Below the pieces are notes generated by a model that saw nothing but the letters and a program-made list of their open reading frames with translations, had not been told where the DNA came from and ran no database searches. A stretch of 64,000 bases of DNA from Thermoplasmata archaeon (GTDB lineage Archaea; Thermoplasmatota; E2; JACPAO01; JAHFTW01), in NCBI GenBank assembly GCA_023269235.1, contig JAHFTW010000001.1, positions 43,548 through 107,547 of the forward strand, written 5' to 3'. Below, one piece after another: positions 1-64,000 of this stretch (within the stretch, counting starts at the first letter, position 1; each line of letters starts with the position of its first letter). The translations under genes were made by a program, and so were the position numbers.

Positions 1-1101
1 TCCAGCGACGACATGCTGTGGGTGGACCCTGACACCGACCGCGTCTTCGCGGATTTCATGACGGGCCTCTACTGCAGCAAACTGTTCTACAGCGACAACG
101 AGGGCGCGAGCTTCACACCGAGCCCCTTCGACTGCGGCGTCCCCGTCAACGACCACCAGAAGGTCATGACCGCGCACTACGGCCCCGACCTCCCCAAGCC
201 CTCGAATCCGATCTACCCGAACCTCGTGTACTACTGCTACAACAAACTCCTCGCCAGCGACTGCGCCATCAGCGTGGACGGCGGCCTGACGTTCCAGTAC
301 GACCGCCCGACCACCATCATCGACCAGGGCGGCGAAGGCGGCACGACCCCGGTGCTGATGGGCCCGTGCGGAGGCATCAACGGCCACCCCGCCGGTGCCC
401 CCGACGGCACGCTGTACCTCCCCATCAACAACGGCTGCCCCGGCCCCGTCGTCATGGTCACGACCAACAACGGTCTCACCTGGACCGTGCGCCAAGGCCC
501 GACCGCGCACGGCGCCGAGGAGATTGACCCCGAGATCACCGTCACGCCCGACGGCACGGCGTACATGCTCTACCGCGGCACCGACCACCTCGCTTACCTC
601 ACGCGCTCGCACGACCGTTTCGCCACCTGGGAAGGCCCTTGGCTCGTGAGCCCGCCCGACGTCCGCTCCACGGTCTTCGCCGGCCTCACCTCCGGCGACG
701 ACGGGCGCATCGCGTTCAGCTTCCTCGGCACGCGCGACTCCGCGGAGGATCCGTCCAACGCCCCGAACGCGACGCACTGGAACCTCTACTACGGCACCTC
801 CCTGGAGGCCGAGGCGGAGCGCCCCCTGTTCCGCGTCGTGCAGGCCAACGCCGACCTGGACCCGGTGCAGATCGGCTGCGTCTGGCTCGGCGGCGGCGGG
901 AACCCGTGCCGCAACATGCTGGACTTCATCGACATGGCGCGCACCCCCGAGGGGCGGCCCGTCGTCGTCTTCTCCGACGGCTGCACCGCAACCTGCGACG
1001 GCAACGCGACCGCGACGAACCTGAACTCGCGCGGCCGCACAGTCACCATCGCGGTGCTCGACCAGGGGCCCTCGCTCGTGGCGGCGACTGGGCGCTACTG
1101 A
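1..1101 (+). CDS. BNR/Asp-box repeat protein (sialidase-like glycosyl hydrolase fold), 5'-partial
   Basis: Frame is open to base 1. Repeated Asp-box-like motifs (SVDGGLTF, TTNNGLTW, SDNEGASF) typical of BNR repeats. Confidence 0.55.
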   Translation, partial: SSDDMLWVDPDTDRVFADFMTGLYCSKLFYSDNEGASFTPSPFDCGVPVNDHQKVMTAHYGPDLPKPSNPIYPNLVYYCYNKLLASDCAISVDGGLTFQYDRPTTIIDQGGEGGTTPVLMGPCGGINGHPAGAPDGTLYLPINNGCPGPVVMVTTNNGLTWTVRQGPTAHGAEEIDPEITVTPDGTAYMLYRGTDHLAYLTRSHDRFATWEGPWLVSPPDVRSTVFAGLTSGDDGRIAFSFLGTRDSAEDPSNAPNATHWNLYYGTSLEAEAERPLFRVVQANADLDPVQIGCVWLGGGGNPCRNMLDFIDMARTPEGRPVVVFSDGCTATCDGNATATNLNSRGRTVTIAVLDQGPSLVAATGRY

Positions 1102-1859
1102 GGTGGCTGCGGCGGCTGCGGGGGCATCTGCCCCGCGGCTTCGGCGGCGGCCAGCCTGGCCTTCTCTTTCCGGTGCCCGACGTAGCCGAGCGTGAGCGCG
1201 ATGGCGGTCACGGTGAGGCTGAAGCCGACGGGGAGCCACCAGGGCCAGCGCAGCTCCTCGCGGAAGACGAAGGAGTAGAGGACCGTCCACCCGGCGGCCG
1301 TGACGAAGACGGCGCCCGTGACCGCGGTGATGATCTGGCGCGGGCGCAGGCCGGTGATGCGGCCGATGGCGATGCCCAGGAGCGGCGAGTTGAACGCGAA
1401 GGGGACGATGAGGTAGAGGAACAATCCCCACGGGCCATACTTGTCAATCTTCTTGCGGTGCTTCGCGGCGCGCAGTTGCGCGGAGCGCACGAAACTGGAG
1501 AAGTAGCCCTTGCCGCGCTCGACGCCGTCGAAGGCCATGTGCACGAACGGGTACGCGAAGAAGACCGCGGCGAGGTCGGTCGTGAAGAGGAAGGCGCCAA
1601 TCAGCCACGGGTTGCCGCCGGCGGCGATGCCGGTCGGGATGCCCGCCTCCTTGCCGGCCGCGAAGAGCGTGCCGACGGCGAAGAGCATGGGGCCGAGCTG
1701 GCCCTGGGCCTTCCAGAACGCGCCCGCGAGCATCGCGGCGGAAAGGAGCGCCGCGCAGGAGGCCGCGACGGGGAGCCACTTCACGGCGGGCGGGAGCGGT
1801 GGCCGCGGCGGCTTGGCGGACGGGCTCGGGAGGTTGGGGGCGTGGGGGAGTTCGGTCAT
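1095..1859 (-). CDS. Polytopic membrane protein, unknown function
   Basis: Multiple hydrophobic helices. The first ATG follows a TTG listed in the ORF track. Lies 6 nt downstream of the TrmB stop, so probably co-transcribed. Confidence 0.55.
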   Translation of the reverse strand: MTELPHAPNLPSPSAKPPRPPLPPAVKWLPVAASCAALLSAAMLAGAFWKAQGQLGPMLFAVGTLFAAGKEAGIPTGIAAGGNPWLIGAFLFTTDLAAVFFAYPFVHMAFDGVERGKGYFSSFVRSAQLRAAKHRKKIDKYGPWGLFLYLIVPFAFNSPLLGIAIGRITGLRPRQIITAVTGAVFVTAAGWTVLYSFVFREELRWPWWLPVGFSLTVTAIALTLGYVGHRKEKARLAAAEAAGQMPPQPPQPPQ

Positions 1860-1865
1860 CAAGTC

Positions 1866-2747
1866 TCAAGGGGCGCGGACCTTCCCCACGAGGCGGGCGA
1901 GGCGGCGGCCGCCCCGGGTCCCTAGCACCTTGCGGAGCCAAGCCGGGTCGAGCCGTCCGTCGCGCCACAGCGTCTCGAACTTGCCTTCGAGGTCCTGGGC
2001 GAAGGCACGGTCGTCCAGGTGGACCACCGCGAAATAGCTAGTGGGTTCGAGCGGATTGCGCACGCCGAGCACGACGCGCTCGCCGTCCAGAAGGGAGAAC
2101 GGCAAGGTGTCGGTGGCGGTGAGGCGGACCTGGAGCCGGTCGCCGAGGTAGGGCAGGGTCGCCTCCAGGACCTGCTCGACATAGGGCGTCCCGAGGAGGT
2201 AGTCCACGTCCCTGCTGCGCAGCAGGATGCGGGTGCGCACGCCGCGGTCCACGGCCTGCCGGAAGGCGTCGAAGAGCGCCAGGTCGTCGTCGCGCAGGCG
2301 CTCGAACGTGAGGTAGGCGTCCACCTGCTTGCGTGCTTCGTGCGTCGCCTCGATGAGGAACTCGCGCGACGCGTCCTCGCCGAGCCGCACGCCGTACAAG
2401 GTCGAGCCTGGCACGGTCTGCGGCTGCAGGCGGGAGAGGTCAGCCTCCAGCTGCGCGGCCTGCTGGGAGAGCCCTTTCTCCTCCTCCTGGAGGCGGCGTT
2501 TTCCGGTGGCGAGGAGGCGCTGCGGGATGGACGCGGCGGGGGCGGCCGCGAAGAGCTGGGGGCGGCCGGCGCGGGCCGTGGCGAGGCCGCGCTCGACGAG
2601 GGCGTGGAGGGTGTCGTACACGCGGCCGAAGGGGATGCCGGCTTCGCGTGACAGGTCGGGGCCGCTGCGCTCGCCGTGGCGCAAAAGGTGGGCGAGCGCC
2701 TTGCTCTCGTATCCATTGAGTCCCAGGGCCTCGAGCCGGTCGAGCAT
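1866..2747 (-). CDS. trmB: TrmB-family transcriptional regulator (HTH plus C-terminal TrmB domain)
   Basis: N-terminus MLDRLEALGLNGYESKA... is the canonical TrmB wHTH start. The longer ORF (to 2765) begins with TTG. Divergent to the isoprenoid operon. Confidence 0.7.
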   Translation of the reverse strand: MLDRLEALGLNGYESKALAHLLRHGERSGPDLSREAGIPFGRVYDTLHALVERGLATARAGRPQLFAAAPAASIPQRLLATGKRRLQEEEKGLSQQAAQLEADLSRLQPQTVPGSTLYGVRLGEDASREFLIEATHEARKQVDAYLTFERLRDDDLALFDAFRQAVDRGVRTRILLRSRDVDYLLGTPYVEQVLEATLPYLGDRLQVRLTATDTLPFSLLDGERVVLGVRNPLEPTSYFAVVHLDDRAFAQDLEGKFETLWRDGRLDPAWLRKVLGTRGGRRLARLVGKVRAP

Positions 2748-2815
2748 GGATACAACCTCTTGCAAGTTGTGCCAAGTCGGGATGCTTCAAGAACCCCTCC
2801 TGTGTCGAAGCGGAC

Positions 2816-4174
2816 ATGGAACGGGGCCACGTCCGGGCCGTCCTGGGGCGCCACGCCCTGCCCGGGCCGGGCCACGCCTGGTCGGATGCCGACCCGACCC
2901 GTCTTCTCGATGCCTGGGTGCTCGACGACCCGCTCCAGGAGCTCCAGCGCGCCTCAGGCGAGTCCCGGCTGCGCGAGCTGGGCCACGACTACGCGGTGCT
3001 GTGGGCGCGCACGTTTCGCACCCTTGTGCGCCACCTGCGCGGCCGCCCCGAACGCGCCCTGAGCCTCTTCGTCGCCGAGGTGTACCCCTTCCTGCGCGGC
3101 GACCGGCTCGCCGCCCGCCTCGAGGAGGCCCGCCCTGGCGCGGCGCGCGTCAGCCTTGCGGGAGGCCTTCCGCCCGCCTACCTCGCCGGCCTCGTCGAGG
3201 GCTTCGTCAACCTCTCCGGCGCCGAGGCGCAGGCCACCGCGCTTCCGGCCCCCCTGGATGCCCCCGCCACGCTTGTCCAGGTCGCGTGGCGCCTGCGTCC
3301 CGCCGAGCGCCTGTCGCGCTTCGTCCAGCAGGCGGCGCTGCTGCGCTTGCCGCTCCTCTCCTGCGCACTGCTGGGCGCCCTGCTCGGCGTTGCTCTCGCC
3401 TTCCACCTCGCGGGCCCGCTGGAGCCGTGGCGCGTCGCCGCCGTCCTGGCGGGCGCCGTCGCCGTCCAGGTGGGCTCCAATGCGTGGCATGACCTCCACG
3501 CGCGCCATCCGGCGGGCATCCTCGGCGCGCCGCGCCTCGGCCGCCCGGCCCTCTGGCGCCTCGTCTGGGCTGGCTACCTCCCCGCCGCCATCCTCGGCGT
3601 GGCGCTCGCCTGGAACAACGTGGTCGTGCTCCTCTTCGCCTTCGCGGGCGTCGCGGTGAGCGTCCTCTTCGCCCGCTTCCGCGGCGCCGGCTGGGGCCCG
3701 GTCCTCGCGGGGCTCACCTACGGCCCGCTCCTCGCGGAGGGCGCGCTCCACGCGGTCCTCCCCGGCGCGCTGGACCACGTCGGCCATCTCGCCGCCGTCC
3801 TGTGGACCCTCCCCGTGGGCGCGCTCGCCGCCGCCATCCTCTACCTCGACGACCTCGCCGACCGGCCCCTCGACCAGGCGGGCGGCCACCGCACGCTTCT
3901 CGTCCGCCTGCCCCAGGCCGGCCACTGGCTTGGCCTCGCCTCGCTGCTCCTGCCCGCGACCGGCCTCCTCGCCGCCCTCGTGGCCCTCGCCGCGCCGGGC
4001 CCGCTCGCCCTCCTCGTCGCGAGCCTCGTGCTGGTCCTCGCCGCCGTCGCCATCCTCCTTCGGGTGCGCGGCCACCTCGACGACCCGCACGCCCTCTCCC
4101 CCGACCGCGTCGCCGCCGTCGCCCTCCACCTCGCCGCCTCCGCCGTCACGATCCTCGCCCTGGTGCATCCATGA
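2816..4174 (+). CDS. UbiA-superfamily prenyltransferase-like membrane protein with ~180-aa soluble N-terminal domain; first Asp-rich motif degenerate
   Basis: 7-8 TM helices. Second UbiA motif intact (YLDDLADRPLDQAGGHRTLLVRL, MenA-like). First motif position reads N-A-W-H-D-L-H-A-R instead of NDxxDxxxD. Stop overlaps the next start (ATGA). Confidence 0.6.
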   Translation: MERGHVRAVLGRHALPGPGHAWSDADPTRLLDAWVLDDPLQELQRASGESRLRELGHDYAVLWARTFRTLVRHLRGRPERALSLFVAEVYPFLRGDRLAARLEEARPGAARVSLAGGLPPAYLAGLVEGFVNLSGAEAQATALPAPLDAPATLVQVAWRLRPAERLSRFVQQAALLRLPLLSCALLGALLGVALAFHLAGPLEPWRVAAVLAGAVAVQVGSNAWHDLHARHPAGILGAPRLGRPALWRLVWAGYLPAAILGVALAWNNVVVLLFAFAGVAVSVLFARFRGAGWGPVLAGLTYGPLLAEGALHAVLPGALDHVGHLAAVLWTLPVGALAAAILYLDDLADRPLDQAGGHRTLLVRLPQAGHWLGLASLLLPATGLLAALVALAAPGPLALLVASLVLVLAAVAILLRVRGHLDDPHALSPDRVAAVALHLAASAVTILALVHP

Positions 4175-5139
4175 GCCACCCCGTCACCGCCGTCTTCCAG
4201 CCCGCGACCGTCGCCCTCCTCGCCGACGTGGAGAAGCGCCTCCTTGCCCAAGCGGCTAGCCGCGACGCGCGCCTCGCATCCTGGACCGCGCAGTCCCTGT
4301 CTGCCGGCGGCAAACGCGTCCGCCCGCTCTTGCTGCTCACCGCGTTCGAAGCATGTGGCGGCACCAGCCTGGGCCCGACCGCCCAGCATGACGCGGTGGA
4401 CTCCGCCGTCGCCTTGGAGCTCGTCCATACCGCGAGCCTGGTCCACGACGACATCATGGACGACGCGAGCGAGCGCCGCGGCAAGCCGAGCATCGTCGCC
4501 GCGCACGGCCGCGACGGCGCCATCCTGGTCGGCGACTACCTCTTCACGCAGGCCTTCGCGCTTGCCGCGACGCTCCCCAAGGAGGCGATGGCGATCACCG
4601 CTGACGCCTGCCGCCGCCTCTGCGAAGGACAGCTGCGCGAGCAGGAGCTTCTCGCGTCGGGCAAGCCCGACCGCGACGCGTACGTCGCTGTCATCCGCGA
4701 CAAGACTGCCGCCCTGCTCGCCGCCGGTTGCGCCATTGGAGCCACCATGGCGCGCGCCCCGGACGCGACGGTGCAGGCGCTCTCCCGCTACGGCGACGCC
4801 ATCGGCCACGCCTTCCAGGTCCTCGACGACCTGCTCGACGTCGCGGGCGACCCCGCGTGGACCGGCAAGCCCGCCGGCACCGACTTCGTGGCGGGGACGA
4901 TGACGAGCCCGTACCTCAACTTCCTCGAACGCGGCGGCCGCCTGCCCGCGCGCCGCGACCCGGCCGGCTTCGCGACAGTGCGCGAGCAGCTCTTCGAGTC
5001 CGGCGCCGTCGCCGCGAGCCAGCTGGAGGCCTCCGCGTACACGCAGGCTGCGCTCCTTGAGCTGGCTGTACTCCCCGCGTCGCCGGCCCGTGACAGCCTG
5101 GAGAAGCTCGCGGAGCTTCTGATGGAGCGGGCAGCGTGA
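4171..5139 (+). CDS. trans-polyprenyl diphosphate synthase (IspA/IdsA family)
   Basis: FARM/SARM motifs: LVHDDIMDDASERRGKP and FQVLDDLLDVAGD. Start chosen at MSHPVTAV. The longer ORF from 3802 is an Arg/Pro-rich out-of-frame overlap of the upstream gene. Confidence 0.85.
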   Translation: MSHPVTAVFQPATVALLADVEKRLLAQAASRDARLASWTAQSLSAGGKRVRPLLLLTAFEACGGTSLGPTAQHDAVDSAVALELVHTASLVHDDIMDDASERRGKPSIVAAHGRDGAILVGDYLFTQAFALAATLPKEAMAITADACRRLCEGQLREQELLASGKPDRDAYVAVIRDKTAALLAAGCAIGATMARAPDATVQALSRYGDAIGHAFQVLDDLLDVAGDPAWTGKPAGTDFVAGTMTSPYLNFLERGGRLPARRDPAGFATVREQLFESGAVAASQLEASAYTQAALLELAVLPASPARDSLEKLAELLMERAA

Positions 5140-7826
5140 GCCGCGAGGCCCGCGTCCCATCCGCCCCCGCCCCCACGCCCAAGGAACCCCGCTCGCCCGT
5201 CTGGCTGCGCGAGGCGCTCGGCCGCATCAGTCGCGGCTCCGCGCGCCACCGCGTCGCCGTGCTCTCGCTGAGCGCCCTCGCGGTCGTCCTGCTCAGCTTC
5301 GGGCTGCCGCAGCTCCGGTTCGAGGACAACCCGGTGGACGCGATGCCCACGGGCGACCCGAACACGCTCGCCGCGCTCAACCTCACCCACACCTTCCCGG
5401 GCGCGGCGTACGCAAGCCCCGTCTTCGTCGGAGTGGACCCCGCGAAATGGGCCGCCGCCGACGCCAAGCTTCCCAACCGCGTCCCCCTGGGCCGAATCCC
5501 TGGGGCGCAGGGGACGCCGGCGGCCAACGACCTCGTGGGTCTGCTGAACCAACTTCTCGGCATGGGGCAGAACCCGTCCGGCGGCGAGACGCCCAAAGGC
5601 CCGGAGCCGGTGCCTGGCGCGCTCAACATCACGGACGAAGTGTACATGCGAGGGCAGAACGAACTGTTGGGCTACCTCCAGGCCCGCGTGCCGGAGCTGA
5701 AGTGGGCCATCACGCTCGAGTCGCAAGTCCGGCTCGTCAACTACACGAACACAGGCGTTCCTGGCCCCGGCGTCGGCCCCACCGCGAAGCCGCTCCGGTT
5801 CCCCGACAGCGCCGCGTTCGCCATGCCGGGAACCGACTTGCAAGGCGAGCAGCAGTACGCCGCCGACTGGACGGGCTACTTCGTCGCCTCGCCCGCGTCG
5901 GTGCGCTCCATCGTCAGCAAGGACTGGTCCAGCACGCGCCTCGCGTACCTCTTCGAGCCGGACGGCAAGTCGCTCGCCGAGGTCGGCCAGTCCTTCCACG
6001 ACGCCGTGGAGTCCTACAAGGCGGAGGTCGCGCGCTGCGATGCCGGCGCGTCGTGCAGCCTGGCCTGGAACGTCTTCGAGCGCGACTCCATCCTCGTGGA
6101 TGCCCGTGCGCCCACCGCCGCCGCTGCCCATTTGTCGGAGACCACCAAGCAGGACGTCTTCCTCCTCGCCCCCATCGCCGCCCTGTTCGTCGGCGCGTGT
6201 CTCCTCCTGCAGTTCCGCCGCCCCGGCACGGTCGCCGCGATGGTCATTCCGCTCGGCCTCTCCGGCCTTGGCGTGCTTGGCGCCTTCGGCCTGCTCGGCC
6301 TGCGCATCCAGTCCGCGAGCCTGCTGGTGTTCCCGGTCCTCATCGGCACCGGCATCGACTTCGGCATCCACATGGCGGCCGCGTTCCACAACGCGCGCCG
6401 TGACGGCGCCGACCGGTTCGAGGCGAGCTTCGCCGCCGGCCAGCACGCGGGCCGCCCGCTCCTCATCGCCACCGTCACGACCCTGGTGGACATGCTGTTC
6501 CTCATCCTCGCGCCCAACCAGCTCCTGCGCGAGCTGGGCTTCGCCATCCTGCTCGGCCTCACGCTCATGCTGGTCGTGAGCCTCACCGCGCTCCCCGCCG
6601 CGCTCAGCTTCTGCGCGACCCCCCGGCGGCGGGAGGCGCCGCTCGACCGCGTCCTTGTGCGCGGCGCGCGGTTCTGGGGCACGCACCGCGTCTTCGGCGG
6701 GGCCGTCGTGCTCGCGACCGCCGCGGCCGGCATCCTTCTCCTGCCGCAGCTCAACACGCTCGTCATCGGCACCCCCGCCGCGTTCTTCCCCGCCGACGAC
6801 CCGCAGCGCCACGACTTCGAGGCCTCCAACGCGCGCTACTTCCGCTCGCAACAAGACTTGGTCACGAACGTCCTCGTCTTCGAGGGCGACCTGACGACGC
6901 CGGCCGCCATGGACGAGCTCCTCGACATGGAGCAGACGGTGAAACGGCTCGACTTCGTGCGGCCCGATTCCGCGGTCTCGGTCCATTTCGCCATGAACGC
7001 CTGGATCCAGGTCCGCCAAGGGACCGCCGGCGTCGCCCCGGTCCTCGCGCAGGAGGCGCTCGCCCCGGGAAGCACGTTCCCGCACACGCAGGCCGACATC
7101 AAGGCCGTCCTCGACGAGATGTTCCAGACGCCGCTCGCCAACTACATGTCCTTCTTCATCGCGAAGGACCGCTACGACATCGGCGTCATGCTCGTCGAGA
7201 TCGACCAGCCGTCCGACTTCAACGCCCTGACGCCGCAGTGGGACGCGCTGCAGAAGACCCTCGCTGACGTGCAGGCGCGCCACCCCGACGCCCACCTGCG
7301 CGTCCATGTGTCCGGCGCGAGCGCCATCGCCTACCTCTTCACCGCGCGTGAGCTCCCCTACCTGCAGATCGCCGGCTACATCGGCATCGCCGCGACGGGC
7401 CTGCAGATTCTCCTGTTCCGGCGCTCGCTCCGGGAAGCCCTCATCGTGAGCGCCTGCGTCCTCGTCGCCGGGGCGTGGTGGGGCGGCCTGCTGGCCCTCT
7501 CCGCCATCCCGCTCTCCATCGCGCTCGTCGTGCCGCTCGTCATCCTCGAGGCCATCGGGTCCGACTACACGATGCACCAGCTCTTCGCCATCGCGGAGGA
7601 AGGCCCGCGCGCCTGGGACACCGTGGGCCGCGCCATCGTCTATTCCGCCATCACGGACCTGGGCGCGTTCCTGGTCTTCGCGTTCATGCGCTACGGCCTC
7701 CTGCGCCAGGCCGCCCTCGCCACCGCCTACGTCCTCTTCTGCGCGCTCGTCGCGACGCTGGTCCTCGTGCCCGTGCTCTCGCGCCGCAAGGAACTTCCCC
7801 CCGCCCCCGCTGGAGCCCCAACATGA
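5136..7826 (+). CDS. MMPL/RND-superfamily (SSD) membrane transporter, predicted lipid exporter
   Basis: Two 6-TM bundles, each preceded by a large extracytoplasmic loop; ~890 aa. Start overlaps the upstream stop (GTGA) and stop overlaps the downstream start (ATGA). Confidence 0.75.
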   Translation: MSREARVPSAPAPTPKEPRSPVWLREALGRISRGSARHRVAVLSLSALAVVLLSFGLPQLRFEDNPVDAMPTGDPNTLAALNLTHTFPGAAYASPVFVGVDPAKWAAADAKLPNRVPLGRIPGAQGTPAANDLVGLLNQLLGMGQNPSGGETPKGPEPVPGALNITDEVYMRGQNELLGYLQARVPELKWAITLESQVRLVNYTNTGVPGPGVGPTAKPLRFPDSAAFAMPGTDLQGEQQYAADWTGYFVASPASVRSIVSKDWSSTRLAYLFEPDGKSLAEVGQSFHDAVESYKAEVARCDAGASCSLAWNVFERDSILVDARAPTAAAAHLSETTKQDVFLLAPIAALFVGACLLLQFRRPGTVAAMVIPLGLSGLGVLGAFGLLGLRIQSASLLVFPVLIGTGIDFGIHMAAAFHNARRDGADRFEASFAAGQHAGRPLLIATVTTLVDMLFLILAPNQLLRELGFAILLGLTLMLVVSLTALPAALSFCATPRRREAPLDRVLVRGARFWGTHRVFGGAVVLATAAAGILLLPQLNTLVIGTPAAFFPADDPQRHDFEASNARYFRSQQDLVTNVLVFEGDLTTPAAMDELLDMEQTVKRLDFVRPDSAVSVHFAMNAWIQVRQGTAGVAPVLAQEALAPGSTFPHTQADIKAVLDEMFQTPLANYMSFFIAKDRYDIGVMLVEIDQPSDFNALTPQWDALQKTLADVQARHPDAHLRVHVSGASAIAYLFTARELPYLQIAGYIGIAATGLQILLFRRSLREALIVSACVLVAGAWWGGLLALSAIPLSIALVVPLVILEAIGSDYTMHQLFAIAEEGPRAWDTVGRAIVYSAITDLGAFLVFAFMRYGLLRQAALATAYVLFCALVATLVLVPVLSRRKELPPAPAGAPT

Positions 7827-9319
7827 CCCACCCGCAGACCGCCGCGACCGCACCCGCCTGGTTCGATGACACGCCCGAGCACCCCCTCCTCGTCCGCCAC
7901 CCGTCGGCACCGCTCATCGAGACGCGCGTGAGCAAGGTCATCAAGGGCACCCTCGACGGCATCTTCCAGCACTTCTGGGGCTCGGAGCCGCGCCTTCGCC
8001 TCGAGCTGCACAAGGACCACGTCAAGCAGTACCACATCCACCGCGAGACGCCCGACTCCTTGGAGTACGAGTTCGTCTTCGAAGCCTACGGCACCCGCAA
8101 CTGGGGCCTCGCCGTCGAGGTCGCGCAGCGCCCACACCGGATTGACGTCGAGGTCAAGCAGGGCCCCATCGCGGGGCAGACCGTCACCACGCTCTTCCGG
8201 GAGGTCCCGGGCGGCATCGAGGTCACGCAGGTCAACCGCGTCTGGCCCGGCGGCAACGAGCTCGCGGTCAAGATCATGGGCGGGAAGCTGAAGGCGCGCC
8301 TCGCCGCGCTCGCCGGCGTCCACCTCGAGCAGCACCGCCACGACATCGAGGGCCTCGAGCGTTTCGTGGACCGCTTCAGCCAGGAGCACCAGGAGAGGAT
8401 GGAGCACGCCAAGGTCAAGCCCGTCGTGGACCTCCTCAAGACGACGCGCGCCATCACGCTGCCCATCATCCTGCTCCCCGTCATAGCGGCCGCGGCGGTC
8501 GCGCACGGCCAGGGCGTCTTCGATGGCGCCGCGCTCGCCCTCACGCTGCTCGGCTCCGCCGCCGCCCTGCTGGGAGCCAACCTGCTCAACGACCTGTACG
8601 ACTTCAAGGGCGGCGCCGACCAGGCGGCCCGCACCATCCCAGGCGCCATCGAGACCGGCTCCGGCGCGTTCACCGAGGGCCGCTGGAGCCAGCGCAAGGG
8701 GTGGGCCATGACGGCCCTCCTCGCGCTCGTCGCGCTCGCCTGCGGCCTGGTCCTCGCGGCCACCTCGACGCCGCTCGTGCTCGCCTACGCGGTCGCCGGC
8801 GCCGTCATCTCGTACGTGTATGTCGGTCCGCCTTTCCCGCTGGCCTACAAAGGCCGCGGCCTCGGCGAGGCGTCCATCTTCCTCGCCTTCGGGGTGCTTC
8901 CCGTCGCGGGGGCCGTCCTCGCGCACGGCGGCGTCCTCACGCCCACGACGTGGGCGGTCGGCGTCCTGTTCGGGTTCACCAGCACGCTCGTGCTGTACCA
9001 CCACCACTTCCTGCACTGGCAGGCTGACCTCGCGGCCGGCAAGGGTTCCCCCGTCGCGCTGCTCGGCCCTGAGCGCGGCTCCTGGGTCGGCCTCGCGCTC
9101 GCGTTCTCCACGAGCATCGCGGTCGCGCTCTGCGTCCTTGCCGGCTTGGTCCCCGTCTGGAGCCTGCTCGCCGCGCTGCCGCCGTTCCTGCTCGTGGCGC
9201 CGCACGCGCGCATCCTCGACGGCGACCAGTCGCCTCCAGCGCGCACCAAGGTCGCGGGCGCGGCCTTCGGCGCGATGGCCCTGTCAGGGCTCGTCCTCGC
9301 CGTCACGCTCTGGTTCTAG
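7823..9319 (+). CDS. Fusion: N-terminal SRPBCC/Bet v1-like putative ligand-binding domain plus C-terminal MenA-like UbiA prenyltransferase
   Basis: C-terminal 8-TM domain with NDLYDFKGGAD (MenA-type first motif) and ADLAAGKGSPVALLG. The ~200-aa N-terminal soluble domain looks SRPBCC-like by eye. Confidence 0.65.
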   Translation: MTHPQTAATAPAWFDDTPEHPLLVRHPSAPLIETRVSKVIKGTLDGIFQHFWGSEPRLRLELHKDHVKQYHIHRETPDSLEYEFVFEAYGTRNWGLAVEVAQRPHRIDVEVKQGPIAGQTVTTLFREVPGGIEVTQVNRVWPGGNELAVKIMGGKLKARLAALAGVHLEQHRHDIEGLERFVDRFSQEHQERMEHAKVKPVVDLLKTTRAITLPIILLPVIAAAAVAHGQGVFDGAALALTLLGSAAALLGANLLNDLYDFKGGADQAARTIPGAIETGSGAFTEGRWSQRKGWAMTALLALVALACGLVLAATSTPLVLAYAVAGAVISYVYVGPPFPLAYKGRGLGEASIFLAFGVLPVAGAVLAHGGVLTPTTWAVGVLFGFTSTLVLYHHHFLHWQADLAAGKGSPVALLGPERGSWVGLALAFSTSIAVALCVLAGLVPVWSLLAALPPFLLVAPHARILDGDQSPPARTKVAGAAFGAMALSGLVLAVTLWF

Positions 9320-9325
9320 CGCGGT

Positions 9326-9666
9326 CTAGCGGCCGTTCGCGGCCCAGGCGGCGAGCGCCGCGCTCGCCTCGGCCCAGGACTGGTCAAGAGCGGCCAGCTG
9401 GTCCAGTTTTGGGAAAGCTCCGCCCCGAGCGGCCTGCTCGATGGCGAGCGCCTGCTCGCGCACACCCTCGAGGCCGAACTGCGCCGCGTTCCCTTTCAGG
9501 GTGTGGTACGCGCGCTGCAGGCTCGCGATGTCCTTCGCCTTCAGGGCGGCCCGGCCGCTCGCGAGCAGCGTGGGGCCTTCCGTGAGGAAGAGGTTGACCA
9601 GCTCCACGACGGCGGCGCGGTCATCGCCGAGGTCGGACAGGAGGGTGCGAAGGGCTTGGTCGGCGT

Positions 9667-9670
<4 letters not shown>
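9326..9670 (-). CDS. HPt (histidine phosphotransfer) domain protein
   Basis: YHTLKGNAAQFGL contains the HxxKG phosphoacceptor motif. Start ATG overlaps the HK stop (ATGA). Confidence 0.7.
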
Positions 9671-13695
<4,025 letters not shown>

Positions 13696-13799
13696 TGTCC
13701 TCCATTTGGTGCCCAGGGCCTATTTGACGGCGCCCCGCCAACTCTAAATCCTTCAGGAAAGCGGTACTGGGTCCTGCTTTCACAACCCTTAAACGACTT

Positions 13800-14960
13800 A
13801 TGAATGGGTCGCGCGCAATGCGCGTCGTTGTCGCCCTCCTTCTGACCACCTTGGTCCTGGCCGGGTGCGCCTCGACCCCGCCCACGGCGGACCCGAGCTC
13901 TTCGGCCCCTGGCAAGCAGCTTGACCAGGGCGTCAATAAGCTCGACGTGCCGACCCTGCCCGCCACGCCCCCGGCCGCCGGGGAGCGCACTCTCGCGAAG
14001 GTTCCGCAGTGGAAGCTTGGCGAATACTGGACCTACCACATCGTGGATGGGTTCACGGGCCACGAGTACGACGTCACGCGCGTCGTGGCGGGCACGGACG
14101 GCGCCAACTACCTCGTCGGCTTCCCGCTCGAGGCCTTCAGCAACGACATCCTCATCTTCCACATCCCGGGCTACGGCGACGTCAGCCAGACCGACCTCTC
14201 GTTCGAGGTCCACGACAAGACCTTCGCGCCGCTCAAGTTCCCGTTGGAGGGCACCAACCAGTGGCCGACCCAGTTCGAGGGCCGGGACGGCACCGTGACC
14301 GTCGAGAAGGCGGAGGGCGGCAAGGCCGACTTCAGCGCCTCCGGCAGCGGCTGGACGATGACCTACACCTACGACGCCGAGGCGGGCGAGGTCACCAAGC
14401 TGAACTACCCCGGATACGCCAGCTACGAAGTGACCAAGCACGGCTACAACTACGCCGGCCTTGTGCGCGTCCCGCACGCCCACGACCTCATCTTCTTCAA
14501 CGGCCGCGTCGCGGGCGCGTTGGACGTCAACCTCCAGCCCTCCACCAGCCCGACGTCGGAGACCGTGCAGATCGCCCCTGGCTACGACCACCTCGCCTTC
14601 ACCATCATCGTCGGCAACCTGTTCAACGTCCTCCCCGGCACCACGATGGCGAACCCGTCGTCGGAAGGCTACTACTCGGAGAAGGTCACCTCCCCGAACG
14701 GCACCGTGTTCCAAGTGGTCTCCACGCCGGCGGACCCTGCCCTGAAGCTGCAGTTCTTCGGCACCGGCGAGCCCACGGGAACGTGGACGCTCGAGCACAT
14801 CGCCGCCGGGCCGGGCCAGGCGTTCGTCGAGGGCATCGGCTACCACTCCATCGACGTGAGCCTCCCAAGCGGCTGCGTCGTCCAGAGCGTCAACGCCGGC
14901 CACCACGGCGCCCCCTGCAAGGTCACGGCCGCCCAAGCGGGCGACGCCAAACCCTTGTAG
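13800..14960 (+). CDS. Secreted lipoprotein, unknown function
   Basis: Signal peptide with lipobox LVLAGC. No recognised domain. Confidence 0.6.
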   Translation: MNGSRAMRVVVALLLTTLVLAGCASTPPTADPSSSAPGKQLDQGVNKLDVPTLPATPPAAGERTLAKVPQWKLGEYWTYHIVDGFTGHEYDVTRVVAGTDGANYLVGFPLEAFSNDILIFHIPGYGDVSQTDLSFEVHDKTFAPLKFPLEGTNQWPTQFEGRDGTVTVEKAEGGKADFSASGSGWTMTYTYDAEAGEVTKLNYPGYASYEVTKHGYNYAGLVRVPHAHDLIFFNGRVAGALDVNLQPSTSPTSETVQIAPGYDHLAFTIIVGNLFNVLPGTTMANPSSEGYYSEKVTSPNGTVFQVVSTPADPALKLQFFGTGEPTGTWTLEHIAAGPGQAFVEGIGYHSIDVSLPSGCVVQSVNAGHHGAPCKVTAAQAGDAKPL

Positions 14961-14980
14961 CGCCGACTCGTCCCCAGGTC

Positions 14981-15394
14981 ATGACGGGTCCCCTGAACCT
15001 GCGCCGCCATCCGAAGGCGGAGCCGGTCGTTGACCCCAGCGCGGACCCACGCCTCGACGAAGGGCTCGCTCTCTTCAACGAGGGCCACCACTGGCACGCG
15101 CACGAGTCCTGGGAGCCGCTCTGGATGGGCCTCGAAGGGGACGACAAGCTGTTCCTCCAGGGCTACATCATGGCCGCGGCGATGCTCGTGCAGTACGGCA
15201 AGGGCGTGCGGCGCGGCGTGGAGAACCACTGGGCGAACGTCCAGTTCCGCTTGCGCGGCAAGGCGGCGCGCTGGGGCCTGGACCCGGTGCCGTTCCTCGC
15301 CCAGCTCGAGCCGTACGGGGAGGACGCCCGCTCCGGAGCGGCGCTCGCGCGCGAGGTCGGCTTGGTCCAGGCGCGACGGGTCCAGGCACCGTGA
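14981..15394 (+). CDS. DUF309-family protein
   Basis: Contains HESWEPLW, the DUF309 HExxExxW signature. ATG at 14981. Confidence 0.55.
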   Translation: MTGPLNLRRHPKAEPVVDPSADPRLDEGLALFNEGHHWHAHESWEPLWMGLEGDDKLFLQGYIMAAAMLVQYGKGVRRGVENHWANVQFRLRGKAARWGLDPVPFLAQLEPYGEDARSGAALAREVGLVQARRVQAP

Positions 15395-15438
15395 ACCGGT
15401 TCAATTGTTAACCTCCGACATCATTAAGAAATGCAACT
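15395..15438 (+). promoter_or_regulatory. AT-rich promoter/operator candidate upstream of the MarR-MFS operon
   Basis: Low-GC island in a 68% GC genome (cattaagaaatg). Adjacent palindromes accggt, caattg and gttaac (ggttcaattgttaacc). Typical position for a MarR autoregulatory operator. Confidence 0.3.
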
Positions 15439-15888
15439 GTGTCGCCGGTTTCGGACATGGCCGACGCACGCCCTGCCGCCGCCGCCTTCCTCGACGCCAT
15501 CCCCCGGATGATGTGCGACCTGCGCAACGAGCTCGCCGACTCCGGCTCCGGCCTCACCATCGCGCAGTTCCGCTGCCTCAAGATGGTGCAGCGCAGCGCT
15601 GACGTGTCGCTCGGCGACCTCGCCGACGCCCACGGCGTCTCGCCGCCCGCCATGAGCAAGCTCGTGGACGGCCTTTTCGAGGCGGGGCTCCTCGAGCGTC
15701 GCCCCGACGGCAACGACCGTCGTCGCCTCCAGCTCTCCGTGACCGCCGCCGGCAAGCGCAAGCTCGAAGCCGTCGGGGATCGCCTCAAGACCGCCCTCGC
15801 GGCCCGCCTCTCCCCCCTCGCCCCCGCCGAATTGGCCGCCCTCGAGCGCGCCCTCACGACCCTGAACGCACCCCTGGTGACCGCATGA
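15439..15888 (+). CDS. MarR-family transcriptional regulator
   Basis: wHTH core LTIAQFRCLKMVQ...LSVTAAGKRKLE. Possible GTG start at 15439 (alternative ATG at 15457). Stop overlaps the MFS start. Confidence 0.8.
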   Translation: MSPVSDMADARPAAAAFLDAIPRMMCDLRNELADSGSGLTIAQFRCLKMVQRSADVSLGDLADAHGVSPPAMSKLVDGLFEAGLLERRPDGNDRRRLQLSVTAAGKRKLEAVGDRLKTALAARLSPLAPAELAALERALTTLNAPLVTA

Positions 15889-17864
15889 GCGAGTTCCCCC
15901 CCGCCCCCGACCCCACGACCGCCAACGCCGCCCCCAAGGCGCAGCTGTCGCACAAGCAGATCCTCGTCGTCTTCTCGGGCCTCATGCTCGGGATGTTCCT
16001 CTCCGCGCTCGACAACACCATCGTCACGACGGCGCTCCCCAGCATCGTCGGCGACCTGGGCGGCCAGAGCCAGACGACCTGGGTCGTCACCTCCTACCTG
16101 CTCACCAGCACCATCACGATCCTGCTGTGGGGCAAGCTCTCGGACATCTACGGCCGCAAGGTCATGTTCCAGATCTCCATCGGCCTGTTCCTCGCCGCAA
16201 GCGCGCTCGTCGGCCTCGCCAACAGCATGATGTTCCTCGTCCTTGCCCGCGGCCTGCAGGGCATCGGCGCCGGCGGCATCATGAGCCTCGCCTTCGCCAT
16301 CATCGGCGACATCCTGTCGCCCCGCGAGCGCGGCAAGTACATGGGCCTCATGGGCTCCGTCTTCCTCGTCGCGATGGTCGTCGGCCCACTGCTGGGCGGC
16401 CTCATCGTCGAGAACCTGCACATCGGCGACGTCGCGCCGTGGCGCTGGATTTTCTACATCAACCTCCCCATCGGCATCCCGGCCCTCTTCATCACCGGCA
16501 TCGTCTTGCGGCTGCCCTTCAACAAGCAGCCGCAGAAGGTGGACTACCTCGGCTTTGCCCTCATGGCCCTCGGCGCGAGCGCCCTCATCCTCGGCCTCAT
16601 CTGGGCCGGCCAGCCCGCCTCATGGGACCACGCCTACAACCTGCGCTGGCTTCCCGGCGTCGGCGACGCGGCCCCCCTCGGCGCCCCCGCGCCCACGGAG
16701 GGCCTGGCGGTCTTCCTCGGCGACTGGCTCGTCGCCATCCTGCTCGCGAGCGGCGTGGCCCTGCTCGGGCTCTTCGTCGTCTCGCAGACCAAGGTCAAGC
16801 AGCCGCTTCTGCCGCTGCGCCTGTTCAAGGCCCGCAACTACTGGCTCGGCTCCGTCGTCAGCTTCGTCGTCGGCGCGGCCATGTTCGGGGCCTTCGTCTT
16901 CCTGCCCACTTACTTGCAGATCAGCACCGGGGTGTCGGCGACGAACTCCGGTCTCCTGATGCTGCCCCTCATGTTCGGCATGTTCCCCTTCATGACGGTC
17001 TCCGGCAACCTGGTCAGCAAGACCGGGAAGTACAAGGTGTGGCCGCTCGTGGGCCTTCCGACCGGCGCCGTCGGCCTGTTCCTGCTCTCCTTCCTCACCG
17101 CGGACACCCCGCTCTGGTTCGTCGGCCTGGGCATGTTCGCGCTCGGCGCCGGCATCGGCATGACCATGCAGGTCATCGTCGTCGCGGTCCAGAACGTCCT
17201 GGACATGGGCGACCTTGGCATCGGCACGAGCGCCAACACCTTCATGCGCCAGATGGGCGGCGTCTTCGGCGTCGGCCTCTTCGGCGCCTACTACGCCAGC
17301 CGCATCATCGGCCTCATCCCCGGCGCCCTTGGCATCGCCTCGAAGTATCCCGGCGTGGACAAGACGCCCATCCTCGCGGGCTTCCAGGTCAACCCCGGCA
17401 TCGTGCACGACTACCCCGAGGAGCTGCGCACCTTCATCACGGGAGGCTTCGCCGACACGGTCGCGCACATCTTCCTGTTCGCGGCGCCCGTAATGCTGCT
17501 CGGCTTCCTCGTCGTCCTGTTCCTGAAGGAGATCCCGCTCCGCACCGCCCGCAACGTCGGAGGGACCGGCGCCGTTGCCCGGCCGGGCAACGACCCCATC
17601 GTCGCCTCGGAGACGGCCGTGCAGAGGCAGATCGCGAAGCCTGGCGCCGCCTTCGTCCCGGCCCCCGCCGCGACCAACGGGGCGGCGGCCGGCACGGGTG
17701 CCCGACCCGGGTCTAGCGCAGGGCCGCGCGGCTCCACCGTGCGCGTCCGTGCGCGCTCGGTCGTGGCCGCCGAGGCGGTCGCGCGCCTTCCCCAGAGCCC
17801 CGGCCCGAAGGCCACGCACCGCCAGATCCAAGCCTTCGTGGACCGTCTGCCTTCCGAGCGTTGA
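15885..17864 (+). CDS. MFS transporter, DHA2/EmrB-QacA family (14 TMS), drug efflux
   Basis: 14 predicted TM helices. Conserved MFS motifs GKLSDIYGRK and LARGLQGIGAGG. Confidence 0.9.
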   Translation: MSEFPPAPDPTTANAAPKAQLSHKQILVVFSGLMLGMFLSALDNTIVTTALPSIVGDLGGQSQTTWVVTSYLLTSTITILLWGKLSDIYGRKVMFQISIGLFLAASALVGLANSMMFLVLARGLQGIGAGGIMSLAFAIIGDILSPRERGKYMGLMGSVFLVAMVVGPLLGGLIVENLHIGDVAPWRWIFYINLPIGIPALFITGIVLRLPFNKQPQKVDYLGFALMALGASALILGLIWAGQPASWDHAYNLRWLPGVGDAAPLGAPAPTEGLAVFLGDWLVAILLASGVALLGLFVVSQTKVKQPLLPLRLFKARNYWLGSVVSFVVGAAMFGAFVFLPTYLQISTGVSATNSGLLMLPLMFGMFPFMTVSGNLVSKTGKYKVWPLVGLPTGAVGLFLLSFLTADTPLWFVGLGMFALGAGIGMTMQVIVVAVQNVLDMGDLGIGTSANTFMRQMGGVFGVGLFGAYYASRIIGLIPGALGIASKYPGVDKTPILAGFQVNPGIVHDYPEELRTFITGGFADTVAHIFLFAAPVMLLGFLVVLFLKEIPLRTARNVGGTGAVARPGNDPIVASETAVQRQIAKPGAAFVPAPAATNGAAAGTGARPGSSAGPRGSTVRVRARSVVAAEAVARLPQSPGPKATHRQIQAFVDRLPSER

Positions 17865-17865
17865 C

Positions 17866-18324
17866 CTAGGCGCTGGGGCCGGTCGCGACCGGATACCCTT
17901 CGTGGCGCCAGCCTGCCATGCCGCCGGTCATCTCCTTGACCTGGAATCCCAGGCGGGCCAGCCGCAGGGCGCCCTTGGTGCTGGCGTTGCAGTGCCAGCT
18001 CGTGCAGTAGGTCACGAGGGCCTTGCCGCGCAGGTGCTCCGTCGTCTCCGGCGCGATGGTGCGGTAGGGCAAGTTCAGTGCGCCGGGGACATGGCCGGCG
18101 GCGAACGAGGTGGCCGAGCGGCAGTCCACAACGACGAACGGGGCGTCGCCTTTGTCGAGGTCCGCCTTGACGTCGCTCGGGTCGGTCTCGAACGCGAGGC
18201 GGGCCGCGAAGTGCGCCTCCGCGACGGCGGGGGCGGCGGGCGGGGTCTCGAGCACGAGGCTGAAGCGGGGCGCGGAGGCCATGGCGCGACAACGGGGGAC
18301 AGGCTCTTGGCCCTCACCCTGCAC
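17866..18324 (-). CDS. Rhodanese-domain sulfurtransferase
   Basis: Active-site loop region LVTYCTSWHCNAS resembles the CX4-5 rhodanese motif. A later start at 18282 (MASAPRF) is possible. Confidence 0.6.
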   Translation of the reverse strand: MQGEGQEPVPRCRAMASAPRFSLVLETPPAAPAVAEAHFAARLAFETDPSDVKADLDKGDAPFVVVDCRSATSFAAGHVPGALNLPYRTIAPETTEHLRGKALVTYCTSWHCNASTKGALRLARLGFQVKEMTGGMAGWRHEGYPVATGPSA

Positions 18325-18335
18325 GGGTGCGAGGC

Positions 18336-18827
18336 TCAGTAGCGCTCGCGGACGCGGCGTGCGGGGACACCGGCCCAGAATTCGCCCGGGGGAACGTCGC
18401 GGTTGACGAGGCTCATCGCGCCGACGACGGCGCCCGCGCCGACGGTGACGCCTGGGAGAATGGTGCAGTTCGCGCCGACGGTCGCGCCCTTGCCGACCCG
18501 GACGTCGCCGAGCTGGTAGGCGTCATGCGTGTAGCCGTGCGCGAGAAGCGTCGTGCGGTAGCCGACGATGGCGTCCTCCTCGATGGTGATGCGTCCTGGG
18601 AAGAGGATGTCCACCTGGACCTTGTAGCCCAAGCTGACGTGCTTGCCCACCTTGGCGCCGCTGCGGCGCACCATCCAGTTCTTGAGGGCGTACCACGGGG
18701 CGACGTCCGCGGTGGAGAGCCAGACGATGTTCCACGCGACGCGCCATCGGCTGGTGTCGCGGAAGCCATACTGGAGCGCGTTGCGGGGGCCGCGGCTGGG
18801 GCGGGTCTCGACGCGCGGGTGGGGCAC
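18336..18827 (-). CDS. Hexapeptide-repeat (LbH) acetyltransferase, WcaF-like
   Basis: Similar to WcaF throughout (RWRVAWNIVW...LFGAKVGKHV... and the hexapeptide region). GTG start. Confidence 0.8.
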   Translation of the reverse strand: MPHPRVETRPSRGPRNALQYGFRDTSRWRVAWNIVWLSTADVAPWYALKNWMVRRSGAKVGKHVSLGYKVQVDILFPGRITIEEDAIVGYRTTLLAHGYTHDAYQLGDVRVGKGATVGANCTILPGVTVGAGAVVGAMSLVNRDVPPGEFWAGVPARRVRERY

Positions 18828-18868
18828 GGCGACCGATGTAGGTCTGGGGTTTTAGCCCGAAGGGTGAA

Positions 18869-19399
18869 GTGCCCGCGCGGGCTTTTGCGCCCGTGGCCTT
18901 GGACCTTCAGGCGCTTGCCAACCTGGCGACCGCGCTGGCCTTGCTGGTGGCCGTCGTCTTCGGGGCGCTCCAGTTCCGGCACGCGCAACGGCGGCGCAAG
19001 GACGCCTTGATGCAGGAGGCCATCCATCTCGCGCAAAGCGAGTCCGTCATCAACGCCATCGAGCTGGCGTTGGCGATTCCGGACCCCGTCCTGCAGACCT
19101 TCGATGCCCAACCCAAAGAGAGTCAGCAGGCCGCCTGGAGTTCCCTCTACATCATGGAGGCGATGGGCTTCATGGTCTGGGAACGGATGCTCGGGCTGCA
19201 CGACCTCGACCTCTTCATGGGTGGCGCAACGCGTGGCTTGTGGAAGAAATTCAAGCCCCTCGTCGAGGCGACGCGGGTCGCGCAGGCCAATCCAGGCAAG
19301 CTCGAATGGTTGCAATGGCTTGCCGAACGGATGGTCGAAGACCCTGCCCCCGGCAAGAATCTTGGCGCGCACGTCGCGTTCCGCGACTGGAAGCGTTAG
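18869..19399 (+). CDS. Hypothetical protein with N-terminal TM segment
   Basis: ORF with GC-typical codon usage and one N-terminal hydrophobic helix. No known domain. Confidence 0.4.
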   Translation: MPARAFAPVALDLQALANLATALALLVAVVFGALQFRHAQRRRKDALMQEAIHLAQSESVINAIELALAIPDPVLQTFDAQPKESQQAAWSSLYIMEAMGFMVWERMLGLHDLDLFMGGATRGLWKKFKPLVEATRVAQANPGKLEWLQWLAERMVEDPAPGKNLGAHVAFRDWKR

Positions 19400-20256
19400 G
19401 CGGTTTTTGGGGAAGCCAGCTCCTTCGCGAACCGCTCCGCCGCCGCTTTGGCGTGCGCCTTCCAGTCGGCGCCCTTGCCGGCCTGCAGGATGGCGCGGCC
19501 CACGTTCACTAGCGCGAAGTGCCCGTTCTTGTCGGCGCCTTTGGCGAGGCTGGTGCGCGCGTCGCCGCCTTGCGCCCCGACGCCTGGGATGAGGAGCGGG
19601 ACGCCGTCGCCGCAGACGGAGCGCAGCTTGGCCAGCTCGTCCGGGTAGGTCGCTCCCGCGACGAGGCCGAGGTTGCCGAACTCCCTGTTCCATTCCATCG
19701 CCTTCGTCGCGACATGGTGGTAGAGCGGGCGTGTCTCCTTCAGCCCCATCGCACCTGGAAGGAAGTAGGACCCAGGCGGCGCGATGGGGAGGTCCTGGAA
19801 GTCGCCCGCCGTTGCGTTGCTTGTGCGGGCAAGCAGGAAGACGCCCTTGTCCGCGTAGCGCGCGAACGGCTCCACGGAGTCGCGGCCCATGTACGGGGCG
19901 ACCGTGATGGCGTCCACGCCGAGCTCGTCGAAGGCGGCCTCCGCGTACTTGGTCGCGGTGTTCCCAATGTCGCCGCGCTTGGCGTCGTAGATGACGGGCA
20001 GGTCGGGCGGCAGGGCCGCGATGAGCTCCTCCAGCGCCTCGTTGCCGGTTCGGCCCAAGGCCTCGAAGAAGGCGGCGTTCGGCTTCACCGCCGCGGCGAC
20101 GTGCGCCGTGGCCTCGACAATGCCGAGGCAGAACTCCAGCACATGCTCGGCCTCCATGCCGTCCGGGAACTGCTCCGGATCGGGGTCGAGGCCGACGCAG
20201 AGCCACGAGCCGGCGCGCTGGGCGGAGGCGGCGAGGCGGGCGTTGAAGGAGTCCAC
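19396..20256 (-). CDS. pyrF: Orotidine 5'-phosphate decarboxylase (type 2)
   Basis: CVGLDPD...AVKPNAAFFE...IYDAKRGDIGNT motifs. Confidence 0.9.
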   Translation of the reverse strand: MDSFNARLAASAQRAGSWLCVGLDPDPEQFPDGMEAEHVLEFCLGIVEATAHVAAAVKPNAAFFEALGRTGNEALEELIAALPPDLPVIYDAKRGDIGNTATKYAEAAFDELGVDAITVAPYMGRDSVEPFARYADKGVFLLARTSNATAGDFQDLPIAPPGSYFLPGAMGLKETRPLYHHVATKAMEWNREFGNLGLVAGATYPDELAKLRSVCGDGVPLLIPGVGAQGGDARTSLAKGADKNGHFALVNVGRAILQAGKGADWKAHAKAAAERFAKELASPKTA

Positions 20257-20280
20257 GCGGTCCCGAGGGCCAGGCGGGCG

Positions 20281-20565
20281 TTAGGCTTTGCCGGGCACGA
20301 ACGGGAGCGCCTCGCGCCGGCGCAGCGCCCCCCGCGCGGCGGCCAAGACAAGCAGGGTATTCGCGTGAGCTGGTGGGGCGCGCCCTTGGGCCGCAAGCTC
20401 GGTCTCCCGGAGCGCCTCCTCTGCGCTGCGGCCGCCCATCATGCGGCGGCGCAGCTGGCGCACGGTCCAGGCGACGGCGGCCGGGTCGGCGTCCGGGACA
20501 GCGTCGGGAACGCGCTCGAGGCGCAAGACGAGGTCGGTGAGGCGGTGGGCGACGGGGTCAGGCAT
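20281..20565 (-). CDS. Hypothetical small protein
   Basis: ORF only. Start assumed at MPDPVAHRL. Confidence 0.3.
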   Translation of the reverse strand: MPDPVAHRLTDLVLRLERVPDAVPDADPAAVAWTVRQLRRRMMGGRSAEEALRETELAAQGRAPPAHANTLLVLAAARGALRRREALPFVPGKA

Positions 20566-20665
20566 GGCGCCGCGATGGCCCGCCTCCGGTCGAAAGCCGT
20601 CCCTCTGGAACCTCAATAGGGGCACGACCGCGCCCGGCGGTCGATCGTCCTGAAGCTGAAGCTGG

Positions 20666-21058
20666 TTAGGCCTTGCCGTCGACGAGGACCTTGAAGCCGG
20701 CGTAGCCGAACCGCTTGCCGTCAATCGGCATGGTGGACGGGTCGAGGGTGCTCATCCGGGGGTCGGCCATGACTTTCTTATTGATGCGGTCCCGGTCGGC
20801 CTTGGACTTGAATACGATGAAGGAGAACAGCACCGTCTCGCCGCGTTTGGCGAGGGCCATCTTCGGGAACTGCGAGGGCGCCGTTTTCATGCCGCCCTGG
20901 CCATCCGGGAATACGGAGAACAGCTCGTCGGCGACGCACTCCTTGTAGTCAAGCGCGCCGTGCTCCATCCAGACCTTGCGGCCCAGGATGGCGAACTTGC
21001 GGTACGCGGCGAGCTTGGCCTTGGGCACGGGAAGGAGGAAGCCATCAACGTAGGCCAT
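20666..21058 (-). CDS. DUF1428-family protein (YbaA-like)
   Basis: MAYVDGFLLPVPK...FGYAGFKVLV pattern typical of DUF1428. Confidence 0.6.
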   Translation of the reverse strand: MAYVDGFLLPVPKAKLAAYRKFAILGRKVWMEHGALDYKECVADELFSVFPDGQGGMKTAPSQFPKMALAKRGETVLFSFIVFKSKADRDRINKKVMADPRMSTLDPSTMPIDGKRFGYAGFKVLVDGKA

Positions 21059-21167
21059 GCCCGTGACATCCAGACGCGCACGATATCACTGCCGGTCGGC
21101 GGGTTGCTTTCACTGGACTCCCCACGCGGTCGACCGTGAATGCGTGGGGGTCGGCTCCACAGGCAGG

Positions 21168-21806
21168 ATGATGTACGGGGCCAGCCTGGAAAACGCCATG
21201 GAGCGCGCCCTGGCCTTCCACCCGTTGCGGGAACACCAGGCCGAGCCCGAGCGCCTGGCCGCGCTCATCCAGGAGGCCAAGGCCGTCCTTCTCGACCGCG
21301 GCATGGCCTCCATGGAAGAGTACGGGGACATGCTCAAGTGGGGGCTTGTGCGGCGTGACGGCAAGATGCGCAGCATGCACGTCTACCACCCCGACTGGTG
21401 CTCCTTTAGCGACACGTTTCGCGGCACCATCCACTACCACGGCGGCGCCATCCGCGGCACGCTCCTTCTTGGCGGCTTCGAGCACTCCATCTACGAGGCC
21501 AAGCCCGACCCCGACGGCGACCGCTTCCATCTCGGGCAGCCGTACAAGCTGACCAAGCACACGCGCCTGCAGGGCGCCGGCACCACGTACGACCTCCCGG
21601 CCATGGTGCCGCACTGGCTCAAGCCGACCTCCCTCACGCTCACCTCCTTCGAGGAGGAGGACAACGGCGAGATGGGCGACCTGGTCAACCCCGCCTCCGA
21701 TGCCATTGACGACCACAAGTGGACGCAGGAGATGGCCGATGCTCTCCTCCCGGTCTTGCTGCGGCTCCTCGACGAGAAGTTGGCCGCGCTGATGGTCCTC
21801 GCCTAG
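21168..21806 (+). CDS. Hypothetical protein
   Basis: ORF with GC3-rich codon usage. First ATG at 21168 (verified in sequence). Confidence 0.4.
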   Translation: MMYGASLENAMERALAFHPLREHQAEPERLAALIQEAKAVLLDRGMASMEEYGDMLKWGLVRRDGKMRSMHVYHPDWCSFSDTFRGTIHYHGGAIRGTLLLGGFEHSIYEAKPDPDGDRFHLGQPYKLTKHTRLQGAGTTYDLPAMVPHWLKPTSLTLTSFEEEDNGEMGDLVNPASDAIDDHKWTQEMADALLPVLLRLLDEKLAALMVLA

Positions 21807-21840
21807 CCGACGTGGGACACGACAGAGCGTCCGCTAGCAC

Positions 21841-22157
21841 CCATCTTGGTTCGGCTAGCGAGGCGCGCGGCGAAGAAACGGCGAAGCGTCCTACGACTGC
21901 TCCCTCTTCCTGCTCATCCGCGCTTGCAAGCAAGCGCGGATTCGACCTCGCACCAGGGCCTGCGCTTCGCTAGGCCGCTGTGCATCGGCACCAAGACGGA
22001 AGTCCGGGCTTCGCCCTAGGACTGTTCCATCTTGGTGATCATCCGCCGCGCGGGCGCGGCGAATTCTTCCTCGCTCGGCCGCTTCGCTAGGCTTCGCTTC
22101 GGCACCAAGACGGAACCCAGGCCTTCGGCCTAGGATTGTTCCATCTTGGTGATCATC
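21841..22157. repeat. Tandem direct repeat (~114-117 bp unit, two good copies plus one degenerate) containing pseudo-copies of the aIF-5A 3' end
   Basis: ccatcttggt(gatcatc) at 21841, 22027 and 22141. tcggcaccaagacgga at 21985 and 22099. gcttcgctagg at 21964 and 22081. The copy at 22027-22043 re-encodes ...MITKMEQS* on the minus strand. Confidence 0.7.
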
Positions 22158-22522
22158 TTGCGCTCCATCGCGATGATGTAGCTGACGTCGCCGCCGGCGA
22201 TGAGGCCCTCGGCGAACTCCTCGGGGACGACGATGTCGAAGGTCTCGAACGAGTCCTTGTCCATGATCTGGGCGACGCCGCCGTGGAAGGAGAGGAGCTG
22301 GGCGGCGCGGCGGTCAACCGTCGGGATCCAGACCTTGTCCGTCACGCTGCCGAGGTAGGTGCGCTTGGCGTTGGTGAAGATGCTGCGGGCCTCGATGCGC
22401 AGCTTGGAGGCGCCGTGCTTGCCGGGCTTCGACTTCTCGATGGAGTCGATCTTGCAGGGCTCATCGTCGATGAGCATGAACCGGCCTTCCTTGAGCTCAC
22501 GGGCCTCAAGCTGTTCCTTCAC
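22130..22522 (-). CDS. eif5a: Translation initiation factor 5A (aIF-5A), hypusine-containing
   Basis: Hypusination loop SKPGKHGASK. GTG start. Confidence 0.9.
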   Translation of the reverse strand: MKEQLEARELKEGRFMLIDDEPCKIDSIEKSKPGKHGASKLRIEARSIFTNAKRTYLGSVTDKVWIPTVDRRAAQLLSFHGGVAQIMDKDSFETFDIVVPEEFAEGLIAGGDVSYIIAMERKMITKMEQS

Positions 22523-22544
22523 ACTACGCCTCGAAGGCGGGGAC

Positions 22545-22562
22545 GGAAGGGCCTACATAAAG
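22545..22562. promoter_or_regulatory. TATA-box-like element in the divergent intergenic region (aIF-5A / amino-acid permease)
   Basis: cctacataaaggg is the only AT-rich octamer in the 98-bp divergent region. ~35 nt upstream of the aIF-5A GTG on the minus strand. Confidence 0.3.
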
Positions 22563-22620
22563 GGTTCCGGGCCGGAAAGTGCGCGCGTGGCAAGCCAAGT
22601 TTCTTCACCCGAGCACGGCC

Positions 22621-24042
22621 ATGGCCGACCCCATGCCGGACGCCGACGAGACCCCTTCCGGCGACGGCCTGCGCCGCGAGCTCAACCTCTTCGGCGCGGT
22701 CTCGATGATCGTCGGCATCGTCATCGGCTCCGGCATCTTCCTGGGCGTCAACCGCGTCGCGGCCGGCGCCGGCTCGCCGTGGCTCATCGCGCTGGCCTGG
22801 GTGCTCGGCGGCGCGCTGACGCTCATGGGCGCGCTCACCTACGCGGAGCTGGGGGTCATCTTCCCGCGCGCCGGCGGCGCGTACGTCTTCATCCGCGAGA
22901 GCATCGGACGCTTCCCCGCGTTCCTGCTCGGCTGGACGACCTTCACCGTCAACCTTGCCGGCTCCGCCGCCGCCTTGGCCGTCGTCTTCGCGGCGCAGCT
23001 CAACGTCCTCAAGCCCGGCGGCTTCGGGCCCATCTGGCCTGATCATCCCGACTGGTCCATCAAGGCGACCGCGGCATGCCTCATCCTCCTCGTCGCCATC
23101 ATCAACTACTTCGGCCTGCGCCTCGGCGGCAACGTGCAGAAGGGCTTCACGGTCCTCAAGGGAGGCCTCATGGTGTTCCTCGCCGTCGCGGCCCTCGCGT
23201 ACACAGGACCCCAGGCCGTCGCGCCGATGGGCGCGGCCGCGGCCGACCGCGTCACCGAGCACGGCTTCGACTTTGCCGGATTCTTCGGCCTCGCCATGGT
23301 CGCGGTCTTCTTCGCCTACGACGGCTGGACGAACGTCGCCACCGTGGGCTCCGAAATCAAGGACCCCGCCCGCAACCTGCCGCGCGCCATGCTGTTCGGC
23401 GTCCTCGGCGTCCTCGTGCTCTACCTCTCCGTCTCGTTCGGCTACTTGCACGTCCTCGGCTTCGACGGCTTCGCCAACTCGCAGCGCACCGTGGCGAGCG
23501 ACGCCGCGCATGTGCTGTTCGGCAACCTCGGCCAGGGCCTCGTCGCCGCCGTCATCCTCGTCTCCGTGCTCGGCAGCCTCAACGGCATCACCATCTCGGG
23601 GCCGCGCTTCTACTACGCCATGGCGCGCGACGGCCTCTTCCCGCGCCTCTTCGGCGAGGTGAACCGCCACCACGTCCCGGCCCACTCCATCTGGGGCCAG
23701 GCCGGCCTCGCCATCCTGTTCCTGCTCTTCCTGGACTTCGACCAGCTCACGGGCAGCATCGTCTTCGTCTCGTTCTTCTTCTACGCCCTCGCCGCCGTGG
23801 GCCTGCTCGTGCTGCGCCGCACGCGCCCGGACCTGCCGCGCCCCTACAAGGTGCCCGGCTACCCGGTCGTGCCCATCCTGTACATCGTGGGCAGCGTCTC
23901 GTTCTCGCTCTACCAGCTCTACCTCGCGGTGACGGACTTTGCCCACGCGGGTTACCTGCTCGCGAGCGTCGCCATCGTGGCCGCCGGCGTCCCAGTGTAC
24001 TTGTATTATCGGCGGCGCGGCGCCGCAGTGGACAAGGCCTGA
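22621..24042 (+). CDS. APC-superfamily amino acid permease
   Basis: 12 TM helices. N-terminal GAVSMIVGIVIGSGIF signature. Confidence 0.85.
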   Translation: MADPMPDADETPSGDGLRRELNLFGAVSMIVGIVIGSGIFLGVNRVAAGAGSPWLIALAWVLGGALTLMGALTYAELGVIFPRAGGAYVFIRESIGRFPAFLLGWTTFTVNLAGSAAALAVVFAAQLNVLKPGGFGPIWPDHPDWSIKATAACLILLVAIINYFGLRLGGNVQKGFTVLKGGLMVFLAVAALAYTGPQAVAPMGAAAADRVTEHGFDFAGFFGLAMVAVFFAYDGWTNVATVGSEIKDPARNLPRAMLFGVLGVLVLYLSVSFGYLHVLGFDGFANSQRTVASDAAHVLFGNLGQGLVAAVILVSVLGSLNGITISGPRFYYAMARDGLFPRLFGEVNRHHVPAHSIWGQAGLAILFLLFLDFDQLTGSIVFVSFFFYALAAVGLLVLRRTRPDLPRPYKVPGYPVVPILYIVGSVSFSLYQLYLAVTDFAHAGYLLASVAIVAAGVPVYLYYRRRGAAVDKA

Positions 24043-24800
24043 GCGAGCACGCCCCATTCGTAGGGCGCGATCGCCATGGCGGTGCGGCTGCCGCCCCCGA
24101 TCCAGTCCAGCGCATCGGTCACGGCTTGCGGCGGGATGTTGAGCGTCTCCGCGAGCGGGGAGAGGCTGTGGCGCAAGGTCTTGCGCTTTGACTCCCACGC
24201 GGTGTCGAGGAGGAGCCCCATGCGCTCGGGCTCCACGAACTTCTTCGGCTCGAGGCGCACGACGCAGGAGTCCACGAAGGGGCGCGGCTCGAAGGAGCGG
24301 CGCGAGAGCGGGAACAGGACGCGGGTCTTGGCGCGCAGCGCGGTCTCGACCGTGAGGCGACCGTACGCGTCGGAGCCGACGGGGGCAGTGAGGCGCTCGG
24401 CGAGCTCGTTCGGCATGACGAGGATGAGGCGCCCGACGTCGTGGTCGAGGAGCCGGCGCAGAATGGCTGGGAGGATGCGGTAGGGCGGGTTCGCGACGAC
24501 GGCGTCCACCTTGTCGGGCAGACGGACATGGAGGATGTCACCCTGGACGACCTTGACGCCGTCCCAGCCGCGCCGCTTGAGGACGTCCACGCGGTCGGGG
24601 TGCGACTCGACGGCCACGACCCTTCCTCCGGGCATGACGGCCTTGGAGAGCGGCTCGGTGAGCGCCCCGACCCCGGCGCCAGCGTCCAGAACGGTCTCGC
24701 CGGGCTTCAGCTCCGCCGCGGCCACGATGCGGGCGGCCGCCTCCTCGAGGAGGAAGTGGGCCCCTTCCTGGCGCGTCTCCGGGTCGGTCGGCACAGCCAC
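24006..24800 (-). CDS. rsmA: rRNA small-subunit adenine dimethyltransferase family (KsgA/Dim1-like)
   Basis: SAM motif VLDAGAGVGALT. Catalytic tetrapeptide reads NPPY rather than the usual N[IL]PY. C-terminal FxPxPxVDS motif (FEPRPFVDSCVV). 37-bp convergent overlap with the permease. Confidence 0.6.
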   Translation of the reverse strand: MAVPTDPETRQEGAHFLLEEAAARIVAAAELKPGETVLDAGAGVGALTEPLSKAVMPGGRVVAVESHPDRVDVLKRRGWDGVKVVQGDILHVRLPDKVDAVVANPPYRILPAILRRLLDHDVGRLILVMPNELAERLTAPVGSDAYGRLTVETALRAKTRVLFPLSRRSFEPRPFVDSCVVRLEPKKFVEPERMGLLLDTAWESKRKTLRHSLSPLAETLNIPPQAVTDALDWIGGGSRTAMAIAPYEWGVLAQALSTAAPRRR

Positions 24801-24847
24801 TCCAGGCCACCGAACACCCTAAACCCCTTGCCTGTCGTCCGAGCCTC

Positions 24848-26509
24848 GTGCAGGACCTGCGCGTGGCCCAGGCCTTGGCGGCGGCCGCCTACGACGCGTG
24901 GCGCGGCATCCAGGCCCGCAGCGACCTGCACGAGAAGGTCGGCAAAGGCGCGGGCGGCAACGCCACGAGCCGCGCCGACGCGGTCCTGGAGGCCGCCATC
25001 TTGGAAGCCGCAAAGCCGTTCGGGATGAGCGTGCTCTCGGAAGAGGCCGGCTTCGTGAAAGGGGACGGCCCGCTCCTTGCGGTCGTGGACCCGCTGGACG
25101 GGTCCCGCAACGCCGGCCGCGGCATCCCGTTCCACTGCACGAGTGTTGCCGTCGGCCCCGCGACCGGCCGCCTCGGCGACCTACGCGCCGGTGTCGTGCG
25201 CAACCTCGTCACCGGCGACCTGTACGAGGCCACCAAAGGGGGCGGCGCGCTTCTCAACGGCAAGGCCATCGCCCCGCGGCCGTTCGACAGCAAGGAGTTC
25301 CTCCTGGGGACCATCGCCGACTACGCCGAGGCCGAGATCGAGGAGGCACACCGACGCCCCGGCCGCCACATCCGCGACCTCGGCTCGGCCGCGCTTGAGA
25401 TGTGCCTTGTCGGCACTGGCGCCCTCGACGCCTTCCATGTCCGCAAGCCGTGGCTGCGGGTCATCGACATCGCCGCCGCCACGCTTGTCGTGCGCGAGGC
25501 CGGCGGCCAGGTCCTCGACCCGGCGACGGGCCGCGACCTGGACATGCCGCTCAACCTCGAGGTCCGCAGCGGCATCCTCGCGACGCACAGCGCGGGGGCC
25601 CGCAAGGTCCTCCTCGGCTCCGTGACGCCGAAACCCATGCCGGGCCTCGCCGGCGCTCCCTCCAATCCGAGCGGACCCCTCACCTGGGCCCTCGTCGGGA
25701 AGGCCGGCATCCCGCACGTCCGCTCCGAATCGGTCCGGTTGCGCGAGAACCTGGAGAAGAAGGGCCAGGCCGTCCTGCTGGAGACCGACCTCGCGAAGGC
25801 GCTCGGCGGCAAGGCCCACTCGCTCGCCGAGCTCGACCAGCTGGCCGACCTCTTCCTCACCGTCGGCGGCGACGGGACCATCCTGATGACGCAGGCCGTG
25901 ACCGACAAGCCGGTCTTCGGCGTCAACGCTGGAGCCATCGGGTTCCTCGCGGAGGTGGAGCCGCCGCAGGCGGTCGCGGCCATCGACCAGATCCTGCGCG
26001 GCGACTACCGCGTCGAGGAGCGCGACAAGCTCTCCGCGTGGCTCGACGGCAAGCCGCTGCCCGACGCCACGAACGAGGTCACCCTGCAGACCTCGCGCAT
26101 CGCCAAGCTCATCCGGTTCCGCATCAGCGTGAGCGGGGAGGTCCTGGACACACTGCGCGGCGACGGCATCATCGTCAGCACCGCCACCGGCAGCACCGGC
26201 TACGCGATGAGCGTCGGCGGCCCCCTCGTCCACCCGCTCGTGCACGGCACTGTCCTCGCGCCCATTGCTCCGTTCCGCCTCTCCGCGCGGCCATGGGTCG
26301 TCCCGTCGGAGTCCGTGATCGAGCTGACATTGGAGGACCGCGAGTCGCAGACGGGCACCGGCCAGGCGCGCGTCGTGGTGGACGGCCAGCATGGCTTCGA
26401 CGTCGAGCCCGGCCAGGTCGTGCGCGTGGCGCCCTCCACCCGCAAGGCGCGTTTCATCCGGCTCGGCCCCGGCTTCTACGAGCGTGTGCGCTCCAAGCTG
26501 ACGCGGTGA
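24848..26509 (+). CDS. nadK: Bifunctional NADP phosphatase (IMPase/FBPase fold) / NAD+ kinase
   Basis: N-terminal IMPase motifs (VVDPLDGSRNAGRGIP). C-terminal NAD kinase GGDGT (TVGGDGTILM) and NEVTL. Same architecture as the M. jannaschii fusion. Confidence 0.85.
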   Translation: MQDLRVAQALAAAAYDAWRGIQARSDLHEKVGKGAGGNATSRADAVLEAAILEAAKPFGMSVLSEEAGFVKGDGPLLAVVDPLDGSRNAGRGIPFHCTSVAVGPATGRLGDLRAGVVRNLVTGDLYEATKGGGALLNGKAIAPRPFDSKEFLLGTIADYAEAEIEEAHRRPGRHIRDLGSAALEMCLVGTGALDAFHVRKPWLRVIDIAAATLVVREAGGQVLDPATGRDLDMPLNLEVRSGILATHSAGARKVLLGSVTPKPMPGLAGAPSNPSGPLTWALVGKAGIPHVRSESVRLRENLEKKGQAVLLETDLAKALGGKAHSLAELDQLADLFLTVGGDGTILMTQAVTDKPVFGVNAGAIGFLAEVEPPQAVAAIDQILRGDYRVEERDKLSAWLDGKPLPDATNEVTLQTSRIAKLIRFRISVSGEVLDTLRGDGIIVSTATGSTGYAMSVGGPLVHPLVHGTVLAPIAPFRLSARPWVVPSESVIELTLEDRESQTGTGQARVVVDGQHGFDVEPGQVVRVAPSTRKARFIRLGPGFYERVRSKLTR

Positions 26510-26512
26510 GCC

Positions 26513-27061
26513 ATGGGCTTCCTCGGCTTCGGGCGGAAGAAGCGGCGCGAGTACGTCGTGCGCGCCAATTTCATGGATCTCCCCGAGGAAGAGTGGACCG
26601 ACGACGAGTTCGACCACTGGCTCGCCACGTGCCCCGAGGACGAGTACTGGGCCTACTGGGAGGACTGGAGCCGCGCCACCGTCGATCACCCCACGGTGCG
26701 CTCCATCCGGCAGAGCGTCCTCGACCTCGCCCGCGCCGCCGCCGCCTCCAGCCACCCGCAGGAGTTCGGCGCCATGATGCGGCTCAAGGGCGACACCATC
26801 ACCGAACTCGTCCTGCTCCCCATCGTGCAGGGCGACGCGCACACCATCCTCTACACGCACCGGCTCCCGGTGGACCGCACCATCCGGGGGACGCTGCACA
26901 GCCACCCGAGCCCGCACCCGTACCCGTCGGACGCGGACTTCGAGTTCTTCGAGAGCCAAGGCGTCATCCACGTCATCCTCGGCTCCCCCTACGGCCCGGA
27001 TGACTGGCGCGCGTACGGTCACGACGGCCAGCCTGTCAGCCTCCGCGTGGTGGACGGATGA
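26513..27061 (+). CDS. JAMM/MPN+ metalloprotease-domain protein
   Basis: HSHPSPHPYPSDAD matches the JAMM motif HxHx7Sx2D, with an upstream Glu (PQEFGAMM). Stop overlaps the next start (ATGA). Confidence 0.65.
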   Translation: MGFLGFGRKKRREYVVRANFMDLPEEEWTDDEFDHWLATCPEDEYWAYWEDWSRATVDHPTVRSIRQSVLDLARAAAASSHPQEFGAMMRLKGDTITELVLLPIVQGDAHTILYTHRLPVDRTIRGTLHSHPSPHPYPSDADFEFFESQGVIHVILGSPYGPDDWRAYGHDGQPVSLRVVDG

Positions 27062-28044
27062 CTGAACTGGACCCGAGCCTCCTCGCCGCCGGCCTCTTCG
27101 CCCCCGTCGTCGTGTGGGTCCTTTGGCGCGGCCAGACGGTGAGCGTCGAGCTGCTGCGCACGCGCCTGCTGGTCCTGACGCGGCACAAGGACCAGGCGTG
27201 GGTCTACGCCATCGTGAGCTGGTTCGGGACGTTCCTGCACGAGGTCAGCCACGCCCTTGTCCTCCTCCTCAGCGGCCACGGCATCAAGCAGTTCCGCGCC
27301 GGCGTCGAGAAGGGCCACGTCACCCCCGCGACGATGCGCAAAGGCCCCGTCTCGTTCCTGTTCTTCCTCGTCGCGGCCCTTGCGCCGCTGTTCCTCCCCC
27401 CGCTCCTGGTCCTCGTCCTCCTGGCGGTCTTCCTCGACCCTGGCCTCTTCACGTTCGCGCACGGCGGTCCCGGCCTCCAGGTCGCTTGGGACCTCCTGGT
27501 CTCCTTCGGCATGGACTTCCCGCTCCGGCTCGTGCGCGACCTTGGCGACCTCGACCTCGCGAGGCCAGCCCACCTCGGCGTCCTCGCCGCCGTCCTGCTC
27601 GGCATCCCCGGCGCGCGCCCGAGCCACGTCAAGAGCCGCTGGCATGGCCCCGAGGGCGACATCGCGGTGCTCCGGGCCCGCATCCGCGAGAACCCGCTCC
27701 CGTTCGTGGCGTTCTTGCTCATCCTCTACCTGGCCTCGTTTCTCACCCTTGTCTGGCCCGAGGCGTACTGGGTCCCGCTCCAGGCGGTCTGGGCGATGGC
27801 CATCGCCGGCATCGTCCTCGCCCTCTTCGGGAGCCTGTGGTGGAGCCTCGCCGGCCTCGACGGGCGCGTGACGCCCTGGCTCGCCTGGCTCGGGCCCGCC
27901 AGCTTCGTCGCCGTCCAGGTCGCCGCCCGCGTCGTCGCCCTTCCCGCAGGCACGACCTTTCTTCAGGTCAACCTGGCGAGCCTCGCGGCCTGGCTGCTCG
28001 TGGCCCTCGTCCTGGGCGCCGTGGCGCGCCGGTCGAAGGGTTAA
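27058..28044 (+). CDS. M50/site-2-protease-like intramembrane metalloprotease
   Basis: HEVSHAL in a TM helix (HExxH) and a C-terminal LAGLDGR (LDG motif). Polytopic. Confidence 0.55.
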   Translation: MTELDPSLLAAGLFAPVVVWVLWRGQTVSVELLRTRLLVLTRHKDQAWVYAIVSWFGTFLHEVSHALVLLLSGHGIKQFRAGVEKGHVTPATMRKGPVSFLFFLVAALAPLFLPPLLVLVLLAVFLDPGLFTFAHGGPGLQVAWDLLVSFGMDFPLRLVRDLGDLDLARPAHLGVLAAVLLGIPGARPSHVKSRWHGPEGDIAVLRARIRENPLPFVAFLLILYLASFLTLVWPEAYWVPLQAVWAMAIAGIVLALFGSLWWSLAGLDGRVTPWLAWLGPASFVAVQVAARVVALPAGTTFLQVNLASLAAWLLVALVLGAVARRSKG

Positions 28045-28062
28045 GGGTCCCGCGACGGCTGC

Positions 28063-28812
28063 GTGCGCCTGATGGGCGTGCTGATGCTGCCGGGCGAGCG
28101 CGAGGTGGTCCGCCTCCGGCCGACCACTCTCTCCAACCCGTGGGTCCACGTCGGCGCCCTCGGTCTGGGCCTATGGGCCTTGGTCCTCCAGGCGCTCTTC
28201 TCCTCCCGGTCTTGGCTGGAGACGAAGGTCGTGTGGTGGCAGCCCTGGACCTGGTTCGTCGCCAACGATCTCGCCGCCCACTTCTGGGCCGCCACGGCCC
28301 CCGTCGGGGTCGGCCTCGCGCTCGGCCTTCTCGCCCACAAGCGCCTGGGGCTCTGGCTCGCGGTCGGCTCCGCCATCGGCGCCAGCCTCGTCACGCTCCT
28401 GCTCGCCATCCCTGCCGCGCAGGGGCTCCCGGTCTCCGTCGCGGCGATGGCCGTCCTGGTCCTCGTCTTCGCCGAGCTGCGACGCCGCTCGCAGCACTTG
28501 GCCGTCACCACGCTGCGCCTCGTCGCCTGGCAGGAGTTCCCGCGCCGCCGGGAATGGACGGCCCGCCATGCCGACCTGGTGGACCTGGAGCTCCGGCAGG
28601 GCGCCCTCGCCCGCGGCCTCGGCACCGGCACGCTCGTCGCCGTCCAAGGCGACGGCTCGCGCACCCTCTTCTGCAACGTCGCGCGGGCCTCCCGCGTCCG
28701 CACGCTTGCCGAGGCGCTCGTGCGCCAGGCCACCGCGACACCCTACCTGCGCGAGAGCCAGGACCTCGACCGCCAGGTCGCGGATGCCCTCGCGGCCTTG
28801 CAGCGCCGCTGA
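28063..28812 (+). CDS. Membrane protein with C-terminal PH-like (bPH_2/YdbT-like) domain, putative
   Basis: Two or three N-terminal TM helices followed by a soluble domain. The assignment is weak. Confidence 0.35.
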   Translation: MRLMGVLMLPGEREVVRLRPTTLSNPWVHVGALGLGLWALVLQALFSSRSWLETKVVWWQPWTWFVANDLAAHFWAATAPVGVGLALGLLAHKRLGLWLAVGSAIGASLVTLLLAIPAAQGLPVSVAAMAVLVLVFAELRRRSQHLAVTTLRLVAWQEFPRRREWTARHADLVDLELRQGALARGLGTGTLVAVQGDGSRTLFCNVARASRVRTLAEALVRQATATPYLRESQDLDRQVADALAALQRR

Positions 28813-28881
28813 AGCAAGCCTCATCCTCCCCTGCGCGGTCGAAGCGCCGTGGCCATCGTCCGTTGCTTGCGCAACGGAGAA

Positions 28882-29211
28882 ATGCCACCCCCGGCTCCGA
28901 CGGGCGTGGCCTTCTGCGGCAACTGCAAGAGCCTCGTCTACCCCGTGGGCGGGAAGCTCTCGTGCAAGAAGTGCGGCTGGAGCTCGGACGGACCGGCCGC
29001 CGCCAACGTCGTGCGCACCGCCGCGTCAGGCACCAAGCGCGTCGTGCTGGAGAAGAAGGAGGAGGCGCGCCCCCTCCAGACGACGACCTGCCCGAAGTGC
29101 TCCCACGACCGCGCCTACTTCCACCTCATGCAGACGCGGCGCTCGGACGAACCGCCGACGCAGATCAACGAGTGCGAAGCGTGTCATCACTCGTGGCGCG
29201 ACTACGGATGA
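28882..29211 (+). CDS. tfs: Transcription factor S (TFS) / RNA polymerase subunit M-like
   Basis: N-terminal Zn ribbon CGNC...CKKCGW and C-terminal CPKCSHDRAYFHLMQTRRSDEPPT...CEACHH (TFIIS-type ribbon with acidic hairpin). Start chosen at the ATG after the ggag RBS; the longer ORF has a GTG at 28849. Confidence 0.8.
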   Translation: MPPPAPTGVAFCGNCKSLVYPVGGKLSCKKCGWSSDGPAAANVVRTAASGTKRVVLEKKEEARPLQTTTCPKCSHDRAYFHLMQTRRSDEPPTQINECEACHHSWRDYG

Positions 29212-29284
29212 TGGCGTGGTACGTCGAATGGACCGGGCGGTCGCGGGAGTGCCATCCAGGCCCTCCGCGGAATGACCCGGAGAA

Positions 29285-30133
29285 TCAGGGCCCAGCGGCC
29301 GTGAAGTTCGGGTCGGGCGGCTGGAGATAAAACGCGGTGAAGATGGCCTCGAAGTCCTGGTCGAAGGCGAAGGCGGCTCCGGCCCCGGCCTCGAGCTCGT
29401 CGAGGTTGGCCCCGACGCTCCACGTGACCCGGACCGTTCCCCCGCCCGAGTAGTATTTCTTGCTCGCGGCCTGGCCCACCACGACACGAAGAATGCTGCC
29501 TCCCTGCGCGGCCGCGAGCAGCGTGTCCTTGTCCCCGAAGCCGACCGTTTCCACGGTGGCGTTGAGATACTGCGCAAGCGGTGTCCGCGGTGCCCAGGAC
29601 GTCTCGAGGACGACTCCAGCCAGGTCCCCGTTGACCTGGAACTCCGCGACACGCTGGCTCACCCCCGTGTTGACGCCCTGGACGCTGCTGCAGTCGCGCA
29701 CATCGGCCCCGCCGCTGGTCTCGACGTCGGCCTCGCACACGATGAACCCCTTGAACTTCTGCGACACCGCGTAGGGTTTCGAGGAAGGGACAGGGTCGAG
29801 CGTGAAGTTGAGGAGGGTCGAGTTGCCGACCGAGACGCTCACGGCCTTGCCGCGCGGCAGGAAGCCCTTGGCCTCGACGACGACCACGAGCGGGACCTGG
29901 GCAGGGAGGCTTGGGAAGGCGAAGCGGCCATCGTTGCCCGACGTGGCTGTCGCGTTGGCGCTAGCGATGGTCACCTTGGCCCCCACCACCGGGCGCACTC
30001 CCGAGTCCACGATGTAGCCCTGGAGCATCGGGAACTCGTCTGACCCGGCCGCAGGGCCGGTGGACTCCGCCGGCCCGGAGCAACCCGCCAGCAGCAACAG
30101 GACCGGGATGGCGAACGCGAGGGCACCGCGCAT
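29285..30133 (-). CDS. Secreted lipoprotein with carboxypeptidase-regulatory-like (CarbopepD_reg) beta-sandwich domain
   Basis: Lipobox LLAGCSG, then GYIVDSGVRPVVGAKVTI...TSGNDGRFAF. Paralogous to the next gene. Confidence 0.6.
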   Translation of the reverse strand: MRGALAFAIPVLLLLAGCSGPAESTGPAAGSDEFPMLQGYIVDSGVRPVVGAKVTIASANATATSGNDGRFAFPSLPAQVPLVVVVEAKGFLPRGKAVSVSVGNSTLLNFTLDPVPSSKPYAVSQKFKGFIVCEADVETSGGADVRDCSSVQGVNTGVSQRVAEFQVNGDLAGVVLETSWAPRTPLAQYLNATVETVGFGDKDTLLAAAQGGSILRVVVGQAASKKYYSGGGTVRVTWSVGANLDELEAGAGAAFAFDQDFEAIFTAFYLQPPDPNFTAAGP

Positions 30134-30179
30134 GCCCGTGCCGCGCCCGCGAGCCGTGGAGGCCGAGGTGAAGCCGGCG

Positions 30180-31028
30180 TCAAGCCTTGGTGATGGTGTA
30201 GTCGGGTGGGGGCGGGGCGACATAGAAGAGGCTCGCGAAGGCGTCCACTTGCTGCTCGAACGCGAACCCGGCGCCAGCGGCCACCTCGTTCGCGTCGTTG
30301 TTGGGGTCCACCCGCACGGTGAGCTTCATCACGCCGCCGGGGGTGTAGTATTTCTGGGCCGTCGCCTGGGGGACGGTGAGCCGCAGCGGCGACGTGGAGA
30401 CCCCCTCGGCGAGGATGACGTTGAGCTGGCCCAGGTTGAGGGTCTCCAGGCGCGCGCTGAGCGCGGACTCCAGCGGGGACTGGGCCGTCCAGGCCAGCTC
30501 GAGGACGACGCCCGCCAGGTCCGGGCCGACGGCGATCTCCCATTGGTCCCTGCTCGCGGATTCGATGCCCGTTCCTGAGCTGCAGTCGTACGTGGAGTTC
30601 TGGCCGGACACCTCCGTCGCGACCTGGCAGGCGATGAACAGGGTCTGCGGGAGCTTCTGCATGAAGGGGGTCTTCGACGAGATGGGCTCCATGGTGAAGT
30701 TCAGCCGCACCGTGGACTGGGTCGGGACGCTGACCTGCTTCGACAGGGGCGTGAAACCATCCTTGGTCGCTACGAGGAGCAGAACGCGGTCCACGGGCAA
30801 GTCGGTGAACGCGTAGTGGCCGCTCGCGTCCGTCGTCGCCGTGGCGTTGGTGTCCAGCACCCGCACGTGAACGTCCTTCATCGGGACGATGCCAGGATCC
30901 AGGACGTAGCCGGACAGAAGCGGCGTCCCGGGTGGGACCCCTGCGTCTGACGCGCCTGTGCCCGAGTCGGTCTGGCTACAGCCCGCCAACAGCATCAGGG
31001 CGGCGGCCGCGAGGGCGGTCGGTCTCAT
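30180..31028 (-). CDS. Secreted lipoprotein with CarbopepD_reg-like domain (paralog)
   Basis: Lipobox LLAGCSQ, then GYVLDPGIVPMKDVHVRV...TDASGHYAF. ~35-40% identical by eye to the previous gene. Start overlaps the M14 stop. Confidence 0.6.
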   Translation of the reverse strand: MRPTALAAAALMLLAGCSQTDSGTGASDAGVPPGTPLLSGYVLDPGIVPMKDVHVRVLDTNATATTDASGHYAFTDLPVDRVLLLVATKDGFTPLSKQVSVPTQSTVRLNFTMEPISSKTPFMQKLPQTLFIACQVATEVSGQNSTYDCSSGTGIESASRDQWEIAVGPDLAGVVLELAWTAQSPLESALSARLETLNLGQLNVILAEGVSTSPLRLTVPQATAQKYYTPGGVMKLTVRVDPNNDANEVAAGAGFAFEQQVDAFASLFYVAPPPPDYTITKA

Positions 31029-33496
31029 CGCGTGCGGCGCATGGCGACGGCGAGGGCCGCGAGGGCCAGGACGCCGAGGGCCAGCTCGAAGCCGGGGGTT
31101 CCCTTGCCCTGCGAGGAGCTCGCGGCGTGGCTGGCGGCCGCGGCGGCCGGCTCGTTGGGGGTCTGCTGAATGATGCCCTTGTCGTTGATGACGACGGGCG
31201 GGGCTTCGAGCACGTTGCCCCAGTACAGCATGTTGCGCAGAATCTGGTTGCCCGAGTACGTGGTGGCGTAGTGGTCCAGGCCGTAGGGGTGGTAGAACTC
31301 CTCCGTCGGGTCGGGCAACAGCGAGCCGATGAACTGGATCTGGCCCTTGCCGAGCGGGATCTTGCCGAGGCCGACGCCGTTGCCGGCGCAGCGGTCGCTG
31401 ATGCTCGTCGAGCCGCAGGCGATGCCCCAGACGTCGCCGCCGACCTTGCTCAGGGCGTCCGTCTTGACGAACCAGTTGGGGACCGCGTTGGCGCCCGTCT
31501 CGAAGCCGAGCGGGGTAGGCTCGACCGTCTGCTTGACGCCGCCGCGCACGTTGCGGTTGGCCTCGCTCGAGGCGTCCTGGTACTCGTAGAACACGGGCTT
31601 GGAGAGGTCCATCGCCTCGCCGCCCATGTACTGCAGGACGTTGTCCACGGCGCCGGAAGTGACGCCGGCGAGGTCGAGGAACTTGAGCGCCGAGTCGGTG
31701 AGGACGAGGTTGCCGCCGTCTTGGACCCAGCCCTTGATGGCCTCGACCGTCGCGGGGCTGCCGGCGATCTGCTCGATGGCGGAGCCGGGAATGACGAAGG
31801 AGTCGAAGCCGTTCAGCTTGGCGCGGGTGATCTCCTGGGTGGTCGCCTTGACGAGCACGCCCGGCTGGTTGCCGTTGCGCACGTAGGGCTTCAGGTCCTC
31901 CCAGTACTTGGCGGGGCGAGCAACGAAGCCGCCGTTCTTCCCGTAGTCCCACAGGTCGTCGCCGGGGTTCTTGTCGGCCCAGCCGCCGGGGGTCTTCAGG
32001 TTCCCTTTCTCGTCGATGTCGTCCTTGTTCGTGGCGACGAAGGTGGGCTCCAGGTAGAGGGTGCGCTTGCCGTGCGTCTCGAAGCTGATCTTGACGTCGA
32101 GGGCCGCGGCGTCCATGAAGGACTTGACGATCTCGCGCACGATCTTGACGTGGAAGTCGTTGAAGACCTGGCCGGGGCCGTACTGCGAGTCGGTCGTGAT
32201 GTGGTTGTAGGCCAACTCGATGTCGTAGCCAGGCGCGTTGAGGCCGGAGTCCTGGGCGAAGTAGTCGCCGTTGAAGCCGGAGTCAGTGTAGCCGATGGCG
32301 TCGATGACGGTGTAGTACTCGGCGAACTGGCTGGAGCCGGCGTTGGCGAGGGCGCCCTGCGTGAAGCACTCGTTGGCGGCGGTGCAGGCCGTGTTCTCGA
32401 CGTTCTCACCATTCTGGAACAGGTTTTGCCACCCGTCGAAGTGCGGGTCGTCGTTGAGGCGCTGCTTGAGGGTCTCGGCGAGGCGGACGCTGCGCTGCAT
32501 CTCCTGCGGCGTCATGGACGCGGCGGGCATCATGATGGCGCCGAAGTTCTGGTGGTTCAGCATGCCGTGGATGTCGATCGCGTAGCTCCAGGTGATGTTC
32601 TGCGTGAGCATCCAGTTGTAGTAGCCGATGGATTCCGGCTCGCCGACGGGGTCGCGCTGGGGGTTCTGCCAGCCGAGGGTGGGGGCCTGGCGGTTCAAGT
32701 CGACGTTGTGGCCGTTGGTGCGGCAGAAGCCGGGGCCGGCGCCGCAGTAGGGGTCCAGGATGAAGGGAACCTCGTCATGGGCCCATCCGTCCGCGTTGGG
32801 GAACAGGAGGAAGATGCGCATGAAGTCCAGGTAGTCGCGGTACGTGGAGACGTCGCCGCCGGTGGGCTTGGCAAGGGGCGTTGGCATGCCGGCGCCGTTC
32901 TGGACGGTCTCGGCCGCGAAGCCGATTCCCTTCAGGAGATCCTCGAGGACGCGGAAGCCGCCTTCGCGGCCGCCCTTCTCGTTGCCGTGGATGGAGAGCA
33001 TGAACAGCATCGACTGGCGGTTCTCCATTGGGATGGGGGAGTCCTTGTTGGTGATCTCCAGCATGTAGATGGGGAAGCGGACGCGGGCGCTGTCGGCGCA
33101 GCCGGGGCCCGTGGGGCAGCCGCCGACGGAGTCGGAGACATGGTGGACGGTGAGGTACTTCTTGCCCATCTCCGAGTTGGCGAGGTAGTCGAGCGCGGCC
33201 TGGAACTCGAAGTAGGAAACGTAATCGGTGGCTGGCAGGGAGCTGGCGCCCGCGAGCGCGTAGGGGGACCCGGCGGTCGAGAGGGGGCTGGCCTCGGGGA
33301 AGACGCGGCCGGTTGCGGACTCGCACACGCTGGGCATGATGACTGGGGGGACCATCGAGGGGGCGGGGCTGACCGAGCCAAGACAGTAGGGGACCGCCGG
33401 ATTGGCCGCCGCGGGGGTGGGAACAAGCGTGAACACGAAGAGCGCGGCCGCGAGCAGGGCGGGGCCGTTGCGCAGGAGGCGGGAGCCTTCCGACAT
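31025..33496 (-). CDS. Secreted M14-family zinc carboxypeptidase-like protein with PGF-CTERM archaeosortase sorting signal
   Basis: Signal peptide. SIHGNEKGG (M14 HxxE zinc site). C-terminus ...GTPGFELALGVLALAALAVAMRRTR* is PGF plus TM plus a basic tail. Confidence 0.7.
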   Translation of the reverse strand: MSEGSRLLRNGPALLAAALFVFTLVPTPAAANPAVPYCLGSVSPAPSMVPPVIMPSVCESATGRVFPEASPLSTAGSPYALAGASSLPATDYVSYFEFQAALDYLANSEMGKKYLTVHHVSDSVGGCPTGPGCADSARVRFPIYMLEITNKDSPIPMENRQSMLFMLSIHGNEKGGREGGFRVLEDLLKGIGFAAETVQNGAGMPTPLAKPTGGDVSTYRDYLDFMRIFLLFPNADGWAHDEVPFILDPYCGAGPGFCRTNGHNVDLNRQAPTLGWQNPQRDPVGEPESIGYYNWMLTQNITWSYAIDIHGMLNHQNFGAIMMPAASMTPQEMQRSVRLAETLKQRLNDDPHFDGWQNLFQNGENVENTACTAANECFTQGALANAGSSQFAEYYTVIDAIGYTDSGFNGDYFAQDSGLNAPGYDIELAYNHITTDSQYGPGQVFNDFHVKIVREIVKSFMDAAALDVKISFETHGKRTLYLEPTFVATNKDDIDEKGNLKTPGGWADKNPGDDLWDYGKNGGFVARPAKYWEDLKPYVRNGNQPGVLVKATTQEITRAKLNGFDSFVIPGSAIEQIAGSPATVEAIKGWVQDGGNLVLTDSALKFLDLAGVTSGAVDNVLQYMGGEAMDLSKPVFYEYQDASSEANRNVRGGVKQTVEPTPLGFETGANAVPNWFVKTDALSKVGGDVWGIACGSTSISDRCAGNGVGLGKIPLGKGQIQFIGSLLPDPTEEFYHPYGLDHYATTYSGNQILRNMLYWGNVLEAPPVVINDKGIIQQTPNEPAAAAASHAASSSQGKGTPGFELALGVLALAALAVAMRRTR

Positions 33497-33642
33497 AAGG
33501 GCGCGACCCTAGGGGGCCTGTTTAACGTTTGTCGGGCTCGGCTCACCGCAGATTTGCGGGAGGGTCCCACCAGTTGAAGGACGCTGGCGGGCGCAACCCG
33601 CGTGGTCATTCCTGGAATCAGGCGGGAATTCGACGAATCCGT

Positions 33643-33891
33643 TCACCAGAAGTCCGCCGACGCCCCGGACGAGTCCAAAGGGTCCTCGTAGACTTCCTTG
33701 GTCGCCTTGAAGCCGGCGGCCTCGGCGCGGGCCATGAGCGCCTTCGCGCCGGCCTCGTCGGAGACGGGGAACTCGAAGGTGAGCTTCGTGCCCGCCTCGG
33801 ACAGGAGCTTCTTGAAGTTCTCACGGTCCTCCTTGAACAGCTTGGCCGTGGCGTTGTCCTTGCAGACGACGGCGACGCGCAGGGTGGCCAT
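33643..33891 (-). CDS. Small hypothetical protein
   Basis: 82-aa ORF starting MATLRVAVV. No recognised domain. Confidence 0.35.
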   Translation of the reverse strand: MATLRVAVVCKDNATAKLFKEDRENFKKLLSEAGTKLTFEFPVSDEAGAKALMARAEAAGFKATKEVYEDPLDSSGASADFW

Positions 33892-33896
33892 GCGGC

Positions 33897-34393
<497 letters not shown>

Positions 34394-34397
<4 letters not shown>

Positions 34398-35044
34398 TTA
34401 GCGGTTTGGCTCGGTCCTGGCAAGGCGTCCGGGGTGGCGATGAACCAGCCTTCGAGGACCGGGTGGCGGCGAACGGCCTCCCAGGCCAGGCGGGTCCCAG
34501 GGGGAAGGCCCCGGAGGTGGGCGACCGTCGCCCCTTCGACGACCAGGGTGGCAAGCTCCGTGGACGTGGCCAGCTCGGCCTCGGCTTGGACGCGGACCTG
34601 TCCGGCGTCCTCGACCCGGCGGTCGGGCGAGAGCGCGACCAGGAAGCCGTTCAGGGGTTCGCCGTGCGAGGCCTCGACGATGTCGACGCGGGCGGCTCCC
34701 AGGCCGAGCTCAGGGCCGTCGCGGCCCGCCTTCACAACGGCGCCGCGGAGCCGAAGCGAGAGGCCCGGTCGCCACGCGGCGGCGCGAGCGGCCTCCTCGT
34801 CCCACAGCACCAGGTCCGCCTCGCCCGTCGTGTCGCGGAGCGCGACCTTCAGCAGGCGGCCTTCGCCGCCGCGCTTGCGGGTGAAGGTGCGCGGGAGGCC
34901 GATGGCGACGATTTGGGCCTCGACGACGCCGACCGCGCCGGGCACGAGGGTTCCGAGCGCGAGGCGGAGCGTCTCGTCATGACCCGCCGCCGCGCGTCGA
35001 GCGCGCTCCGCGACGATGGGGTCCACGAGGTCCTCCCAGTCCAT
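34394..35044 (-). CDS. OB-fold nucleic-acid-binding protein (RPA/SSB-like), putative
   Basis: Two OB-like segments (e.g. [22 protein letters not shown]). The assignment is weak. Confidence 0.35.
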
Positions 35045-35195
35045 GCGTCGGCGACCGCAAGTGGGGGGAAGAGGCCATCGGGCGGTGGGGCAAAACCAAT
35101 CCTTCGGACAAGCGCGGGATGAAGCACCGCAAGAAGTCCGACGTCAACCCCCGTCACCCAAACGCTCATCCGGGCGAGGGCGATTTCACGGTGTG

Positions 35196-35762
35196 ATGGA
35201 GGCGTTCCGGCTCATCGAGGTCGAACTGCCAGGCGAGGGGTTCGTCCAGGCCGAACAGACGCGCGGCGCGCCGGGGGCGGTCCTGGATGGCATGCGGCAT
35301 CGCACACGCATCGGCGTCCACGGGCTGGTCTTCTCCAGTTTCGCCATCGTGAGCGGCATGGGCCAACCCGCCATCCAAGCCCTGGTCGCGGCTCTCGATG
35401 CCCGCTACCTTCCCACGAAGGACCTTGGGCCGTTGCCGGGCGTCGGGCATCTTCTGGAGACGCACATTCCCTTGAGCGCTCTTCGGTCGGACGCGTTCCG
35501 CTTCCTGTTCCGCTTCCATGAACGATTTCCTCGGCCATGGATCCATTGCGAGGATGGGCGGTACCTCATCCGGGGGGAGGCCCCGCCGGGCGACGAGGCC
35601 GACGATGTCGTCCAACGCGTGGAGGCCTACTTCGTCAAGCGGGGGGTCGGCTCCGTGCGCGTGATGGCCCCGACCGTGGAGGAACGCGCCCGCTTCGACC
35701 TGCTCAGCGATTTGGCATTGGGGCGACGCGGACTAGGTTCGGGGCCCAGGGTGCCGGCGTAG
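35196..35762 (+). CDS. Hypothetical protein
   Basis: ORF only. Start at MEAFRLIEV. Confidence 0.35.
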   Translation: MEAFRLIEVELPGEGFVQAEQTRGAPGAVLDGMRHRTRIGVHGLVFSSFAIVSGMGQPAIQALVAALDARYLPTKDLGPLPGVGHLLETHIPLSALRSDAFRFLFRFHERFPRPWIHCEDGRYLIRGEAPPGDEADDVVQRVEAYFVKRGVGSVRVMAPTVEERARFDLLSDLALGRRGLGSGPRVPA

Positions 35763-35824
35763 CCGACGCATTCGGCGCGCATCCGGTGCCCTTTCAAGCC
35801 TAAAGCGACTGAAGCGCCTGTCGC

Positions 35825-36583
35825 ATGGATGACCGCCCCTTCGCCGGCCGCACCGCCCTGGTGACCGGCGCCGCCGCCCGCCTTGGCCGCATCATCGCGC
35901 TCCGGCTCGGCACGCTCGGGGCGAGCGTCGTCGTCCACCATAACGCCAGCACCGTCGGCGCCTACCAGGTGTGCTCCGAGCTGCAAAGCCGCGGCGTCGA
36001 GGCGTTCGCGGTCCCGCAGGAGCTTGGCGACCCGAACGGGCCCGCGAAGCTGATGGCCGCCGCGCGCAAGGCCGCCGGCAAGCCGCTGGACTTCCTGGTC
36101 AACAACGCGGCCACCTACCCGAAGGCAAAAGTGACCGACTTGAGCTGGGACAAGCTCACCGACAGCCTGGCCGTCAACGCGTGGGCGCCCTTCGAGCTGA
36201 CCCGCCTCTTCGCGGCGCAGGCCAAGAAGGGCGGCGCCGTGGTGAACCTGCTCGACACGCGCATCGCCGACTACGACTGGGACCACGTCGGTTACATTCT
36301 CTCCAAGCACATGCTCGCCGAGATGACGCGTCTCTGCGCGGTGCAGTACGCCCCGGATGTGCGCGTCAACGCCGTCGCCCCAGGCCCCATCCTGCCCCCG
36401 GTCGGCGAGGCTGAGGCGACCCTCGACCGGTTGAGCCGCCACCTGCCCCTGCGCACGACGCCGACGCCCGACGACGTCGCGGACGCGGTCCTCTACCTTC
36501 TCGGCTCGCGCGGCGTGACCGGCGACATCCTGCACGTGGACTCCGGCCGGCACCTCGGCAAGGCCGTGTACGACCCGAAGTAG
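35825..36583 (+). CDS. Short-chain dehydrogenase/reductase (SDR)
   Basis: TGAAARLG Rossmann motif, NNAA, and the Y-x3-K catalytic pair (YILSKHML). Confidence 0.85.
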   Translation: MDDRPFAGRTALVTGAAARLGRIIALRLGTLGASVVVHHNASTVGAYQVCSELQSRGVEAFAVPQELGDPNGPAKLMAAARKAAGKPLDFLVNNAATYPKAKVTDLSWDKLTDSLAVNAWAPFELTRLFAAQAKKGGAVVNLLDTRIADYDWDHVGYILSKHMLAEMTRLCAVQYAPDVRVNAVAPGPILPPVGEAEATLDRLSRHLPLRTTPTPDDVADAVLYLLGSRGVTGDILHVDSGRHLGKAVYDPK

Positions 36584-36655
36584 CCGACGCCCACGTCCTC
36601 GGCCCCACCGGTCCGGCATCCTCCACCTTATGCGGCAAGCCCCGCATCGCGGCGC

Positions 36656-37129
36656 GTGGTCTCCGTCGGCCAGCCCCTGCCCGCCTTCTCCGTCCTCGCC
36701 GCCGTGAGCGGACGCACCGTCTCCCCCGCCCTCTTCGCAGGAACCGGCGTCCTCGTCGTGCACGGTGCCAAGACCGCCGACGCCGCGAAGGAGGTCAGCA
36801 AGGCCGTGCGCACGAAGTGGCCGCAGCCCGGCGCCGTCGCGCTCGCCACCGTCGTCGACCTGCGCGCCTTCGCCGGCATCTGGAAGAAGGTCGCGGAGGC
36901 GCAGCTCAAGTCCACCTACGAGAAGCTCGCCGCGAAGGCGAAGGAGGCCGGCATGGATCCCGCCGAGCAGGTCCTCATCGGCACCGATTGGGATGGGGCC
37001 GCAAGCCAAACCCTCGGCGTGGAGAAGCCGGACGAGGAGGCTGTCGCCTACGTCCTCCAAGGCGGCAAGGTCACGGCCGTCTGCAAGGGCAAGGAGATGG
37101 CGGCCGCCGTCGTCGCGGCGCTCACCTAG
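36656..37129 (+). CDS. Hypothetical protein, possibly redoxin-like fold
   Basis: N-terminus VGQPLPAFSV resembles peroxiredoxin/TlpA starts but no CxxC motif was seen. GTG start. Confidence 0.35.
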   Translation: MVSVGQPLPAFSVLAAVSGRTVSPALFAGTGVLVVHGAKTADAAKEVSKAVRTKWPQPGAVALATVVDLRAFAGIWKKVAEAQLKSTYEKLAAKAKEAGMDPAEQVLIGTDWDGAASQTLGVEKPDEEAVAYVLQGGKVTAVCKGKEMAAAVVAALT

Positions 37130-37203
37130 GGCCAGGCTGAACGGGTCCACGCGAACGGAATCGGTCGGGGCCGGCGCTTCCGTTCGGGACTGCGCCTTGC
37201 GGC

Positions 37204-38394
37204 ATGGCCATAACCGTTGCCGCCCATAGGGACATGATGCGCGACGTCTGCGTCGTCGGGATCGGCAGCACGAAGTACGGCAAGTCGGACCTCTCCGCCC
37301 GCGAGCTGATGGCGTCCGCCGCCCAGGGCGCCATCGCGGACGCCGGCATCGACCCCGACCGCATCGCCTCCGGCATCTTCGGCAACGCGTTTGGCGTCGC
37401 GGAGAAGCAGGGCCACCTCGGCCCGCTCATCATGACGGCGCTCGGCCTCGACACGAAGCCCGCCACCGTCGTCGAGACCGCCTGCGCCTCGGGCGGCACC
37501 GCGTTCCACCACGGATATCGGGAGGTCGCGGGCGGCTTCTCGGACGCGGTGCTCATCGGCGGCGTCGAGCGCGTCAGCATGCTGGACACGCTCACCGCGA
37601 CGACGTACTTCGCGTACGGCTCGGATTTTACCTACGAGGGCGGCACCGGCTGCTCGTTCCCCGGCCTCTACGCCACCATGGCGCGCAGCTACTTCCAGCG
37701 CTACGGCGCGACGGAGCAGGACCTCGCCAACGTCGCCATCAAGAACCACGAGAACGCCCTCCACAACCCACTGGCGCACCTGCAAAAGCGCATCACGATG
37801 GAGGACGTCATGGGTTCGATGAAGGTCGCCGACCCGCTCAAGCTCTACGACGCGTGCCCGTTCTCCGACGGAGCGGCGGCCGCCATCCTGTGCGACGAGA
37901 AGACGGCGCGCGAGTTCACGGACACACCCATCTTTGTGGAGGCGAGTGCTCGCGCCGGAAGCATCGCGGCGCTCCATGACCGCCCCGACCTGACGAGCCT
38001 CCCCGGCGCCGTCCTCGCCGGGCAGACCGCGCTCCAGCAGGCCAAGCTCACCGTGGACCAGATCGATTTCTTCGAGGTGCACGACTGCTTCACCATCGCC
38101 GAGGTCGCGGCCAGTGAGGACCTGGGCCTGTTCAAGAAAGGCACCGGCGCCAAGGCCGCCACCGACGGCCTCACGCGCATCGGCTCCAAGCGCCCCATCA
38201 ACCCGAGCGGCGGCCTCAAGGCGAAGGGCCACCCCGTCGGCGCGACCGGGGCGGGCCAGGTCGTCGAGGTCGTCAAGCAGCTGCGCGGCGAGGCGGGGGG
38301 CCGCCAGGTCGAGAACGCCCGTCGCGGCCTTACGCACAACGTCGGCGCCACCGGCGGCACGGTGGTCGTCAACATCCTGTCCCGGAGGTCGTGA
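37204..38394 (+). CDS. Thiolase-like acetyl-CoA C-acetyltransferase (archaeal SCP-x type)
   Basis: TACASGGTAF active-site Cys region and C-terminal GH..GATG. Followed by its DUF35 partner. Confidence 0.85.
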   Translation: MAITVAAHRDMMRDVCVVGIGSTKYGKSDLSARELMASAAQGAIADAGIDPDRIASGIFGNAFGVAEKQGHLGPLIMTALGLDTKPATVVETACASGGTAFHHGYREVAGGFSDAVLIGGVERVSMLDTLTATTYFAYGSDFTYEGGTGCSFPGLYATMARSYFQRYGATEQDLANVAIKNHENALHNPLAHLQKRITMEDVMGSMKVADPLKLYDACPFSDGAAAAILCDEKTAREFTDTPIFVEASARAGSIAALHDRPDLTSLPGAVLAGQTALQQAKLTVDQIDFFEVHDCFTIAEVAASEDLGLFKKGTGAKAATDGLTRIGSKRPINPSGGLKAKGHPVGATGAGQVVEVVKQLRGEAGGRQVENARRGLTHNVGATGGTVVVNILSRRS

Positions 38395-38396
38395 GA

Positions 38397-38785
38397 TGGC
38401 CGACGTCGAGTCGCCGCGCCCCGTCATGAGCCTCAAGGAGCAGCGCGAGGAGCTGCGCAACGGCAACGTCGTCGGCTACCACTGCAAGGCGTGCGGCGAG
38501 GACCGCTTCAGCCCCATGCTGCGCTGCCCGAAATGCAAGTCCGGCAAGGTCGAGCGGCGCACGTTCAGCAAGACCGGCACCGTCGTCACCTACACCGTCC
38601 AGTCCGTCGCCTCCGAGCAGTTCCTCAACGAGACGCCGTTCGCGTTCGCCATCATCAAGCTCGACGACGGCCCCACCGTCTCCGGCTGGATTCCTTGGAT
38701 CGCGAAGCCAAAGGATTTGCCGATGGGCCAGAAGGTCGAGTACGTCGCGAGCTACAAGCCCGGAATGATGTTTGAAAAGCGTTAG
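38397..38785 (+). CDS. DUF35 OB-fold/Zn-ribbon protein (thiolase/HMG-CoA synthase scaffold subunit)
   Basis: CKACGEDRFSPMLRCPKCKSGK Zn ribbon plus an OB-fold. Begins 3 nt after the thiolase stop. Confidence 0.8.
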
Positions 38786-38835
38786 TTCGCCCTTCGCACC
38801 AATTCGCTTAAGTGAGCCCCTTCCGGGTCCTGCCC

Positions 38836-39810
38836 ATGCGCCGTGCGCTTGCCCTGATTGTCGTTTGTGCCTTCGTGGCCGGATGCGCCCAGCCGAAGTC
38901 GGACCCCACGACGTCCTCGACGACCCAGGCGGCCACCTCGTCGCCTGAGCCTGGCGTCCCCCAGGTGCTGGCCGACGCGAAGCAGGCACGCTCCCTGAAC
39001 AACCTCACCTCGTTCCACTGGGCCCTGGATGGCGTCGTCGACGACTACGCCCTAGAGTTCACCGTGGACTTCGGCAAGCAGAACCGCTGCAAGACAGAGG
39101 TCGCCATCGAGGACGGCGGCGGGTTGGGGCCGCACCTGCTCAGTCTCCTTGAGGCAAGAAATAGCATCAGCTGGGGTTCCAGCGGCTCGGGCAGCACGGC
39201 GGCCGCCCACGCGGGCACCGTCGACACCCGCAGCGAGAGCGGCGGCGGAGGGTCGAGCTTGTCCGGGCAATCTGGGACGTTCAGCGGGGAGCAACGCTTC
39301 ACCTACCTGGTGCGCAACGCACAGCCGAGCGAGCACGGGTTCCTCCTGGGCAATGCCTCCATCGGGTTCTCCGTCACTTGCGATTCCCCGTTCAGCATCC
39401 GGGATGCCCAAGGGGGTCGCCAGGTTATGCTGCTCGATCCGTCCAACTTGGGCGGAGGCGCCGGAGCGGAGGTCTTCCTCGTCGGGTCGGCCGACGTGCT
39501 CGACACGGCCAGCAAGGAGTTCACCGCGCCCAAGGTCCGCGTCGGCGCCGGCGGGTTCGGGGTGCATGCCGCCCACGTGACCGCGGCCCACCCGTCCGGG
39601 ACCGAGGAGTGGATCTGGGCGCCCGACATGGCGGCGTCCGCGCTCCCGGACACGTTCATCGTGGACGACACGGCAGGCACCGTCTCCTTCACCGTGGAGC
39701 AGGCGGGCGTCTACTTCGAGGCCTTCTGGCTGGCGGCGTGGGGCTTCGACGGTCCGATCGACTTGGCGGCCAATGAACGGTCTGCGTCCGTCGTTGAGAG
39801 CCCGTTCTAG
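38836..39810 (+). CDS. Secreted lipoprotein, unknown function (Gly/Ser-rich)
   Basis: MRRALALIVVCAFVAGCAQ lipobox. The longer ORF has a GTG at 38812. Confidence 0.55.
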   Translation: MRRALALIVVCAFVAGCAQPKSDPTTSSTTQAATSSPEPGVPQVLADAKQARSLNNLTSFHWALDGVVDDYALEFTVDFGKQNRCKTEVAIEDGGGLGPHLLSLLEARNSISWGSSGSGSTAAAHAGTVDTRSESGGGGSSLSGQSGTFSGEQRFTYLVRNAQPSEHGFLLGNASIGFSVTCDSPFSIRDAQGGRQVMLLDPSNLGGGAGAEVFLVGSADVLDTASKEFTAPKVRVGAGGFGVHAAHVTAAHPSGTEEWIWAPDMAASALPDTFIVDDTAGTVSFTVEQAGVYFEAFWLAAWGFDGPIDLAANERSASVVESPF

Positions 39811-39816
39811 GCCGCG

Positions 39817-40833
39817 TCAAAGACCCTTGAGCACCGATGCGACGCCCGCAGGGACCTCGCCGGCGACTAGGTAGGCCGCGCGCTTGGCGATGGGGTCGGT
39901 CGCCTCGCAGCCGATGGCGCAGACCAGCGGGTTGCCCTCGATGGCCTCCAGGAAGTCGAGGGCGCCGCGCACGCCCACCGTGACGAGGAGCCGCGGCGCG
40001 ACGTGGTGGTCGTGGACGCCCACGACGTTGCCCTCGTCCTTGGCGAGGCCGCGCTCGACGATGCCGACGGTGACGCCGAAGACGGCGTCGAGGCGCTGGG
40101 CGAGCTGGCGCGCGAGGTCCAGCTCGGCGGCGCTCTGGATGCGGGCGCCAGCGACGACGACGCGGTCGGCCGTCTCCAGCGTCGGCGTGGGCGCCGGTTT
40201 GTGGCCGAGCACCTCGATGGGCGCGAGACGGCCGGCCTCGACCGAGAGGTCGTGGACGCGCACCGTCGCGTCCGGCGTCTCCAAGGGGGCGCGGAACAGG
40301 CCGCGCTGGACGGAGACGAACTGCGGCAGGACCTGCAGGGCGCTCACGACCTGGAAGCGCGCCTGGCCGCCGGACTCGTGGGTGACGACGGCCTTGCGCT
40401 CGCTCGTGTCCATCTCGACCTTGCTGGCGCCGGTGGCAAAGCCGACGCCGAGGCGGTTGGCGGCGTACGCGGTGACGGCGTCGCCGGTGCGGCTCTGGAA
40501 GACGAGGACCAGCTCGGGCTTGCGTTTGCGGACGACCTGCTCCAGGATGCGCGCGGTGTGGTCGATGGGGGCGTAGTCGGGCGCCGCGACGCGGTACACG
40601 GTGTCGATGGGGTAGCGCTTGAGTTCGGCGGTGGCGGCGTCGAGGCTGGAGCCGATGAGCAGCACCTCGACCCGGCAGCCCAGTTCGTCGGCGAGGAAAC
40701 GCGCGCGGCTGACGAGGGCGAGCGTCTCGGGGTACACGCCGGTCTTGGTCGCGCGGCCAAGGACGAGGATGTTTCGCCAGTCATTGCCGCGCACGTCCTC
40801 CAGGTTCGCGGCGGGGCGCGGCGCATCCGCCAT
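39817..40833 (-). CDS. etfA: Electron transfer flavoprotein alpha subunit
   Basis: N-terminal alpha/beta domain and a C-terminal FAD-binding region (VGVHDHHVAPRLLVTVGVRGALDF...AIGCEATDPIAKRA). ATG at 40833 verified in sequence. Confidence 0.85.
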   Translation of the reverse strand: MADAPRPAANLEDVRGNDWRNILVLGRATKTGVYPETLALVSRARFLADELGCRVEVLLIGSSLDAATAELKRYPIDTVYRVAAPDYAPIDHTARILEQVVRKRKPELVLVFQSRTGDAVTAYAANRLGVGFATGASKVEMDTSERKAVVTHESGGQARFQVVSALQVLPQFVSVQRGLFRAPLETPDATVRVHDLSVEAGRLAPIEVLGHKPAPTPTLETADRVVVAGARIQSAAELDLARQLAQRLDAVFGVTVGIVERGLAKDEGNVVGVHDHHVAPRLLVTVGVRGALDFLEAIEGNPLVCAIGCEATDPIAKRAAYLVAGEVPAGVASVLKGL

Positions 40834-40868
40834 CGTGGCGTAGAGGCCGGCGAGGCCGAGGTCGTCGC

Positions 40869-41645
40869 TCACGGGGAGCCTCCCTTCTCCGCGATGAGGC
40901 TGCGGCTGCGCAGGCGACGGACGAGGGTCGCGCCGTCCACGCTCTCCAGGCTGCGCGACTCCTGCGGGACGTTCTCGATGCGCTGGCGCTTCGTGAGGGC
41001 CTTCTGCACAGTGTAGTTGTCGGCCTTGACACGCAGGATGCCCTTGACGCGGTGGGCGTCGTGGATGCCCCACGCCGTCGGGTGGCTGGGCTCCAGGTCG
41101 CCGACCAGCAGGACGGAGGGGCGCGGGACGCGCAGGTCGTAGTCGCCGAAGAGGGACTGGTACGCGATGCGCAGGCCGACGCCATCCACGGCGACGCGGC
41201 TCACCCCGACGAGGCAGGGAAGCTCCAGCTGGCCCGCGAGGGCGGCGAGCGTCCCGGTGAACCCGGCGAACTCGCTGCGGGCGGGGCCGATGACGGCGTC
41301 GAAGGGCCCCATCTGCTTGTACACCTCCGCGATGGTGGTCGCGCGCGTCGAGGCGTCGGACTCGCTCTTCTCGGCGCCCTCGACGAGGACGCCCTGGTCG
41401 GCGCCGTGGGCCAGCGCCTCGCGCAGGACCTCCTCGCCGCCGCCTTTGTCCACGTGGACGACGACGAGCTCGGCGCCCTCGGCGGCGAGCTGCTTGGCGA
41501 GGGCGAGCGCCTGCGCCGACTCGCGGCTCAGGATGCGCTCGACGCCCTCGGTGTCCACGAGGCCGTTGCGCTTGAGGCGCACCTTGCCATGGAAGGCGCC
41601 CGTGACGGGGACGAGGACGCGCAGACGCGCCCCGGATGGAGGCAT
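40869..41645 (-). CDS. etfB: Electron transfer flavoprotein beta subunit
   Basis: ETF beta fold (RVLVPVTGAFHGKVRL...VYKQMGPFDAVIGPARSEFAGFTG). Start overlaps the ACAD stop by 1 nt. Confidence 0.85.
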   Translation of the reverse strand: MPPSGARLRVLVPVTGAFHGKVRLKRNGLVDTEGVERILSRESAQALALAKQLAAEGAELVVVHVDKGGGEEVLREALAHGADQGVLVEGAEKSESDASTRATTIAEVYKQMGPFDAVIGPARSEFAGFTGTLAALAGQLELPCLVGVSRVAVDGVGLRIAYQSLFGDYDLRVPRPSVLLVGDLEPSHPTAWGIHDAHRVKGILRVKADNYTVQKALTKRQRIENVPQESRSLESVDGATLVRRLRSRSLIAEKGGSP

Positions 41646-42856
41646 CAGGCACCTTCCTGGAGCAATTCGCGCGCAATAATGAGGCGCTGGACCTCGTTGG
41701 TCCCTTCGTAGATCTCGGTGATGACCTGGTCGCGGAAGGAGCGGTCGATGCGGTACTTCATCTTCAGGCCGTCCCCACCGAAAATCTGGATCGCGCGCTC
41801 GCCGGCGCGGCCGGTCATCTCGCTGCAGTGAATCTTGACGGCGGCCGCGGCGCGGCTCACCTTCTCGCGCAGCGCGCGGGGGACCGGCTCGCCGTGCGCG
41901 ATCTTCTCGTAGTACTCGTTCGTCAGCGTCGCCGCGTGGTAGACGGCGTACTCGGCGAGATGGATGTCGGTCGCCATGTCGGCGAGCATCCACTGGATGG
42001 ACTGGTTCTTCCCGAGCGGCTTGCCGTACCGCTCGCGGTCCTTGGCGCGCCGCACGCAGTCGTCGAGGAGCCGCTTGCAGGCGCCGAGGCACGCCGCGGC
42101 GAGGCCGACGCGGCCGCCATCGAGGGCGGTGAGCGCGGCGATGAAGCCCTCGCCGACCTTCCCGAGCACGTTCTGCTTCGGGACGCGGCAGTTGTCGAAG
42201 ATGAGCTCTGCCGTGTTGCTCTGCCGGATGCCCATCTTGTCCTCGATGGTCCCGACCGTGAAGCCGGGCGTCCCCTTGGAGACGATGAACGCCGTCACGC
42301 CGCCGTGGGCGCCCAGCGTCTCGTCGGTGACCGCGAAGACGACGACGGTGTCGGCGAAGTTGCCGTTCGAGCACCAGATCTTCGTGCCGGAGATGAGCCA
42401 GTCGTCGCCGTCGCGCACCGCCTTCGTCTTGATGCTGGCTGCGTCCGAGCCCGCCGTCGGCTCCGTGAGCGCGAACGCGGCCAGATGCCGTCCTTCGGCG
42501 ATGGGCCGCACGAAGCGCTCGCGCTGGTCGTCGTTGCCGAACAGGTAGATGGGCATCAGGCCGATGCCGCTGTGGGCGCCGAAGATGGTGCCCAGGCTGG
42601 AGTCCACCGCGGAGATCTCCTCCATGAGGATGCAGTACTCCACCTCGCCCATGCCGGCGCCGCCCAGCGCGCGCGGAATGCCGATGCCGAACCAGCCCTG
42701 GTGCTGCATCCGCTTCACCAGCTCCAGCGGGGAGTCGCCGCCGTGGCCTGACCAGTCGTCGTCCGGCAGTCCGGGTTCGATCTGGCTGCGCATGAACTGG
42801 CGCGCCGAGCGCTTGAGGAGGCGCTGCTCTGGGGTGAAGGCGAACTCGAAGGCCAT
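41645..42856 (-). CDS. Acyl-CoA dehydrogenase
   Basis: Canonical ACAD N-terminal, middle and C-terminal domains (GSDAASIKT, and a C-terminal ...YEGTNEVQRL tail). Confidence 0.95.
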   Translation of the reverse strand: MAFEFAFTPEQRLLKRSARQFMRSQIEPGLPDDDWSGHGGDSPLELVKRMQHQGWFGIGIPRALGGAGMGEVEYCILMEEISAVDSSLGTIFGAHSGIGLMPIYLFGNDDQRERFVRPIAEGRHLAAFALTEPTAGSDAASIKTKAVRDGDDWLISGTKIWCSNGNFADTVVVFAVTDETLGAHGGVTAFIVSKGTPGFTVGTIEDKMGIRQSNTAELIFDNCRVPKQNVLGKVGEGFIAALTALDGGRVGLAAACLGACKRLLDDCVRRAKDRERYGKPLGKNQSIQWMLADMATDIHLAEYAVYHAATLTNEYYEKIAHGEPVPRALREKVSRAAAAVKIHCSEMTGRAGERAIQIFGGDGLKMKYRIDRSFRDQVITEIYEGTNEVQRLIIARELLQEGA

Positions 42857-42867
42857 GGGGCTTGCGC

Positions 42868-43650
42868 CTACTTGCCCTTGAACTCGGGGCTGCGCTTCTC
42901 GATGAACGCGGTGACGCCCTCCACCAGGTCCTCGGTGGCGGCGAGGCGCGCGGCGGCGTCGCTTTCGACCTTGAGGGCCGCCTCGCGGGTAGAAGCGCGG
43001 ATGGTGGCGTTGATGGCGAGCTTGGCCTCGCTCACGGCAAGGGGGGCGGCCTTCATGTGGATGGCGCGCGCGATGTCGATGGCCGCGCGGACCTCCTCAC
43101 CGTCGGGGACGATCTTGTTGACGAGGCCGATGCGCTGCGCCTCCTGGGCGTTGATCATCTGGCCCGTGAAGATGAGCTCCTTCGCCTTGGCGGGGCCGAC
43201 GAGGCGGGGCAGGCGCGTCGAGCCGCCCCAGGCGGGCAGGAGGCCGATCCAGACCTCGGGCTGGCCGTAGCGGGCGCGGTCGCTGCTGACGCGGATGTCG
43301 GCGGCCATGGCCAGCTCGCAGCCGCCGCCCAGCGCGAGGTTGTTCACGGCGGCGATGACGGGCTTGCGGCAGTCCTCGATGGCGTTGAACGCGGCGTGGC
43401 CGGCGGCGACGAGCTCCGCGGACTGCTGCGGGCCGAGGCCGGCGAAGGCCTTCAGGTCGGCGCCGGCGCAGAAGGCGTGGTTGCCGGAGCCCGTGAGCAC
43501 GATGGCGCGCACGTCGTCGTTCTTCGAGAGGCCGTCGAACTCCGCCTTGAGCTCTTTCAGGACGGCGGGGTTGAGCGCGTTGACCGGCGGGTGGTCGAGC
43601 GTGACGGTGGCGATCTTGTTGTCGATCTTGACTTTGACGAGGTCTCCCAT
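42868..43650 (-). CDS. Enoyl-CoA hydratase (crotonase family)
   Basis: AIVLTGSGNHAFCAGADLK oxyanion-hole motif. Start at MGDLVKV (ATG at 43648-43650 verified). Confidence 0.9.
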   Translation of the reverse strand: MGDLVKVKIDNKIATVTLDHPPVNALNPAVLKELKAEFDGLSKNDDVRAIVLTGSGNHAFCAGADLKAFAGLGPQQSAELVAAGHAAFNAIEDCRKPVIAAVNNLALGGGCELAMAADIRVSSDRARYGQPEVWIGLLPAWGGSTRLPRLVGPAKAKELIFTGQMINAQEAQRIGLVNKIVPDGEEVRAAIDIARAIHMKAAPLAVSEAKLAINATIRASTREAALKVESDAAARLAATEDLVEGVTAFIEKRSPEFKGK

Positions 43651-43694
43651 GGTGTGTGTCTCCGGGTGTGGGTGGGGGAAGGGTGGGGTGAGGC

Positions 43695-44684
43695 TTAGGC
43701 GTCCCGGTTGTACTCGAAGAAGCCGCGCCCGGACTTCTGGCCGAGGCGGCCGGCGGCGACGAGCTGGTTGATGATCTGGACGGGGCGCTGGGCGACGACG
43801 CCGCCCTGCTGCTCCCGGATGCTCTTGGCGGCGTGCTGGATGACGTCGAGGCCGACCAGGTCGGCGAGGGCGAGCGGGCCCATCGGGAAGCCGGCGCCGG
43901 TCTGCATCGCGAGGTCGATGTCCTTGGGCTTGGCGATGCCCTCCTCGTAGCAGGCGAACGCCTCCGCGAGCATGGGGCCGAGGATGCGGTTCACGAGGAA
44001 GCCGGGGCACTCCTTGACCTGGATGGGGATGAGCGGGTAGCGGTGGTTGCGCAGAGGGGCGAGGAAATTGACGACGTCCTCAACGATGTCGGCGCGCGAC
44101 TCGATGCCGGGGATGATCTCGATGAGCGGCAGCGTGGTCGGGGGGTTGAAGAAATGGACGCCGAGGAAGCGGCCGCGACGGGCGGACGGCAGGCTCGCGG
44201 CGAGGTCGGTGATGCTGAGCGTGCTCGTGTTGGAGGCGAGGACGGTGTGTTCCGGCACCTTGGTGATGAGCTCGGCGAAGATCTTCTTCTTCAGCGCGGG
44301 GTTCTCGGGCGCGGCCTCGATGACGAGGTCGGCCTTGTCGCAGCCCTCCCACCCTGTCGTGAACGTGATCTTCGCGAGGAGCTTTTCCTTGCGCTTGGCG
44401 TCGAAGTTGGGCTTGAGCGTCTCGGCGGCCTTCGCCTTCTGCTCGGCGGTGAGGGCCACGCCCGATTTGGACTCGAACTCCTGAATGGCGCGGGCCGCCT
44501 TTCCGGCCTGGAACGCGACGAGGCCGTCCAGGTCGCCTTCGATGGTCTTGCGGCCGCGGGCGAGGGCGGCGTCGTCCACGTCCCGGAGCGTCACATTGAC
44601 GTTGTTGAGCGCCAAGACCTCGGCGATGCGGGCGCCCATGACGCCGGCTCCGATGACGATGGCCCGGTCAACGAACAGCACCAT
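43695..44684 (-). CDS. 3-hydroxyacyl-CoA (3-hydroxybutyryl-CoA) dehydrogenase
   Basis: N-terminal NAD-binding IGAGVMGARIA, the SNTS motif and a C-terminal dimerisation domain. Confidence 0.9.
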   Translation of the reverse strand: MVLFVDRAIVIGAGVMGARIAEVLALNNVNVTLRDVDDAALARGRKTIEGDLDGLVAFQAGKAARAIQEFESKSGVALTAEQKAKAAETLKPNFDAKRKEKLLAKITFTTGWEGCDKADLVIEAAPENPALKKKIFAELITKVPEHTVLASNTSTLSITDLAASLPSARRGRFLGVHFFNPPTTLPLIEIIPGIESRADIVEDVVNFLAPLRNHRYPLIPIQVKECPGFLVNRILGPMLAEAFACYEEGIAKPKDIDLAMQTGAGFPMGPLALADLVGLDVIQHAAKSIREQQGGVVAQRPVQIINQLVAAGRLGQKSGRGFFEYNRDA

Positions 44685-44994
44685 GGGTTCACTGCCGGTC
44701 GGACCGGCATCCGGACAAGCCCACCGGGCCGGTTAATAGTTCCTCCAAGAGTCATCCCGGCAGGCTTGCCCAGTTCAATACCCATTGACAGGTTCATGGC
44801 TGACTTGAAAATGTCCAGGTGAAGCCACGGGGTACCCGATTCGAAACGTACCGCTTCGTCTGTCGCTTTCTCAATCCGCGTCCGACGATTTTTTCTCCTG
44901 GACGGCCGGGTCAGGCCAGCGTCGTTTTCCCTCGGGTCTGCTCTTAAGCTTGTGGGCCAACGGGTATGAACCTCGGAGTCGCGACCTAGGGACC

Positions 44995-45846
44995 ATGGCC
45001 GCGCAACCGACCAGTCCCTCTGCCTATCCTGGCGCCATTCGCATCCCCACGCCCAAATCCAGCAGTTCCTGGACCGCGCCGTGGCGCGCCGGCCAGGCGC
45101 CGACCCGCCCCGGGGTAGCCCCCGTCCGGCCGCTTTCTGCGGTCCCTGCCCCCGCGCCCGGTCCGGCCAAGGCCCCCCGGGCCCCTCCCCCCATGCGCGC
45201 GGCCGCCCATGCAGCCCCCCCTCGTCCTGCGGCGCCGACCCGCCCGGCCCCTGCCCGCGGCCCGGCCCCCACGGACGCCAAGCCCCGCAAGGGCCTCGGC
45301 GCCTGGATCCGCCTCCACAAGGTCGCCTCGATTGCCATCGTGAGCCTCCTCCTCGTCGCCGGCCTCGTCGCGGCCGTCGTCTCCATCCGCCAGGACGTCA
45401 CGGCGACGACCAGCTCCAAGGCCCCGCTTGTCATCTTCCAGAACGGCGCCGACTACGCCAGCATCAACACCGCCGGCTTCGCCACCTTGACGCTTGGCAC
45501 CTCCGCCACCAGCGCCACGTTGGCGCTCTCGGGGATTCCGGGCGCGGCCCAGACCAGCCTCGGCAACATCCTCAAGCTCAACAACCAGGACGCCACCCAC
45601 CCCGAGTCCGTCACCCTCGGGCGCAGCACGACCCTCAACGCCGCCATCACCAGCTTTGTCGTGACGGTCAAGAATGGCGCGAGCACGCTCGCCACCTGGG
45701 ATGCAGTCTCCGCAGCGTCCTCGTCCAGCTTCACGCTCCCCGTCTCCACAGTCCTTGACATCACCATCGTGCTCGTGGTCACGGACGGCACCGCGGCCGG
45801 CAGCCTTGGCAGCTTCGGCATGCAGTTTACCCTGGCCCCCACGTGA
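44995..45846 (+). CDS. Paralog 1 of tandem Ser/Thr/Ala-rich surface proteins: Pro/Ala-rich cytoplasmic tail, single TM anchor, beta-rich ectodomain
   Basis: ~110-aa P/A/R-rich N-terminal tail, TM IAIVSLLLVAGLVAAVV, then ...VIFQNGADY...SFGMQFTLAPT. The longer ORF starts at 44950. Confidence 0.55.
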   Translation: MAAQPTSPSAYPGAIRIPTPKSSSSWTAPWRAGQAPTRPGVAPVRPLSAVPAPAPGPAKAPRAPPPMRAAAHAAPPRPAAPTRPAPARGPAPTDAKPRKGLGAWIRLHKVASIAIVSLLLVAGLVAAVVSIRQDVTATTSSKAPLVIFQNGADYASINTAGFATLTLGTSATSATLALSGIPGAAQTSLGNILKLNNQDATHPESVTLGRSTTLNAAITSFVVTVKNGASTLATWDAVSAASSSSFTLPVSTVLDITIVLVVTDGTAAGSLGSFGMQFTLAPT

Positions 45847-45856
45847 GGCGACGACA

Positions 45857-46510
45857 ATGACCGACCCGCCATCCAACACCATTTTGCGTGCATCACCCGC
45901 CCAAAAGTCGCCCCGGCACCGCGGCGTTGCCGGCCGCCTGTTCAAGGCCGGTCGCTTCAGCCTCAGCGTGTGGATGAAGCTCCACCGCACCCTGCTGGCA
46001 TCCCTGGCCGGCCTCCTCGCCGCGGCCATCCTCGTCGTGGCCGTCGTGAGCTTCCGCATGGACGTCACCTCGAACCCCGCCTCAAAGGCTCCCGACGTCG
46101 CGTTCCAGAACGGCGCCGACTACACGGGCATCAACGTCGCGGGCTTCGCGACCGTGACGCTCGGCGCGTCCGGCACCAGCGCCACCTTGGCCCTCTCCGG
46201 CATCGCCGGCGTCGCGCAGACGAGCCTCGCGAACATCCTGAAGCTCTCCGACGGCAGCGCGACCGTGCCCTACACGGTGAGCCTCGCCCGCAGCGCGGCC
46301 CCGAACGCCGCCATCACGAGCTTCCAGGTCACCGTCAAGAACGGCGCGAGCACCCTGCTGACCTGGGACGCGGTCGCCTCCGCGACCTCGTCCAGCTTCA
46401 CGCTGCCGGTCTCCACCAGCCTGGACATCAGCATCCTCGTCGTCGTCGCCGACGGCACCGCCGCCGGAAGCCTCGGCAGCTTCGCGATGCAGTTCACTCT
46501 GGCTCCGTGA
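45857..46510 (+). CDS. Paralog 2 of tandem Ser/Thr/Ala-rich surface proteins
   Basis: gagg RBS. TM LASLAGLLAAAILVVAVV, then VAFQNGADY...SFAMQFTLAP. ~65% identical to paralog 1 in the ectodomain. Confidence 0.6.
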   Translation: MTDPPSNTILRASPAQKSPRHRGVAGRLFKAGRFSLSVWMKLHRTLLASLAGLLAAAILVVAVVSFRMDVTSNPASKAPDVAFQNGADYTGINVAGFATVTLGASGTSATLALSGIAGVAQTSLANILKLSDGSATVPYTVSLARSAAPNAAITSFQVTVKNGASTLLTWDAVASATSSSFTLPVSTSLDISILVVVADGTAAGSLGSFAMQFTLAP

Positions 46511-46518
46511 GGGTCGTC

Positions 46519-47043
46519 ATGCTGCGCGGCGGCCGAGTCGTCCTTGCCACCTTCGTGGCGATGGCGCTCGCCGTTGCCGCCACGACCACCCACCGCCAGG
46601 ACCTCACGACGACGCCCGCCGCGAAGGCGCCTCCCGTGACCCTGGCGGCGGGGACGAGCGGCTCGACCTCGCTTGGCTCGAGCGGCACCAGCGCCACGAC
46701 CTCCGTCGGCATTGGCCTCACCACGCTCACCGTGCTCAAGGTCCACAAGGTCTCGGACAACTGGGATGTCAAAGTGAGCCTCGGCTCCGCGTCGGGGTTC
46801 GGGGTCCTTGAGTCCGCCACAGTCGCCCTCGTGGGGGGCTCCGCCCAGAACCAGGTCGTCATCCTGCTTGGCACTGTAACCCAAAGCTCGGGCAGCACCG
46901 TCGCGCTGACAGGATCCGACCTCACGATCACCGTCGCCGGCACGGTCGCCGTCACCGGCACCTTGGCCCTCAACGTGGTGCTGGTGCCCCAGGGCGGCAC
47001 GGCCCCCGTCATGACCTACTCCTACACGTTGACCCTGACCTGA
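46519..47043 (+). CDS. Paralog 3 of tandem Ser/Thr/Ala-rich surface proteins (more divergent)
   Basis: gaggg RBS, signal/anchor VVLATFVAMALAVAATTT, then a similar T/S/A/G/V-rich beta-type composition. Confidence 0.55.
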   Translation: MLRGGRVVLATFVAMALAVAATTTHRQDLTTTPAAKAPPVTLAAGTSGSTSLGSSGTSATTSVGIGLTTLTVLKVHKVSDNWDVKVSLGSASGFGVLESATVALVGGSAQNQVVILLGTVTQSSGSTVALTGSDLTITVAGTVAVTGTLALNVVLVPQGGTAPVMTYSYTLTLT

Positions 47044-47103
47044 CGCGGCCCGCCCCGCGCAGTCCTTATCCCCCCGTCCTCCCTCGACACGGACAGTGAG
47101 ACC

Positions 47104-47379
47104 ATGAGTCCAGCCAAACCCGCCAAGAAGACCGCCGCGAAGGCCGCGGCGCCCGCCAAGAAGGCCGCCCCCAAGGCCGCCGCGAAGAAGCCGGTCACGC
47201 ACACCCCACCCAGCAAGAAGGTCGTCGCGAAGGCGCAGCATGACCACCAGGACCCCCGCGTCGGCGCCGACCACGGGCATGCCCAGGCCGGGCACGCGAA
47301 GCACCAGCACGAGGGCATCCCCCCGGCTCCGCGCTTCAACAAGGTCATCAACTGGTTCCGCCGCGGCAGCGGACGATAG
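47104..47379 (+). CDS. Small Lys/Ala/Pro-rich basic protein with His-rich C-terminal tail
   Basis: AKKTAAKAAAPAKKAAPKAAAKKP (histone H1/Hc1-like), then HDHQD..HGHAQAGHAKHQHEG. Possible RBS upstream. A T-rich stem-loop terminator candidate follows. Confidence 0.4.
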   Translation: MSPAKPAKKTAAKAAAPAKKAAPKAAAKKPVTHTPPSKKVVAKAQHDHQDPRVGADHGHAQAGHAKHQHEGIPPAPRFNKVINWFRRGSGR

Positions 47380-47406
47380 GACGCTGGCGTGGCGGCCGAA
47401 GGAATG

Positions 47407-47500
47407 CCTCCGGTTGACGGAGTCGACCGGAGGCTCCGCCGCGGCACGGGCCGCTGAACGTTGCTCACGCTAGCCCTTCTTCTCTTTCTCTCCCCTTTCT
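47407..47500 (+). terminator. Stem-loop plus pyrimidine/oligo-T tract, terminator candidate
   Basis: Inverted repeat cctccgg-N13-ccggagg (47407-47433), a second GC hairpin gcggc..gccgc, then cccttcttctctttctctcccctttct. Confidence 0.3.
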
Positions 47501-47507
47501 AGAGGTC

Positions 47508-47747
47508 TTACGAGCCGACGACGATGACGTCGCGCACGGCGCGGATGGCCGAGAACGGGTAGGTGAGGCGGCCCTGGGCGTCCTTGGGCATGCCCTTCGT
47601 GTTGACCTCTTGGCCGGGCTCGACGTGGATGCCGACCAGGTCGCCGGTCTGGACGTTCGTGCTGATGGCGCGCAGGATGCCGAGGTAGCCTCCCTCGTTG
47701 CTCATCACGGTCTTGCCACGCAGCTCGGACTCGAAGACCTTCGTCAT
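47508..47747 (-). CDS. PRC-barrel domain protein
   Basis: ~80 aa with GKTVMSNEGGYLGILRAISTNVQTGDLVGI, typical of archaeal PRC-barrel proteins. ATG at 47745-47747 verified. Confidence 0.55.
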   Translation of the reverse strand: MTKVFESELRGKTVMSNEGGYLGILRAISTNVQTGDLVGIHVEPGQEVNTKGMPKDAQGRLTYPFSAIRAVRDVIVVGS

Positions 47748-47799
47748 ATCTTCCCTCAAAGGCCACCAGTGGGCGGCCGAAGATAAGGATTCGGAACGG

Positions 47800-48156
47800 C
47801 TACGCGGGGAGGACGCGCGTGTCCGGGTTGCTCGGGCAGGAGTCGGCGCTCTGGAATCCGCCGACGCCGTTGGATTCCGTGTACACCAGGGCCGGCTGTT
47901 CCCCGACAAGGTAGACGTAGTACTCGTTCACGTCGGTCTTGACGATGTAGGAACCCTGCTGGACCTCGCACGGCGGCGATTCCGGCGCTGCCGAGGCCGG
48001 CGGCGTGGACGGCGAAGGGTCGGCTGGGTCGGACGACGACGGGGCGGCCGACGCGCTCGTCTTGCCCGAGGTCGGGGCGGGGCTCGGCTCAGCCGTCTGG
48101 CTCGCGCATCCGGCAAGGAGGAGGCATCCTACGAAGGTCAGGGCAAGCAGGCGCAC
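47800..48156 (-). CDS. Small secreted lipoprotein (Ser/Pro/Ala-rich linker)
   Basis: Lipobox LLLAGCAS. GTG start with ggtgga RBS chosen to avoid a 62-nt overlap with cdc48; the longer ORF reaches 48264. Confidence 0.45.
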   Translation of the reverse strand: MRLLALTFVGCLLLAGCASQTAEPSPAPTSGKTSASAAPSSSDPADPSPSTPPASAAPESPPCEVQQGSYIVKTDVNEYYVYLVGEQPALVYTESNGVGGFQSADSCPSNPDTRVLPA

Positions 48157-48202
48157 GAGGCGTCCACCCGGCAAGCGGGTCTTAGGGCTTTGGAGCGCCG
48201 TC

Positions 48203-50422
48203 CTACAGGAACTCCATCCCGCCGGCGTTGCCGGTGGCGGCCTTCTTGACGGCGGTCTGGCCAAGCTGCTCGGCGAGGCGGTCGTAGTACTTGATGACCT
48301 CCTCGGTCACCGAGCTGCGAACACTGCGGAGCGCCTCCTCGAAGTGGTTCTTGTTGACGATGCGGGCCTTGCGGTCCTCGCGCAGCGCCATGATGGCGGA
48401 CTCGCGACAGAGGCTCTCCAGGTCGGCGCCGACGTAGCCCTTCGTGAGCTTGGCGAGCTCGGCGAGGTCCACGTCCTTGCCGAGCGGCATGCCGGCCGTG
48501 TGGACCTTGAGGATCTGCAGGCGGGCGCCCTCGTCGGGGGCGCTGACCTTGATGACGCGGTCGAAACGGCCGGCACGCAGCAGGCCGGGGTCGATGATGT
48601 CGGGACGGTTGGTGGCGCCGATGATGACGACGCCCTCCATGCCCTCGAGGCCGTCCATGAGCGTCAGGAGCTGGTTGACGATGCTCTCCGTGACGTGGCT
48701 GCCCTCGTAGGCGCCGCGGCGCGGGGCGATGGAGTCGATCTCGTCGAGGAAGACGATGCTCGGGCTTGCCTGTTTCGCCTTCTTGAAGATCTCGCGAATG
48801 GCCTTCTCGGACTCGCCGACCCACTTCGACAGGACCTCGGGGCCCTTGACGCTGAGGAAGTTGGCGCCGGACTGGTTCGCGACCGCCTTGGCAAGAAGGG
48901 TCTTGCCGGTGCCGGGGGGACCGTAGAGCAGGATGCCGCGCGGCGGCTTGATGCCCATGCGGGTGAACGACTCGGGGTCCTCGAGGGGCCACTCGACGGC
49001 CTCCTTGAGCTGCTGCTTGACCTCGGCGAGGCCGCCGACGGTCTCCCAGGTGACGTTGGGGACCTCGACGAGGAACTCGCGCAGGGCCGAGGGGTCCACG
49101 ATCTTGAGGGCGCCCTTGAAGTCGTCCGCGTTGACGTTCATGCGCTCCAGCAGTTCGGCGGGGACCGGCTGGTCAAGGTCAATCTCAGGGAGGAAGCGCC
49201 GGAGCGATTTCATGGCGGCCTCGCGGGCGAGGGCCATCAGGTCGGCGCCGACGAAGCCGTGCGTCTGGTCCGCGAGCGACTCCAGGCTCACGTCCTCCGC
49301 CTTCGGCATGTTGCGCGTCTGGATCATGAGGATCTCGAGGCGGCCCTCCTTGTCGGGGACGCCGATCTCGACCTCGCGGTCGAAGCGGCCAGGGCGGCGG
49401 AGTGCTGGGTCAATGGAGTCAGGGCGGTTGGTGGCGCCGATGACGATGATCTTGCCGCGGCCCTTGAGGCCGTCCATGAGGGTGAGCATCTGGCTCACGA
49501 CGCGGCGCTCGACCTCGCCCTGGACCTCGTCGCGCTTCGGGGCGATAGCGTCCATCTCGTCGATGAAGACGATGCTGGGGGCGTTCTTCTCGGCCTCCTC
49601 GAAGGTCTTGCGCAGGTTCTCCTCGGACTGGCCGTAGAACTTGCTCATGATCTCGGGGCCGTTGATGGTGTAGAACTGCGCGCCGGCCTCGTTGGCGACC
49701 GCCTTGGCGATCATGGTCTTGCCCGTGCCGGGCGGGCCGTGCAGCAGGACGCCCTTGGGCGGGTCGATGCCGAGGCGCTCGAAGAGCTCGGGGTGCTTGA
49801 GGGGCAGCTCGATCATCTCGCGGACGTTCGTGAGGGCCTCGCGCAGGCCGCCGATGTCCTCGTAGCTGATCTGCGAGACGGCGGCGCCGGCGCTGGTGGC
49901 GGCCTCCTCGCTGACCTTGATCTGGGTCTCCTCGTTGATGAGCACGATGCCCTTGGGGTTCGTGCTGATGATGCTGAACGGGAGGGCGTTGCCGAACAGC
50001 GCGATGTTGGGGACGACGACGATGTCGCCCTGGACGCAGGGGCGCTTGAGCAGGCCGCGCTTGGCAAGAGCGTCGATGCCGTCGCCGAACTGAATCTGCT
50101 GGTCCTGGCTGATGGCGGGCGCCAGGGTGACCTGCTTGGCCGGCTTGACATCGGCCTTCTTGATGGCGACCTTGTCGCCGATGCTGACGCCGGCGTTCTT
50201 GCGCGTCAGGTTGTCCACATGGATGATGCCCTTGCCCTCGTCGCCGGGGTGCGAGCGCCAGACGACGGCGGCGGTCGTCTTGTGGCCCTTGATCTCGATG
50301 ATGTCGCCGGGGCTGAGGTTCAGTTCGACGCGGGTCTGGCCGTCGAGGCGGGCACGGCCGTAGGACACGTCCTGCTGGAGGGCCTCGACGACGCGGAGGG
50401 TGGCTTCGGTCTTGGTGGCCAT
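48203..50422 (-). CDS. cdc48: Cdc48/VCP/p97-type AAA+ ATPase (N domain plus two AAA domains)
   Basis: Two Walker A boxes (GPPGTGKT twice), SRH regions, the N-terminal double-psi barrel region and a C-terminal tail. Confidence 0.95.
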
Positions 50423-50586
50423 GGGATGTCAGCCCGGCATCTGTCAGGACTTCTACAAAAGGTGAACGGTGCCGGCTAGCGCCGTCCCCTTCTGCGGTCC
50501 TGGGGCGTCTCCGCCCGTGCCAGACTTGCCATCCGTCCCCGGTTCTTATAGGAGCGGAAACGCGCCGTCCCCGCAGCCGCCCGGCC

Positions 50587-52488
50587 TCAGTTTAGGAAGA
50601 GGGCGAAGCAGATGTAGCTCAGCGCCACCATGACGAAGGCGTGGCGGAGGCCAAGGATGGCCTTGCCCGACCCCATCTGCCCCGCTACGATGCCGTCGCC
50701 CAGCCCCTGCAGGACGGCGGCGAGCAGGTAGAACAGCTGGTAGTCCTGGAGGCTCAGCGTCTGGCCCTTGAGCGCCCCGAACGAGGCCAGCTGGGTCTGG
50801 TTCGCGGCGGCCTGGCTCGCGGCGACAAGCTGTGGCACGAACTGCGCGTACATGATCGAGGCCACGCCGAGGAACACGAGGAAGGTCACGTAGATGACGA
50901 CGGTGTAGAGGCTCATTGAGAGGCGGCGCTCGGTCTCGAGCGTCTTGATCTCGCGCGCGTCGCGGGCGGCCGCGATGAGCACCTCGGTCGTGGAGCCGCC
51001 GGAGCGGTCCGCCTGCAAGATGAGCGTCACCGCGCGCTGGACGAGCGGCGTGCGCACCCGCTCCGCGAAGCGCTGCAGGACCTCCTGGAAGCCGACGTTC
51101 CAGGTCACCTGGTCCGCCATGCGCCGCACCTCGGGCGTGAGCGGCCCGTAGTCGCCGCGCGCCGCCACCGCGATGGCGCTCGCGAGCGTGAGGCCGCCTT
51201 TGTGGCTCGAGGCGATGTCGCGCAGGAAATCCGGGAAGCGCTCCTCAAGCTGCCGGATGCGCTTCTGCTCGCGCGCCGCGTAGAAGCCGTACGGCCCCAG
51301 GGCGACCAGCAGGCCGAGGCAGAAGAAGTGGATCCAGGCGTTGGGTGGCATCCCGAGGAGGCTGTTGCCCGAGAACAGGATGAACGCGGGGACCATCAGA
51401 AGCACCGCGCCGACGGCCGAGCCGCCGAGGAGGAACGCTTCGCGCAGCTTCTTCGCGTCCGTCTTGACCTGGAAGAGCGGCGGCTCCAGCGGCTCCGAGC
51501 GGGCAAGGCGGAAGGCGGCGGCCAGGCTCAGGCCCATCGCCAGGAGAAGGAACCCGAAGACGCCCAGGATGACTGGGTCCTTCGCGACGTCGGCGAAGAC
51601 GCCCACCACCCCAAGGCCGAGGAGGATGAAGAGCAAGAACACCAGCATCAGCAGCGCGAAGGCCGCCAGGATGGGCAGGAAGATGGCGCGGTTTCGGTTG
51701 ATGGCCGGGCCGCCCGCCATGCCGCGGTCGCTGCCGAGGATGGCGCCGATGCTGGGCAGGCTGCGGCTGCGGATGAGCGCAAAGGAGGCCGCCGCACCCG
51801 CGCCGAGGGCGAGGAGCGGGACGTCGGCGTCCTGCGCCCCGCCGCGAAGGCTGAGCCACCCGACGAGGAGCGCGAGGACCGCCACCAGGCTGAGCCCGAG
51901 GAACGTGAGCAACGTGCGCGCCTCGCTGCCCGGGCGCGGAGGGCCTTGGAGCGTGGTCCAGTGCGCGTAGCCGCCGACGCCGAGCAGGATCGCGAGCATC
52001 GCGAGCGCGCCCTTGCCAAGGATCTCGTACGCGAACGGCAGGTGCAGGACCCCGTACCGGGCCGGGAGCGCGAAGCCAAGGACGACGACGGAGAGGATGA
52101 GGAGGACATGCAGCATCAGCGTGGAGATGCGCAACCGCTGGGCGACCTCGAGCTGCCGTGTCCGTTCGCCGGCGTCTTTCGCGCCGTAACGGCGCAACCG
52201 GTCGACGGGGTGTCCCAGGACGGAGCCGACCGCCACCAGGAGGAGACCGGCCGCGAGCAGCAGGCCCATCACCTGGGGCCAGGCGCCTCCGACGGGGACG
52301 GTGAGGCCCGCCGCGCCGACGATGGAGAGGGCGGTGCCGAGGGCTCCGCAAATGAGGGTGGCCAGCTCCAGGCCGGGGTGGGGCTGGGTGGGAGCGGTGG
52401 GAGGGGACACCTCGAGGTCGGGACGGCTCTCAAAGGCTGGCAGGCGCAGGAGCTTCCCGGCGGGGCCGTCGTCGCGTGGGTCCGCCAT
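50587..52488 (-). CDS. TadC/FlaJ-like polytopic membrane protein (T2SS-F domain) of a type IV pilus-like system, with extended N-terminal membrane region
   Basis: T2SSF-like segment FPDFLRDIASSHKGGLTLASAIAVAA. Multiple TM helices. Adjacent to the TadB-like protein and the ATPase. Confidence 0.7.
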   Translation of the reverse strand: MADPRDDGPAGKLLRLPAFESRPDLEVSPPTAPTQPHPGLELATLICGALGTALSIVGAAGLTVPVGGAWPQVMGLLLAAGLLLVAVGSVLGHPVDRLRRYGAKDAGERTRQLEVAQRLRISTLMLHVLLILSVVVLGFALPARYGVLHLPFAYEILGKGALAMLAILLGVGGYAHWTTLQGPPRPGSEARTLLTFLGLSLVAVLALLVGWLSLRGGAQDADVPLLALGAGAAASFALIRSRSLPSIGAILGSDRGMAGGPAINRNRAIFLPILAAFALLMLVFLLFILLGLGVVGVFADVAKDPVILGVFGFLLLAMGLSLAAAFRLARSEPLEPPLFQVKTDAKKLREAFLLGGSAVGAVLLMVPAFILFSGNSLLGMPPNAWIHFFCLGLLVALGPYGFYAAREQKRIRQLEERFPDFLRDIASSHKGGLTLASAIAVAARGDYGPLTPEVRRMADQVTWNVGFQEVLQRFAERVRTPLVQRAVTLILQADRSGGSTTEVLIAAARDAREIKTLETERRLSMSLYTVVIYVTFLVFLGVASIMYAQFVPQLVAASQAAANQTQLASFGALKGQTLSLQDYQLFYLLAAVLQGLGDGIVAGQMGSGKAILGLRHAFVMVALSYICFALFLN

Positions 52489-52489
52489 G

Positions 52490-53374
52490 CTAGGCCTCCG
52501 GGGTCATGACCTTGATCGTCCACGCGAAGCCCGCCTGGGCCATCGGGATGAGGACGAAAATCAGGAGGTAGCCGATGAGCAGGTTGTCGCCCCCGGAGCC
52601 GCCAAACGTGGTCATGACGGAGAGGATGACGATGAGGAAGAGCGGCGCGGCGACGACGACGGTGACGAACGCCTCGGCGAGCACGCCCAGCCCTTCGAGG
52701 AACTTGCGCTGTTCCTGGCGGTTGTCAAGGAGGTATTGGTCGGCCTTGTCGGAGAAGTACGTCTTGAGGTCGCCGCCCGAGGTGAGCGCCGTCACGGCGC
52801 CCTGCAGGAAGTCCTGGAACTTCGTGCTGGGGCTGCGGTCAATGGCGCGCGCCAGGGCGCCCATGATGTCCTGGCCCAGGACCCGCAGGTCGCGCACGAT
52901 CCAGGCGCATTCTTGCGCGACCTCGCCATAGAGCGGCTGCGCGGCGAGGCCGGCGAAGAGCTGCTCCGGCGTCGCTCCCGCGGAGGCCATGGTCGAGATG
53001 TAGTTCAGCGCGTACGGCAGCTTGGCGTTGAGGCCCCGGCTGCGGTTGAGGGTGCGCAAGTCGGGAAGGATGATGGCGGAGAGGTACACCATGATGGCGA
53101 GCACCACCGGTGCTGGCACGAGGAAGATGAACAGGCCCGCCGGGATGCTCGCGAGGCCGGTGAGGCTGGCGAGGATTAGGACGAGGACGGGGATGAGAGC
53201 AAGCAGCCCCGCCAGAGCCGCCGTGAGGTAGGCCGAGGCGAGGTACACCTCGGGCCGCAGCAGGATGTGGGCGCGCTCGAGCGCGAGGCGCAGGTGGGCG
53301 TTCTGGCTCGCCGCGCGTGTGGCGAGCGGCCCGAACCAGCGGTACCCGAGGCGCTCGAGGCTGCGCAGCGCCAT
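52490..53374 (-). CDS. TadB-like membrane protein (T2SS-F domain)
   Basis: Soluble helical segment between TM hairpins (LPYALNYISTMASAGATPEQLF). Start chosen at MALRSLERLGY, 1 nt after the ATPase stop. The longer ORF (to 53449) would overlap the ATPase by 74 nt. Confidence 0.6.
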   Translation of the reverse strand: MALRSLERLGYRWFGPLATRAASQNAHLRLALERAHILLRPEVYLASAYLTAALAGLLALIPVLVLILASLTGLASIPAGLFIFLVPAPVVLAIMVYLSAIILPDLRTLNRSRGLNAKLPYALNYISTMASAGATPEQLFAGLAAQPLYGEVAQECAWIVRDLRVLGQDIMGALARAIDRSPSTKFQDFLQGAVTALTSGGDLKTYFSDKADQYLLDNRQEQRKFLEGLGVLAEAFVTVVVAAPLFLIVILSVMTTFGGSGGDNLLIGYLLIFVLIPMAQAGFAWTIKVMTPEA

Positions 53375-53375
53375 G

Positions 53376-55370
53376 TCATTCCCTCGCGATGCGGGCCATG
53401 AACCCCTTCGGGTCGCGGTAGTAGGAGGTGACGTTGCGCGCCACGTCACTGTAATGGCGCACGCCCTTGGCCATCATCCATTCGAGCGCCTTGGTGCGGT
53501 TGGCCCACTCGGCTTGCAGGGTCGCTTCGGAGAGGTTGCGCCGCTCCGCGATCTGCTCGAGGAGGTAGGAGCGCCCGAGGAACGCATGCTTCCCGGTCTT
53601 GACGTCCCACTCGAAGACGGTGTTCGTCAGGAGCTCCCGGGTGTCGGGGTCGAAGCCGACGATCTCGGTGACGTTGAGGATGCGGCGCGCCAGCTTGTCG
53701 TCCACGCGGACCTGGGCCTGGATGGCCATCAGGCTGAGCGTCTGGAGCATGATGCGCGGGATGTTGATGGGTGCGTTCTCGAGGCGGTACACGGCGCTCT
53801 GGACCGAGTCGGCGTGCATCGTCGAGTACACGGCGTGTCCGGTCGCCATCGCCTGGAACAAGGTGAGGGCCTCAGGGCCGCGCACCTCGCCCACGATAAG
53901 GTACTCCGGGCGCTGGCGCAGCGCCGCCTCCAGGAGCTTGTACATGTCGATGGTCCCGGCGGGCTTGCCGGACGCGGTCTCGGCGCCGAAGCCGCTGCGG
54001 GTGAGGCCGGCGATCCAGTTCTCGTGGCTCAAGTTGATCTCGCGCGTGTCCTCGATGCTGACGATCTTCTTCTCGGGCGGGATGAACTGGCTCACGGCGT
54101 TGAGCGTCGTGGTCTTCCCCGAGGCCGTGCCGCCCGCGAGGAGGAACGAGGCGCCCATCTCCATGACGAACCAGAAGTAGGCGGCCATCTGCGGGCTGAT
54201 GGTGCCGTACCGAATCAAGTCGGGGGGCGTCAGCGGGTCGGCGCGGAACTTGCGGATGGTGAAGCTGCTGCCGCGCGTCGTGACCTCGCGGCTCAAGGTG
54301 GCCTGCAGGCGCGAGCCGTCCGGCAGGGTCGCGTCGAGCAACGGGTCGGCAACGCTGATGTGCTTGCCGCTGCGCTGGGCCAGGCGGACGACGAAGGCGT
54401 CCAGGTCGGCGTCGGAAGGGAAGACGACGGTCGTCCGGAGCGACTCGTACTTGCGGTGGAACAGGTAGATCGGGATGGTCGGGCCGTCGCACGAGATGTC
54501 CTCGATCATGCCATCGCGCAGGAGGACGTCCACGGGACCGAAGCCGAGGAAGTCGCGCACGAGATGGTACTCGACGCGCTGCAGGCCGACGGGGTCGAGG
54601 CGGATGGCGTGGTCGAGGACCGCCTGGCGCGCCGCCGTGAGCAGCACGTCGGACCAGTCGGCGCCGCTGCGCTGCTGGATGGCCTTGCGGCCGTCCAGGG
54701 TCCGGATGAGCGTCTCGCGCAGGAACTCCAGGACCGCCGTCTCGTCATTGCCCAACGTCGGCTCGATGACCTGGTAGAGATAGCTGCGGTCCGTTTCGTT
54801 GAGGAGGATGCGCACCCAGGCGCGGTCGGGGACGACGGGGGTCAGCTCGACTTCGCGGTGGCCCGTCGGGACGGGCGGAATGGAGGTGACCGGTCCGCCC
54901 TTCGCAGGCGCCTTCGCGACCGGCATGGGGGGAAGCGGGCTGAGCAACGAGGCCGGTTTGGGCACCGGTCGGGGCGGCGGAACGGGAACGCCGGCCGACG
55001 GCGGAGGCGGGGGTTGAACGAGAGGGGATGGAGGACGGGATGACGCGGCGCGAGGCCGGACGCCGGTCGTCGCGGCCGCCGCGGGCAAGGTGCCGTGGGC
55101 AAGGGCGGTCGCGAGGTGCGTGTCCGTGAACTCGAGCAGCTCCTCGACAGGTGGCGTTGACTGGGGGGGCGGCGGAGGAATTGCGTTGAGTCCAGGCGCG
55201 CGCGGGGTCGGCCGGCGCTCGGCCATGCCGGTGGGGACCTGGGCGGGGGCGGACCGCGGCCCCGCAAAGGGCGTGGGCGACGCGCGCGCGGGGGGCGACG
55301 GCTTCGCTTTCTTGGCGGGCGCCTTGGACGATTTTGCCGCGGTCTTGGCCCGGGGTGGTGAGGGGGTCAT
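53376..55370 (-). CDS. FlaI/TadA/CpaF-family secretion ATPase with ~200-aa Pro/Ala-rich low-complexity N-terminal extension
   Basis: Walker A LAGGTASGKTT, Asp and His boxes (ATGHAVYSTMHAD). N-terminus rich in P/A/K (PPPPQSTPP, PPPPPSAGVPVPPPRPVPKP). Confidence 0.9.
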   Translation of the reverse strand: MTPSPPRAKTAAKSSKAPAKKAKPSPPARASPTPFAGPRSAPAQVPTGMAERRPTPRAPGLNAIPPPPPQSTPPVEELLEFTDTHLATALAHGTLPAAAATTGVRPRAASSRPPSPLVQPPPPPSAGVPVPPPRPVPKPASLLSPLPPMPVAKAPAKGGPVTSIPPVPTGHREVELTPVVPDRAWVRILLNETDRSYLYQVIEPTLGNDETAVLEFLRETLIRTLDGRKAIQQRSGADWSDVLLTAARQAVLDHAIRLDPVGLQRVEYHLVRDFLGFGPVDVLLRDGMIEDISCDGPTIPIYLFHRKYESLRTTVVFPSDADLDAFVVRLAQRSGKHISVADPLLDATLPDGSRLQATLSREVTTRGSSFTIRKFRADPLTPPDLIRYGTISPQMAAYFWFVMEMGASFLLAGGTASGKTTTLNAVSQFIPPEKKIVSIEDTREINLSHENWIAGLTRSGFGAETASGKPAGTIDMYKLLEAALRQRPEYLIVGEVRGPEALTLFQAMATGHAVYSTMHADSVQSAVYRLENAPINIPRIMLQTLSLMAIQAQVRVDDKLARRILNVTEIVGFDPDTRELLTNTVFEWDVKTGKHAFLGRSYLLEQIAERRNLSEATLQAEWANRTKALEWMMAKGVRHYSDVARNVTSYYRDPKGFMARIARE

Positions 55371-55453
55371 GGAGGTCCAGTCCTTCAGGGTGAGACGGTC
55401 GTGTGGCAGGGATTGTCTTGAGGCGCTTAACCGTTTCCGGAGGAGCCGGAGCC

Positions 55454-56497
55454 TCAGCTGAACGTGAAGAGGACCACGAGGTCCTGGAAGTCGGCCGCCG
55501 ACGAGTTGAGGTCGTCCGTGAACTCGTAGAGGAGGATGACCTGGTTCCGGTCGAGCACCATGGTCTGCGTGTAGGTGTTCACGTACGGCTGCATGAACGA
55601 GGCCAGGAGCGCCTGGTTGCCGAAGGCGGGCCGGTTGGGGGCGGCATCGCCTTGCTTCAGGGTCAAGACATGAGGCGTGGACGCGATCGAGGTGTAGGTC
55701 TTATCGAACGAGCAGCTGGCGAGCCTGGCCCGTCCTTCGACGCCGAGGACGGAGCCGGCGGGCACTTGGCCCAAGTTGAGGCTCTGGCCACCGTTCGGGT
55801 TCACGGGAGCGCCGCCAAAAAGGGAAGCGTAGCTGGACCCGCCGTTTTGGGTGTAGCGCGCCGTCACGTCCATTTGCGGCCCGGACGCGCCGCAGGTGAT
55901 CTGGGCACCCACGATGGCCAGGTTCACGTTCCAGGTGCCGCCGGACACCGTGATGCCGCCCGAACCGGCGCCGATGAGGAAGGCCGGCGACTGCGAACGC
56001 AAGGCCTCGACCTGGAAAACGTACTCGCGGTTGGAGTACACGGTCACCTGGGCCTCGCGCCCGGCAGCGGAGTAGCAGCCGGCAACGGGGCCGATGATGC
56101 AGAGCCGGGTCCCCACCGTCCAGGCGGGGCCGCCAATCTGGGCCGAGAAGGTGGAGAGGGGCACCGCGGTCTGGACGCCATCCAGCGTGATGAACAACGT
56201 CGAGCCCGCGACGGGGATGTCGTCCGGCCCGCTTGGCTCCAGGTAGTAGCCTTCGCCCGTGAAGGTGGCCTTTCCGCCGGACTCCACGGGGTCGTGCGGT
56301 TGCGTGCGCAGCACCTGCGTCATGACGACGAAAAGCGCCGCGAGGACCACGACGATGCCGATCAGCAGGATGCCGCCAATGGGCCCTGTGGCTGCGCCCC
56401 GGTCGGTGGCGAAGCGTCGGCGGGGGGCGCGGGGGGCAGCCTCCATGACCCTACTGTGCTGAGGGGGCTGCCTTTCGGGCTTTCGGGAAAGGTTCAT
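55454..56497 (-). CDS. Archaeal type IV pilin-like protein (class III signal peptide), 347 aa
   Basis: DRG|AATGPIGGILLIGIVVVLAALFVV fits the archaeal prepilin [KR][GA]-hydrophobic pattern and Pilin_N. An alternative ATG at 56446 gives a shorter leader. Confidence 0.65.
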   Translation of the reverse strand: MNLSRKPERQPPQHSRVMEAAPRAPRRRFATDRGAATGPIGGILLIGIVVVLAALFVVMTQVLRTQPHDPVESGGKATFTGEGYYLEPSGPDDIPVAGSTLFITLDGVQTAVPLSTFSAQIGGPAWTVGTRLCIIGPVAGCYSAAGREAQVTVYSNREYVFQVEALRSQSPAFLIGAGSGGITVSGGTWNVNLAIVGAQITCGASGPQMDVTARYTQNGGSSYASLFGGAPVNPNGGQSLNLGQVPAGSVLGVEGRARLASCSFDKTYTSIASTPHVLTLKQGDAAPNRPAFGNQALLASFMQPYVNTYTQTMVLDRNQVILLYEFTDDLNSSAADFQDLVVLFTFS

Positions 56498-56513
56498 CCG
56501 TCTCGCCTCGGGC

Positions 56514-58034
56514 CTATCCTGCCGGCTGCAAGGCGATGCCCACCGTGCCCTTGCGCAGGGTCACGAGGACATCCTTCGTGGCGTCGGTGGGGGACGAGCA
56601 GGGCCCGAAGAAGTTCAGGGTCGCCGAGCCCGGCGTGCTGCCCACGACCGGCGTGGTGCTGATCGTGTACTTCGCGGCGGAGGTCGTCGTGTCGAGGCAG
56701 GGAGCAAGCGACGGGGCGGCGGCGGACGAGAGGCCGGCGAGCTTCATCCGCTCGTCCCAGAACGCGGCCCACGCGGCCGGGTGGTTGGTCGTCAGCGTGA
56801 AGGTGATGTCCTGCGCGGTGGCCTGGAGGGCGGTGCCGGCGCCCGAGGGCGAGGCGACGATGGTGGCGGCGCGCGCGCCGGTCACGGCCGCGGAGCCGCC
56901 CGAGAGGGCCGGGAAGCTCCACGCGATGCCGGCCTGGCTCTGCGTGGTGCCCACGGAGAAGCTGGGCGGCGACACCATCGCGTCGCCGTCGGTCTGCGTC
57001 AGGAAGACGGCGCCGTACTCGAATCCGTACGTCTGCACGGGCAGGCGCTGGTTGTTGACGAGCACGCTCAGAACGCCGGTCGGGGTGAAGTCGTTGAAGC
57101 TGGTGTAGCTGAGGCCGAGGCCGCCCTTGCGCACCGTGCCGTAGGCGGTGCCTTGGTCGTACACGAAGGCGACCTGGCCGGCGGTGTTGCCCTGTGCGTA
57201 CTGCGCCTTGAGCGGGAACGCCGAGGCGGGGACCGCCGCCAGGACGGCGCCGAACTCCCCTTCCGTCAGGGGATCAAAATAGAAGTAGGCGGGCAAGAAG
57301 GCCGGCACGGTGGGCACGATGGCTTGGCTCCGCGTGCGGTAGGGAGTCGCCGAGCAGGTGGCGGCGGCCGGGTTCTGCGCGGCGTAAAGCTGCGCCTCGA
57401 TCATTTTGTTCGCGCCCGTCACGCCGCCCGTCACGCCGGCGAAGACGACCTTGACCTCGCCCTGGCAGTTGTTGCTGCCGTCGGTCAGCGTGAAGTCGAG
57501 CGTCTGGGTCCCGGAGGGGAGCGAATCCGGGTTGGGGACACGCATGCGCAAGTGCGCGACGCCGAGGATCCCGGTGACCTGCGAGCCGTCCCAGGTCCAG
57601 TCCTCGTTGAGGCTGTAGAGTGGGCTGCCCCCGGCCTGCTGCAGCGCGATGGGGCGGGCGGTGGTCATCGTGAGGCCTGCGTTGGACGAGGAAGGCGTGT
57701 AGGTGACCGACCCCGGCAGGAGCTGCGAGCCGAAGAAGCTGAAGCCCTGCGCCCGGGTCAGGCTGATGGACTCCGAGAGGGCGACGGTGGTCTGGTTGTT
57801 GGCGATGCGATCCAGGTCGGATTTGAGCTGGCCCACGACGCTGCCGGTCTCGATGCCGGTGTCGCGTTCGCGCTGCTTGTCCCAGATGGGGACGAACTTG
57901 ACCTGGATGACCGTGAGGGTCACGAGCAGCAGGCCGAACATCAAGATGGCCCCGAGGACGGTCGAGACGGCGTGGTCATCGCTGCGTGGGCGCGGCATGG
58001 GCCGGAAGCCTGGGAAGCGGGGGCGGGCCGTCAT
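56514..58034 (-). CDS. Large archaeal pilin-like/adhesin-like protein with Pilin_N-type N-terminus, 506 aa
   Basis: ...SDDHAVSTVLGAILMFGLLLVTLTVI is homologous to the N-terminal helix of the next gene. The rest is beta-rich and T/S/G-rich. Start overlaps the upstream stop (ATGA). Confidence 0.6.
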   Translation of the reverse strand: MTARPRFPGFRPMPRPRSDDHAVSTVLGAILMFGLLLVTLTVIQVKFVPIWDKQRERDTGIETGSVVGQLKSDLDRIANNQTTVALSESISLTRAQGFSFFGSQLLPGSVTYTPSSSNAGLTMTTARPIALQQAGGSPLYSLNEDWTWDGSQVTGILGVAHLRMRVPNPDSLPSGTQTLDFTLTDGSNNCQGEVKVVFAGVTGGVTGANKMIEAQLYAAQNPAAATCSATPYRTRSQAIVPTVPAFLPAYFYFDPLTEGEFGAVLAAVPASAFPLKAQYAQGNTAGQVAFVYDQGTAYGTVRKGGLGLSYTSFNDFTPTGVLSVLVNNQRLPVQTYGFEYGAVFLTQTDGDAMVSPPSFSVGTTQSQAGIAWSFPALSGGSAAVTGARAATIVASPSGAGTALQATAQDITFTLTTNHPAAWAAFWDERMKLAGLSSAAAPSLAPCLDTTTSAAKYTISTTPVVGSTPGSATLNFFGPCSSPTDATKDVLVTLRKGTVGIALQPAG

Positions 58035-60307
58035 GTAGTGCTGATCCTCGCGTAGTCGAGAAGGACGGTGGTGGTCACGGTGCTCGCCGGGTTGACGTCA
58101 CGGATGCGCACCTTGGGCGCCCCGTTGTTGTACTCTGTGGGCAGCAACGTGAGCTGGCAAGTGTAGGCGACGGCGGTGACGGAGACCGAGTTGAGCTGGC
58201 TGGGGCAGACCCGCCAGGCCCCCGTGCTGGGGTTGAACACGCCGACGATGAACACGTCGTTGGCGACAATCGGGGAGATGTGGTAGCCCAGGTCCAAGGT
58301 CTGCGCCCCGGTCGTCGGGCTGGAGTTCGGCACGTTGGCGAACGTGAGGACCTGGTTCATGCCGCGGCCCGCGCCGCCGGTCACGGCGTAGGAGACCTTG
58401 ACGAAGAGCTGGTCCACGTTGGCGTTGGCGCTTGGGCGGGCGGTGAGCGTGAAGTGAATGGCGAGAGCCTGGATGTCGGCCGTCGTCCACGAGCGGTCCG
58501 CGGTGACGTCCAGCGTCGTCACGTCGTCCACGGTGTTTGAGCTCAGGGTCGCCCCGGTCAGGGTCGTTGGACCGGTCGCGCCCCCCACGGCGTAGTCCAT
58601 CGTGATGGTCGGGGAGGTCCCGGTGCTGGACTTGCGGGCTTCGAAGCCGATGAGGACCTGCGTGATGCCGCCGGCGCCGGCAGGGGGCGTCGTCCAGATT
58701 CCGTCGACGTAGAGGTTGGCGTTGACGCTGCTCAGGGTGGCGAACTGGTCGTCGCTCAACAAGGCGCACGCCTGGTTCACGTACGTCGGGCAGCTCGTCT
58801 CGGAGACCGAGTTGCTTCCCGTGTTGGACGTGCCGGGCTGGATGGCGAAGGTGACGGGCACTTCCGTCATGCTCGCTTCCGTGCCGCCCGCCGCCGTGGC
58901 GCCCACCGCGTTGGTGATGGTTCCTGCCGTAGCCACGATGCCGCCCGTCGTGATGTAGGTGGGCGAGACGATGTCCACTAGGTCGGACTGGGCGGCGCTC
59001 GGCCCGGTGTTCCCGGCGGCGTCCTTGAGGTTGAGGAACTGGTACTGCAAGGTGCGTCCGGCCTGCAGGTACCACGTCTGGCTAGGAACGACCCCCGTCC
59101 ATTGGTGGTTGGCGGGAGCGCCGACGCGGCTCAAGGCGCCACCAGCGACATACGCGGGGTTGGTGCCGTCATTGAGACGGTAGGCCAGCGTCGGCGTCGC
59201 CGTCGTGTCGTCCACGCCCCAGCAGTTGTCCACGATCGTTCCCGTCACGGTGACGGTGCCGGCCGGCGTGGTGCTCACCAGGTTGGCCGGGCTCGCCGCT
59301 TGCCACGTGACACTCGGCGGCGTCGTGTCGCCGGTGCAGTCCGCGTCAATGACGTCGCTCTGCGTCGAACTGGTCCCGGCGTTGGCGCGCAGGTCCTTGT
59401 AGGACGCAATGTAGTACTCGAGGACCTTGCCGGACTGGGCGGACCAGGTCTGGCTCGGGACGGTGCCGGTCCAGACGGAGAGACCTTGGGTCGTCATCGC
59501 GCCGGCGTCCGCGTACGCCGGAGCCGAGAGGCCACGCAGGCGCCAGAAGAGGTGCGGCGGGAACGCGGTGTCCACGCCCGCGCAGTTGTCCAGCAGCGTG
59601 ACAGAGACCGTGATGGCGCCCGAGGAGAGGCTCGTGACATCGGAGGGGCTTTGCACCCACGGGCCGGCACTGGGCGCGGTCGTGTCGAAGGGGCAGGCCG
59701 CGCCCGAGGAGACTTGGCCGGGCACCAGCGTGGCGGTGGCGAGGAGCTGGCTGCCGGCGGAGCCGCCGGTCTGGCGGGAGACCACGTTGAGCAGCACGTT
59801 GTCGGTGGACTGCAGGGTGAGCGTAAGCGTCCACGTCTGCCCGATGGAGAGACGGCCGTTCGGGAAGCCGAGCGCGGTCCCCGTGATGCTCACCGGGGCG
59901 CCGATGTTGATCTTGTACAGGATGGTCGTCTGCGACGCCTCGATGGCCTCGCCGCCGACGTTGCGGACGATGAGCTGCTCGTCGCCGTTGCCCCAGGCGG
60001 CGTTGCCGGGGCTCACGGAGATGGCCAGGTTCGCCTGCGGGAAATCCACGGGGCCCTTGAACGAGAAGACCAGGGCGCCCATGACCGTCGCGAGCGTGAC
60101 GGTGATGGCCACCAGGAGGATGGAGCCGACGACGTCGGAGACCGCACCGCGGTCGCCCCGAAGATGAAGCCGGGAAGGCGAAGAACGGCGGGACATCATG
60201 GTCATGGGCAGGCTCCTGCCGACCGCCCCGTCCGTGGGCCCTCGAGGGTCTTGAACCCGTCGGCAGAAGGCAGAAGACCCCTTCGCGCGGCGGGCCGCAT
60301 GGTTCAC
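58031..60307 (-). CDS. Large archaeal pilin-like/adhesin-like protein with class III signal peptide, 758 aa
   Basis: RGDRG|AVSDVVGSILLVAITVTLATV prepilin-like N-terminus, followed by a long Thr/Ser/Gly-rich beta domain. Start overlaps the receiver stop. An alternative start at 60205 (MTMM) is possible. Confidence 0.6.
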   Translation of the reverse strand: MNHAARRAKGSSAFCRRVQDPRGPTDGAVGRSLPMTMMSRRSSPSRLHLRGDRGAVSDVVGSILLVAITVTLATVMGALVFSFKGPVDFPQANLAISVSPGNAAWGNGDEQLIVRNVGGEAIEASQTTILYKINIGAPVSITGTALGFPNGRLSIGQTWTLTLTLQSTDNVLLNVVSRQTGGSAGSQLLATATLVPGQVSSGAACPFDTTAPSAGPWVQSPSDVTSLSSGAITVSVTLLDNCAGVDTAFPPHLFWRLRGLSAPAYADAGAMTTQGLSVWTGTVPSQTWSAQSGKVLEYYIASYKDLRANAGTSSTQSDVIDADCTGDTTPPSVTWQAASPANLVSTTPAGTVTVTGTIVDNCWGVDDTTATPTLAYRLNDGTNPAYVAGGALSRVGAPANHQWTGVVPSQTWYLQAGRTLQYQFLNLKDAAGNTGPSAAQSDLVDIVSPTYITTGGIVATAGTITNAVGATAAGGTEASMTEVPVTFAIQPGTSNTGSNSVSETSCPTYVNQACALLSDDQFATLSSVNANLYVDGIWTTPPAGAGGITQVLIGFEARKSSTGTSPTITMDYAVGGATGPTTLTGATLSSNTVDDVTTLDVTADRSWTTADIQALAIHFTLTARPSANANVDQLFVKVSYAVTGGAGRGMNQVLTFANVPNSSPTTGAQTLDLGYHISPIVANDVFIVGVFNPSTGAWRVCPSQLNSVSVTAVAYTCQLTLLPTEYNNGAPKVRIRDVNPASTVTTTVLLDYARISTT

Positions 60308-60741
60308 CGGATGCGGCCGAAGCGGCCGGACTCGGTCTCCATCTCGTTGAGGATCTTGCGGACCGCCTCGGTGCGGGCGGGCTTGGGCAGGTAGGCGAAC
60401 GCGCCCTGGCGGATTCCCTTGACCACCATCGGGTCGGAGGCCGGGAGGCCGGTCACGAGGATGACGCGCGTGCTCGGGTTGCGGGCGAGGATCTTCGCCA
60501 TGACGTTGAGGCCAGAGTCGGCGGTGTCGTCGAGCACCATGTCAAGGAACACGGCGTCGATGGGCGCCTTGTCGAACTGCTTGAGGGCCTCCACCGCGTC
60601 GGCCGCCTCAAGGATCTGGGGCGGCGTGCGGGTGGCCTGCTTGATGGCCGAGGCGAGAGTGAGCCGGATCGTGGGGGAATCGTCCACGAGGAGATAACGG
60701 GCCACAAGGACACAAGGGGGGAGTGATACATGAAGCCGCAT
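60304..60741 (-). CDS. Stand-alone CheY-like response-regulator receiver domain
   Basis: LLVDDSPTIRL...DAVFLDMVL...ILVTG...K (phospho-acceptor D and conserved K). First gene of the pilus operon. Confidence 0.75.
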   Translation of the reverse strand: MRLHVSLPPCVLVARYLLVDDSPTIRLTLASAIKQATRTPPQILEAADAVEALKQFDKAPIDAVFLDMVLDDTADSGLNVMAKILARNPSTRVILVTGLPASDPMVVKGIRQGAFAYLPKPARTEAVRKILNEMETESGRFGRIR

Positions 60742-60829
60742 GGAACGGGGCGGAGGGCGAAGTCGCGGCGGGACAGGTCAACCGCGCGACCCCAAGACCT
60801 CAAATAAGGCGCGCCTAAACCTGGTCCCC

Positions 60830-61261
60830 ATGCAGGGGGCACAGGCGGCTCCGTCGGGGCCGCTGTTTCACTTCACCGACCGGCGCCGATTCTACTGGAA
60901 GCTGGCCCTGCTCGCGGTCACCACCGTCGCCCTCGTGCCCATCCTCCTCCTGAAAGACCAGGGGTGGGCCACGCTCTACCTCTGGAGCCTCGTCGCGGTC
61001 CACGTCGGCGGCGTCGTCATCGTGGTCCTCGGCGTCAAGCGCGCCCAGATCGCCCCGGACACGCGCGGCCTTGTCATCCGCCTCGTCGCCATCGCCCTCC
61101 TCGTGGCCCTTCTCTACCTGGCGAGCAAGGGGCTGCAGGACCCCACGCTCGGCCTGGTCTTCTGGGGGAGCCTTTTTGCCATCTGGGCCCTGCACACTGC
61201 GGGGCTTGCCCTGCTGCACATCCGGGGCCGCCGCGAAGCCTCCGTCTGCCCGTTCGTGTAG
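60830..61261 (+). CDS. Small membrane protein (4 TM), unknown
   Basis: ATG at 60830 is preceded by AT-rich cctcaaataagg (TATA-like). Four hydrophobic helices. Confidence 0.4.
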   Translation: MQGAQAAPSGPLFHFTDRRRFYWKLALLAVTTVALVPILLLKDQGWATLYLWSLVAVHVGGVVIVVLGVKRAQIAPDTRGLVIRLVAIALLVALLYLASKGLQDPTLGLVFWGSLFAIWALHTAGLALLHIRGRREASVCPFV

Positions 61262-61323
61262 GCGGCCCGCCGCGCCGACCCAAGGCGCCACCTTTTGATG
61301 CGAGGCGGGCGTCCTGCCCCTGA

Positions 61324-64000
<2,677 letters not shown>

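Follow-up and report, generated by a model that had tools for sequence, protein, structure and literature searches.

A TrmB-flanked isoprenoid-lipid locus of two separable gene pairs in an uncultured Thermoplasmatota archaeon, with tentative roles for its four proteins

In an uncultured Thermoplasmatota MAG (~70% GC, groundwater/soil), two tightly coupled gene pairs make up a probably regulated operon whose domain fusions are not known to have been described. We tentatively propose, at slightly below an even chance, that this is a TrmB-regulated isoprenoid-lipid locus in which G2 would make a long polyprenyl diphosphate, G4 would join it to an aromatic acceptor, G3 would relocate the product and G1 would be a non-canonical paralog coupled to G2. 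Domain searches agree with the earlier note in finding an isoprenoid module of two UbiA-fold paralogs, a trans-polyprenyl diphosphate synthase and an MMPL/RND transporter. The features lie as follows in the window, the whole 64,000-nucleotide stretch analysed.

1095..1862, minus strand: Sm_multidrug_ex membrane protein (Pfam PF06695, E 1.5e-13), immediately after TrmB in the same orientation
1866..2747, minus strand: TrmB-family regulator, winged-helix TrmB plus C-terminal DUF7436 (Pfam)
2750..2771, no strand: dyad ATACAACC-N7-AGTTGTG, core ACAAC-N9-GTTGT (alignment, match counts)
2784..2793, plus strand: less GC-rich box GCTTCAAGAA, 23-32 nt upstream of the G1 ATG
2816-4174, plus strand: G1, weakly UbiA-like protein (gene call)
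2816..3331, plus strand: G1 N-terminal cytoplasmic domain, residues 1-172, H-NOX/V4R/Bet3 fold
3338..4174, plus strand: G1 membrane domain, MenA/UBIAD1-fold paralog (hhalign, PDB profile search)
4171-5139, plus strand: G2, trans-polyprenyl diphosphate synthase (gene call, Pfam)
5136-7826, plus strand: G3, MMPL/HAE3-type RND transporter (gene call, Pfam)
7823-9319, plus strand: G4, SRPBCC-fused MenA-like UbiA protein (gene call, Pfam; AF2/Foldseek for the N-terminus)
7823..8422, plus strand: G4 N-terminal SRPBCC (helix-grip) domain (AF2, Foldseek)
8435..9319, plus strand: G4 MenA/UBIAD1-like prenyltransferase domain (Pfam UbiA, NCBIfam, PDB profile)

Direct reading of the sequence bore out the coordinates of the four plus-strand genes and their stop/start overlaps, which are ATGA at 4171-4174 (G1/G2), GTGA at 5136-5139 (G2/G3) and ATGA at 7823-7826 (G3/G4). 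The same order, with TrmB divergent from G1, G2, G3 and G4, recurs in the related loci of sufficient length (L001-L008, L012 and L015), and the arrangement is therefore not due to chance. The G1/G2 and G3/G4 ATGA overlaps are kept although the relatives' proteins share just 42-68% identity; in L001 and L002, G2 and G3 are separated by a gap of 20-28 nt, yet the other two junctions still overlap. Adjacency is kept within one order-level clade and may partly reflect shared ancestry, as with a syntenic lipoprotein gene. The Sm_multidrug_ex gene follows TrmB in L005-L007, L017 and L018 and is absent from that place in L001-L004; as it is kept in only part of the clade, its membership of the module is uncertain. 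No published description of this gene arrangement was found in the literature searched, in line with the earlier note, which knew of no such archaeal system.

The locus consists of two separable pairs, G1-G2 and G3-G4. Two close relatives, L017 and L018, keep TrmB-G1-G2, the ATGA overlap included, with neither G3 nor G4 within 10 kb. A more distant SRPBCC-UbiA protein, P0235, stands without an MMPL gene, and G1, G2 and G3 are all absent from the ~4.6 kb upstream shown on its 6.6-kb contig. The view that the overlaps mark one obligate unit is thus not supported, and G1-G2 would be the core of the locus, also occurring alone. G3 and G4 are strictly linked, and as a pair they have been lost from one subclade, being jointly missing in L017 and L018. 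Their clusters lie on contigs of matching size in >30 cases; an ATGA overlap joins the end of G3 to the start of G4 in 4/4 orthologous operons with called-gene coordinates read (window/L005-L006, L001, L002 and L003/L004), and G4 is immediately downstream of G3 in each of the remaining loci seen. The two families also coincide in taxonomic range and in their identity cliff.

The divergent TrmB-type regulator stands as first described: the Pfam models for TrmB (E 5.7e-15) and DUF7436 (E 7.7e-15) score above cutoff, and in every relative (57-80% identity) the gene points away from G1. Its start was called at the ATG at 2747, and the ORF is extendable to a TTG at 2765. Sugar-sensing TrmB equivalog models scored this protein far under cutoff. 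The dyad sits in the 68-nt TrmB/G1 spacer and is unchanged across the aligned five diverged loci. One exact match was observed in the window vs 0 expected from shuffles, and nine related loci have one match each, invariably in the TrmB/G1 spacer; L018 has a variant form, GCAACC-N7-GGTTGT, and only the right half, AGTTGTG, appears in the 81 nt read from L017. The ACAAC-N9-GTTGT dyad is a probable operator, through which the TrmB/DUF7436 protein would act on both divergent promoters. The less GC-rich box reads CCTTAATGAA in relatives and keeps its position in the five-locus alignment and in L018; it is possibly the TATA box of a leaderless operon mRNA.

The identification of G2 as a trans-polyprenyl diphosphate synthase with two DDxxD motifs is confirmed (Pfam polyprenyl_synt, E 4.9e-58), with a FARM of DDIMDD at 4447-4464 and a SARM of DDLLD at 4825-4839. 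Its best PDB matches, all full-length, are decaprenyl (3mzv, 4e-45), octaprenyl (4jxn) and nonaprenyl (9imq) diphosphate synthases, and the segment ALELVHTASLVHDD, with Ala/Ser at -5/-4 ahead of the FARM, is identical in 8 orthologs. From these matches and the invariant Ala/Ser we infer a long-chain type, the chain length following from a sequence rule; the top NCBIfam scores, both sub-cutoff, come from the short-chain IdsA model and one for an encapsulin cargo. G2 would be a soluble all-trans synthase making chains >C20, probably C35-C50.

G4 belongs to the UbiA family by Pfam (E 2.6e-21, 76.5 bits vs a cutoff of 34.2, residues 217-476), and its profile matches UBIAD1 in the PDB (E 4.4e-6). 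It has a motif I of N256-DLYDFKGGAD266 at 8579-8620 and a His-type motif II of H398-WQADLAAGKGSP at 8996-9052; for both G4 and G1 the motifs read exactly as earlier quoted. Residues N253, N256, D257, D260, D266, E349, H393-395, W399, D402 and K407 are conserved in 35/35 members, and H398 in 34/35. Work on AfUbiA shows that Mg-GPP binding cannot do without motif I but is only weakened, 21- to 45-fold, by mutations in motif II (PMC4106721). The xHHFxHWxxD...GK form of motif II is common to ~20 other MenA-like clusters from Bacteria and Archaea, many of them stand-alone or PNPOx-fused, and two proteins that pass the cyanobacterial/plant MenA model (P0065 at 382 bits and P0337 at 265 bits; cutoff 225) read SHFHQVxED at this place. 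G4 is probably active, because its His-rich motif II is typical of its subfamily and similar in bona fide cyanobacterial/plant MenA, its motif-I residues and E349 are invariant, and the family is strongly conserved (61-84% identity). It would be a catalytically competent MenA-type aromatic prenyltransferase.

The N-terminus of G4, earlier guessed to be SRPBCC-like, proved to be so: the AF2 model (pLDDT 81.6) has as top Foldseek matches TTHA0849 and TcmN ARO/CYC (E about 1e-6), the top 50 of its 138 PDB matches at E<=1e-3 are all SRPBCC proteins, and Polyketide_cyc2 is detected in 3/14 family members. Its invariant residues (35/35) are unusually polar and His-rich: H50, H63, D65, H66, K68, Y70, E75, Y82, E87, Y89, R92, E99, R106, E110, Q119, Q136, N138, R139, W141, H167, Q170 and H171. 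The N-terminal domains of G4 and G1 thus both have ligand-binding folds, and that of G4 may bind, possibly modify, the aromatic acceptor or product. The relatives that score highest with the TM domain of G4 (155-219 bits) form the uncharacterised xHHFxHWxxD MenA-like subfamily, exemplified by Paenibacillus WP_046681332.1, a Ktedonobacteraceae protein and the PNPOx-fused P0238, P0243, P0244, P0248 and P0253. These share the motif I and motif II signatures of G4, and several likewise begin with a soluble domain that binds a cofactor or ligand; however, they have either a PNPOx/F420-type split barrel or no fused domain at all where G4 has SRPBCC, and in the two contexts seen MMPL, polyprenyl synthase and G1 are all absent nearby.

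It is possible, if unlikely, that this is an ordinary menaquinone tail-attachment operon, with G4 as the lineage's MenA, G2 as the side-chain synthase and G1 and G3 as accessories or passengers. G1 and G4 share the nine-TM UbiA fold of the MenA/ABC4-type DHNA prenyltransferases (TIGR02235, TIGR00751) and human UBIAD1, with MenA and UBIAD1 as their best family matches and UBIAD1 as the best PDB match of both. G4 fully conserves the motif I pattern N..NDxxDxxxGxD, and its His-containing, single-Asp motif II resembles that of TIGR02235-passing proteins. Its nearest non-family match, P0065, is a genuine cyanobacterial MenA beside menF, menC and menE, both UbiA-like proteins are labelled DHNA octaprenyltransferase in IMG, G2 appears long-chain, and cultured Thermoplasmatales make menaquinone (MK)-type quinones (PMC6770870). 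However, G4 reaches less than half of each curated MenA cutoff (107.6 bits with menA_cyano-plnt, its best NCBIfam model, then 86.7 and 44.9, vs 225, 264 and 102), so that something other than a naphthoquinone precursor may be its acceptor. Moreover, G3-G4 is absent where G1-G2 is kept, which would be surprising if the step were essential for respiration, barring a copy elsewhere in the genome, and the 64 kb window contains neither men or mqn genes nor any others for a head group. The invariant HHHxxHW cluster, the conserved polar SRPBCC domain and the ATGA coupling to an RND pump away from men genes also set G4 apart from described MenA. A long-chain prenylated aromatic product, as originally suggested, remains the most sensible guess.

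G1 falls under the Pfam UbiA cutoff (E 0.0021, 17.9 bits vs 34.2, residues 185-418); its place as the second UbiA-fold paralog is supported by hhalign against the G4 family (probability 97.8%, E 9.5e-13) and by a profile match to UBIAD1 (8djk, E 1.4e-6). Unlike MenA and UBIAD1, it lacks the motif-I ligands and has an H-NOX/V4R-fold domain. Its motif I, N222-A-W-H-D-L-H-A-R at 3467-3505, is degenerate: H225 stands at the AfUbiA N68 position (26/33 family members), the D72 equivalent, residue 229, is hypervariable, and all members (33/33) have P295 in place of the GLGE glutamate. Its motif II, YLDDLAD...GGHRTL at 3842-3898, is intact, with D346, D349, D353 and R359 all at 33/33, and five Arg residues of the N-terminal domain vary little or not at all. 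G1 diverges faster among relatives than its neighbours (42-70% identity vs 61-81% for G4), and its TM domain is the fastest-evolving among the four proteins; the invariance of motif II and the N-terminal domain indicates that G1 is under selection. Most likely G1 lacks canonical prenyl-PP ionisation, although it might conceivably catalyse, for instance via the Arg cluster. We propose that G1 is a MenA/UBIAD1-fold membrane protein whose motif I has lost its metal ligands and which has, on the cytoplasmic side, a small-ligand domain of H-NOX/V4R type; it may dock G2 at the membrane, take up its very hydrophobic product, or gate that product in a ligand-dependent manner. HepS/HepT heptaprenyl-PP synthase, the GPPS small subunit and NgBR/DHDDS likewise join a catalytic isoprenoid enzyme to a paralog without catalytic motifs, and their tight co-expression with a motif-less partner offers an analogy for G1 with G2 or G4. 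In those heteromers, however, both subunits have a common fold and together make up a single synthase, whereas here a UbiA-fold membrane protein is paired with a soluble trans-IPPS, a pairing of which we know no description.

Distinctly less probable is an active, non-canonical G1 prenyltransferase that holds diphosphate with motif II and the Arg-rich N-terminal domain. It would join the G2 product to an H-NOX/V4R-held ligand, with G4 performing a second, independent prenylation. The persistence of G1-G2 as a self-standing translationally coupled pair fits such activity, as do the conserved Asp and Arg residues, and the ABBA and DMATS families include aromatic prenyltransferases that work without Mg by means of basic residues. 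Against it, N68A and D72A in AfUbiA abolish Mg-GPP binding (PMC4106721) and the equivalent G1 positions are unconserved, Pro replaces the conserved GLGE acid, and the TM domain evolves fastest.

The assignment of G3 to the MMPL/RND type holds (Pfam MMPL, E 7.1e-20); it scores 109 bits, sub-cutoff, with NCBIfam HAE3 TIGR00921, and weakly matches the HpnN, Patched (E 2e-7), MmpL3 and BstA models. Its proton-relay signature is intact, with GTGIDFGIHM (D408, 6357-6359) and AIGSDYxxH (D810/Y811, 7563-7568) invariant across 4 orthologs. The family has ~58 members (50-83% identity), all Thermoplasmatota or metagenomic, and its next relatives share 28-29%. G3 would be a proton-driven HAE3/MMPL transporter that shifts the prenylated lipid from the inner leaflet. 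We know of no substrate for any archaeal HAE3 transporter. Hopanoid HpnN and mycobacterial MmpL are, like G3, RND pumps with a TM4/TM10 Asp-Tyr relay inside an isoprenoid/lipid operon; however, G3 scores far below their cutoffs, and its host is an archaeon, probably single-membrane, which counts against export. The crtE-cg0722-crtBIYeYfEb carotenoid operon of Corynebacterium glutamicum also unites a prenyl-PP synthase (CrtE), an MMPL protein (cg0722) and a UbiA-family lycopene elongase (CrtEb), but here G4 is MenA-like rather than CrtEb/LyeJ-like, G2 is of long-chain type, and no phytoene synthase, desaturase or cyclase genes were found at the locus. In the UBIAD1-HMG-CoA reductase complex (PDB 8djk/8djm), a MenA/UBIAD1-type protein partners an RND-related sterol-sensing-domain module, which recalls the Patched match of G3 and the Sterol-sensing Pfam matches of its outgroups; that complex, however, is regulatory and eukaryotic with partners that are not co-encoded.

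We give little credence to G3 as a general hydrophobe/amphiphile efflux pump whose adjacency to G4 is historical. In its favour, HAE3/MMPL members often bear annotations as exporters of drugs or amphiphiles, another, unrelated HAE3 gene in archaea lies in a cluster with genes for aromatic stress (bioRxiv 10.1101/2025.10.20.683597), and the nearest outgroup MMPLs sit among unrelated neighbours; the overlap with G4, the matching family ranges and the joint loss described above all speak against it. Least credible is an obligate G1-G4 heterodimer in which motif II of G1 and motif I of G4 form one active site: the two families do show reciprocal motif states and most members have both genes in one operon, but in the AfUbiA structure both Asp motifs line a single central cavity within one protomer (PMC4106721), making complementation between subunits implausible, the form of motif II in G4 is the usual one in a large subfamily, stand-alone proteins among them, each protein occurs without the other (G1 in L017/L018; G4-like P0235 as far as its upstream sequence extends), and the overlaps couple G1-G2 and G3-G4, not G1-G4. 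The complementary lesions that the earlier note saw in the paralogs are accordingly rejected; the essential motif-I ligands are missing in G1 only, not in G4.

In summary, we describe a locus of two translationally coupled pairs that, judged from its sequence, probably builds a long-chain prenylated (quinone-like) lipid moved by an RND pump.

Four plus-strand genes, in a window of about 70% GC throughout, are linked end to end, the stop codon of each gene overlapping the start codon of the next; the listing of open reading frames and direct reading of the sequence both confirm this layout as the earlier note had described it, and the motif strings quoted there are all present. The names of homologs point to an uncultured Thermoplasmatota archaeon as the host. 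The features are as follows.

2750-2771: dyad ATACAACC-N7-AGTTGTG, core ACAAC-N9-GTTGT, inside the 68-nt spacer between the divergent TrmB gene and G1
2816-4174, plus strand: G1, UbiA-like protein with a soluble N-terminal domain
4171-5139, plus strand: G2, trans-polyprenyl diphosphate synthase, ATGA overlap with G1 at 4171
5136-7826, plus strand: G3, MMPL/HAE3 RND transporter, GTGA overlap with G2 at 5136
7823-9319, plus strand: G4, SRPBCC domain fused to a MenA-like UbiA domain, ATGA overlap with G3 at 7823

The conservation of this architecture in an uncultured archaeal clade is real. The order of a divergent TrmB gene followed by G1-G2-G3-G4 is kept in every locus of sufficient length, and the four-base G1/G2 and G3/G4 overlaps survive at protein identities of only 42-68%; two relatives (L001 and L002) have a gap of 20-28 nt at the G2/G3 junction. 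The G4 family comprises about 62 full-length members at 60-84% identity, followed by a cliff to E values of about 1e-13. G3 shows the same pattern (50-83% identity, then a drop to 28-29%), while the G1 family is more divergent (40-70%). When two peptides from the SRPBCC domain were searched against 185,579 GTDB species representatives, only 9 loci came up, all from Thermoplasmatota MAGs of groundwater, sand or soil; a metagenome scan with the G1 alignment gave only 2 loci, too few for statistics. Three close relatives (L002, L007 and L015) come from assemblies of Hainich well H32 groundwater.

The proposal that the four genes form one obligate unit did not withstand comparison with relatives. 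In two MAGs (loci L017 and L018; assemblies GCA_034667725.1 and GCA_035526765.1) the divergent TrmB gene, G1 and G2 are kept, as are the ATGA overlap and a recognisable form of the dyad, a probable operator, and both G3 and G4 are absent within 10 kb. Identity to the window is 53% for G1, 76-80% for G2 and 71% for TrmB. By G1 identity these loci belong to the subclade nearest to the window's lineage, and the complete set of four is found in lineages further away; it is therefore more parsimonious to assume that G3-G4 was lost or relocated. Among G1 clusters whose contigs span at least 14 kb, about half apparently have no G4 on the same contig, by a crude matching of contig sizes, and G3 and G4 clusters lie on contigs of equal size in more than 30 cases. 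Within the clade, neither G3 nor G4 was seen without its partner; P0235, a more distant SRPBCC-UbiA protein (360 bits), has no adjoining MMPL gene. The occurrence of G1-G2 without G3-G4, and of G3 always with G4, thus describes two coupled pairs.

The divergent upstream gene encodes a TrmB-type regulator (PF01978, 55.4 vs. a cutoff of 25.6; DUF7436, 55.6 vs. 34.2). It scores only 24-39 bits against the sugar-sensing TrmB, TrmBL1 and TrmBL2 equivalogs, whose cutoffs are 500-650; there is hence no need to postulate a sugar as effector. The dyad in the spacer is invariant in an alignment of five diverged loci. It occurs once in the window, against 0 expected by chance, and exactly once in each of nine related loci, always between TrmB and G1. 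L018 has the variant GCAACC-N7-GGTTGT and L017, in the short stretch read, the right half AGTTGTG only. Some 25 nt 5' of the G1 ATG there is a box that is comparatively rich in AT. A bacterial-type scan, which is uninformative for archaea, found no terminator after G4.

The rest of the window is of a housekeeping nature, including beta-oxidation, CDC48 and type IV pilus/archaellum-like genes, and tRNA and Rfam scans found nothing in it. Genes of some interest are listed here.

1095-1862, minus strand: Sm_multidrug_ex (PF06695) membrane protein, beginning 3 nt past the TrmB stop on the same strand
9326-13695, minus strand: Hpt protein and 1342-aa MASE1-PAS-HisKA-HATPase-REC hybrid histidine kinase, in the interval that separates G4 from the lipoprotein gene
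13800-14960, plus strand: predicted lipoprotein of 386 aa with signal peptide and LAGC lipobox
24848-26509, plus strand: inositol monophosphatase and NAD kinase fusion of 553 aa
31025-33496, minus strand: 823-aa ORF with a strong coding signature (GC3 0.95) and no Pfam match
35825-44684: beta-oxidation-type cluster of short-chain dehydrogenase, thiolase, acyl-CoA dehydrogenase and 3-hydroxyacyl-CoA dehydrogenase

The Sm_multidrug_ex gene is probably co-transcribed with TrmB, to judge from its position; it is kept in L005-L007, L017 and L018 and not in L001-L004. The Hpt/hybrid kinase pair looks like a variable insertion in a syntenic block, being present in L007 and, on the opposite strand, in L018, and absent from L001-L004. 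Pfam and PDB profile searches returned nothing for the lipoprotein, whose invariant His/Cys motifs (RVPHxHDL, EGIGYHSID, LPSGCV and HH..C) suggest an extracytoplasmic metal site. Its homologs lie downstream of the operon in all relatives. We rejected it as a sixth operon member because L018, where G3 and G4 are missing, also keeps it (59% identity); this is synteny rather than partnership. In several relatives a geranylgeranyl-reductase-like FAD protein (FAD_binding_3/Lycopene_cycl; L001 15855-17195, L002 14787-16082, L003 14533-15753) is encoded with Tsr3 and PTH2 4-7 kb downstream of the operon. It is not within the first 20 kb of the window, and its proximity probably reflects synteny; a part in saturating the side chain is conceivable.

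The membrane domain of G4 is a clear UbiA domain (PF01040, 76.5 bits, cutoff 34.2, E 3e-21), with UBIAD1 as the top PDB match, as for G1. In catalytic UbiA members the N-D-x-x-D-x-x-x-D of motif I supplies the Mg2+ ligands. In G4, N253, N256, D257, D260 and D266 of motif I and E349 of the GLGE motif are invariant, N256, D257, D260 and D266 being found in 35 of 35 sequences. Motif II reads Y-HHH-F-L-H-W-x-x-D...GK-x-SP, with H393-395, W399 and D402 in all 35 and H398-x3-D402 at the D-x-x-x-D site. Searched exhaustively with a profile, 1.84 billion representatives yielded 4911 matches. The closest relatives of the G4 membrane domain (155-219 bits) are stand-alone or PNPOx-fused proteins with the motif xHHFxHWxxD...GK-x-TP; those from Paenibacillus and Ktedonobacteraceae are both unfused and are labelled by NCBI simply as 'prenyltransferase'. 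Two proteins that pass the cyanobacterial/plant MenA model, P0065 (382 bits), which adjoins menF, menC and menE, and P0337 (265 bits), have FCSHFHQVxED at the aligned position; the motif II of a classical MenA, P0363, is NNLRDVASD. Proteins passing that model have Q or H at the first Asp position, hence a canonical D-x-x-x-D is not required for membership of the branch. Since a His-containing motif II is found both in the relatives and in cyanobacterial/plant MenA, the Asp-poor form appears to be the normal state of this branch, and G4 should be regarded, as a prediction from these alignments, as catalytically competent.

Among the alternatives, an ordinary MenA step accompanied by passenger genes survives best, though we consider it unlikely. 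In its favor, the highest-scoring curated model for G4 is cyanobacterial/plant MenA, and cultured Thermoplasmatales make menaquinone-type quinones (PMC6770870). Against it, G4 falls short of all the curated MenA cutoffs (TIGR00751, 44.9 vs. 102.15; TIGR02235, 107.6 vs. 225; NF004751, 86.7 vs. 264), and men and mqn head-group genes are absent from the 64-kb window and from the 10-kb flanks of relatives. Among archaea, the classical Men pathway has been found in Halobacteriaceae only (PMC3914697). Other assignments were ruled out. ChlG matches are marginal (E 5.5e-8 in NCBIfam, 0.004 in PDB) and the CtaB and DGGGPS models give no match in NCBIfam and PDB profile searches, which excludes chlorophyll synthase, heme O synthase and DGGGP synthase; a carotenoid C50 elongase was rejected because G4 is MenA-like and crt genes (crtB, crtI and a cyclase) are absent from the window.

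The N-terminal domain of G4 was correctly guessed to be SRPBCC-like. An AF2 model of residues 1-204 (pLDDT 81.6) has the helix-grip fold, and over 100 SRPBCC chains were matched to it by Foldseek (probability 1.00, E from 1e-6 to 1e-4); TTHA0849 and aromatase/cyclases of the TcmN type ranked first, ahead of PR-10, PYL and START proteins. By sequence, Polyketide_cyc2 gave no match to the window's G4 and matched 3 of 14 relatives (E down to 1.4e-5). The domain is unusually polar, with 23 invariant residues including five His, which points to a catalytic role, a metal site or a specific polar ligand more than to passive binding of lipid. Fusions of a PNPOx/F420-type split-barrel domain to a His-motif MenA-like membrane domain were seen in P0238, P0243, P0244, P0248 and P0253 and at L024 8001-9398. 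P0253 adjoins an ECF riboflavin S-component gene; the genomic contexts of P0253 and P0390, members of this His-motif subfamily, were uninformative. A distant match, P0067 (692 aa), combines Bac_luciferase (PF00296) and UbiA domains.

G1 scores below the PF01040 gathering cutoff (17.9 bits vs. 34.2, E 0.002), and most members of its family have a precomputed match. Its profile is homologous to that of the G4 membrane domain (hhalign 97.8%, E 9.5e-13), with UBIAD1 as its top PDB match (E 1.4e-6). MenA equivalog models give 27.7 vs. 225 and 25.5 vs. 264 bits. In AfUbiA, a homolog of known structure, N68A and D72A abolish Mg-GPP binding and D198A and D202A weaken it 45- and 21-fold (PMC4106721). 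In G1, H225 occupies the N68 position (His in 26 of 33), the D72 equivalent is hypervariable, the third Asp of motif I is absent and the GLGE Glu is Pro in all 33. Motif II has invariant D346, D349, D353 and R359, with D349-x3-D353 intact in 33 of 33. Judged by these residues, only G1 of the two UbiA-fold paralogs is degenerate. That G1 is active but non-canonical would accord with its preserved motif II; the state of motif I and of the GLGE position speaks against it, and we hold it to be rather improbable.

Residues 1-172 of G1 (model pLDDT 94.8) adopt the H-NOX/V4R/Bet3 superfold, with Foldseek matches to H-NOX and Bet3 at E 1e-4 and no match to Pfam V4R (PF02830). H-NOX proteins are marked by a proximal His heme ligand and a Y-x-S-x-R propionate motif. 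In the alignment, helix 78-94 has no invariant His and YxSxR is absent, which rules out a heme-binding H-NOX; the likeness is at the level of fold only. The invariant set is Arg-rich (R65, R75 and R94, with R97 and R101 nearly invariant). With an SRPBCC fold in G4 and an H-NOX/V4R fold in G1, each of the two paralogs has its own type of cytoplasmic domain for small ligands.

G2 is a polyprenyl synthase (PF00348, 196.7 bits, cutoff 27, E 5e-58) with a FARM of DDIMDD (residues 93-98) and a SARM of DDLLD (residues 219-223). Bulky aromatics at -4/-5 before the FARM limit trans-IPPS products to C15-C20. The chain-length region of G2, ALELVHTASLVHDD, is identical in 8 orthologs and contains HTASLVHDD, with Ala at -5 and Ser at -4, and G2 is predicted from this to be of the long-chain type, a class defined as C30 or longer, and to make chains longer than C15-C20. 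Its best full-length PDB matches are decaprenyl, octaprenyl and nonaprenyl diphosphate synthases; no NCBIfam equivalog cutoff is reached, IdsA and the encapsulin cargo synthase being the top, sub-threshold scores.

G3 matches MMPL (PF03176, 71.7 bits, cutoff 20.5, E 7e-20). The HAE3 model TIGR00921 gives 109.3 vs. 351.9, and matches to HpnN, MmpL3 and Patched models are also sub-threshold. The relay residues GxGIDF (D408, TM4) and SDY (D810 and Y811, TM10) are invariant in 4 orthologs, which fits an RND transporter that is functional and driven by protons. A non-specific efflux pump is a further alternative; the constant pairing of G3 with G4 argues otherwise, and we give this reading little credence. 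The nearest G3-family outgroup (P0220, L021 523-4936, 28% identity) has weak Patched and Sterol-sensing matches and lies directly after CcmE and CcmC-like cytochrome c maturation genes; this context, and that of P0219 on a short contig, carry no information on a UbiA link.

The most striking claim of the earlier note, that the two UbiA paralogs carry complementary lesions, is unsupported overall: the G4 motif II is common to its relatives and resembles that of cyanobacterial/plant MenA, which leaves G1 alone as degenerate. A complementing heterodimer, for which the intact motif II of G1 and motif I of G4 could be cited, is very improbable, both motifs lining one central cavity of one protomer in the AfUbiA structure (PMC4106721).

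From the anatomy, folds, motif states, conservation and separability observed here, we infer a tentative model, to which we give somewhat less than an even chance. G2 would make a long all-trans polyprenyl diphosphate, G4 would attach the polyprenyl to an aromatic acceptor that its SRPBCC domain would handle, and G3 would relocate the product lipid. G1, a UbiA-fold protein of non-canonical type, would partner G2 as a receptor, carrier or gate in the membrane and possibly respond to a ligand through its H-NOX/V4R domain. A more complete version is doubtful: a ligand-sensing pseudo-prenyltransferase (H-NOX/V4R plus UbiA without motif I) gating or receiving the long-chain polyprenyl diphosphate made by the synthase, an SRPBCC-MenA with an invariant His cluster making a new prenylated aromatic or quinone-like lipid, and a dedicated HAE3/MMPL pump delivering it to the cell surface.

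A combination of MenA/UbiA and polyprenyl synthase is a known theme; what is new here is the two domain fusions and the tightly coupled RND pump, and the literature searched describes neither these fusions nor the operon. In IMG both G1 and G4 are labelled 'DHNA octaprenyltransferase', though neither reaches any MenA cutoff, and this annotation should be corrected. As the hosts are uncultured Thermoplasmatota, testing would be by heterologous expression. We know of no archaeal HAE3/MMPL transporter with an assigned function, and our model, if right, would provide a concrete candidate substrate class for these transporters and an example of a UbiA-fold protein retained as the non-canonical partner of a polyprenyl diphosphate synthase. 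It would also draw attention to an unstudied His-type MenA-like subfamily that has repeatedly gained domains for ligands or cofactors at the N-terminus, of SRPBCC type in Archaea and of PNPOx/F420 type presumably in Bacteria. Were the full system true, an archaeal HAE3 protein would for the first time have an assigned substrate, and the first non-catalytic UbiA-fold subunit would have been found.

Follow-up and report, generated by a model that had tools for sequence, protein, structure and literature searches.

Why are the last eight codons of a core translation gene found again, in direct repeats, immediately beyond its stop codon? The question is posed by the 3′ end of aIF-5A in the window, which is the whole 64-kb stretch of DNA analyzed here, from a genome with 70% G+C. 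An earlier note had read the repeats as att-site scars. We conclude that the reading as a mobile-element scar is not right, and that the codons are one arm of a hairpin around the stop codon. The repeat probably represents a stem-loop module from the 3′ end of the aIF5A transcript, amplified in tandem in a lineage-specific manner. The genes and gene-end copies of the locus are listed first.

22130 to 22522, minus strand: aIF-5A coding sequence, 130 aa from the GTG at 22522, with the C-terminus MITKMEQS followed by TAG.
21057 to 21806, plus strand: convergent neighbour gene, encoding a conserved hypothetical protein (211 aa in the source assemblies), with its 3′ end towards the repeat.
22016 to 22042, minus strand: pseudo gene end B, ATGATCACCAAGATGGAACAGTCCTAG, reading MITKMEQS-stop and identical to the real gene end at 26 of 27 positions.
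21891 to 21917, minus strand: pseudo gene end C, degenerate, ATGAGCAGGAAGAGGGAGCAGTCGTAG.
21833 to 21859, minus strand: fragment D, with the 10-mer ACCAAGAUGG (21841–21850) in the loop of a small GCUAGC/GCUAGC hairpin.

Homologues of aIF-5A carry the Pfam domain IF5A-like_N. The window protein has a C-terminal extension of 3 aa when compared with most relatives, which end in ...MITKM. The source genome annotation holds a 115-aa version (P0007), so that the exact-protein look-up of the 130-aa product gave no match. No Pfam domain was found in the convergent hypothetical protein, and the convergent arrangement is common to L004–L007, L010, L016, L020, and L027. Genes for an amino-acid permease, an NAD kinase fusion, KsgA, DUF1428, OMP decarboxylase, a hexapeptide transferase and an MFS transporter make up the neighbourhood, and the gene order flanking the repeat is that of the relatives.

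The repeat behind aIF-5A is real. Copy A (the gene end, 22091–22172) and copy B (21977–22058) are 80% identical over 82 nt at a spacing of 114 nt, with a gapped Smith-Waterman score of 102, compared with 16 ± 2.5 for dinucleotide shuffles (0/1000). Within the 27 nt for MITKMEQS-stop, the two copies differ only by a synonymous change (CAA/CAG). Pseudo gene end B is in the same frame as aIF-5A (114 nt correspond to 38 codons), and nhmmer with a gene-end profile detected it with an E of 9e-5. Copy C (about 21887–21921) lies 125 nt from B, and over 35 nt it shares 80% identity with B and 69% with A; the Smith-Waterman scores were 38 for B vs. C (shuffles 17 ± 2.6, 0/1000) and 26 for A vs. C (3/1000 shuffles). 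The two clean copies and the degenerate third copy of the earlier note are thus found as A, B and C, but its unit length of 114–117 bp has to be replaced by spacings of 114 and 125 nt; in the motif that it quoted for each unit, the variable position is a single t/c. A fourth fragment, CCATCTTGGT at 21841–21850 in D, accounts for the start coordinate of that note, 21841, and D lies 27 nt past the stop of the convergent gene.

Within 64 kb, the core 20-mer, TGTTCCATCTTGGTGATCAT, occurs in copies A and B only (0.00 expected), and the 10-mer ACCAAGATGG is likewise confined to the aIF-5A locus. The degenerate motif CCRTCTTGGT has five matches in the window, all inside 21841–22150 (0.14 expected), and the aIF-5A repeat is the longest local direct repeat of the window. 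An assembly artefact is unlikely, because L024 (ENA) and L025 (Logan), from the same organism, carry the identical repeat region (0 mismatches in 1100 nt). With only about two good copies, the array behind aIF-5A escaped Tandem Repeats Finder; the repeat was established by a repeat search and by Smith-Waterman scores relative to shuffles.

Each unit consists of hairpins and a linker, as follows.

22103 to 22151, minus strand: hairpin A, with the stop codon within; the 5′ arm CACCAAGAUGGAAC (22138–22151, codons T-K-M-E) pairs with the 3′ arm GUUCCGUCUUGGUG (22103–22116).
22065 to 22102, minus strand: linker of unit A, with GCGAAGC mini-hairpin motifs (CCGAAGCGAAGCCUAGCGAAGCGG) and GAGCGAGGA.
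22041 to 22064, minus strand: hairpin 2B, AUUCGCCGCGC-loop-GCGCGGCGGAU, whose 3′ arm reaches into the AUG of pseudo gene end B.
21989 to 22037, minus strand: hairpin B, with outer arms identical to those of hairpin A and the apical stem rebuilt as GUCC-UA-GGGC-GAA-GCCC-GGAC.
21944 to 21988, minus strand: linker of unit B, including the motif hairpin GGCCU-AGCGAAGCGC-AGGCC.
21916 to 21941, minus strand: hairpin 2C, AUCCGCGCUUGC / GCAAGCGCGGAU, a perfect 12-bp stem that ends at the AUG of pseudo gene end C.

The gene's codons CACCAAGAUGGAAC are followed by their inverted copy 21–23 nt downstream. The arms of hairpin A (14 nt) are 93% Watson-Crick paired, or 14/14 when G-U pairs are included, and only two other stems on its strand in 64 kb reach 13 pairs free of mismatches. 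The apical stem is CCUAGGCC-GAA-GGCCUGGG, and the TAG stop lies inside. Hairpin A folds with −34.0 kcal/mol (z −5.6, 0/200 shuffles) and hairpin B with −34.7 kcal/mol in 66 nt (z −6.0); they score 25.1 and 20.8 bits, respectively, with the covariance model R1. Between A and B, none of 38 arm positions and 6 of 21 apical positions differ. All six apical differences keep pairing; one is a swap of C-G to G-C, and four of them produce a 4-bp helix in a shifted register. The codons are re-encoded because each unit contains their inverted copy. The earlier note had overlooked this inverted copy.

The second hairpins are weaker. Hairpin 2B folds with −17.3 kcal/mol (z −2.6); its counterpart is the gene's own codons ...IAMER(R/K)M, compared with TCGCC-ATGGAAC-GGCGGATGATCAC of the relatives. 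Hairpin 2C (−21 kcal/mol, z −3.1) is one of the eight perfect stems that reach 10 bp in 64 kb, and the downstream arm of copy C has decayed (21862–21890) to a weak hairpin that folds no better than shuffles (z −0.5). In the linkers, the 13-mer GCCTAGCGAAGCG (21963–21975, unit B) has an exact second copy at 22080–22092; CGAAGCGA is found at 7 of 22 loci (0.21 expected) and AGCGAGGA at 4 loci (0.04 expected). The 369-nt region in full folds with a z of −6.75, and the sense strand was the better folder in four of five cases, owing to G-U pairs. A sliding 66-nt scan of folding energy was uninformative in the window, where the mean is −23.6 kcal/mol at 70% G+C and values below −33 occur in hundreds of the 66-nt segments. 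The window has four GAA-capped stems of 4 bp or more, two of them at the aIF-5A locus.

The arrangement might be taken for recoding, in which the hairpin promotes read-through of TAG to add 38 residues that end again in MITKMEQS at a second TAG. Copy B is in frame (114 nt) with 38 stop-free codons between the two TAGs, and each TAG lies inside a stable hairpin. In-frame spacing, however, arises by accident with a one-in-three chance, and copy C is out of frame (125 nt). In relatives that share the hairpin, the stops are TAA (L020, L021) or TGA (L022) and the downstream frames differ and are unrelated; an extended aIF5A is absent from the relatives. Recoding is extremely improbable.

The closest relatives, L020 and L022, have aIF5A proteins 92–95% identical to that of the window and keep the stop-enclosing hairpin through compensatory changes: the arms are AUGGAAC/GUUCCGU in the window, AUGCAG/CUGCAU in L020, and AUGGAGC/GCUCCGU in L022. 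In the outer stem of these three, 96.7% of the cells are paired, compared with 29–42% when the partner is slid, and both sides changed in three pairs. Copy number varies, since L020 has one clean hairpin and one degenerate copy that resembles C. In the GAA-capped stop-adjacent hairpin of eight loci, both sides changed in 9 of 11 pairs, with 24 compensatory cells vs. 9.8 ± 2.4 in shuffles (0/500), a count from a small sample of hairpins partly picked by eye and hence subject to ascertainment bias.

The covariance model R1, run over 210 kb, gave 19 matches (E < 0.05), of which 15 lie at most 300 nt downstream of aIF5A and 6 of these 15 are outside the training set. Within the 64-kb window it recovered hairpins A and B only. 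Hairpins of this type are about 40-fold concentrated behind aIF5A when compared with flanking DNA, and further loci with such hairpins are L029, L035, L036, and L037. In this clade of high-GC Thermoplasmatota, GAA- or GCA-capped hairpins cluster directly 3′ of aIF5A, and the loop is often GAGCGAAGCGAG, 8-mers of which are ∼30-fold enriched. Across loci the stem sequences turn over and the GAA cap and GAGCGAAGCGAG loop are fixed; the stop-adjacent hairpin persists between lineages that differ at 20–40% of fourfold sites.

These observations bear on the att-site reading, by which one or more rounds of site-specific recombination inserted a mobile element bearing the aIF5A 3′ end, whose later loss left repeats of the gene end behind. 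Such direct repeats do exist, and the genes just downstream of aIF5A vary in relatives, with a small DUF2798 gene in either orientation and a 150-aa gene in L023. But spacings of 114 and 125 nt, filled by hairpins alone, are too short to accommodate an inserted element, and an element excised precisely would leave just one copy. The neighbourhood has neither an integrase nor another mobile-element gene, and the window has no tRNA gene. The core had no match in collections of viral contigs, plasmids and phages, which may lack the archaeal elements of this clade. The variable small genes of the relatives are not bounded by gene-end repeats, and no inverted gene-end copies that might mediate inversion were found beyond the DUF2798 gene. 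The flanking gene order agrees with that of the relatives, and the inverted codon copy and the compensatory differences are explained by structure, not by recombination. Unlike att duplications made by integrases at the 3′ ends of tRNA or protein genes, which also re-encode a gene's 3′ end in direct repeats, the locus has no inserted DNA, integrase or attP-bearing element, and its unit is a hairpin with an inverted codon copy. The att-site claim of the earlier note is therefore very improbable. What that note had itself named as refuting its att-site claim is largely seen: the relatives show conserved structure with no link to mobile elements, although copy number is not invariant. A false lead is thereby removed, this core translation gene being neither a hot spot of integration nor the site of a mobile-element scar.

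Dispersed repeats were also considered. REP/BIME elements and MITEs are likewise GC-rich imperfect palindromes of intergenic DNA; they are sometimes clustered in tandem, and they act in mRNA stability or termination. The REP/BIME assignment was rejected: the unit is not dispersed, the core 20-mer, the 10-mer and the R1 matches being confined to the aIF-5A locus in 64 kb, and in the 64-kb window and 37 related loci the unit lies behind aIF5A only. A MITE was rejected as well, its inverted arms being the gene's own codons and their complement, and no flanking target-site duplication was seen.

Amplification of a hairpin module recurs at L005, with three units at a 79-nt period (scores of 82 and 30 vs. 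about 15, 0/1000), and at L012, with a perfect 28-nt doublet at a 39-nt period; the two amplifications arose independently. Such recurrence across lineages, at periods of 114–125 nt in the window, 79 nt and 39 nt, would also be expected if the copies were a functionless by-product, with GC-rich quasi-palindromes inducing replication slippage or template switching that perfects and duplicates stems. Template switching at quasi-palindromes can yield "compensatory" changes without selection, and the paired changes could have arisen in this way. The copies decay, as seen with copy C, whose fold is no better than shuffles. The tips of hairpins A and B, GCCGAAGGC and GGCGAAGCC, and the caps GCGAAGC and GCGCAGC of the relatives are exactly the GCGNAGC and CCGAAGG mini-hairpin sequences whose extraordinary stability is documented for DNA, the RNA forms of GCGAAGC and CCGAAGG being much weaker (PMC13037366, PMC3201870). 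To this neutral reading we give a small but appreciable probability. It does not readily account for a stop-adjacent hairpin that persists over 20–40% fourfold-site divergence, for stems that turned over while the GAA cap and GAGCGAAGCGAG loop stayed unchanged, for the about 40-fold concentration behind aIF5A, or for G-U pairs that favour structure in the sense-strand RNA.

The same cap sequences (PMC13037366), together with a cap orientation that flips between lineages, could point to a DNA-level element, in which the mini-hairpins act in single-stranded DNA, e.g., as pause or priming signals. Against this, DNA stems would be mismatched at the G-U positions, an AT-rich unwinding region is lacking, the neighbours checked include no replication gene, and the position is bound to the end of one particular gene. 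We consider a DNA-level role highly improbable. Origin recognition boxes were rejected as well, with no AT-rich region present and no Orc1 gene among the neighbours checked.

We favour tandem amplification of a stem-loop module that acts on RNA. In the subclade of the window, the first post-gene hairpin would have extended back into the coding region, so that the last codons (T-K-M-E...) became the 5′ arm and their inverted copy 21–23 nt downstream the 3′ arm, with the stop codon enclosed. The duplicated module would comprise the stop hairpin, the linker with GCGAAGC motifs and the second hairpin, and the codons would be carried along as stem. The last eight codons would look re-encoded because the stem-forming codons were duplicated with the module. 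Tandem duplication would have occurred at least twice, with copy C old and copy B younger, or homogenized with A. This would be a simple route by which coding sequence comes to lie outside a gene: a terminal hairpin recruits the last codons, and duplication copies them too. The amplification of a terminator or 3′-UTR that the earlier note had kept as a fallback fits these results, namely a stem-loop unit, compensatory pairing, and similar modules amplified independently elsewhere.

The hairpin cluster is most likely a transcript 3′-end element (termination, stability or insulation), as judged from its sequence and predicted folds. Its role may be to set or shield the 3′ end of a highly expressed mRNA and to insulate that mRNA from the neighbour gene, through termination at the hairpins, through blocking of 3′ exonucleases, or both. 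At the aIF-5A 3′ end the terminator usual in archaea, a U-tract, is missing, none being found after the hairpins on the sense strand; the sole terminator-like call, a T-rich tail after hairpin 2B, is on the plus strand, opposite to aIF-5A. To our knowledge, transcript 3′-end formation in high-GC, U-tract-poor archaea is poorly understood. Covarying, clade-wide hairpins at one highly expressed gene, repeatedly amplified, are a candidate for hairpin-dependent 3′-end formation or gene-specific control in Thermoplasmatota, and we take the weight of the finding to be modest.

Archaeal termination relies on U-tracts and aCPSF1, not on hairpins (PMC8716108, PMC7515710). In the high-GC archaeon Haloferax volcanii, however, hairpins lie upstream of 503 transcript 3′ ends, multiple 3′ ends per gene are common, and a single hairpin, tested in vivo, ended 59% of transcripts with no U-tract present (PMC7237163). 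The present locus is similar in its GC-rich hairpins at or just before the RNA 3′ end and in the several possible ends for one gene. It differs from H. volcanii in that the predicted hairpin encloses the stop with coding sequence as one arm, that the module is tandemly duplicated, and that the hairpins apparently belong to one gene across a clade rather than to a genome-wide class. Bacterial hairpin-cluster intrinsic terminators (PMC8355165) and tandem terminators behind highly expressed genes likewise place several adjacent stable stem-loops right after the stop, between convergent genes. Unlike the bacterial clusters (PMC8355165), the locus has an archaeal host, where termination depends on a U-tract and aCPSF1 (PMC8716108), and no U-tail, and its copies are homologous by duplication rather than unrelated hairpins.

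A generic terminator is a weaker version of this proposal. In the window, 7 of 42 gene ends have stems of at least 12 pairs, compared with a background of 12%, and a measure of uninterrupted stems behind aIF5A in the relatives was not significantly enriched (p = 0.18). The hairpin element looks gene-specific, because other gene ends are generally without long stems.

Gene specificity raises the question of aIF5A-specific post-transcriptional control, in which a putative factor would bind the conserved hairpins, with their GAGCGAAGCGAG loop and enclosed stop, and govern decay of the mRNA or termination of its translation. This factor could be aIF5A, with extra copies multiplying the candidate binding sites; in Sulfolobus, RNA binding and ribonucleolytic activity have been reported for aIF5A (PMC9599864). 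The element is unique within the 64-kb window, and its place behind aIF5A is the same with a convergent next gene (window) as with a co-directional one (L029). The loop is conserved and the stems covary, the A and B arms are identical and the 10-mer is retained in D, and the Rfam 15 covariance models gave no relevant match in the window region and seven related loci. This control reading is nevertheless quite unlikely: the GAGCGAAGCGAG motif is absent or altered at the tips of hairpins A and B of the window, L003, L013–L015, L017, and L021 have no clear hairpins or have C/T-rich tracts in their place, and the cap is in the opposite orientation in L002, L010, L028, and L035.

The identity of the A and B arms and of the 10-mer in D exceeds what pairing needs, and gene conversion or a sequence-specific constraint is required. 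Such identity would be accounted for, in both arms and in the 10-mer ACCAAGAUGG, if the hairpins of the clade were a new gene-specific cis-regulatory RNA: a GNA-capped stem-loop, its loop often GAGCGAAGCGAG, with the stop sequestered in the window subclade and read by a factor (possibly aIF5A) to whose abundance translation termination or mRNA decay would be coupled. In that case, selection would have multiplied a binding site by way of the tandem copies. We regard this as unlikely.

Other candidates did not hold. No C/D boxes or ACA pocket of a box C/D or H/ACA sRNA were found in the sequence, and a bulge-helix-bulge splice site was rejected, the bulges not being on opposite strands. A translated 8-codon mini-ORF was rejected, its AUG being buried in hairpin 2 with no ribosome-binding site. 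Degenerate gene-end copies seen by eye in L001, L008, L010, and L028 were not upheld by nhmmer (E = 2.8–4.7 for L008 and L028, no match for the others), and the gene end within the L005 repeat was not significant (p about 0.1). The 8-mer CCAAGATG is enriched, at 4 loci compared with 0.23 expected, and gene-end copies in the relatives are suggestive only.

The archaeon of the window has a G+C content of 70%, and its closest relatives are uncultured MAGs of the Thermoplasmatota. The aIF-5A gene and a convergent neighbor are separated by a 323-nt spacer (21807-22129), which contains repeats of the gene end (copies A, B and C and fragment D, in order downstream of the gene). The features are:

22130-22522, minus strand: aIF-5A, 130 aa, C-terminus MITKMEQS-TAG
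21057-21806, plus strand: convergent conserved hypothetical gene, 3′ end towards aIF-5A
Genuine aIF-5A gene end and ~45 nt downstream, minus strand: copy A
22041-22064, minus strand: hairpin 2B (a second hairpin), ahead of pseudo gene end B and extending into its AUG
21916-21941, minus strand: hairpin 2C (a second hairpin), ahead of pseudo gene end C and extending into its AUG

Copy B lies 114 nt from copy A, with 80% identity over 82 ungapped nt, and their gapped local alignment scored 102 vs. 16 ± 2.5 in dinucleotide shuffles (0/1000). Within the 27 nt of MITKMEQS-stop, CAA/CAG is the sole difference. Copy C, 125 nt beyond copy B, is a genuine though degenerate copy (it scored 38 against B, vs. 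17 ± 2.6 for shuffles, 0/1000), and fragment D (21841-21850) retains the 10-mer ACCAAGATGG. Five occurrences of the motif CCRTCTTGGT are present in the window (0.14 expected), all of them at this locus and two in inverted orientation. No local direct repeat in the 64 kb is longer than this gene-end repeat, and its sequence is identical in two other assemblies of the same organism (0 differences in 1100 nt). The repeat reported in the earlier note is confirmed.

The source genome annotates aIF5A as 115 aa, from an internal ATG (protein entry P0007). The preceding 15 residues, MKEQLEARELKEGRF (from GTG 22522; window 22478-22522, minus strand), are conserved in all close homologues, so that the annotated start is probably too short.

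The earlier note missed the hairpin nature of each unit. On the mRNA strand, the codons T-K-M-E (CACCAAGAUGGAAC) form a stem with GUUCCGUCUUGGUG, located 21-23 nt downstream, and between these arms an apical stem is capped by a GAA triloop, with the TAG stop inside. Predicted fold energies of the stop-enclosing hairpins of copies A and B were -34.0 kcal/mol (z -5.6) and -34.7 kcal/mol (z -6.0), respectively (0/200 shuffles), and the entire repeat region folded with z -6.75. Comparison with relatives revealed that the counterpart of the second hairpin is the gene's own small hairpin at codons ...IAMERR-M (UCGCC-AUGGAAC-GGCGG-AUG), hence copy B is homologous to ~14 codons of the gene. The linkers between hairpins contain GCGAAGC motifs, including one exactly repeated 13-mer. 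We show that the repeat arose when a stem-loop module, whose first hairpin has the last codons as its 5′ arm, was amplified in tandem; the "re-encoding" of these codons is a by-product of stem copying.

Between copies A and B none of 38 arm positions and six of 21 apical positions changed. Pairing is kept at all six: a C-G pair beside the loop is exchanged for G-C, and the other four positions build a 4-bp helix in shifted register. This pattern is expected from a constrained structure or from template-switch rebuilding, not from recombination scars. The arms are strictly identical and an exact 10-mer is kept in fragment D, although the apical parts diverged by 29%; either gene conversion or a sequence-specific reader would account for this.

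The earlier note had preferred att-site scars, and this reading was rejected: the copies enclose no inserted element, the aIF5A neighborhood is free of integrase and other mobile-element genes, the window has no tRNA gene, and the repeat core matched no viral contig, plasmid or phage. Relatives have the same order of genes: permease, aIF5A, convergent hypothetical, DUF1428, OMP decarboxylase.

Most relatives' aIF5A ends in ...MITKM-stop (127-128 aa). The 3-aa extension is limited to a small subclade comprising the window and loci L020 (protein P0001; 95% identity to the window's aIF5A), L021 (P0002) and L022 (both 92%) and L023 (P0011; 84%). L020 and L022, whose fourfold-degenerate sites are 20-24% diverged from those of the window, keep the stop-enclosing hairpin through compensatory changes in extension codons and their partners: AUGGAAC/GUUCCGU (window), AUGCAG/CUGCAU (L020) and AUGGAGC/GCUCCGU (L022). 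Their apical stems are wholly different in sequence from the window's, yet fully paired and GAA-capped. In the shared stem columns of these three, 96.7% of cells are paired vs. 29-42% with the partner slid, and three pairs are altered on both sides. L020 has one clean hairpin and a degenerate second copy like copy C, so that copy B is an extra duplication or conversion in the window lineage. L021 (1500-1560) encodes the same protein as L022, but its stop hairpin is weaker and precedes a tract rich in C and T that contains a short tandem repeat (CCCCTTCCTTCT). This 3′ end is unlike the hairpin cluster.

In eight loci the hairpin adjoining the stop has a common C-GAA-G cap (GUA in one locus) on stems that are unrelated but complementary. 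With some sequences picked by eye, 9/11 pairs changed on both sides, and, likewise with partly hand-picked sequences, 24 compensatory cells were counted vs. 9.8 ± 2.4 in shuffles (0/500). A covariance model of this hairpin (R1), searched against 210 kb at E<0.05, gave 19 hits, 15 of them ≤300 nt downstream of aIF5A, including six from outside the training set. Within the 64 kb of the window it found hairpins A (25.1 bits) and B (20.8 bits) only (next best 14.1). Four loci fetched later (L029, L035, L036 and L037) have such hairpins too. In L029 they are present although the next gene, aIF2-alpha, is co-directional, indicating that the element tracks aIF5A, not convergent junctions. An Rfam search with the window region and seven related loci returned no matching family.

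Many relatives also carry, just 3′ of aIF5A, the 12-nt loop GAGCGAAGCGAG atop stems of unrelated sequence, which can be read as a GC-GAA-GC mini-hairpin with tandem G-A pairs on either side. In 7/22 loci, 8-mers of this loop are present downstream of aIF5A (~0.2 expected from flanks), and they are ~30-fold enriched vs. flanks. The loop sites are:

L001 2952-2980
L006 4389-4417
L016 2441-2469
L027 3420-3448
L029 about 2990-3015
L036 about 2990-3015

Amplification also occurred independently. In another lineage, L005 (4391-4609) carries a tandem triplication of a post-stop hairpin module with a period of ~79 nt (scores 82 and 30 vs. ~15 in shuffles, 0/1000; outer copies 87% identical over 61 nt), and because this hairpin begins downstream of the stop codon, the repeat includes no detectable codons. 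At ~270 nt 3′ of aIF5A, L012 (4657-4723) has a perfect 28-nt direct repeat of a GCGAAGC-capped hairpin (two copies of GGCAAGCTCGCGCAAGCGAAGCGCGCGG at a distance of 39 nt). A weak pseudo gene end (GGATGGTCACCGGCAAGGTGTCA) lies at L008 4459-4513; its unusual AAGG recurs at the end of the L008 gene (ACCAAGGTT), and the 16-mer CAAGGTGTCA... also occurs in duplicate. These sequences hint at concerted evolution between gene end and downstream copy, with weak nhmmer support (E 2.8).

Directly behind aIF5A, some relatives have a DUF2798 small membrane-protein gene in either orientation, which is absent from the window:

L026 451-693, plus strand: DUF2798 gene
L028 2763-2987, minus strand: DUF2798 gene
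L036 3024-3248, minus strand: DUF2798 gene
L001, L008 and L021: DUF2798 gene also present

In L023 a 150-aa gene takes its place. No gene-end repeats bound these variable genes behind the relatives' aIF5A. The spot is a local hot spot for indels and inversion, without recognisable mobile-element features.

The fallback of the earlier note, amplification of a 3′-UTR or terminator, is supported at the structural level. The hairpin cluster would most likely act as a transcript 3′-end element, in termination, 3′-exonuclease protection or insulation from the neighboring gene. Haloferax volcanii, also high-GC, provides the precedent: 503 mapped 3′ ends have a hairpin ahead of them, termination at one tested hairpin reached 59% of transcripts, and genes commonly have several 3′ ends (PMC7237163). 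Archaeal termination normally depends on U-tracts and aCPSF1 (PMC8716108, PMC7515710), and several points count against a 3′-end role: no U-tract follows the window's aIF5A hairpins on the sense strand, and no comparable stems were found at other gene ends in the window. The apparent gene-specificity of the element leaves room for a regulatory reading, with a minority chance that the locus marks an undescribed aIF5A-specific regulatory RNA. A further point against a 3′-end role is that the caps have the sequences of DNA mini-hairpins known for their extraordinary stability, whose RNA forms are weaker (PMC13037366), which is compatible with a mutational origin by slippage or template-switch. 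Nevertheless, in 4/5 cases the sense RNA is the better folder, through G-U pairs. The window locus belongs with the already known 3′ stem-loop clusters.

Elsewhere in the window, a GGA-looped hairpin with a perfect 13-bp stem (47406-47434) lies between convergent genes 47044-47379 (plus) and 47508-47927 (minus), a 16-pair stem (29180-29218) also lies between convergent genes, and stems of 20-21 pairs (44711-44773 and 56423-56484) lie near gene starts. The small Ala-, Lys-, Pro-rich ORF at 47044-47379 (plus strand) contains an in-frame 33-nt tandem repeat (47119-47184; two copies, 88% identical).

Follow-up and report, generated by a model that had tools for sequence, protein, structure and literature searches.

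In a Thermoplasmata archaeon, we detected five genes in a row on the + strand, the first four of which are best explained as a compact operon joining two evolutionarily tight pairs that are loosely linked to each other. We give this reading a probability of about 0.5. The first pair would consist of a NAD kinase (NADK), here fused to a NADP phosphatase, and a soluble type-2 JAMM/MPN+ metalloprotease (JAMM), and the second of a 328-aa polytopic, M50B-like membrane protein of the site-2 protease (S2P) clan (hereafter MEM) and a second membrane protein, whose bPH_2 domain would lie in the cytoplasm (hereafter bPH). The initial annotation of this DNA had seen a JAMM protein coupled to a membrane protease and had interpreted the two as a single two-step module. 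The observation is partly confirmed here and the interpretation partly supported.

Organization and transcription of the locus

The window, i.e., the whole stretch of DNA analysed (64,000 nt), belongs to contig JAHFTW010000001.1 of this member of the Thermoplasmatota (contig GC ~70%), and the analysis compared it with ~190 related loci. The five consecutive genes are as follows:

24848..26509, + strand, predicted bifunctional NADP phosphatase (inositol-monophosphatase family)/NAD kinase fusion (PF00459, PF01513 and PF20143 above threshold)
26513..27061, + strand, predicted type-2 JAMM/MPN+ metalloprotease (AfJAMM/HvJAMM2 group), 182 aa, soluble (motif and profile)
27058..28044, + strand, MEM, polytopic, metalloprotease-like protein of a divergent M50B-like family assigned to the site-2 protease clan, 328 aa
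28063..28812, + strand, bPH, membrane protein predicted to carry a PH domain of the bacterial type at its C-terminus (bPH_2, E 0.015)
28849..29211, + strand, transcription factor S (TFS; TIGR01384, 75.9 bits against a cut-off of 64.75)

The coding signature is strong in the three ORFs at 26513-27061, 27058-28044 and 28063-28812 (GC3 0.94 each). The JAMM stop codon overlaps the MEM start codon in the ATGA at 27058-27061, and TFS lies immediately downstream of bPH, both as initially described. Besides, only 3 nt separate the NADK stop from the JAMM ATG. In a simple AT-rich scan, the only TATA-like element lay in front of the permease gene at 22553, and the segment from 24848 to 29211 had none. 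Because of the 3-nt gap and the lack of an AT-rich, promoter-like stretch from 24848 to TFS, it is very probable that the NADK fusion shares the transcript, as had been suggested, the absence of a TATA-like element from 24848 to 29211 being in itself weak evidence for a single transcript. The fusion carries an Inositol_P domain and the N- and C-terminal NAD_kinase domains, all above the Pfam threshold, and it matches NF010678 (MJ0917 type) at E 6e-91 with 306 bits, under the equivalog cut-off of 493.

The description of bPH as a PH-like membrane protein with a soluble C-terminal domain also fits what was observed. Hydrophobic segments are located towards the N-terminus (residues 28-48 and 98-139), and the bPH_2 profile, which scores sub-threshold in the window protein (16 bits, cut-off 22), belongs to a family (PF03703) that is on record for the orthologues at three loci (L001, L084 and L086). 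Its true start is perhaps the ATG at 28072 instead of 28063. Its predicted layout, transmembrane segments first and a PH domain on the cytoplasmic side after them, resembles that of the bPH_2 proteins YdbS/YdbT of Bacillus and DdE/DdF of enterocin DD14, but bPH is archaeal, and its gene partner is an S2P-clan protein and neither an ABC transporter nor another PH protein. One report links such bPH_2 membrane proteins to the handling of membrane-active peptides (PMC8657885).

Conservation of gene order in two lineages

The order NADK-JAMM-MEM-bPH recurs in a distant low-GC sediment lineage with different flanks, namely a geranylgeranyl-reductase-like gene on the upstream side and, on the downstream side, the gene of a pyruvoyl arginine decarboxylase (PvlArgDC) in the place of TFS, which follows bPH only in the window lineage. 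This recurrence with other flanks indicates that the neighbourhood is real, and JAMM and MEM genes co-occur in two lineages, though the JAMM|MEM junction is the loosest in the four-gene block. The gap from NADK to JAMM is at most 60 nt in 25/28 and 53/53 loci of the two lineages (78/81 in total), while MEM and bPH lie within 150 nt of each other or overlap in 14/16 and 73/73 loci (87/89 in total; median overlap of 25 nt in the 73 loci). NADK is therefore the tightest neighbour of JAMM, and bPH that of MEM. A JAMM-to-MEM gap of at most 150 nt, on the other hand, is found in only 17/22 and 42/60 loci. Unrelated inserts of 0.3-3.7 kb, carrying for example Alba, response regulator or beta-lactamase-like genes, separate the two in 5/22 and 18/60 loci (23/82 in total). 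In at least three loci (L027, L028 and L031) the MEM gene is missing and bPH directly follows JAMM, and at ~9 loci of the second lineage there is no JAMM within 1.6-5 kb upstream of MEM. The ATGA overlap between JAMM and MEM is shared with two further loci (L001 and L084).

Pure neighbourhood inheritance, in which four unrelated housekeeping genes would keep a slowly decaying ancestral order and their overlaps would simply reflect compact genomes, is a serious if minority alternative. The window lineage is collinear over ~10 genes (eIF5A, amino-acid permease, [KsgA], IMPase/NADK, JAMM, MEM, bPH, TFS, PCNA and primase), insertions at the JAMM|MEM junction are frequent, and no theme that would unite the four genes can be recognised. 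Overlaps of four bases are, moreover, a common sight where prokaryotic genes follow each other on one strand. As both lineages may be related Thermoplasmatota, the shared gene order could partly be inherited synteny. However, the four-gene core survives in the distant lineage with both flanks replaced, and the two pairs are far tighter than drift predicts at protein identities of 40-50% or below; the extent of the MEM/bPH overlap speaks against mere inheritance as well.

A type-2 JAMM protein with an additional N-terminal region

Three segments of the JAMM protein stand out:

26513..26551, + strand, N-terminal hydrophobic-polybasic peptide, MGFLGFGRKKRRE (motif M[GS][FIL]F[KR][KR]K)
26585..26671, + strand, acidic, Trp-rich helical hairpin ahead of the JAMM core, lineage-specific (conservation and model)
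26762..26938, + strand, JAMM catalytic motif, E84 ... H129-S-H131-x7-S139-x2-D142

The JAMM motif that had been read as complete is indeed so, and its five residues E84, H129, H131, S139 and D142 are invariant in an alignment of 83 homologues (A3). The protein scores above the curated threshold of the Prok-JAB profile (PF14464), and the MPN fold is recognised as well. It matches AfJAMM (AF2198, PDB 1r5x/1oi0) at E 4e-33 and PfJAMM1 (5lda) only at E 1.5, and it reaches 16.3 bits with the JAMM1 desampylase equivalog NF041370, for which the cut-off is 130. Judged by its sequence, it is a member of the AfJAMM/HvJAMM2 (type-2) group, HvJAMM2 being placed via PMC4895103, and falls outside the JAMM1 desampylases (HvJAMM1, PfJAMM1). 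The initial annotation had presented archaeal JAMM proteins in general as removers of SAMP modifiers; for the window protein, which is no NF041370 member, SAMP cleavage cannot be assumed from the JAMM1 family. AfJAMM and HvJAMM2 form one group, and neither shows activity by itself in vitro, so that partners are presumed to be needed (PMC4895103).

A check for SAMP and E1-like (UbaA) genes, also proposed in the initial annotation, gave none within the 64-kb window: ThiF/MoeB and ThiS/MoaD domains were not found among its ~46 scanned ORFs, and the SAMP-like small ORFs ending in GG were antisense artefacts only. A defence-island reading was rejected, as PADLOC gave only faint JAB matches and no defence-system context.

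Compared to AfJAMM and its relatives in halo- and methanoarchaea, the window JAMM has an extra N-terminal region of ~60 residues, formed by the basic peptide and the Trp-rich acidic hairpin. In both lineages JAMM begins with the peptide motif. The peptide is modelled as disordered (pLDDT ~50); it may serve in docking to the membrane or to a partner. The hairpin is modelled as two helices (residues 30-39 and 42-54) with a pLDDT of 91-97, and W28, E32, W46, W49, W52 and S53 are invariant in the 83 JAMM homologues. AfJAMM and the homologues of halo- and methanoarchaea have no such hairpin, and neither has the shorter JAMM of the second lineage (138 aa), which keeps its catalytic residues intact. 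Unlike the window JAMM, the AfJAMM-type genes of halo- and methanoarchaea are not found beside NADK, MEM or bPH: no MEM-like gene occurs within 5 kb of the type-2 JAMMs in Halobacteria and Methanomicrobiales, and neighbour clustering in these two groups, dominated by spurious high-GC ORFs, gave no usable conserved partner. A 298-aa JAMM-containing protein (P0210) was considered as a possible JAMM-MEM fusion and discarded, its N-terminal 180 residues matching none of eight proteins of the locus area (NADK fusion, JAMM, MEM, bPH, TFS, permease, KsgA and eIF5A).

A divergent member of the site-2 protease clan

The following segments of MEM were considered with regard to a protease function:

27238..27252, + strand, HEVSH (HExxH, residues 61-65), predicted zinc-binding/catalytic, inside helix 44-71
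27274..27327, + strand, beta-hairpin straight after the HExxH helix, G73-H74-G75 ... G86-H87-V88-x-P90 (model strands 78-81 and 86-89)
27616..27660, + strand, R187-P188-S189 ... G200-D201, with a conserved Pro and the distal Asp (invariance and alignment to relatives)
27856..27864, + strand, the 'LDG' of the initial annotation, residues 267-269, variable and without a conserved motif

Two M50/S2P hallmarks had been claimed, of which the first stands. HEVSH falls in the modelled membrane helix 44-71, and none of 115 homologues, with identities down to 39%, deviates at H61, E62 or H65. In the same homologues, G73, H74, G75 and G86 of the following hairpin are invariant and H87, V88 and P90 nearly so; we take this hairpin to resemble the re-entrant beta-hairpin after the HExxH helix in RseP-type site-2 proteases. 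The second hallmark, the distal LDG, does not stand, as homologues read LAG, LTA, VDG, LMA or MNA at this position, outside the conserved columns. The conserved Asp is instead D201, which is invariant together with P188, S189 and G200, corresponds in the alignment to the Asp of the PSxGD motif of short, PF13398-positive M50B-like relatives and is the probable third zinc ligand. The loop between RPS and GD is modelled with low confidence (pLDDT 58-71).

MEM scores below threshold with both Peptidase_M50B (PF13398; 21.5 bits, cut-off 26) and DUF3267 (PF11667; 21.7 bits, cut-off 27.1). PF13398 is matched by some MEM orthologues and by 28/41 distant relatives, and catalytically intact relatives such as the Methanolobus protein pass it strongly. 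The best structural matches of the MEM model are site-2 proteases; Foldseek against the PDB gave no match below E 0.1, and the family profile matched no PDB sequence even at E 10. It is a very small family, with 60 representatives in 1.84 billion. Despite its own sub-threshold Pfam scores, we assign MEM to a small, divergent M50B-like branch of the site-2 protease clan, in line with the initial annotation. Like site-2 proteases (MEROPS M50, clan MM: SpoIVFB, RseP, MjS2P), it has an HExxH membrane helix, then a beta-hairpin and later a conserved Pro...Asp. Unlike them, it lacks NxxPxxxLDG, its Asp lying 12 residues past RPS behind an inserted loop, it has neither PDZ nor CBS domains, and it counts ~10 helices instead of 4-6. 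The DUF3267 relative TmcP has been shown experimentally to be an intramembrane protease of the S2P clan that depends on the small membrane partner TmcE (PMC13252029), so minimal relatives of this clan can be real proteases with a small membrane partner.

The MEM family also differs from the clan in that the catalytic His and Glu are missing throughout one of its branches. In essentially all of the ~80 loci of the second lineage, H61 and E62 are absent (aligned FQTICHA; Q-T/S-x-x-H) and MEM still adjoins bPH; likewise, four MEM representatives (P0225, P0227, P0228 and P0232) lack both residues, are otherwise conserved and keep the bPH pairing. In the window lineage, judging from their motifs, both JAMM and MEM look catalytically competent.

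Proposed operation and remaining alternatives

We hypothesize that MEM of the window lineage most likely works as a zinc protease that cuts within or next to the membrane, with a site open to the cytoplasm. Gene adjacency suggests a complex with bPH, which would be its obligate partner and could regulate it, gate it or serve as a substrate adaptor. JAMM would most likely be a partner-dependent isopeptidase acting on ubiquitin-like (SAMP-type) conjugates, as proposed for HvJAMM2. Given the ATGA overlap, co-expression of both pairs is probable here, and the pairs usually adjoin each other. A direct relay from JAMM to the protease is possible, and optional at best, because the link between the pairs is loose and independent of protease activity.

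The two-step module of the initial annotation would go further: JAMM would strip a ubiquitin-like modifier from, or prime, a membrane-tethered substrate, and an S2P-type cut would then free a regulator. The conserved gene order and the intact motifs in the window lineage, where MEM keeps its HExxH and JAMM has a structured extra N-terminal domain, agree with this, as do the ATGA overlaps, the tight placement of MEM after JAMM in most loci of both lineages and the presumed partner dependence of type-2 JAMMs. The hydrophobic-polybasic peptide could set JAMM at the membrane, and each catalytic segment of MEM has basic residues around it (K77, R80, K85, R94 and K95; R187, K192, R194, R206, R208 and R210), which, by the positive-inside rule, suggests that the MEM active site faces the cytoplasm, where JAMM is. 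Nevertheless, we regard such a module as unlikely. The junction tolerates unrelated genes, either partner may be missing, and no JAMM was found beside the catalytically intact MEM relatives of Methanolobus, Micrarchaeia and others, just as type-2 JAMMs of other archaea lack a nearby MEM and the window itself revealed no SAMP or E1 gene. The dead MEM keeps its place throughout the second lineage, and two-step proteolysis is therefore not what holds the block together.

A further and rather improbable reading is that MEM and bPH form the partner platform of the type-2 JAMM, which would be held at the cytoplasmic face and be active only there, so that the removal of ubiquitin-like modifiers is coupled to membrane processes. 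JAMM would dock via its conserved N-terminal peptide and, in the window lineage, via the Trp-rich hairpin as well, modifier removal might be tied to membrane-protein quality control or to the release of a tethered regulator, and the protease-dead MEM branch would retain the docking role only.

Least probable is that MEM is no protease in any lineage and rather a structural or scaffolding subunit for bPH, with HExxH as a relic or a non-peptidase metal site: the bPH-paired forms without H61/E62, the sub-threshold Pfam scores and the lack of PDB sequence matches fit this, but the conservation of H61, E62, H65, H74, D201 and, nearly, H87 across the 115 homologues indicates that a metal-dependent active site is under selection, and both the strong PF13398 match of intact relatives and the structural similarity to site-2 proteases point the same way.

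Implications for type-2 JAMMs and the site-2 protease clan

Overall, the proposed operon of two tight pairs does not overturn current views and offers a modest lead rather than a surprise. For type-2 JAMMs that are inactive alone, such as AfJAMM and HvJAMM2, the conserved neighbourhood offers candidate partners, the NAD kinase first and the membrane pair next. Besides, MEM represents a small, uncharacterised archaeal branch of the S2P clan with active-looking and naturally protease-dead forms, each tied to bPH, and this branch would be suited to asking what S2P-like scaffolds do besides catalysis.

Gene arrangement of the block

The window has a G+C content of ~70% throughout, and five successive plus-strand ORFs show a GC3 of 0.89-0.94, which is the third-position bias of genuine genes in this genome:

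24848-26509, +, bifunctional NADP phosphatase/NAD kinase (NADK), a fusion of Inositol_P and NAD_kinase domains (NF010678, E 6e-91)
26513-27061, +, Prok-JAB protein with JAMM motif (JAMM), 182 aa
27058-28044, +, hydrophobic polytopic membrane protein (MEM), 328 aa
28063-28812, +, membrane protein (bPH), 249 aa, with N-terminal hydrophobic segments and a weak bPH_2 match
28849-29211, +, transcription factor S (TFS)

Only 3 nt separate the NADK stop from the JAMM ATG (26509-26513), the MEM start overlaps the JAMM stop as ATGA, and the following gaps are 18 nt (MEM-bPH) and 36 nt (bPH-TFS). The observation in the initial annotation was thus largely right: the physical arrangement holds for the ORFs, GC3, family matches and ATGA overlap, while the LDG motif proposed as a protease hallmark (MEM residues 267-269) is not conserved among homologues. 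Database relatives of JAMM and MEM are labelled as Thermoplasmatota archaeon MAGs. Directly downstream of TFS, two adjacent paralogous ORFs on the other strand, 29285-30223 (-) and 30180-31952 (-), both look secreted or lipid-anchored; a domain scan assigned a carboxypeptidase-regulatory-like domain to the former, to which the C-terminal half of the latter is visibly similar in sequence.

Conservation of the gene order

In the lineage of the window, the order amino-acid permease, (KsgA), IMPase/NADK, JAMM, MEM, bPH_2 and TFS, often followed by PCNA, is kept down to 40-44% MEM identity. Where ~10 housekeeping genes are collinear in this way, the shared order lends little weight to any single pair among them. 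A metagenome scan (213 relatives found, 80 loci kept) revealed a second group of distant MEM relatives in low-GC archaea of anoxic sediments, where the order NADK, JAMM, MEM, bPH_2 is retained between different flanks, i.e., a geranylgeranyl-reductase-like gene upstream and a pyruvoyl arginine decarboxylase downstream. Considering this same order in other surroundings, the four-gene core is a real conserved neighbourhood, and an inherited gene order without functional link, to which the long collinearity of the window lineage might point, is unlikely. Within 5 kb of the type-2 JAMM genes of Halobacteria, Methanomicrobiales, Iainarchaeum and one Thermoplasmata MAG, no NADK, MEM, bPH or TFS was found.

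In the window and the relatives nearest to it, the phosphatase and NAD kinase form one ORF; members of the lineage further away have two genes with a 4-nt overlap (compared in L001:3850-5441, L003:3199-4781 and L084:937-2522); in the scanned flanks of the second lineage, a phosphatase-like ORF adjoining NADK was not detected. The KsgA/RsmA rRNA dimethyltransferase gene (24006-24800, -) between the permease gene and NADK, which shares 37 nt (24006-24042) with the 3' end of the permease ORF, occurs only in the sub-lineage nearest the window (L010-L014, L016, L019-L021, L025).

Two tight pairs and a soft junction

Gaps taken from alignment coordinates differed between the junctions of the block.

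Table. Junction tightness in the two lineages (loci within the limit/loci compared)
NADK to JAMM, <=60 nt: window lineage 25/28; second lineage 53/53
MEM to bPH, <=150 nt or overlapping: window lineage 14/16; second lineage 73/73 (median overlap 25 nt)
JAMM to MEM, <=150 nt: window lineage 17/22; second lineage 42/60

The remaining JAMM-to-MEM junctions (5 in the window lineage, 18 in the second) carry inserts of 0.3-3.7 kb with mixed cargo, including Alba, regulators, response regulators, opposite-strand beta-lactamase-like genes and small membrane proteins. In three window-lineage loci (L027, L028, L031) MEM is absent and bPH directly follows JAMM, and no JAMM was found in the 1.6-5 kb examined upstream of MEM in ~9 second-lineage loci. 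Based on these counts, inserts and absences, the block consists of two tight pairs, NADK-JAMM and MEM-bPH, joined at a soft junction, exactly where the JAMM and membrane-protease pair of the initial annotation falls.

This junction is a recurrent insertion site (L011, L015, L018, L019, L036, L089-L162), with a possible toxin-antitoxin-sized pair in L015. The NAD kinase is the most constant JAMM neighbour, with a gap of <=60 nt in 78/81 loci of the two lineages (window; L010-L166), and does not adjoin the type-2 JAMMs of the other archaea examined.

MEM as a putative relative of site-2 proteases

Among 115 homologues (39-78% identity), H61, E62 and H65 of MEM are invariant, as are G73-H74-G75, G86, A106, A107, A109 and P110 (within AALAP), P188-S189 and G200-D201. 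Searched exhaustively with the family profile, 1.84 billion representatives gave only 60 proteins at E<=1e-3. MEM's own Pfam scores are below threshold; among 41 of these relatives (each found by the profile at E 1e-34 or weaker), 28 match Peptidase_M50B and 4 Peptidase_M50, and precomputed records give PF13398 for a Methanolobus relative. Short relatives carry the motif P-S-x-G-D, and the 9-12 residues inserted between PS and GD in the MEM family suggest that D201 is the equivalent distal Asp. A precedent is TmcP, a DUF3267 protein and true S2P-clan intramembrane protease with HExxH and a distal Asp and Pro, which depends on a small membrane partner (2026 preprint, PMC13252029). Together, the conserved residues, the matches of relatives, the PSxGD alignment and this precedent place MEM, as judged from sequence, in a divergent M50B-like branch of the site-2-protease clan. 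Solo distant relatives with intact HExxH occur on a Methanolobus-related metagenome contig (L167), in Micrarchaeia and on three unassigned contigs (~2 kb only in two cases), with no adjoining JAMM or bPH gene.

A pseudo-protease branch

Throughout the second lineage (L086-L166; essentially all ~80 loci), MEM reads F/Y-Q-T/S-x-C-H-A where the window aligns L-H-E-V-S-H-A; in L086:1905-2987, for instance, the aligned FQTICHA lacks H61 and E62. H74 and H87 are also replaced, and the Asp equivalent to D201 is kept. The JAMM catalytic motif is complete in 59/59 full-length sequences of this lineage. The MEM of the second lineage thus represents a naturally occurring pseudo-protease branch within an S2P-clan family.

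Since a MEM lacking the protease active site stays beside bPH and usually near JAMM, sequential proteolysis cannot be the force that keeps these genes together. A direct JAMM-to-protease relay, for which the ATGA overlap in the window might speak, is accordingly improbable, and the two-step membrane-associated proteolytic or signalling module (e.g., SAMP-linked) proposed in the initial annotation has weak support and is contradicted where the conserved core is concerned. That MEM would be a non-catalytic scaffold even in the window lineage, like its pseudo-protease orthologues, is very unlikely: the strict conservation of HExxH, D201, H74 and H87 argues for a probable active metalloenzyme.

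The type-2 JAMM and its N-terminal extension

AfJAMM has been grouped with Haloferax JAMM2; deletion of jamm2 stabilised TBP2, and recombinant HvJAMM2 and AfJAMM showed no activity alone, so that partners were presumed to exist (Fu et al. 2016, PMC4895103). Given this placement of AfJAMM, the window JAMM is classed by its sequence as type 2 rather than as a proven SAMP desampylase. Compared with AfJAMM, it has ~60 additional N-terminal residues, which open with the hydrophobic-polybasic peptide MGFLGFGRKKRRE (26513-26551), modelled as disordered, followed by an acidic, Trp-rich segment (W28, E32, W46, W49, W52 and S53 invariant) modelled confidently as two helices. The peptide, M-[GS]-[FIL]-F-[KR]-[KR]-K (MGFF-KRKK type), is found in both lineages (window and L086-L166) and could be a docking signal for a membrane or partner. 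The Trp-rich hairpin is confined to the lineage with the putatively active MEM, a correlation that is anecdotal with two lineages only.

In one related protein (P0210, 298 aa, 1.6-kb contig), a JAMM core of the window type is fused to an unrelated N-terminal region of ~180 residues without match to the NADK fusion, JAMM, MEM, bPH, TFS, permease, KsgA or eIF5A; either a chimeric assembly or another domain architecture could account for it.

Proposed organisation and genomic context

We propose, with a probability of about 0.5, that one compact operon encodes two functional pairs. MEM would be an S2P-clan zinc protease with bPH as its partner. Basic residues beside both catalytic segments (K77, R80, K85, R94, K95; R187, K192, R194, R206, R208, R210) suggest, by the positive-inside rule and by analogy with the RseP topology, that these segments would face the cytoplasm. 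JAMM would be a partner-dependent isopeptidase with the NAD kinase as its closest genomic associate.

Within the window, searches for an E1 of the ThiF/MoeB type, a modifier of the ThiS/MoaD type or a small ORF with terminal GG were negative, and the locus gave no defence-system signal. A rhodanese-domain gene lies a few kb upstream (17866-18324, -) and also in a distant relative (L001:1-713, with DUF302). Rhodaneses are sulfur-transfer proteins of the kind working with ubiquitin-like sulfur carriers; no carrier gene to go with it was seen in the window. A Cdc48/p97-type double AAA ATPase (CDC48_N and CDC48_2; 48203-50422, -), of a type common in archaea, lies ~20 kb from JAMM and is relevant only since, in Haloferax, TBP2 turnover is affected by Cdc48c as well as by JAMM2. 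Beyond it, a type IV pilus or archaellum-like assembly locus (50587-60741, -) comprises two T2SSF membrane proteins, a T2SSE ATPase, proteins that carry the archaeal pilin N-terminal domain and DUF7289, and a response-regulator receiver gene.

Every protein of the block belongs to a known superfamily, and our literature searches gave no paper with a title or abstract on the associations reported here. Four features are new: an N-terminal domain that a type-2 JAMM carries in one lineage only; a small S2P-clan family of archaea, with one branch predicted to be active and one predicted to be dead; the strict association of this family with a bPH_2 membrane protein; and the recurrent pairing of NADK with JAMM.

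Follow-up and report, generated by a model that had tools for sequence, protein, structure and literature searches.

An M14-type carboxypeptidase gene with two adjacent lipoprotein genes in a Thermoplasmata archaeon: a candidate cell-surface proteolytic module

Described systems and layout of the locus

The M14 metallocarboxypeptidases (MEROPS M14, PF00246) comprise A/B/T-type enzymes and the N/E subfamily with CPD, CPE, CPM, and CPN. The enzyme described here shares with them the HxxE...H zinc motif and has probable counterparts of the substrate-binding N-R pair, Tyr248, and Glu270. CPM and CPD are extracellular or membrane-attached, as is predicted for this enzyme. In the animal carboxypeptidases D, E, M, and N, a transthyretin-like domain is fused to the catalytic domain, and in CPD (PF13620; PDB 1qmu, 5aq0) it lies on the C-terminal side; we know of no function for it, even in CPD. 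The PGF-CTERM/ArtA substrates (TIGR04126) of Haloferax volcanii and other Euryarchaeota are secreted surface proteins with a low-complexity linker followed by P-G-F, a hydrophobic helix, and a basic cluster, as in this enzyme. The non-catalytic ThuA-like, DUF4350, and GATase1-like domains (PDB 1t0b, 4jqs, 2gk3, 3rht; IFT52 GIFT domain) are the nearest known to its second domain; to our knowledge, no M14-ThuA fusion has been described. The two small proteins resemble archaeal lipoproteins lipidated by AliA/AliB in that a short Sec-type signal leads into a canonical [LVI][ASTVI][GAS]C lipobox. Hong et al. (2025, PMC12462473) reported AliA (arCOG02177) to be present in Euryarchaeota and characterised it in Haloferax volcanii only.

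The window analysed was a 64,000-nucleotide stretch of DNA from an uncultured soil or groundwater archaeon of the Thermoplasmatota. Three minus-strand open reading frames were found where a sequence-only reading of the window had placed them. The features are as follows:

33514..33530, minus strand: possible archaeal TATA-like box (AAACGTTAAACAGG), read from the sequence
31025..33496, minus strand: enzyme gene, 823 aa, M14-like metallocarboxypeptidase, predicted to be C-terminally anchored (open reading frame; stop codon 31025-31027)
33404..33496, minus strand: predicted Sec signal peptide, aa 1-31 (MSEGSRLLRNGP), with a hydrophobic core and PAAA|N cleavage, by inspection
32102..33229, minus strand: M14 catalytic domain, about aa 90-465; zinc ligands H170, E173, and H310; predicted substrate-binding N268, R269, and Y403; putative R127 equivalent R259; predicted catalytic E427
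31202..31909, minus strand: putative ThuA/DUF4350-like domain of the class I glutamine-amidotransferase-type fold, about aa 530-765, without conserved Cys or His
31028..31102, minus strand: PGF-CTERM-like tripartite signal, aa 799-823 (GTPGF, hydrophobic span, RRTR), by motif and profile scores
30180..31028, minus strand: lipoprotein 1 gene, 282 aa (open reading frame; start overlaps the enzyme stop); lipobox LLAGC (Cys17), transthyretin-like CarboxypepD_reg domain at aa 38-114, lineage-specific beta-sandwich at about aa 118-282
29285..30133, minus strand: lipoprotein 2 gene, 282 aa (open reading frame and calls in other assemblies); same architecture, lipobox LLAGC (Cys18)

The enzyme TGA (31027-31025) is overlapped by the ATG of lipoprotein 1 (31028-31026), and the translational coupling through ATGA proposed earlier thus has its start/stop overlap in the sequence. 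A gap of 46 nt separates lipoproteins 1 and 2. The start of lipoprotein 2 is most likely the ATG at 30133 rather than the ORF-maximal start at 30223. Lengths of 823, 282, and 282 aa were also called independently in two other assemblies of the same sequence. GC content at the third codon position was 0.95 in the enzyme gene and 0.86 in the stop-to-stop frame holding lipoprotein 2, as is usual for real genes in a genome of 70% GC such as this one. The centre of the TATA-like box lies, by eye, about 27 nt upstream of the enzyme ATG; with low confidence, such a box would point to a leaderless mRNA spanning all three genes, which probably make up a single operon.

The enzyme and its C-terminal tail

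A total of 167 homologues of the enzyme were found, and those with a named source were labelled Thermoplasmatota or carried older euryarchaeal names. The assignment to M14-like zinc carboxypeptidases was backed by the fold and by conserved catalytic residues. SIHGNEKGG is present as quoted in the earlier reading (aa 168-176), and its HGNE aligns to H69/E72 of carboxypeptidase A (CPA). The MAFFT alignment placed H170, E173, and H310 on CPA H69, E72, and H196, consistent with an HxxE...H zinc site, and N268, R269, and Y403 on N144, R145, and Y248; the numbering of the CPA reference was correct at 9/9 key residues including H69, E72, and H196. In HMMER alignments, D-I-H-G fell on the His196 motif in both CPD and CPA. 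The correspondence of E427 (DIELAY) to CPA E270 (TFELRD) and of R259 (CRTNG) to R127 is a motif reading only, the segment being displaced by four residues in the MAFFT alignment. H170, E173, R259, N268, R269, H310, Y403, and E427 were invariant in an alignment of 51 sequences with identity down to 38%. The HGNExxGRE motif resembles that of the N/E subfamily.

The Peptidase_M14 HMM proposed as a check gave 14.2 bits for the 823-aa protein (PF00246; gathering cutoff 21.6; E 0.034), below the gathering score. PF00246 was matched by 36 of the 51 aligned relatives (E below 0.01; best 5.4e-13). PDB entries for CPD, CPA, CPN, and CPM were matched by the enzyme family profile (E 0.004-0.04). The AF2 model (pLDDT 87.5) showed the carboxypeptidase alpha/beta fold, and Foldseek matched it to CPN, CPM, and CPA (E values from 4.5e-10 upwards); MpaA, Csd4, and cytosolic carboxypeptidases were also among the structural matches. 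The results supported the identification of the enzyme, by fold and conserved catalytic residues, as an M14-type zinc carboxypeptidase, with activity and substrate both predicted.

The enzyme differs from known M14 members in several respects. Identity is only 12-20%. An A/B-type pro-domain was not recognised at the N-terminus, and the transthyretin-like domain is not fused to the enzyme. A long, family-specific helical insertion lies at about aa 330-375, between His196 and Tyr248 in CPA numbering. The residue at specificity position 255 is small (Gly410; Ser in the distant clade). The polypeptide also contains a putative ThuA-like domain and has a sorting signal of archaeal type at its C-terminus. 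On present evidence, the enzyme is not assignable to M14 subfamily A, B, C, or D.

The putative ThuA/DUF4350-like domain makes up nearly one third of the enzyme and was absent from the sequence-only reading. Across the 51 aligned sequences, the stretch aa 470-790 contains no invariant Cys or His; therefore, the domain is probably non-catalytic. It differs from the nearest known domains in lacking the Cys-His-Glu triad of true amidotransferases, in being fused to a peptidase, and in its predicted export.

The Sec-type signal peptide noted earlier was likewise predicted by inspection, and the AF2 model has a low-confidence helix in this region (aa 11-23). The enzyme contains ten Cys, close in sequence as five pairs. 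An extracellular location is probable, favoured by the predicted signal sequence, the Cys pairs, and the conserved C-terminal tail.

The tail had been described as a textbook PGF-CTERM signal. The quoted sequence GTPGFELALGVLALAALAVAMRRTR is present, and the tail, read as GTPGF-ELALGVLALAALAVAM-RRTR after an Ala/Ser-rich linker, has the tripartite layout of P-G-F, hydrophobic helix, and basic residues; the word textbook did not hold, as TIGR04126 scored below its cutoff. The isolated tail gave 18.8-20.2 bits against a cutoff of 24.5, and the full-length enzyme gave no match to this model. PGF-CTERM substrates also differ in their Thr-rich linker, and the signature of the enzyme family is degenerate: [ST]-P-[GA]-[FLV], followed by a hydrophobic or transmembrane span and RRRR. 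PF18204 was matched by 1 of 51 relatives.

These scores bear on a tentative alternative, to which we give a real but lesser chance: the tail may be a mere stop-transfer transmembrane anchor or the signal of another sorting enzyme, and would then be neither an ArtA substrate nor a site of lipid anchoring. Three other sorting-signal models scored in a similar range on the isolated tail, among them Heimdall-CTERM (21.9-22.8 bits; cutoff 24) slightly above TIGR04126 and MYXO-CTERM at up to 18.8 bits (cutoff 20), and some relatives are labelled MYXO-CTERM by JGI. Among the 120 relatives listed, PGF occurred in only 15, and PGL (28), PGV (12), PAL (11), PGA (11), and PAA were common; in 18, the final 35 residues lacked such a P-[GAS]-x motif, in some cases because the sequence is truncated. 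The multi-pass membrane proteins tested, both in the window and in the fetched related loci, included no archaeosortase, but this search covered only about 64 kb of the genome. Against the alternative, P801 is invariant in the 51-sequence alignment, and a [ST]-P-[GA]-hydrophobic motif stands directly before the transmembrane span and the Arg cluster, the arrangement seen in archaeosortase and exosortase signals.

The lipoproteins and their linkage to the enzyme

Both small proteins carry LLAGC where the N-terminal signal peptide ends, in agreement with their earlier description as lipoproteins and with the archaeal lipobox pattern. L14-A15-G16-C17 was invariant in eight lipoprotein sequences. 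The lipobox was found in at least 109 of 122 full-length representatives of the family; most of the other 13 have a T-[AS]-G-C variant outside the search pattern. Lipidation of the two proteins is a prediction from the lipobox.

Two further claims about the lipoproteins also held. Both begin with a carboxypeptidase-regulatory-like domain (PF13620, 51.0 and 52.5 bits; gathering 32.3) with a seven-strand beta-sandwich fold, and the two are paralogous (39% identity over 278 aa, E 1e-56). The best match of the transthyretin-like domain was that of carboxypeptidase D. Here, the domain belongs to a separate polypeptide, predicted to be lipid-anchored, whose gene adjoins that of the enzyme, and it precedes an uncharacterised beta-sandwich of about 165 aa. 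Many unrelated surface proteins also have CarboxypepD_reg domains, so that the idea of a domain supplied in trans may reflect coincidence. The second domain, present in both lipoproteins and absent from the earlier reading, is lineage-restricted: 178 clusters were found in 1.84 billion proteins, almost confined to the 270-300-aa lipoprotein architecture. The lipoprotein model was of moderate confidence (pLDDT 68).

Loci with an enzyme at least 45% identical and with downstream DNA present numbered 23, and in 23/23 one to three family lipoproteins lay directly downstream; a separate look-up found four in tandem after the enzyme gene in one relative. The downstream start lay -3 to +6 nt from the enzyme stop in the nine loci with a placeable start. 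The neighbourhood is syntenic among relatives, in the order cyclophilin, an 82-aa gene, enzyme, lipoproteins, and TFS or S10/EF-1alpha. The gene set is conserved in the Thermoplasmatota lineage, and the pairing of enzyme and lipoproteins is strongly conserved. Gene stoichiometry varies, with one or two enzyme genes and one to four lipoprotein genes, and most of the distant relatives (about 35% identity) had no detectable family lipoprotein downstream of the enzyme; therefore, the partnership is neither obligatory nor 1:1.

Proposed function and rival readings

The locus looks like an ordinary protein-digesting module, probably with the enzyme at the cell surface. Our main reading, with a probability of about 0.55, is a cell-surface proteolytic module in which an active M14 enzyme would trim peptides and the lipoproteins would be its accessory subunits. 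The enzyme would be exported by the Sec pathway and fold into an active zinc M14 domain and a non-catalytic ThuA/DUF4350-like domain. The PGF-CTERM-like signal would hold it at the membrane, either by the transmembrane helix itself or by a lipid added after archaeosortase-type processing. There it would cut C-terminal residues off extracellular peptides, and the freed amino acids may feed uptake and catabolism. Both lipoproteins would be lipid-anchored at the N-terminus through the lipobox cysteine and may bind, position, or modulate the enzyme. The earlier proposal of a peptide-scavenging set with binding or regulatory partners is therefore plausible. The amino-acid permease and beta-oxidation genes cited for it are present in the window, and in one relative an M28 peptidase gene comes directly after the lipoproteins; the link to nutrition is weak, since the cluster adjoins housekeeping genes (cyclophilin, TFS) and not transporters.

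The accessory role of the lipoproteins has a competitor, which we consider rather unlikely: the carboxypeptidase is real, and the lipoproteins are independent surface proteins, such as adhesins or envelope or S-layer-associated glycoproteins, that share only a transcript and a conserved position with it. An invariant NFT sequon and further N-glycosylation sequons in the lipoproteins, the variable copy number of 1 to 4, and divergent relatives standing away from any M14 gene agree with such independence, and synteny of the whole neighbourhood means that linkage could be plain vertical inheritance. However, the overlap or gap of at most 6 nt persists in relatives down to about 53-55% identity, the pairing is kept throughout the near-clade loci, and the beta-sandwich domain is nearly limited to the enzyme-linked context. 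The nutritional role of the enzyme would fall if it acted on the cell's own envelope, on C-termini of surface glycoproteins or on envelope polymers, with the lipoproteins as substrates, chaperones, or inhibitors. We regard this as improbable: no specific substrate candidate was found, nothing inhibitor-like was seen in the lipoprotein fold, and we know of no peptidoglycan in Thermoplasmatota. Peptidase genes near relatives' loci (M28 and S8 in one; S9/S15 in another) and the window permease fit nutrition slightly better. In its favour, the cluster belongs to the vertically inherited core genome and adjoins housekeeping genes rather than sitting in a transporter or peptidase island, the M14 members MpaA, Csd4, and cytosolic carboxypeptidases process envelope or proteins, and the ThuA/GIFT-like fold has been proposed to bind glycans.

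A bolder form of the proteolytic module is improbable in our estimation. The enzyme and lipoproteins would form a dedicated two-anchor surface complex, in which the transthyretin-like domain is supplied in trans by an expandable paralogue set that tunes substrate choice or activity. If true, one Thermoplasmatota lineage would have its own "split" regulatory carboxypeptidase, in which C-terminal (archaeosortase-type) and N-terminal (lipobox) lipid anchoring cooperate within one operon. It would also offer a first clue to what the transthyretin-like domain, long unexplained, does.

Organization of the three-gene unit

The GC content was ~70% across the whole window. Three ORFs running in the same direction occupied positions 33496 to 29285 of the minus strand, encoding a large M14-like protein (the enzyme) and two lipoproteins. 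The unit and its flanks were arranged as follows.

33897–34397: cyclophilin gene, upstream flank of the unit
33646–33891 (−): 82-aa ORF (MATLRVAVVCKDNATAKLFKEDREN...), between the cyclophilin and carboxypeptidase genes
33496–31025 (−): enzyme gene, 823-aa ORF
31028–30180 (−): lipoprotein 1 gene, start ATG at 31028–31026, 282 aa
30133–29285 (−): lipoprotein 2 gene, start ATG at 30133, 282 aa (312 aa from 30223 in the ORF listing)
28849–29211: TFS-type zinc-ribbon gene, convergent, downstream flank of the unit

The start codon of the enzyme was secure because only four codons separated its ATG from an upstream in-frame stop. The ATG of lipoprotein 1 overlapped the TGA of the enzyme gene (31027–31025), which confirmed the ATGA coupling described in the sequence-only reading. 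For lipoprotein 2, the start at ATG 30133 gave a canonical signal peptide (MRGALAFAIPVLLLLAGC) and a length equal to that of its paralogue and in agreement with homologues. Two further public assemblies with an identical protein carried gene calls of 823, 282, and 282 aa together with the upstream 82-aa gene. Third-position GC was 0.95 in the enzyme gene and 0.86 in the ORF containing lipoprotein 2, indicating that the ORFs were genuine genes. With the cyclophilin and 82-aa genes upstream and the convergent TFS-type gene downstream, the three genes formed a self-contained unit. The unit was preceded by a 146-nt gap, in which an AT-rich box ~27 nt before the enzyme ATG might be the TATA box of a leaderless transcript. 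A bacterial promoter and terminator scan was uninformative, the host being archaeal.

The 82-aa ORF had no Pfam match and no signal peptide by inspection. A gene of 79–82 aa occupied the equivalent position in five loci fetched from relatives (L001, L002, L004, L005, and L057). Other genes were observed on the plus strand beyond the downstream flank. A protein with six TM segments, an HExxH motif, and only weak Peptidase_M50B/DUF3267 matches (27058–28044) adjoined a 249-aa membrane protein without a family match (28063–28812), and genes of similar size and order followed a JAB-domain gene in L001. A 553-aa fusion of an inositol-monophosphatase-family protein and NAD kinase was encoded at 24848–26509 (+); the same fusion was syntenic in L001.

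Catalytic domain and probable surface anchoring of the enzyme

The enzyme had been proposed to be an M14 carboxypeptidase. In the 823-aa protein, a Peptidase_M14 match was present but below threshold (14.2 versus 21.6 bits, E 0.034), and comparison of the single sequence with solved structures gave noise only, so that a family profile was needed. A total of 167 homologues were found; those with a source name were labelled Thermoplasmatota or carried older names such as Halobacteriales and Euryarchaeota. The more distant homologues (35–45% identity) had a precomputed PF00246 match, and PF00246 was matched by 36 of 51 aligned relatives, with a best E of 5.4e-13. The profile of the 51-sequence alignment, searched against the PDB, recovered CPD, CPA, CPN, CPM, MpaA, and CPB2 with E 0.004–0.3. 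This search aligned D-L-N-R of the enzyme to the Asn144/Arg145 motif and D-I-H-G to the His196 motif.

Eight residues were noted as invariant in the 51-sequence alignment: H170, E173, R259, N268, R269, H310, Y403, and E427. In a MAFFT alignment with bovine CPA, His69, Glu72, Asn144, Arg145, His196, and Tyr248 corresponded to H170, E173, N268, R269, H310, and Y403, respectively, and the specificity residue Ile255 was aligned with Gly410. In the CPA sequence used, nine of nine key residues carried the expected textbook numbering. Two further CPA residues, Glu270 and Arg127, were matched to the invariant E427 (in DIELAY) and R259 by motif reading only. The relatives, the profile search, the invariant residues, and the CPA alignment agreed on the M14 assignment, and the HGNE site, whose failure to align had been named beforehand as grounds for refutation, did align to the M14 zinc ligands. 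Three methods differed in how they ranked A-type, T-type, and N/E-type enzymes, so that no one M14 subfamily was favoured. The M14 domain had a helical insertion at ~aa 330–375, and the N-terminal extension had no meaningful Pfam match. The ten cysteines of the enzyme lay near one another in sequence as five pairs, consistent with export. The results suggested, with a probability of roughly 0.8, that the enzyme is an exported, membrane-tethered, and catalytically competent zinc carboxypeptidase. A 739-aa ORF at 48203–50422, considered as a second enzyme paralogue in the window, was rejected because it encoded a Cdc48-type AAA ATPase.

A ThuA/DUF4350-like domain (aa ~530–765) had been overlooked in the sequence-only reading. 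DUF4350 was matched by 10 of the 51 relatives and ThuA by two, while the match of the 823-aa protein alone had an E of 0.12. Assignment of the C-terminal half as an amidotransferase was rejected, as no Cys or His was conserved; for the same reason, the domain is probably structural. By analogy with related domains, it may serve in oligomerisation or glycan binding.

The C-terminal tail of the enzyme (GTPGF-ELALGVLALAALAVAM-RRTR) had the tripartite layout of archaeosortase/exosortase signals. It had been called a textbook PGF-CTERM tail, a label that the score did not bear out. An NCBIfam scan of the whole 823-aa protein with TIGR04126 gave no PGF-CTERM match, and the isolated tail reached 18.8–20.2 bits against a cutoff of 24.5. 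With other models, the isolated tail scored 21.9–22.8 bits for Heimdall-CTERM (cutoff 24) and up to 18.8 for MYXO-CTERM. The motif in relatives was [ST]-P-[GA]-[FLV] with an invariant Pro; among the 120 relatives listed, the variants included PGL (28), PGF (15), PGV (12), PAL (11), and PGA (11). The motif was followed by ~18–20 hydrophobic residues and then RRR[RW]. By these sequence features, the tail is a PGF-CTERM-like signal typical of the lineage rather than a textbook one.

No archaeosortase was found among ten membrane or secreted proteins of the 64-kb window, a set that took in its multi-pass proteins of a size expected for an archaeosortase, or among three proteins of related loci. 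The multi-pass proteins scanned in the window and fetched loci were ArlJ/FlaJ-like, UbiA-like, a TatA fusion, or without a known family. A literature search found no statement about ArtA in this Thermoplasmatota lineage.

Further loci were observed in the window. An assembly locus of the archaeal type IV pilus or archaellum kind spanned 50587–60307 (−) and included the following genes.

50587–52488 (−): ArlJ/FlaJ/UpsF-like membrane protein
52490–53449 (−): ArlJ/FlaJ/UpsF-like membrane protein
53376–55370 (−): T2SSE-type ATPase

This locus also encoded three large proteins, each with one hydrophobic segment at the N-terminus; that at 58031–60307 (−) had a sub-threshold match to an archaellin/pilin N-terminal domain. 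Two proteins with UbiA/MenA-type prenyltransferase matches and long N-terminal extensions (2816–4174 and 7475–9319, both +) flanked a 12-TM protein (~5136–7826). Receiver-domain-like sequence was seen by eye in two very large proteins, near the C-terminus at 9667–13695 (−) and as ...RILIVEDN at 61324–64000 (+), where the window edge cut the protein off; these may be hybrid sensor kinases.

The lipoprotein family and its pairing with the enzyme

The two lipoproteins were paralogous, as had been proposed, with 39% identity over 278 residues (E 1e-56), and in both the CarboxypepD_reg domain exceeded the Pfam cutoff. Each began with a short signal of the Sec type, which ended in LLAGC and had no twin arginine. 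The C-terminal ~165-aa region of both had no Pfam match. Within the family, the cysteine pair Cys134/Cys149 and the sequon N110-F111-T112 were invariant and a second sequon, NAT, around residue 61 was mostly conserved, which suggests N-glycosylation and a disulfide. A word-indexed homologue search returned 8 proteins only, but an exhaustive HMM search and a locus scan showed that the family was larger. Of 1.84 billion proteins searched, the HMM of the C-terminal domain picked out only 178 representative clusters, nearly all of 270–300 aa with the domain equally placed. A lipobox was present in at least 109 of 122 full-length representatives, and most others had a T-[AS]-G-C variant.

The gene order common to the homologue contexts was cyclophilin, an 80-aa gene, one or two enzyme genes, and then one or two lipoprotein genes. 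A species-representative genome scan gave 48 loci, and HMMs of the enzyme and both lipoprotein domains were run on 53 fetched loci and the window. Among loci that had downstream sequence and an enzyme sharing 45% or more identity with the query, 23 of 23 carried one to three family lipoproteins directly downstream; two of these loci duplicated ones fetched earlier. The lipoprotein start was −3 to +6 nt from the enzyme stop in the nine loci with a placeable start. On a metagenomic contig (L055, 1–3896), four tandem family lipoproteins came after a 3′-terminal fragment of an M14-ThuA gene (...TPALGLVALLAALAAVAIARRRR*). Two paralogous M14-ThuA copies stood in tandem in L002 (3472–8499), L014 (1470–6701), and L032 (5042–9540).

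In the distant clade (~35% identity), most loci had no detectable family lipoprotein; L035 and L037 had one each. A different 184-aa lipoprotein was found in L003 and L031 of this clade, and that downstream of the enzyme relative in L003 had no meaningful Pfam match. In L030 (1293–8268), two paralogous enzyme genes flanked two lipoproteins of opposite orientation that had the CarboxypepD_reg domain only. Divergent lipoprotein relatives were also found away from any M14 gene. Given the constant pairing in the near clade, its absence from most distant-clade loci, the stand-alone relatives, and the variable copy number, the partnership is a strong association that is specific to one clade and flexible in its stoichiometry.

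Whether the lipoproteins physically partner the enzyme stood at about even odds. In its favour were the close, conserved coupling of the genes and the narrow distribution of the second lipoprotein domain; calling for caution, copy number was variable and this kind of beta-sandwich is common in surface proteins. CPD, CPE, CPM, and CPN carry a transthyretin-like domain in fusion with the catalytic domain, whereas the enzyme here had none and the coupled lipoprotein carried one. The contrast is appealing but speculative.

Proposed role and significance

The enzyme had been placed in a heterotrophic setting, and an amino-acid permease gene (22579–24042) and beta-oxidation enzymes were indeed present in the window. 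These genes, together with a gene after the lipoproteins in one relative, made it plausible that the enzyme trims extracellular peptides for uptake. In that relative (L004), a Peptidase_M28 (aminopeptidase-type) gene lay directly after two lipoproteins (9276–10301) and an S8 peptidase gene was found a few kb upstream, weakly supporting a proteolysis neighbourhood. However, the immediate neighbours of the unit were housekeeping genes and the operon had no transporter, which left the trimming role evenly balanced.

Each component is of a known class: an M14 peptidase, a transthyretin-like domain, a ThuA-like fold, a lipobox, and a PGF-CTERM-like signal. As far as can be told, the combination is new: M14 and ThuA-like domains fused in one protein that has a sorting signal at its C-terminus, together with a dedicated lipoprotein family that has an unmodelled domain. 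A literature search returned general work on Thermoplasmatota peptidases and archaeal lipoproteins and nothing on this enzyme or lipoprotein family.

Detrital protein is widely inferred to sustain the Thermoplasmatota that inhabit soils, aquifers, and sediments. To our knowledge, almost all of their surface proteases are annotated as hypothetical, and "hypothetical protein" was the label of 28 of the 35 enzyme relatives with any source name. The enzyme family can now be given a defensible annotation as M14 carboxypeptidases that carry a ThuA-like domain and are anchored at the C-terminus, and a partner lipoprotein family was defined whose second domain has no Pfam model. The finding is not surprising and does not overturn current understanding; its use lies in annotation and as a small model of archaeal surface anchoring. 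Being compact, the unit could serve to test two-route surface anchoring in archaea and what the transthyretin-like domain does in carboxypeptidases.
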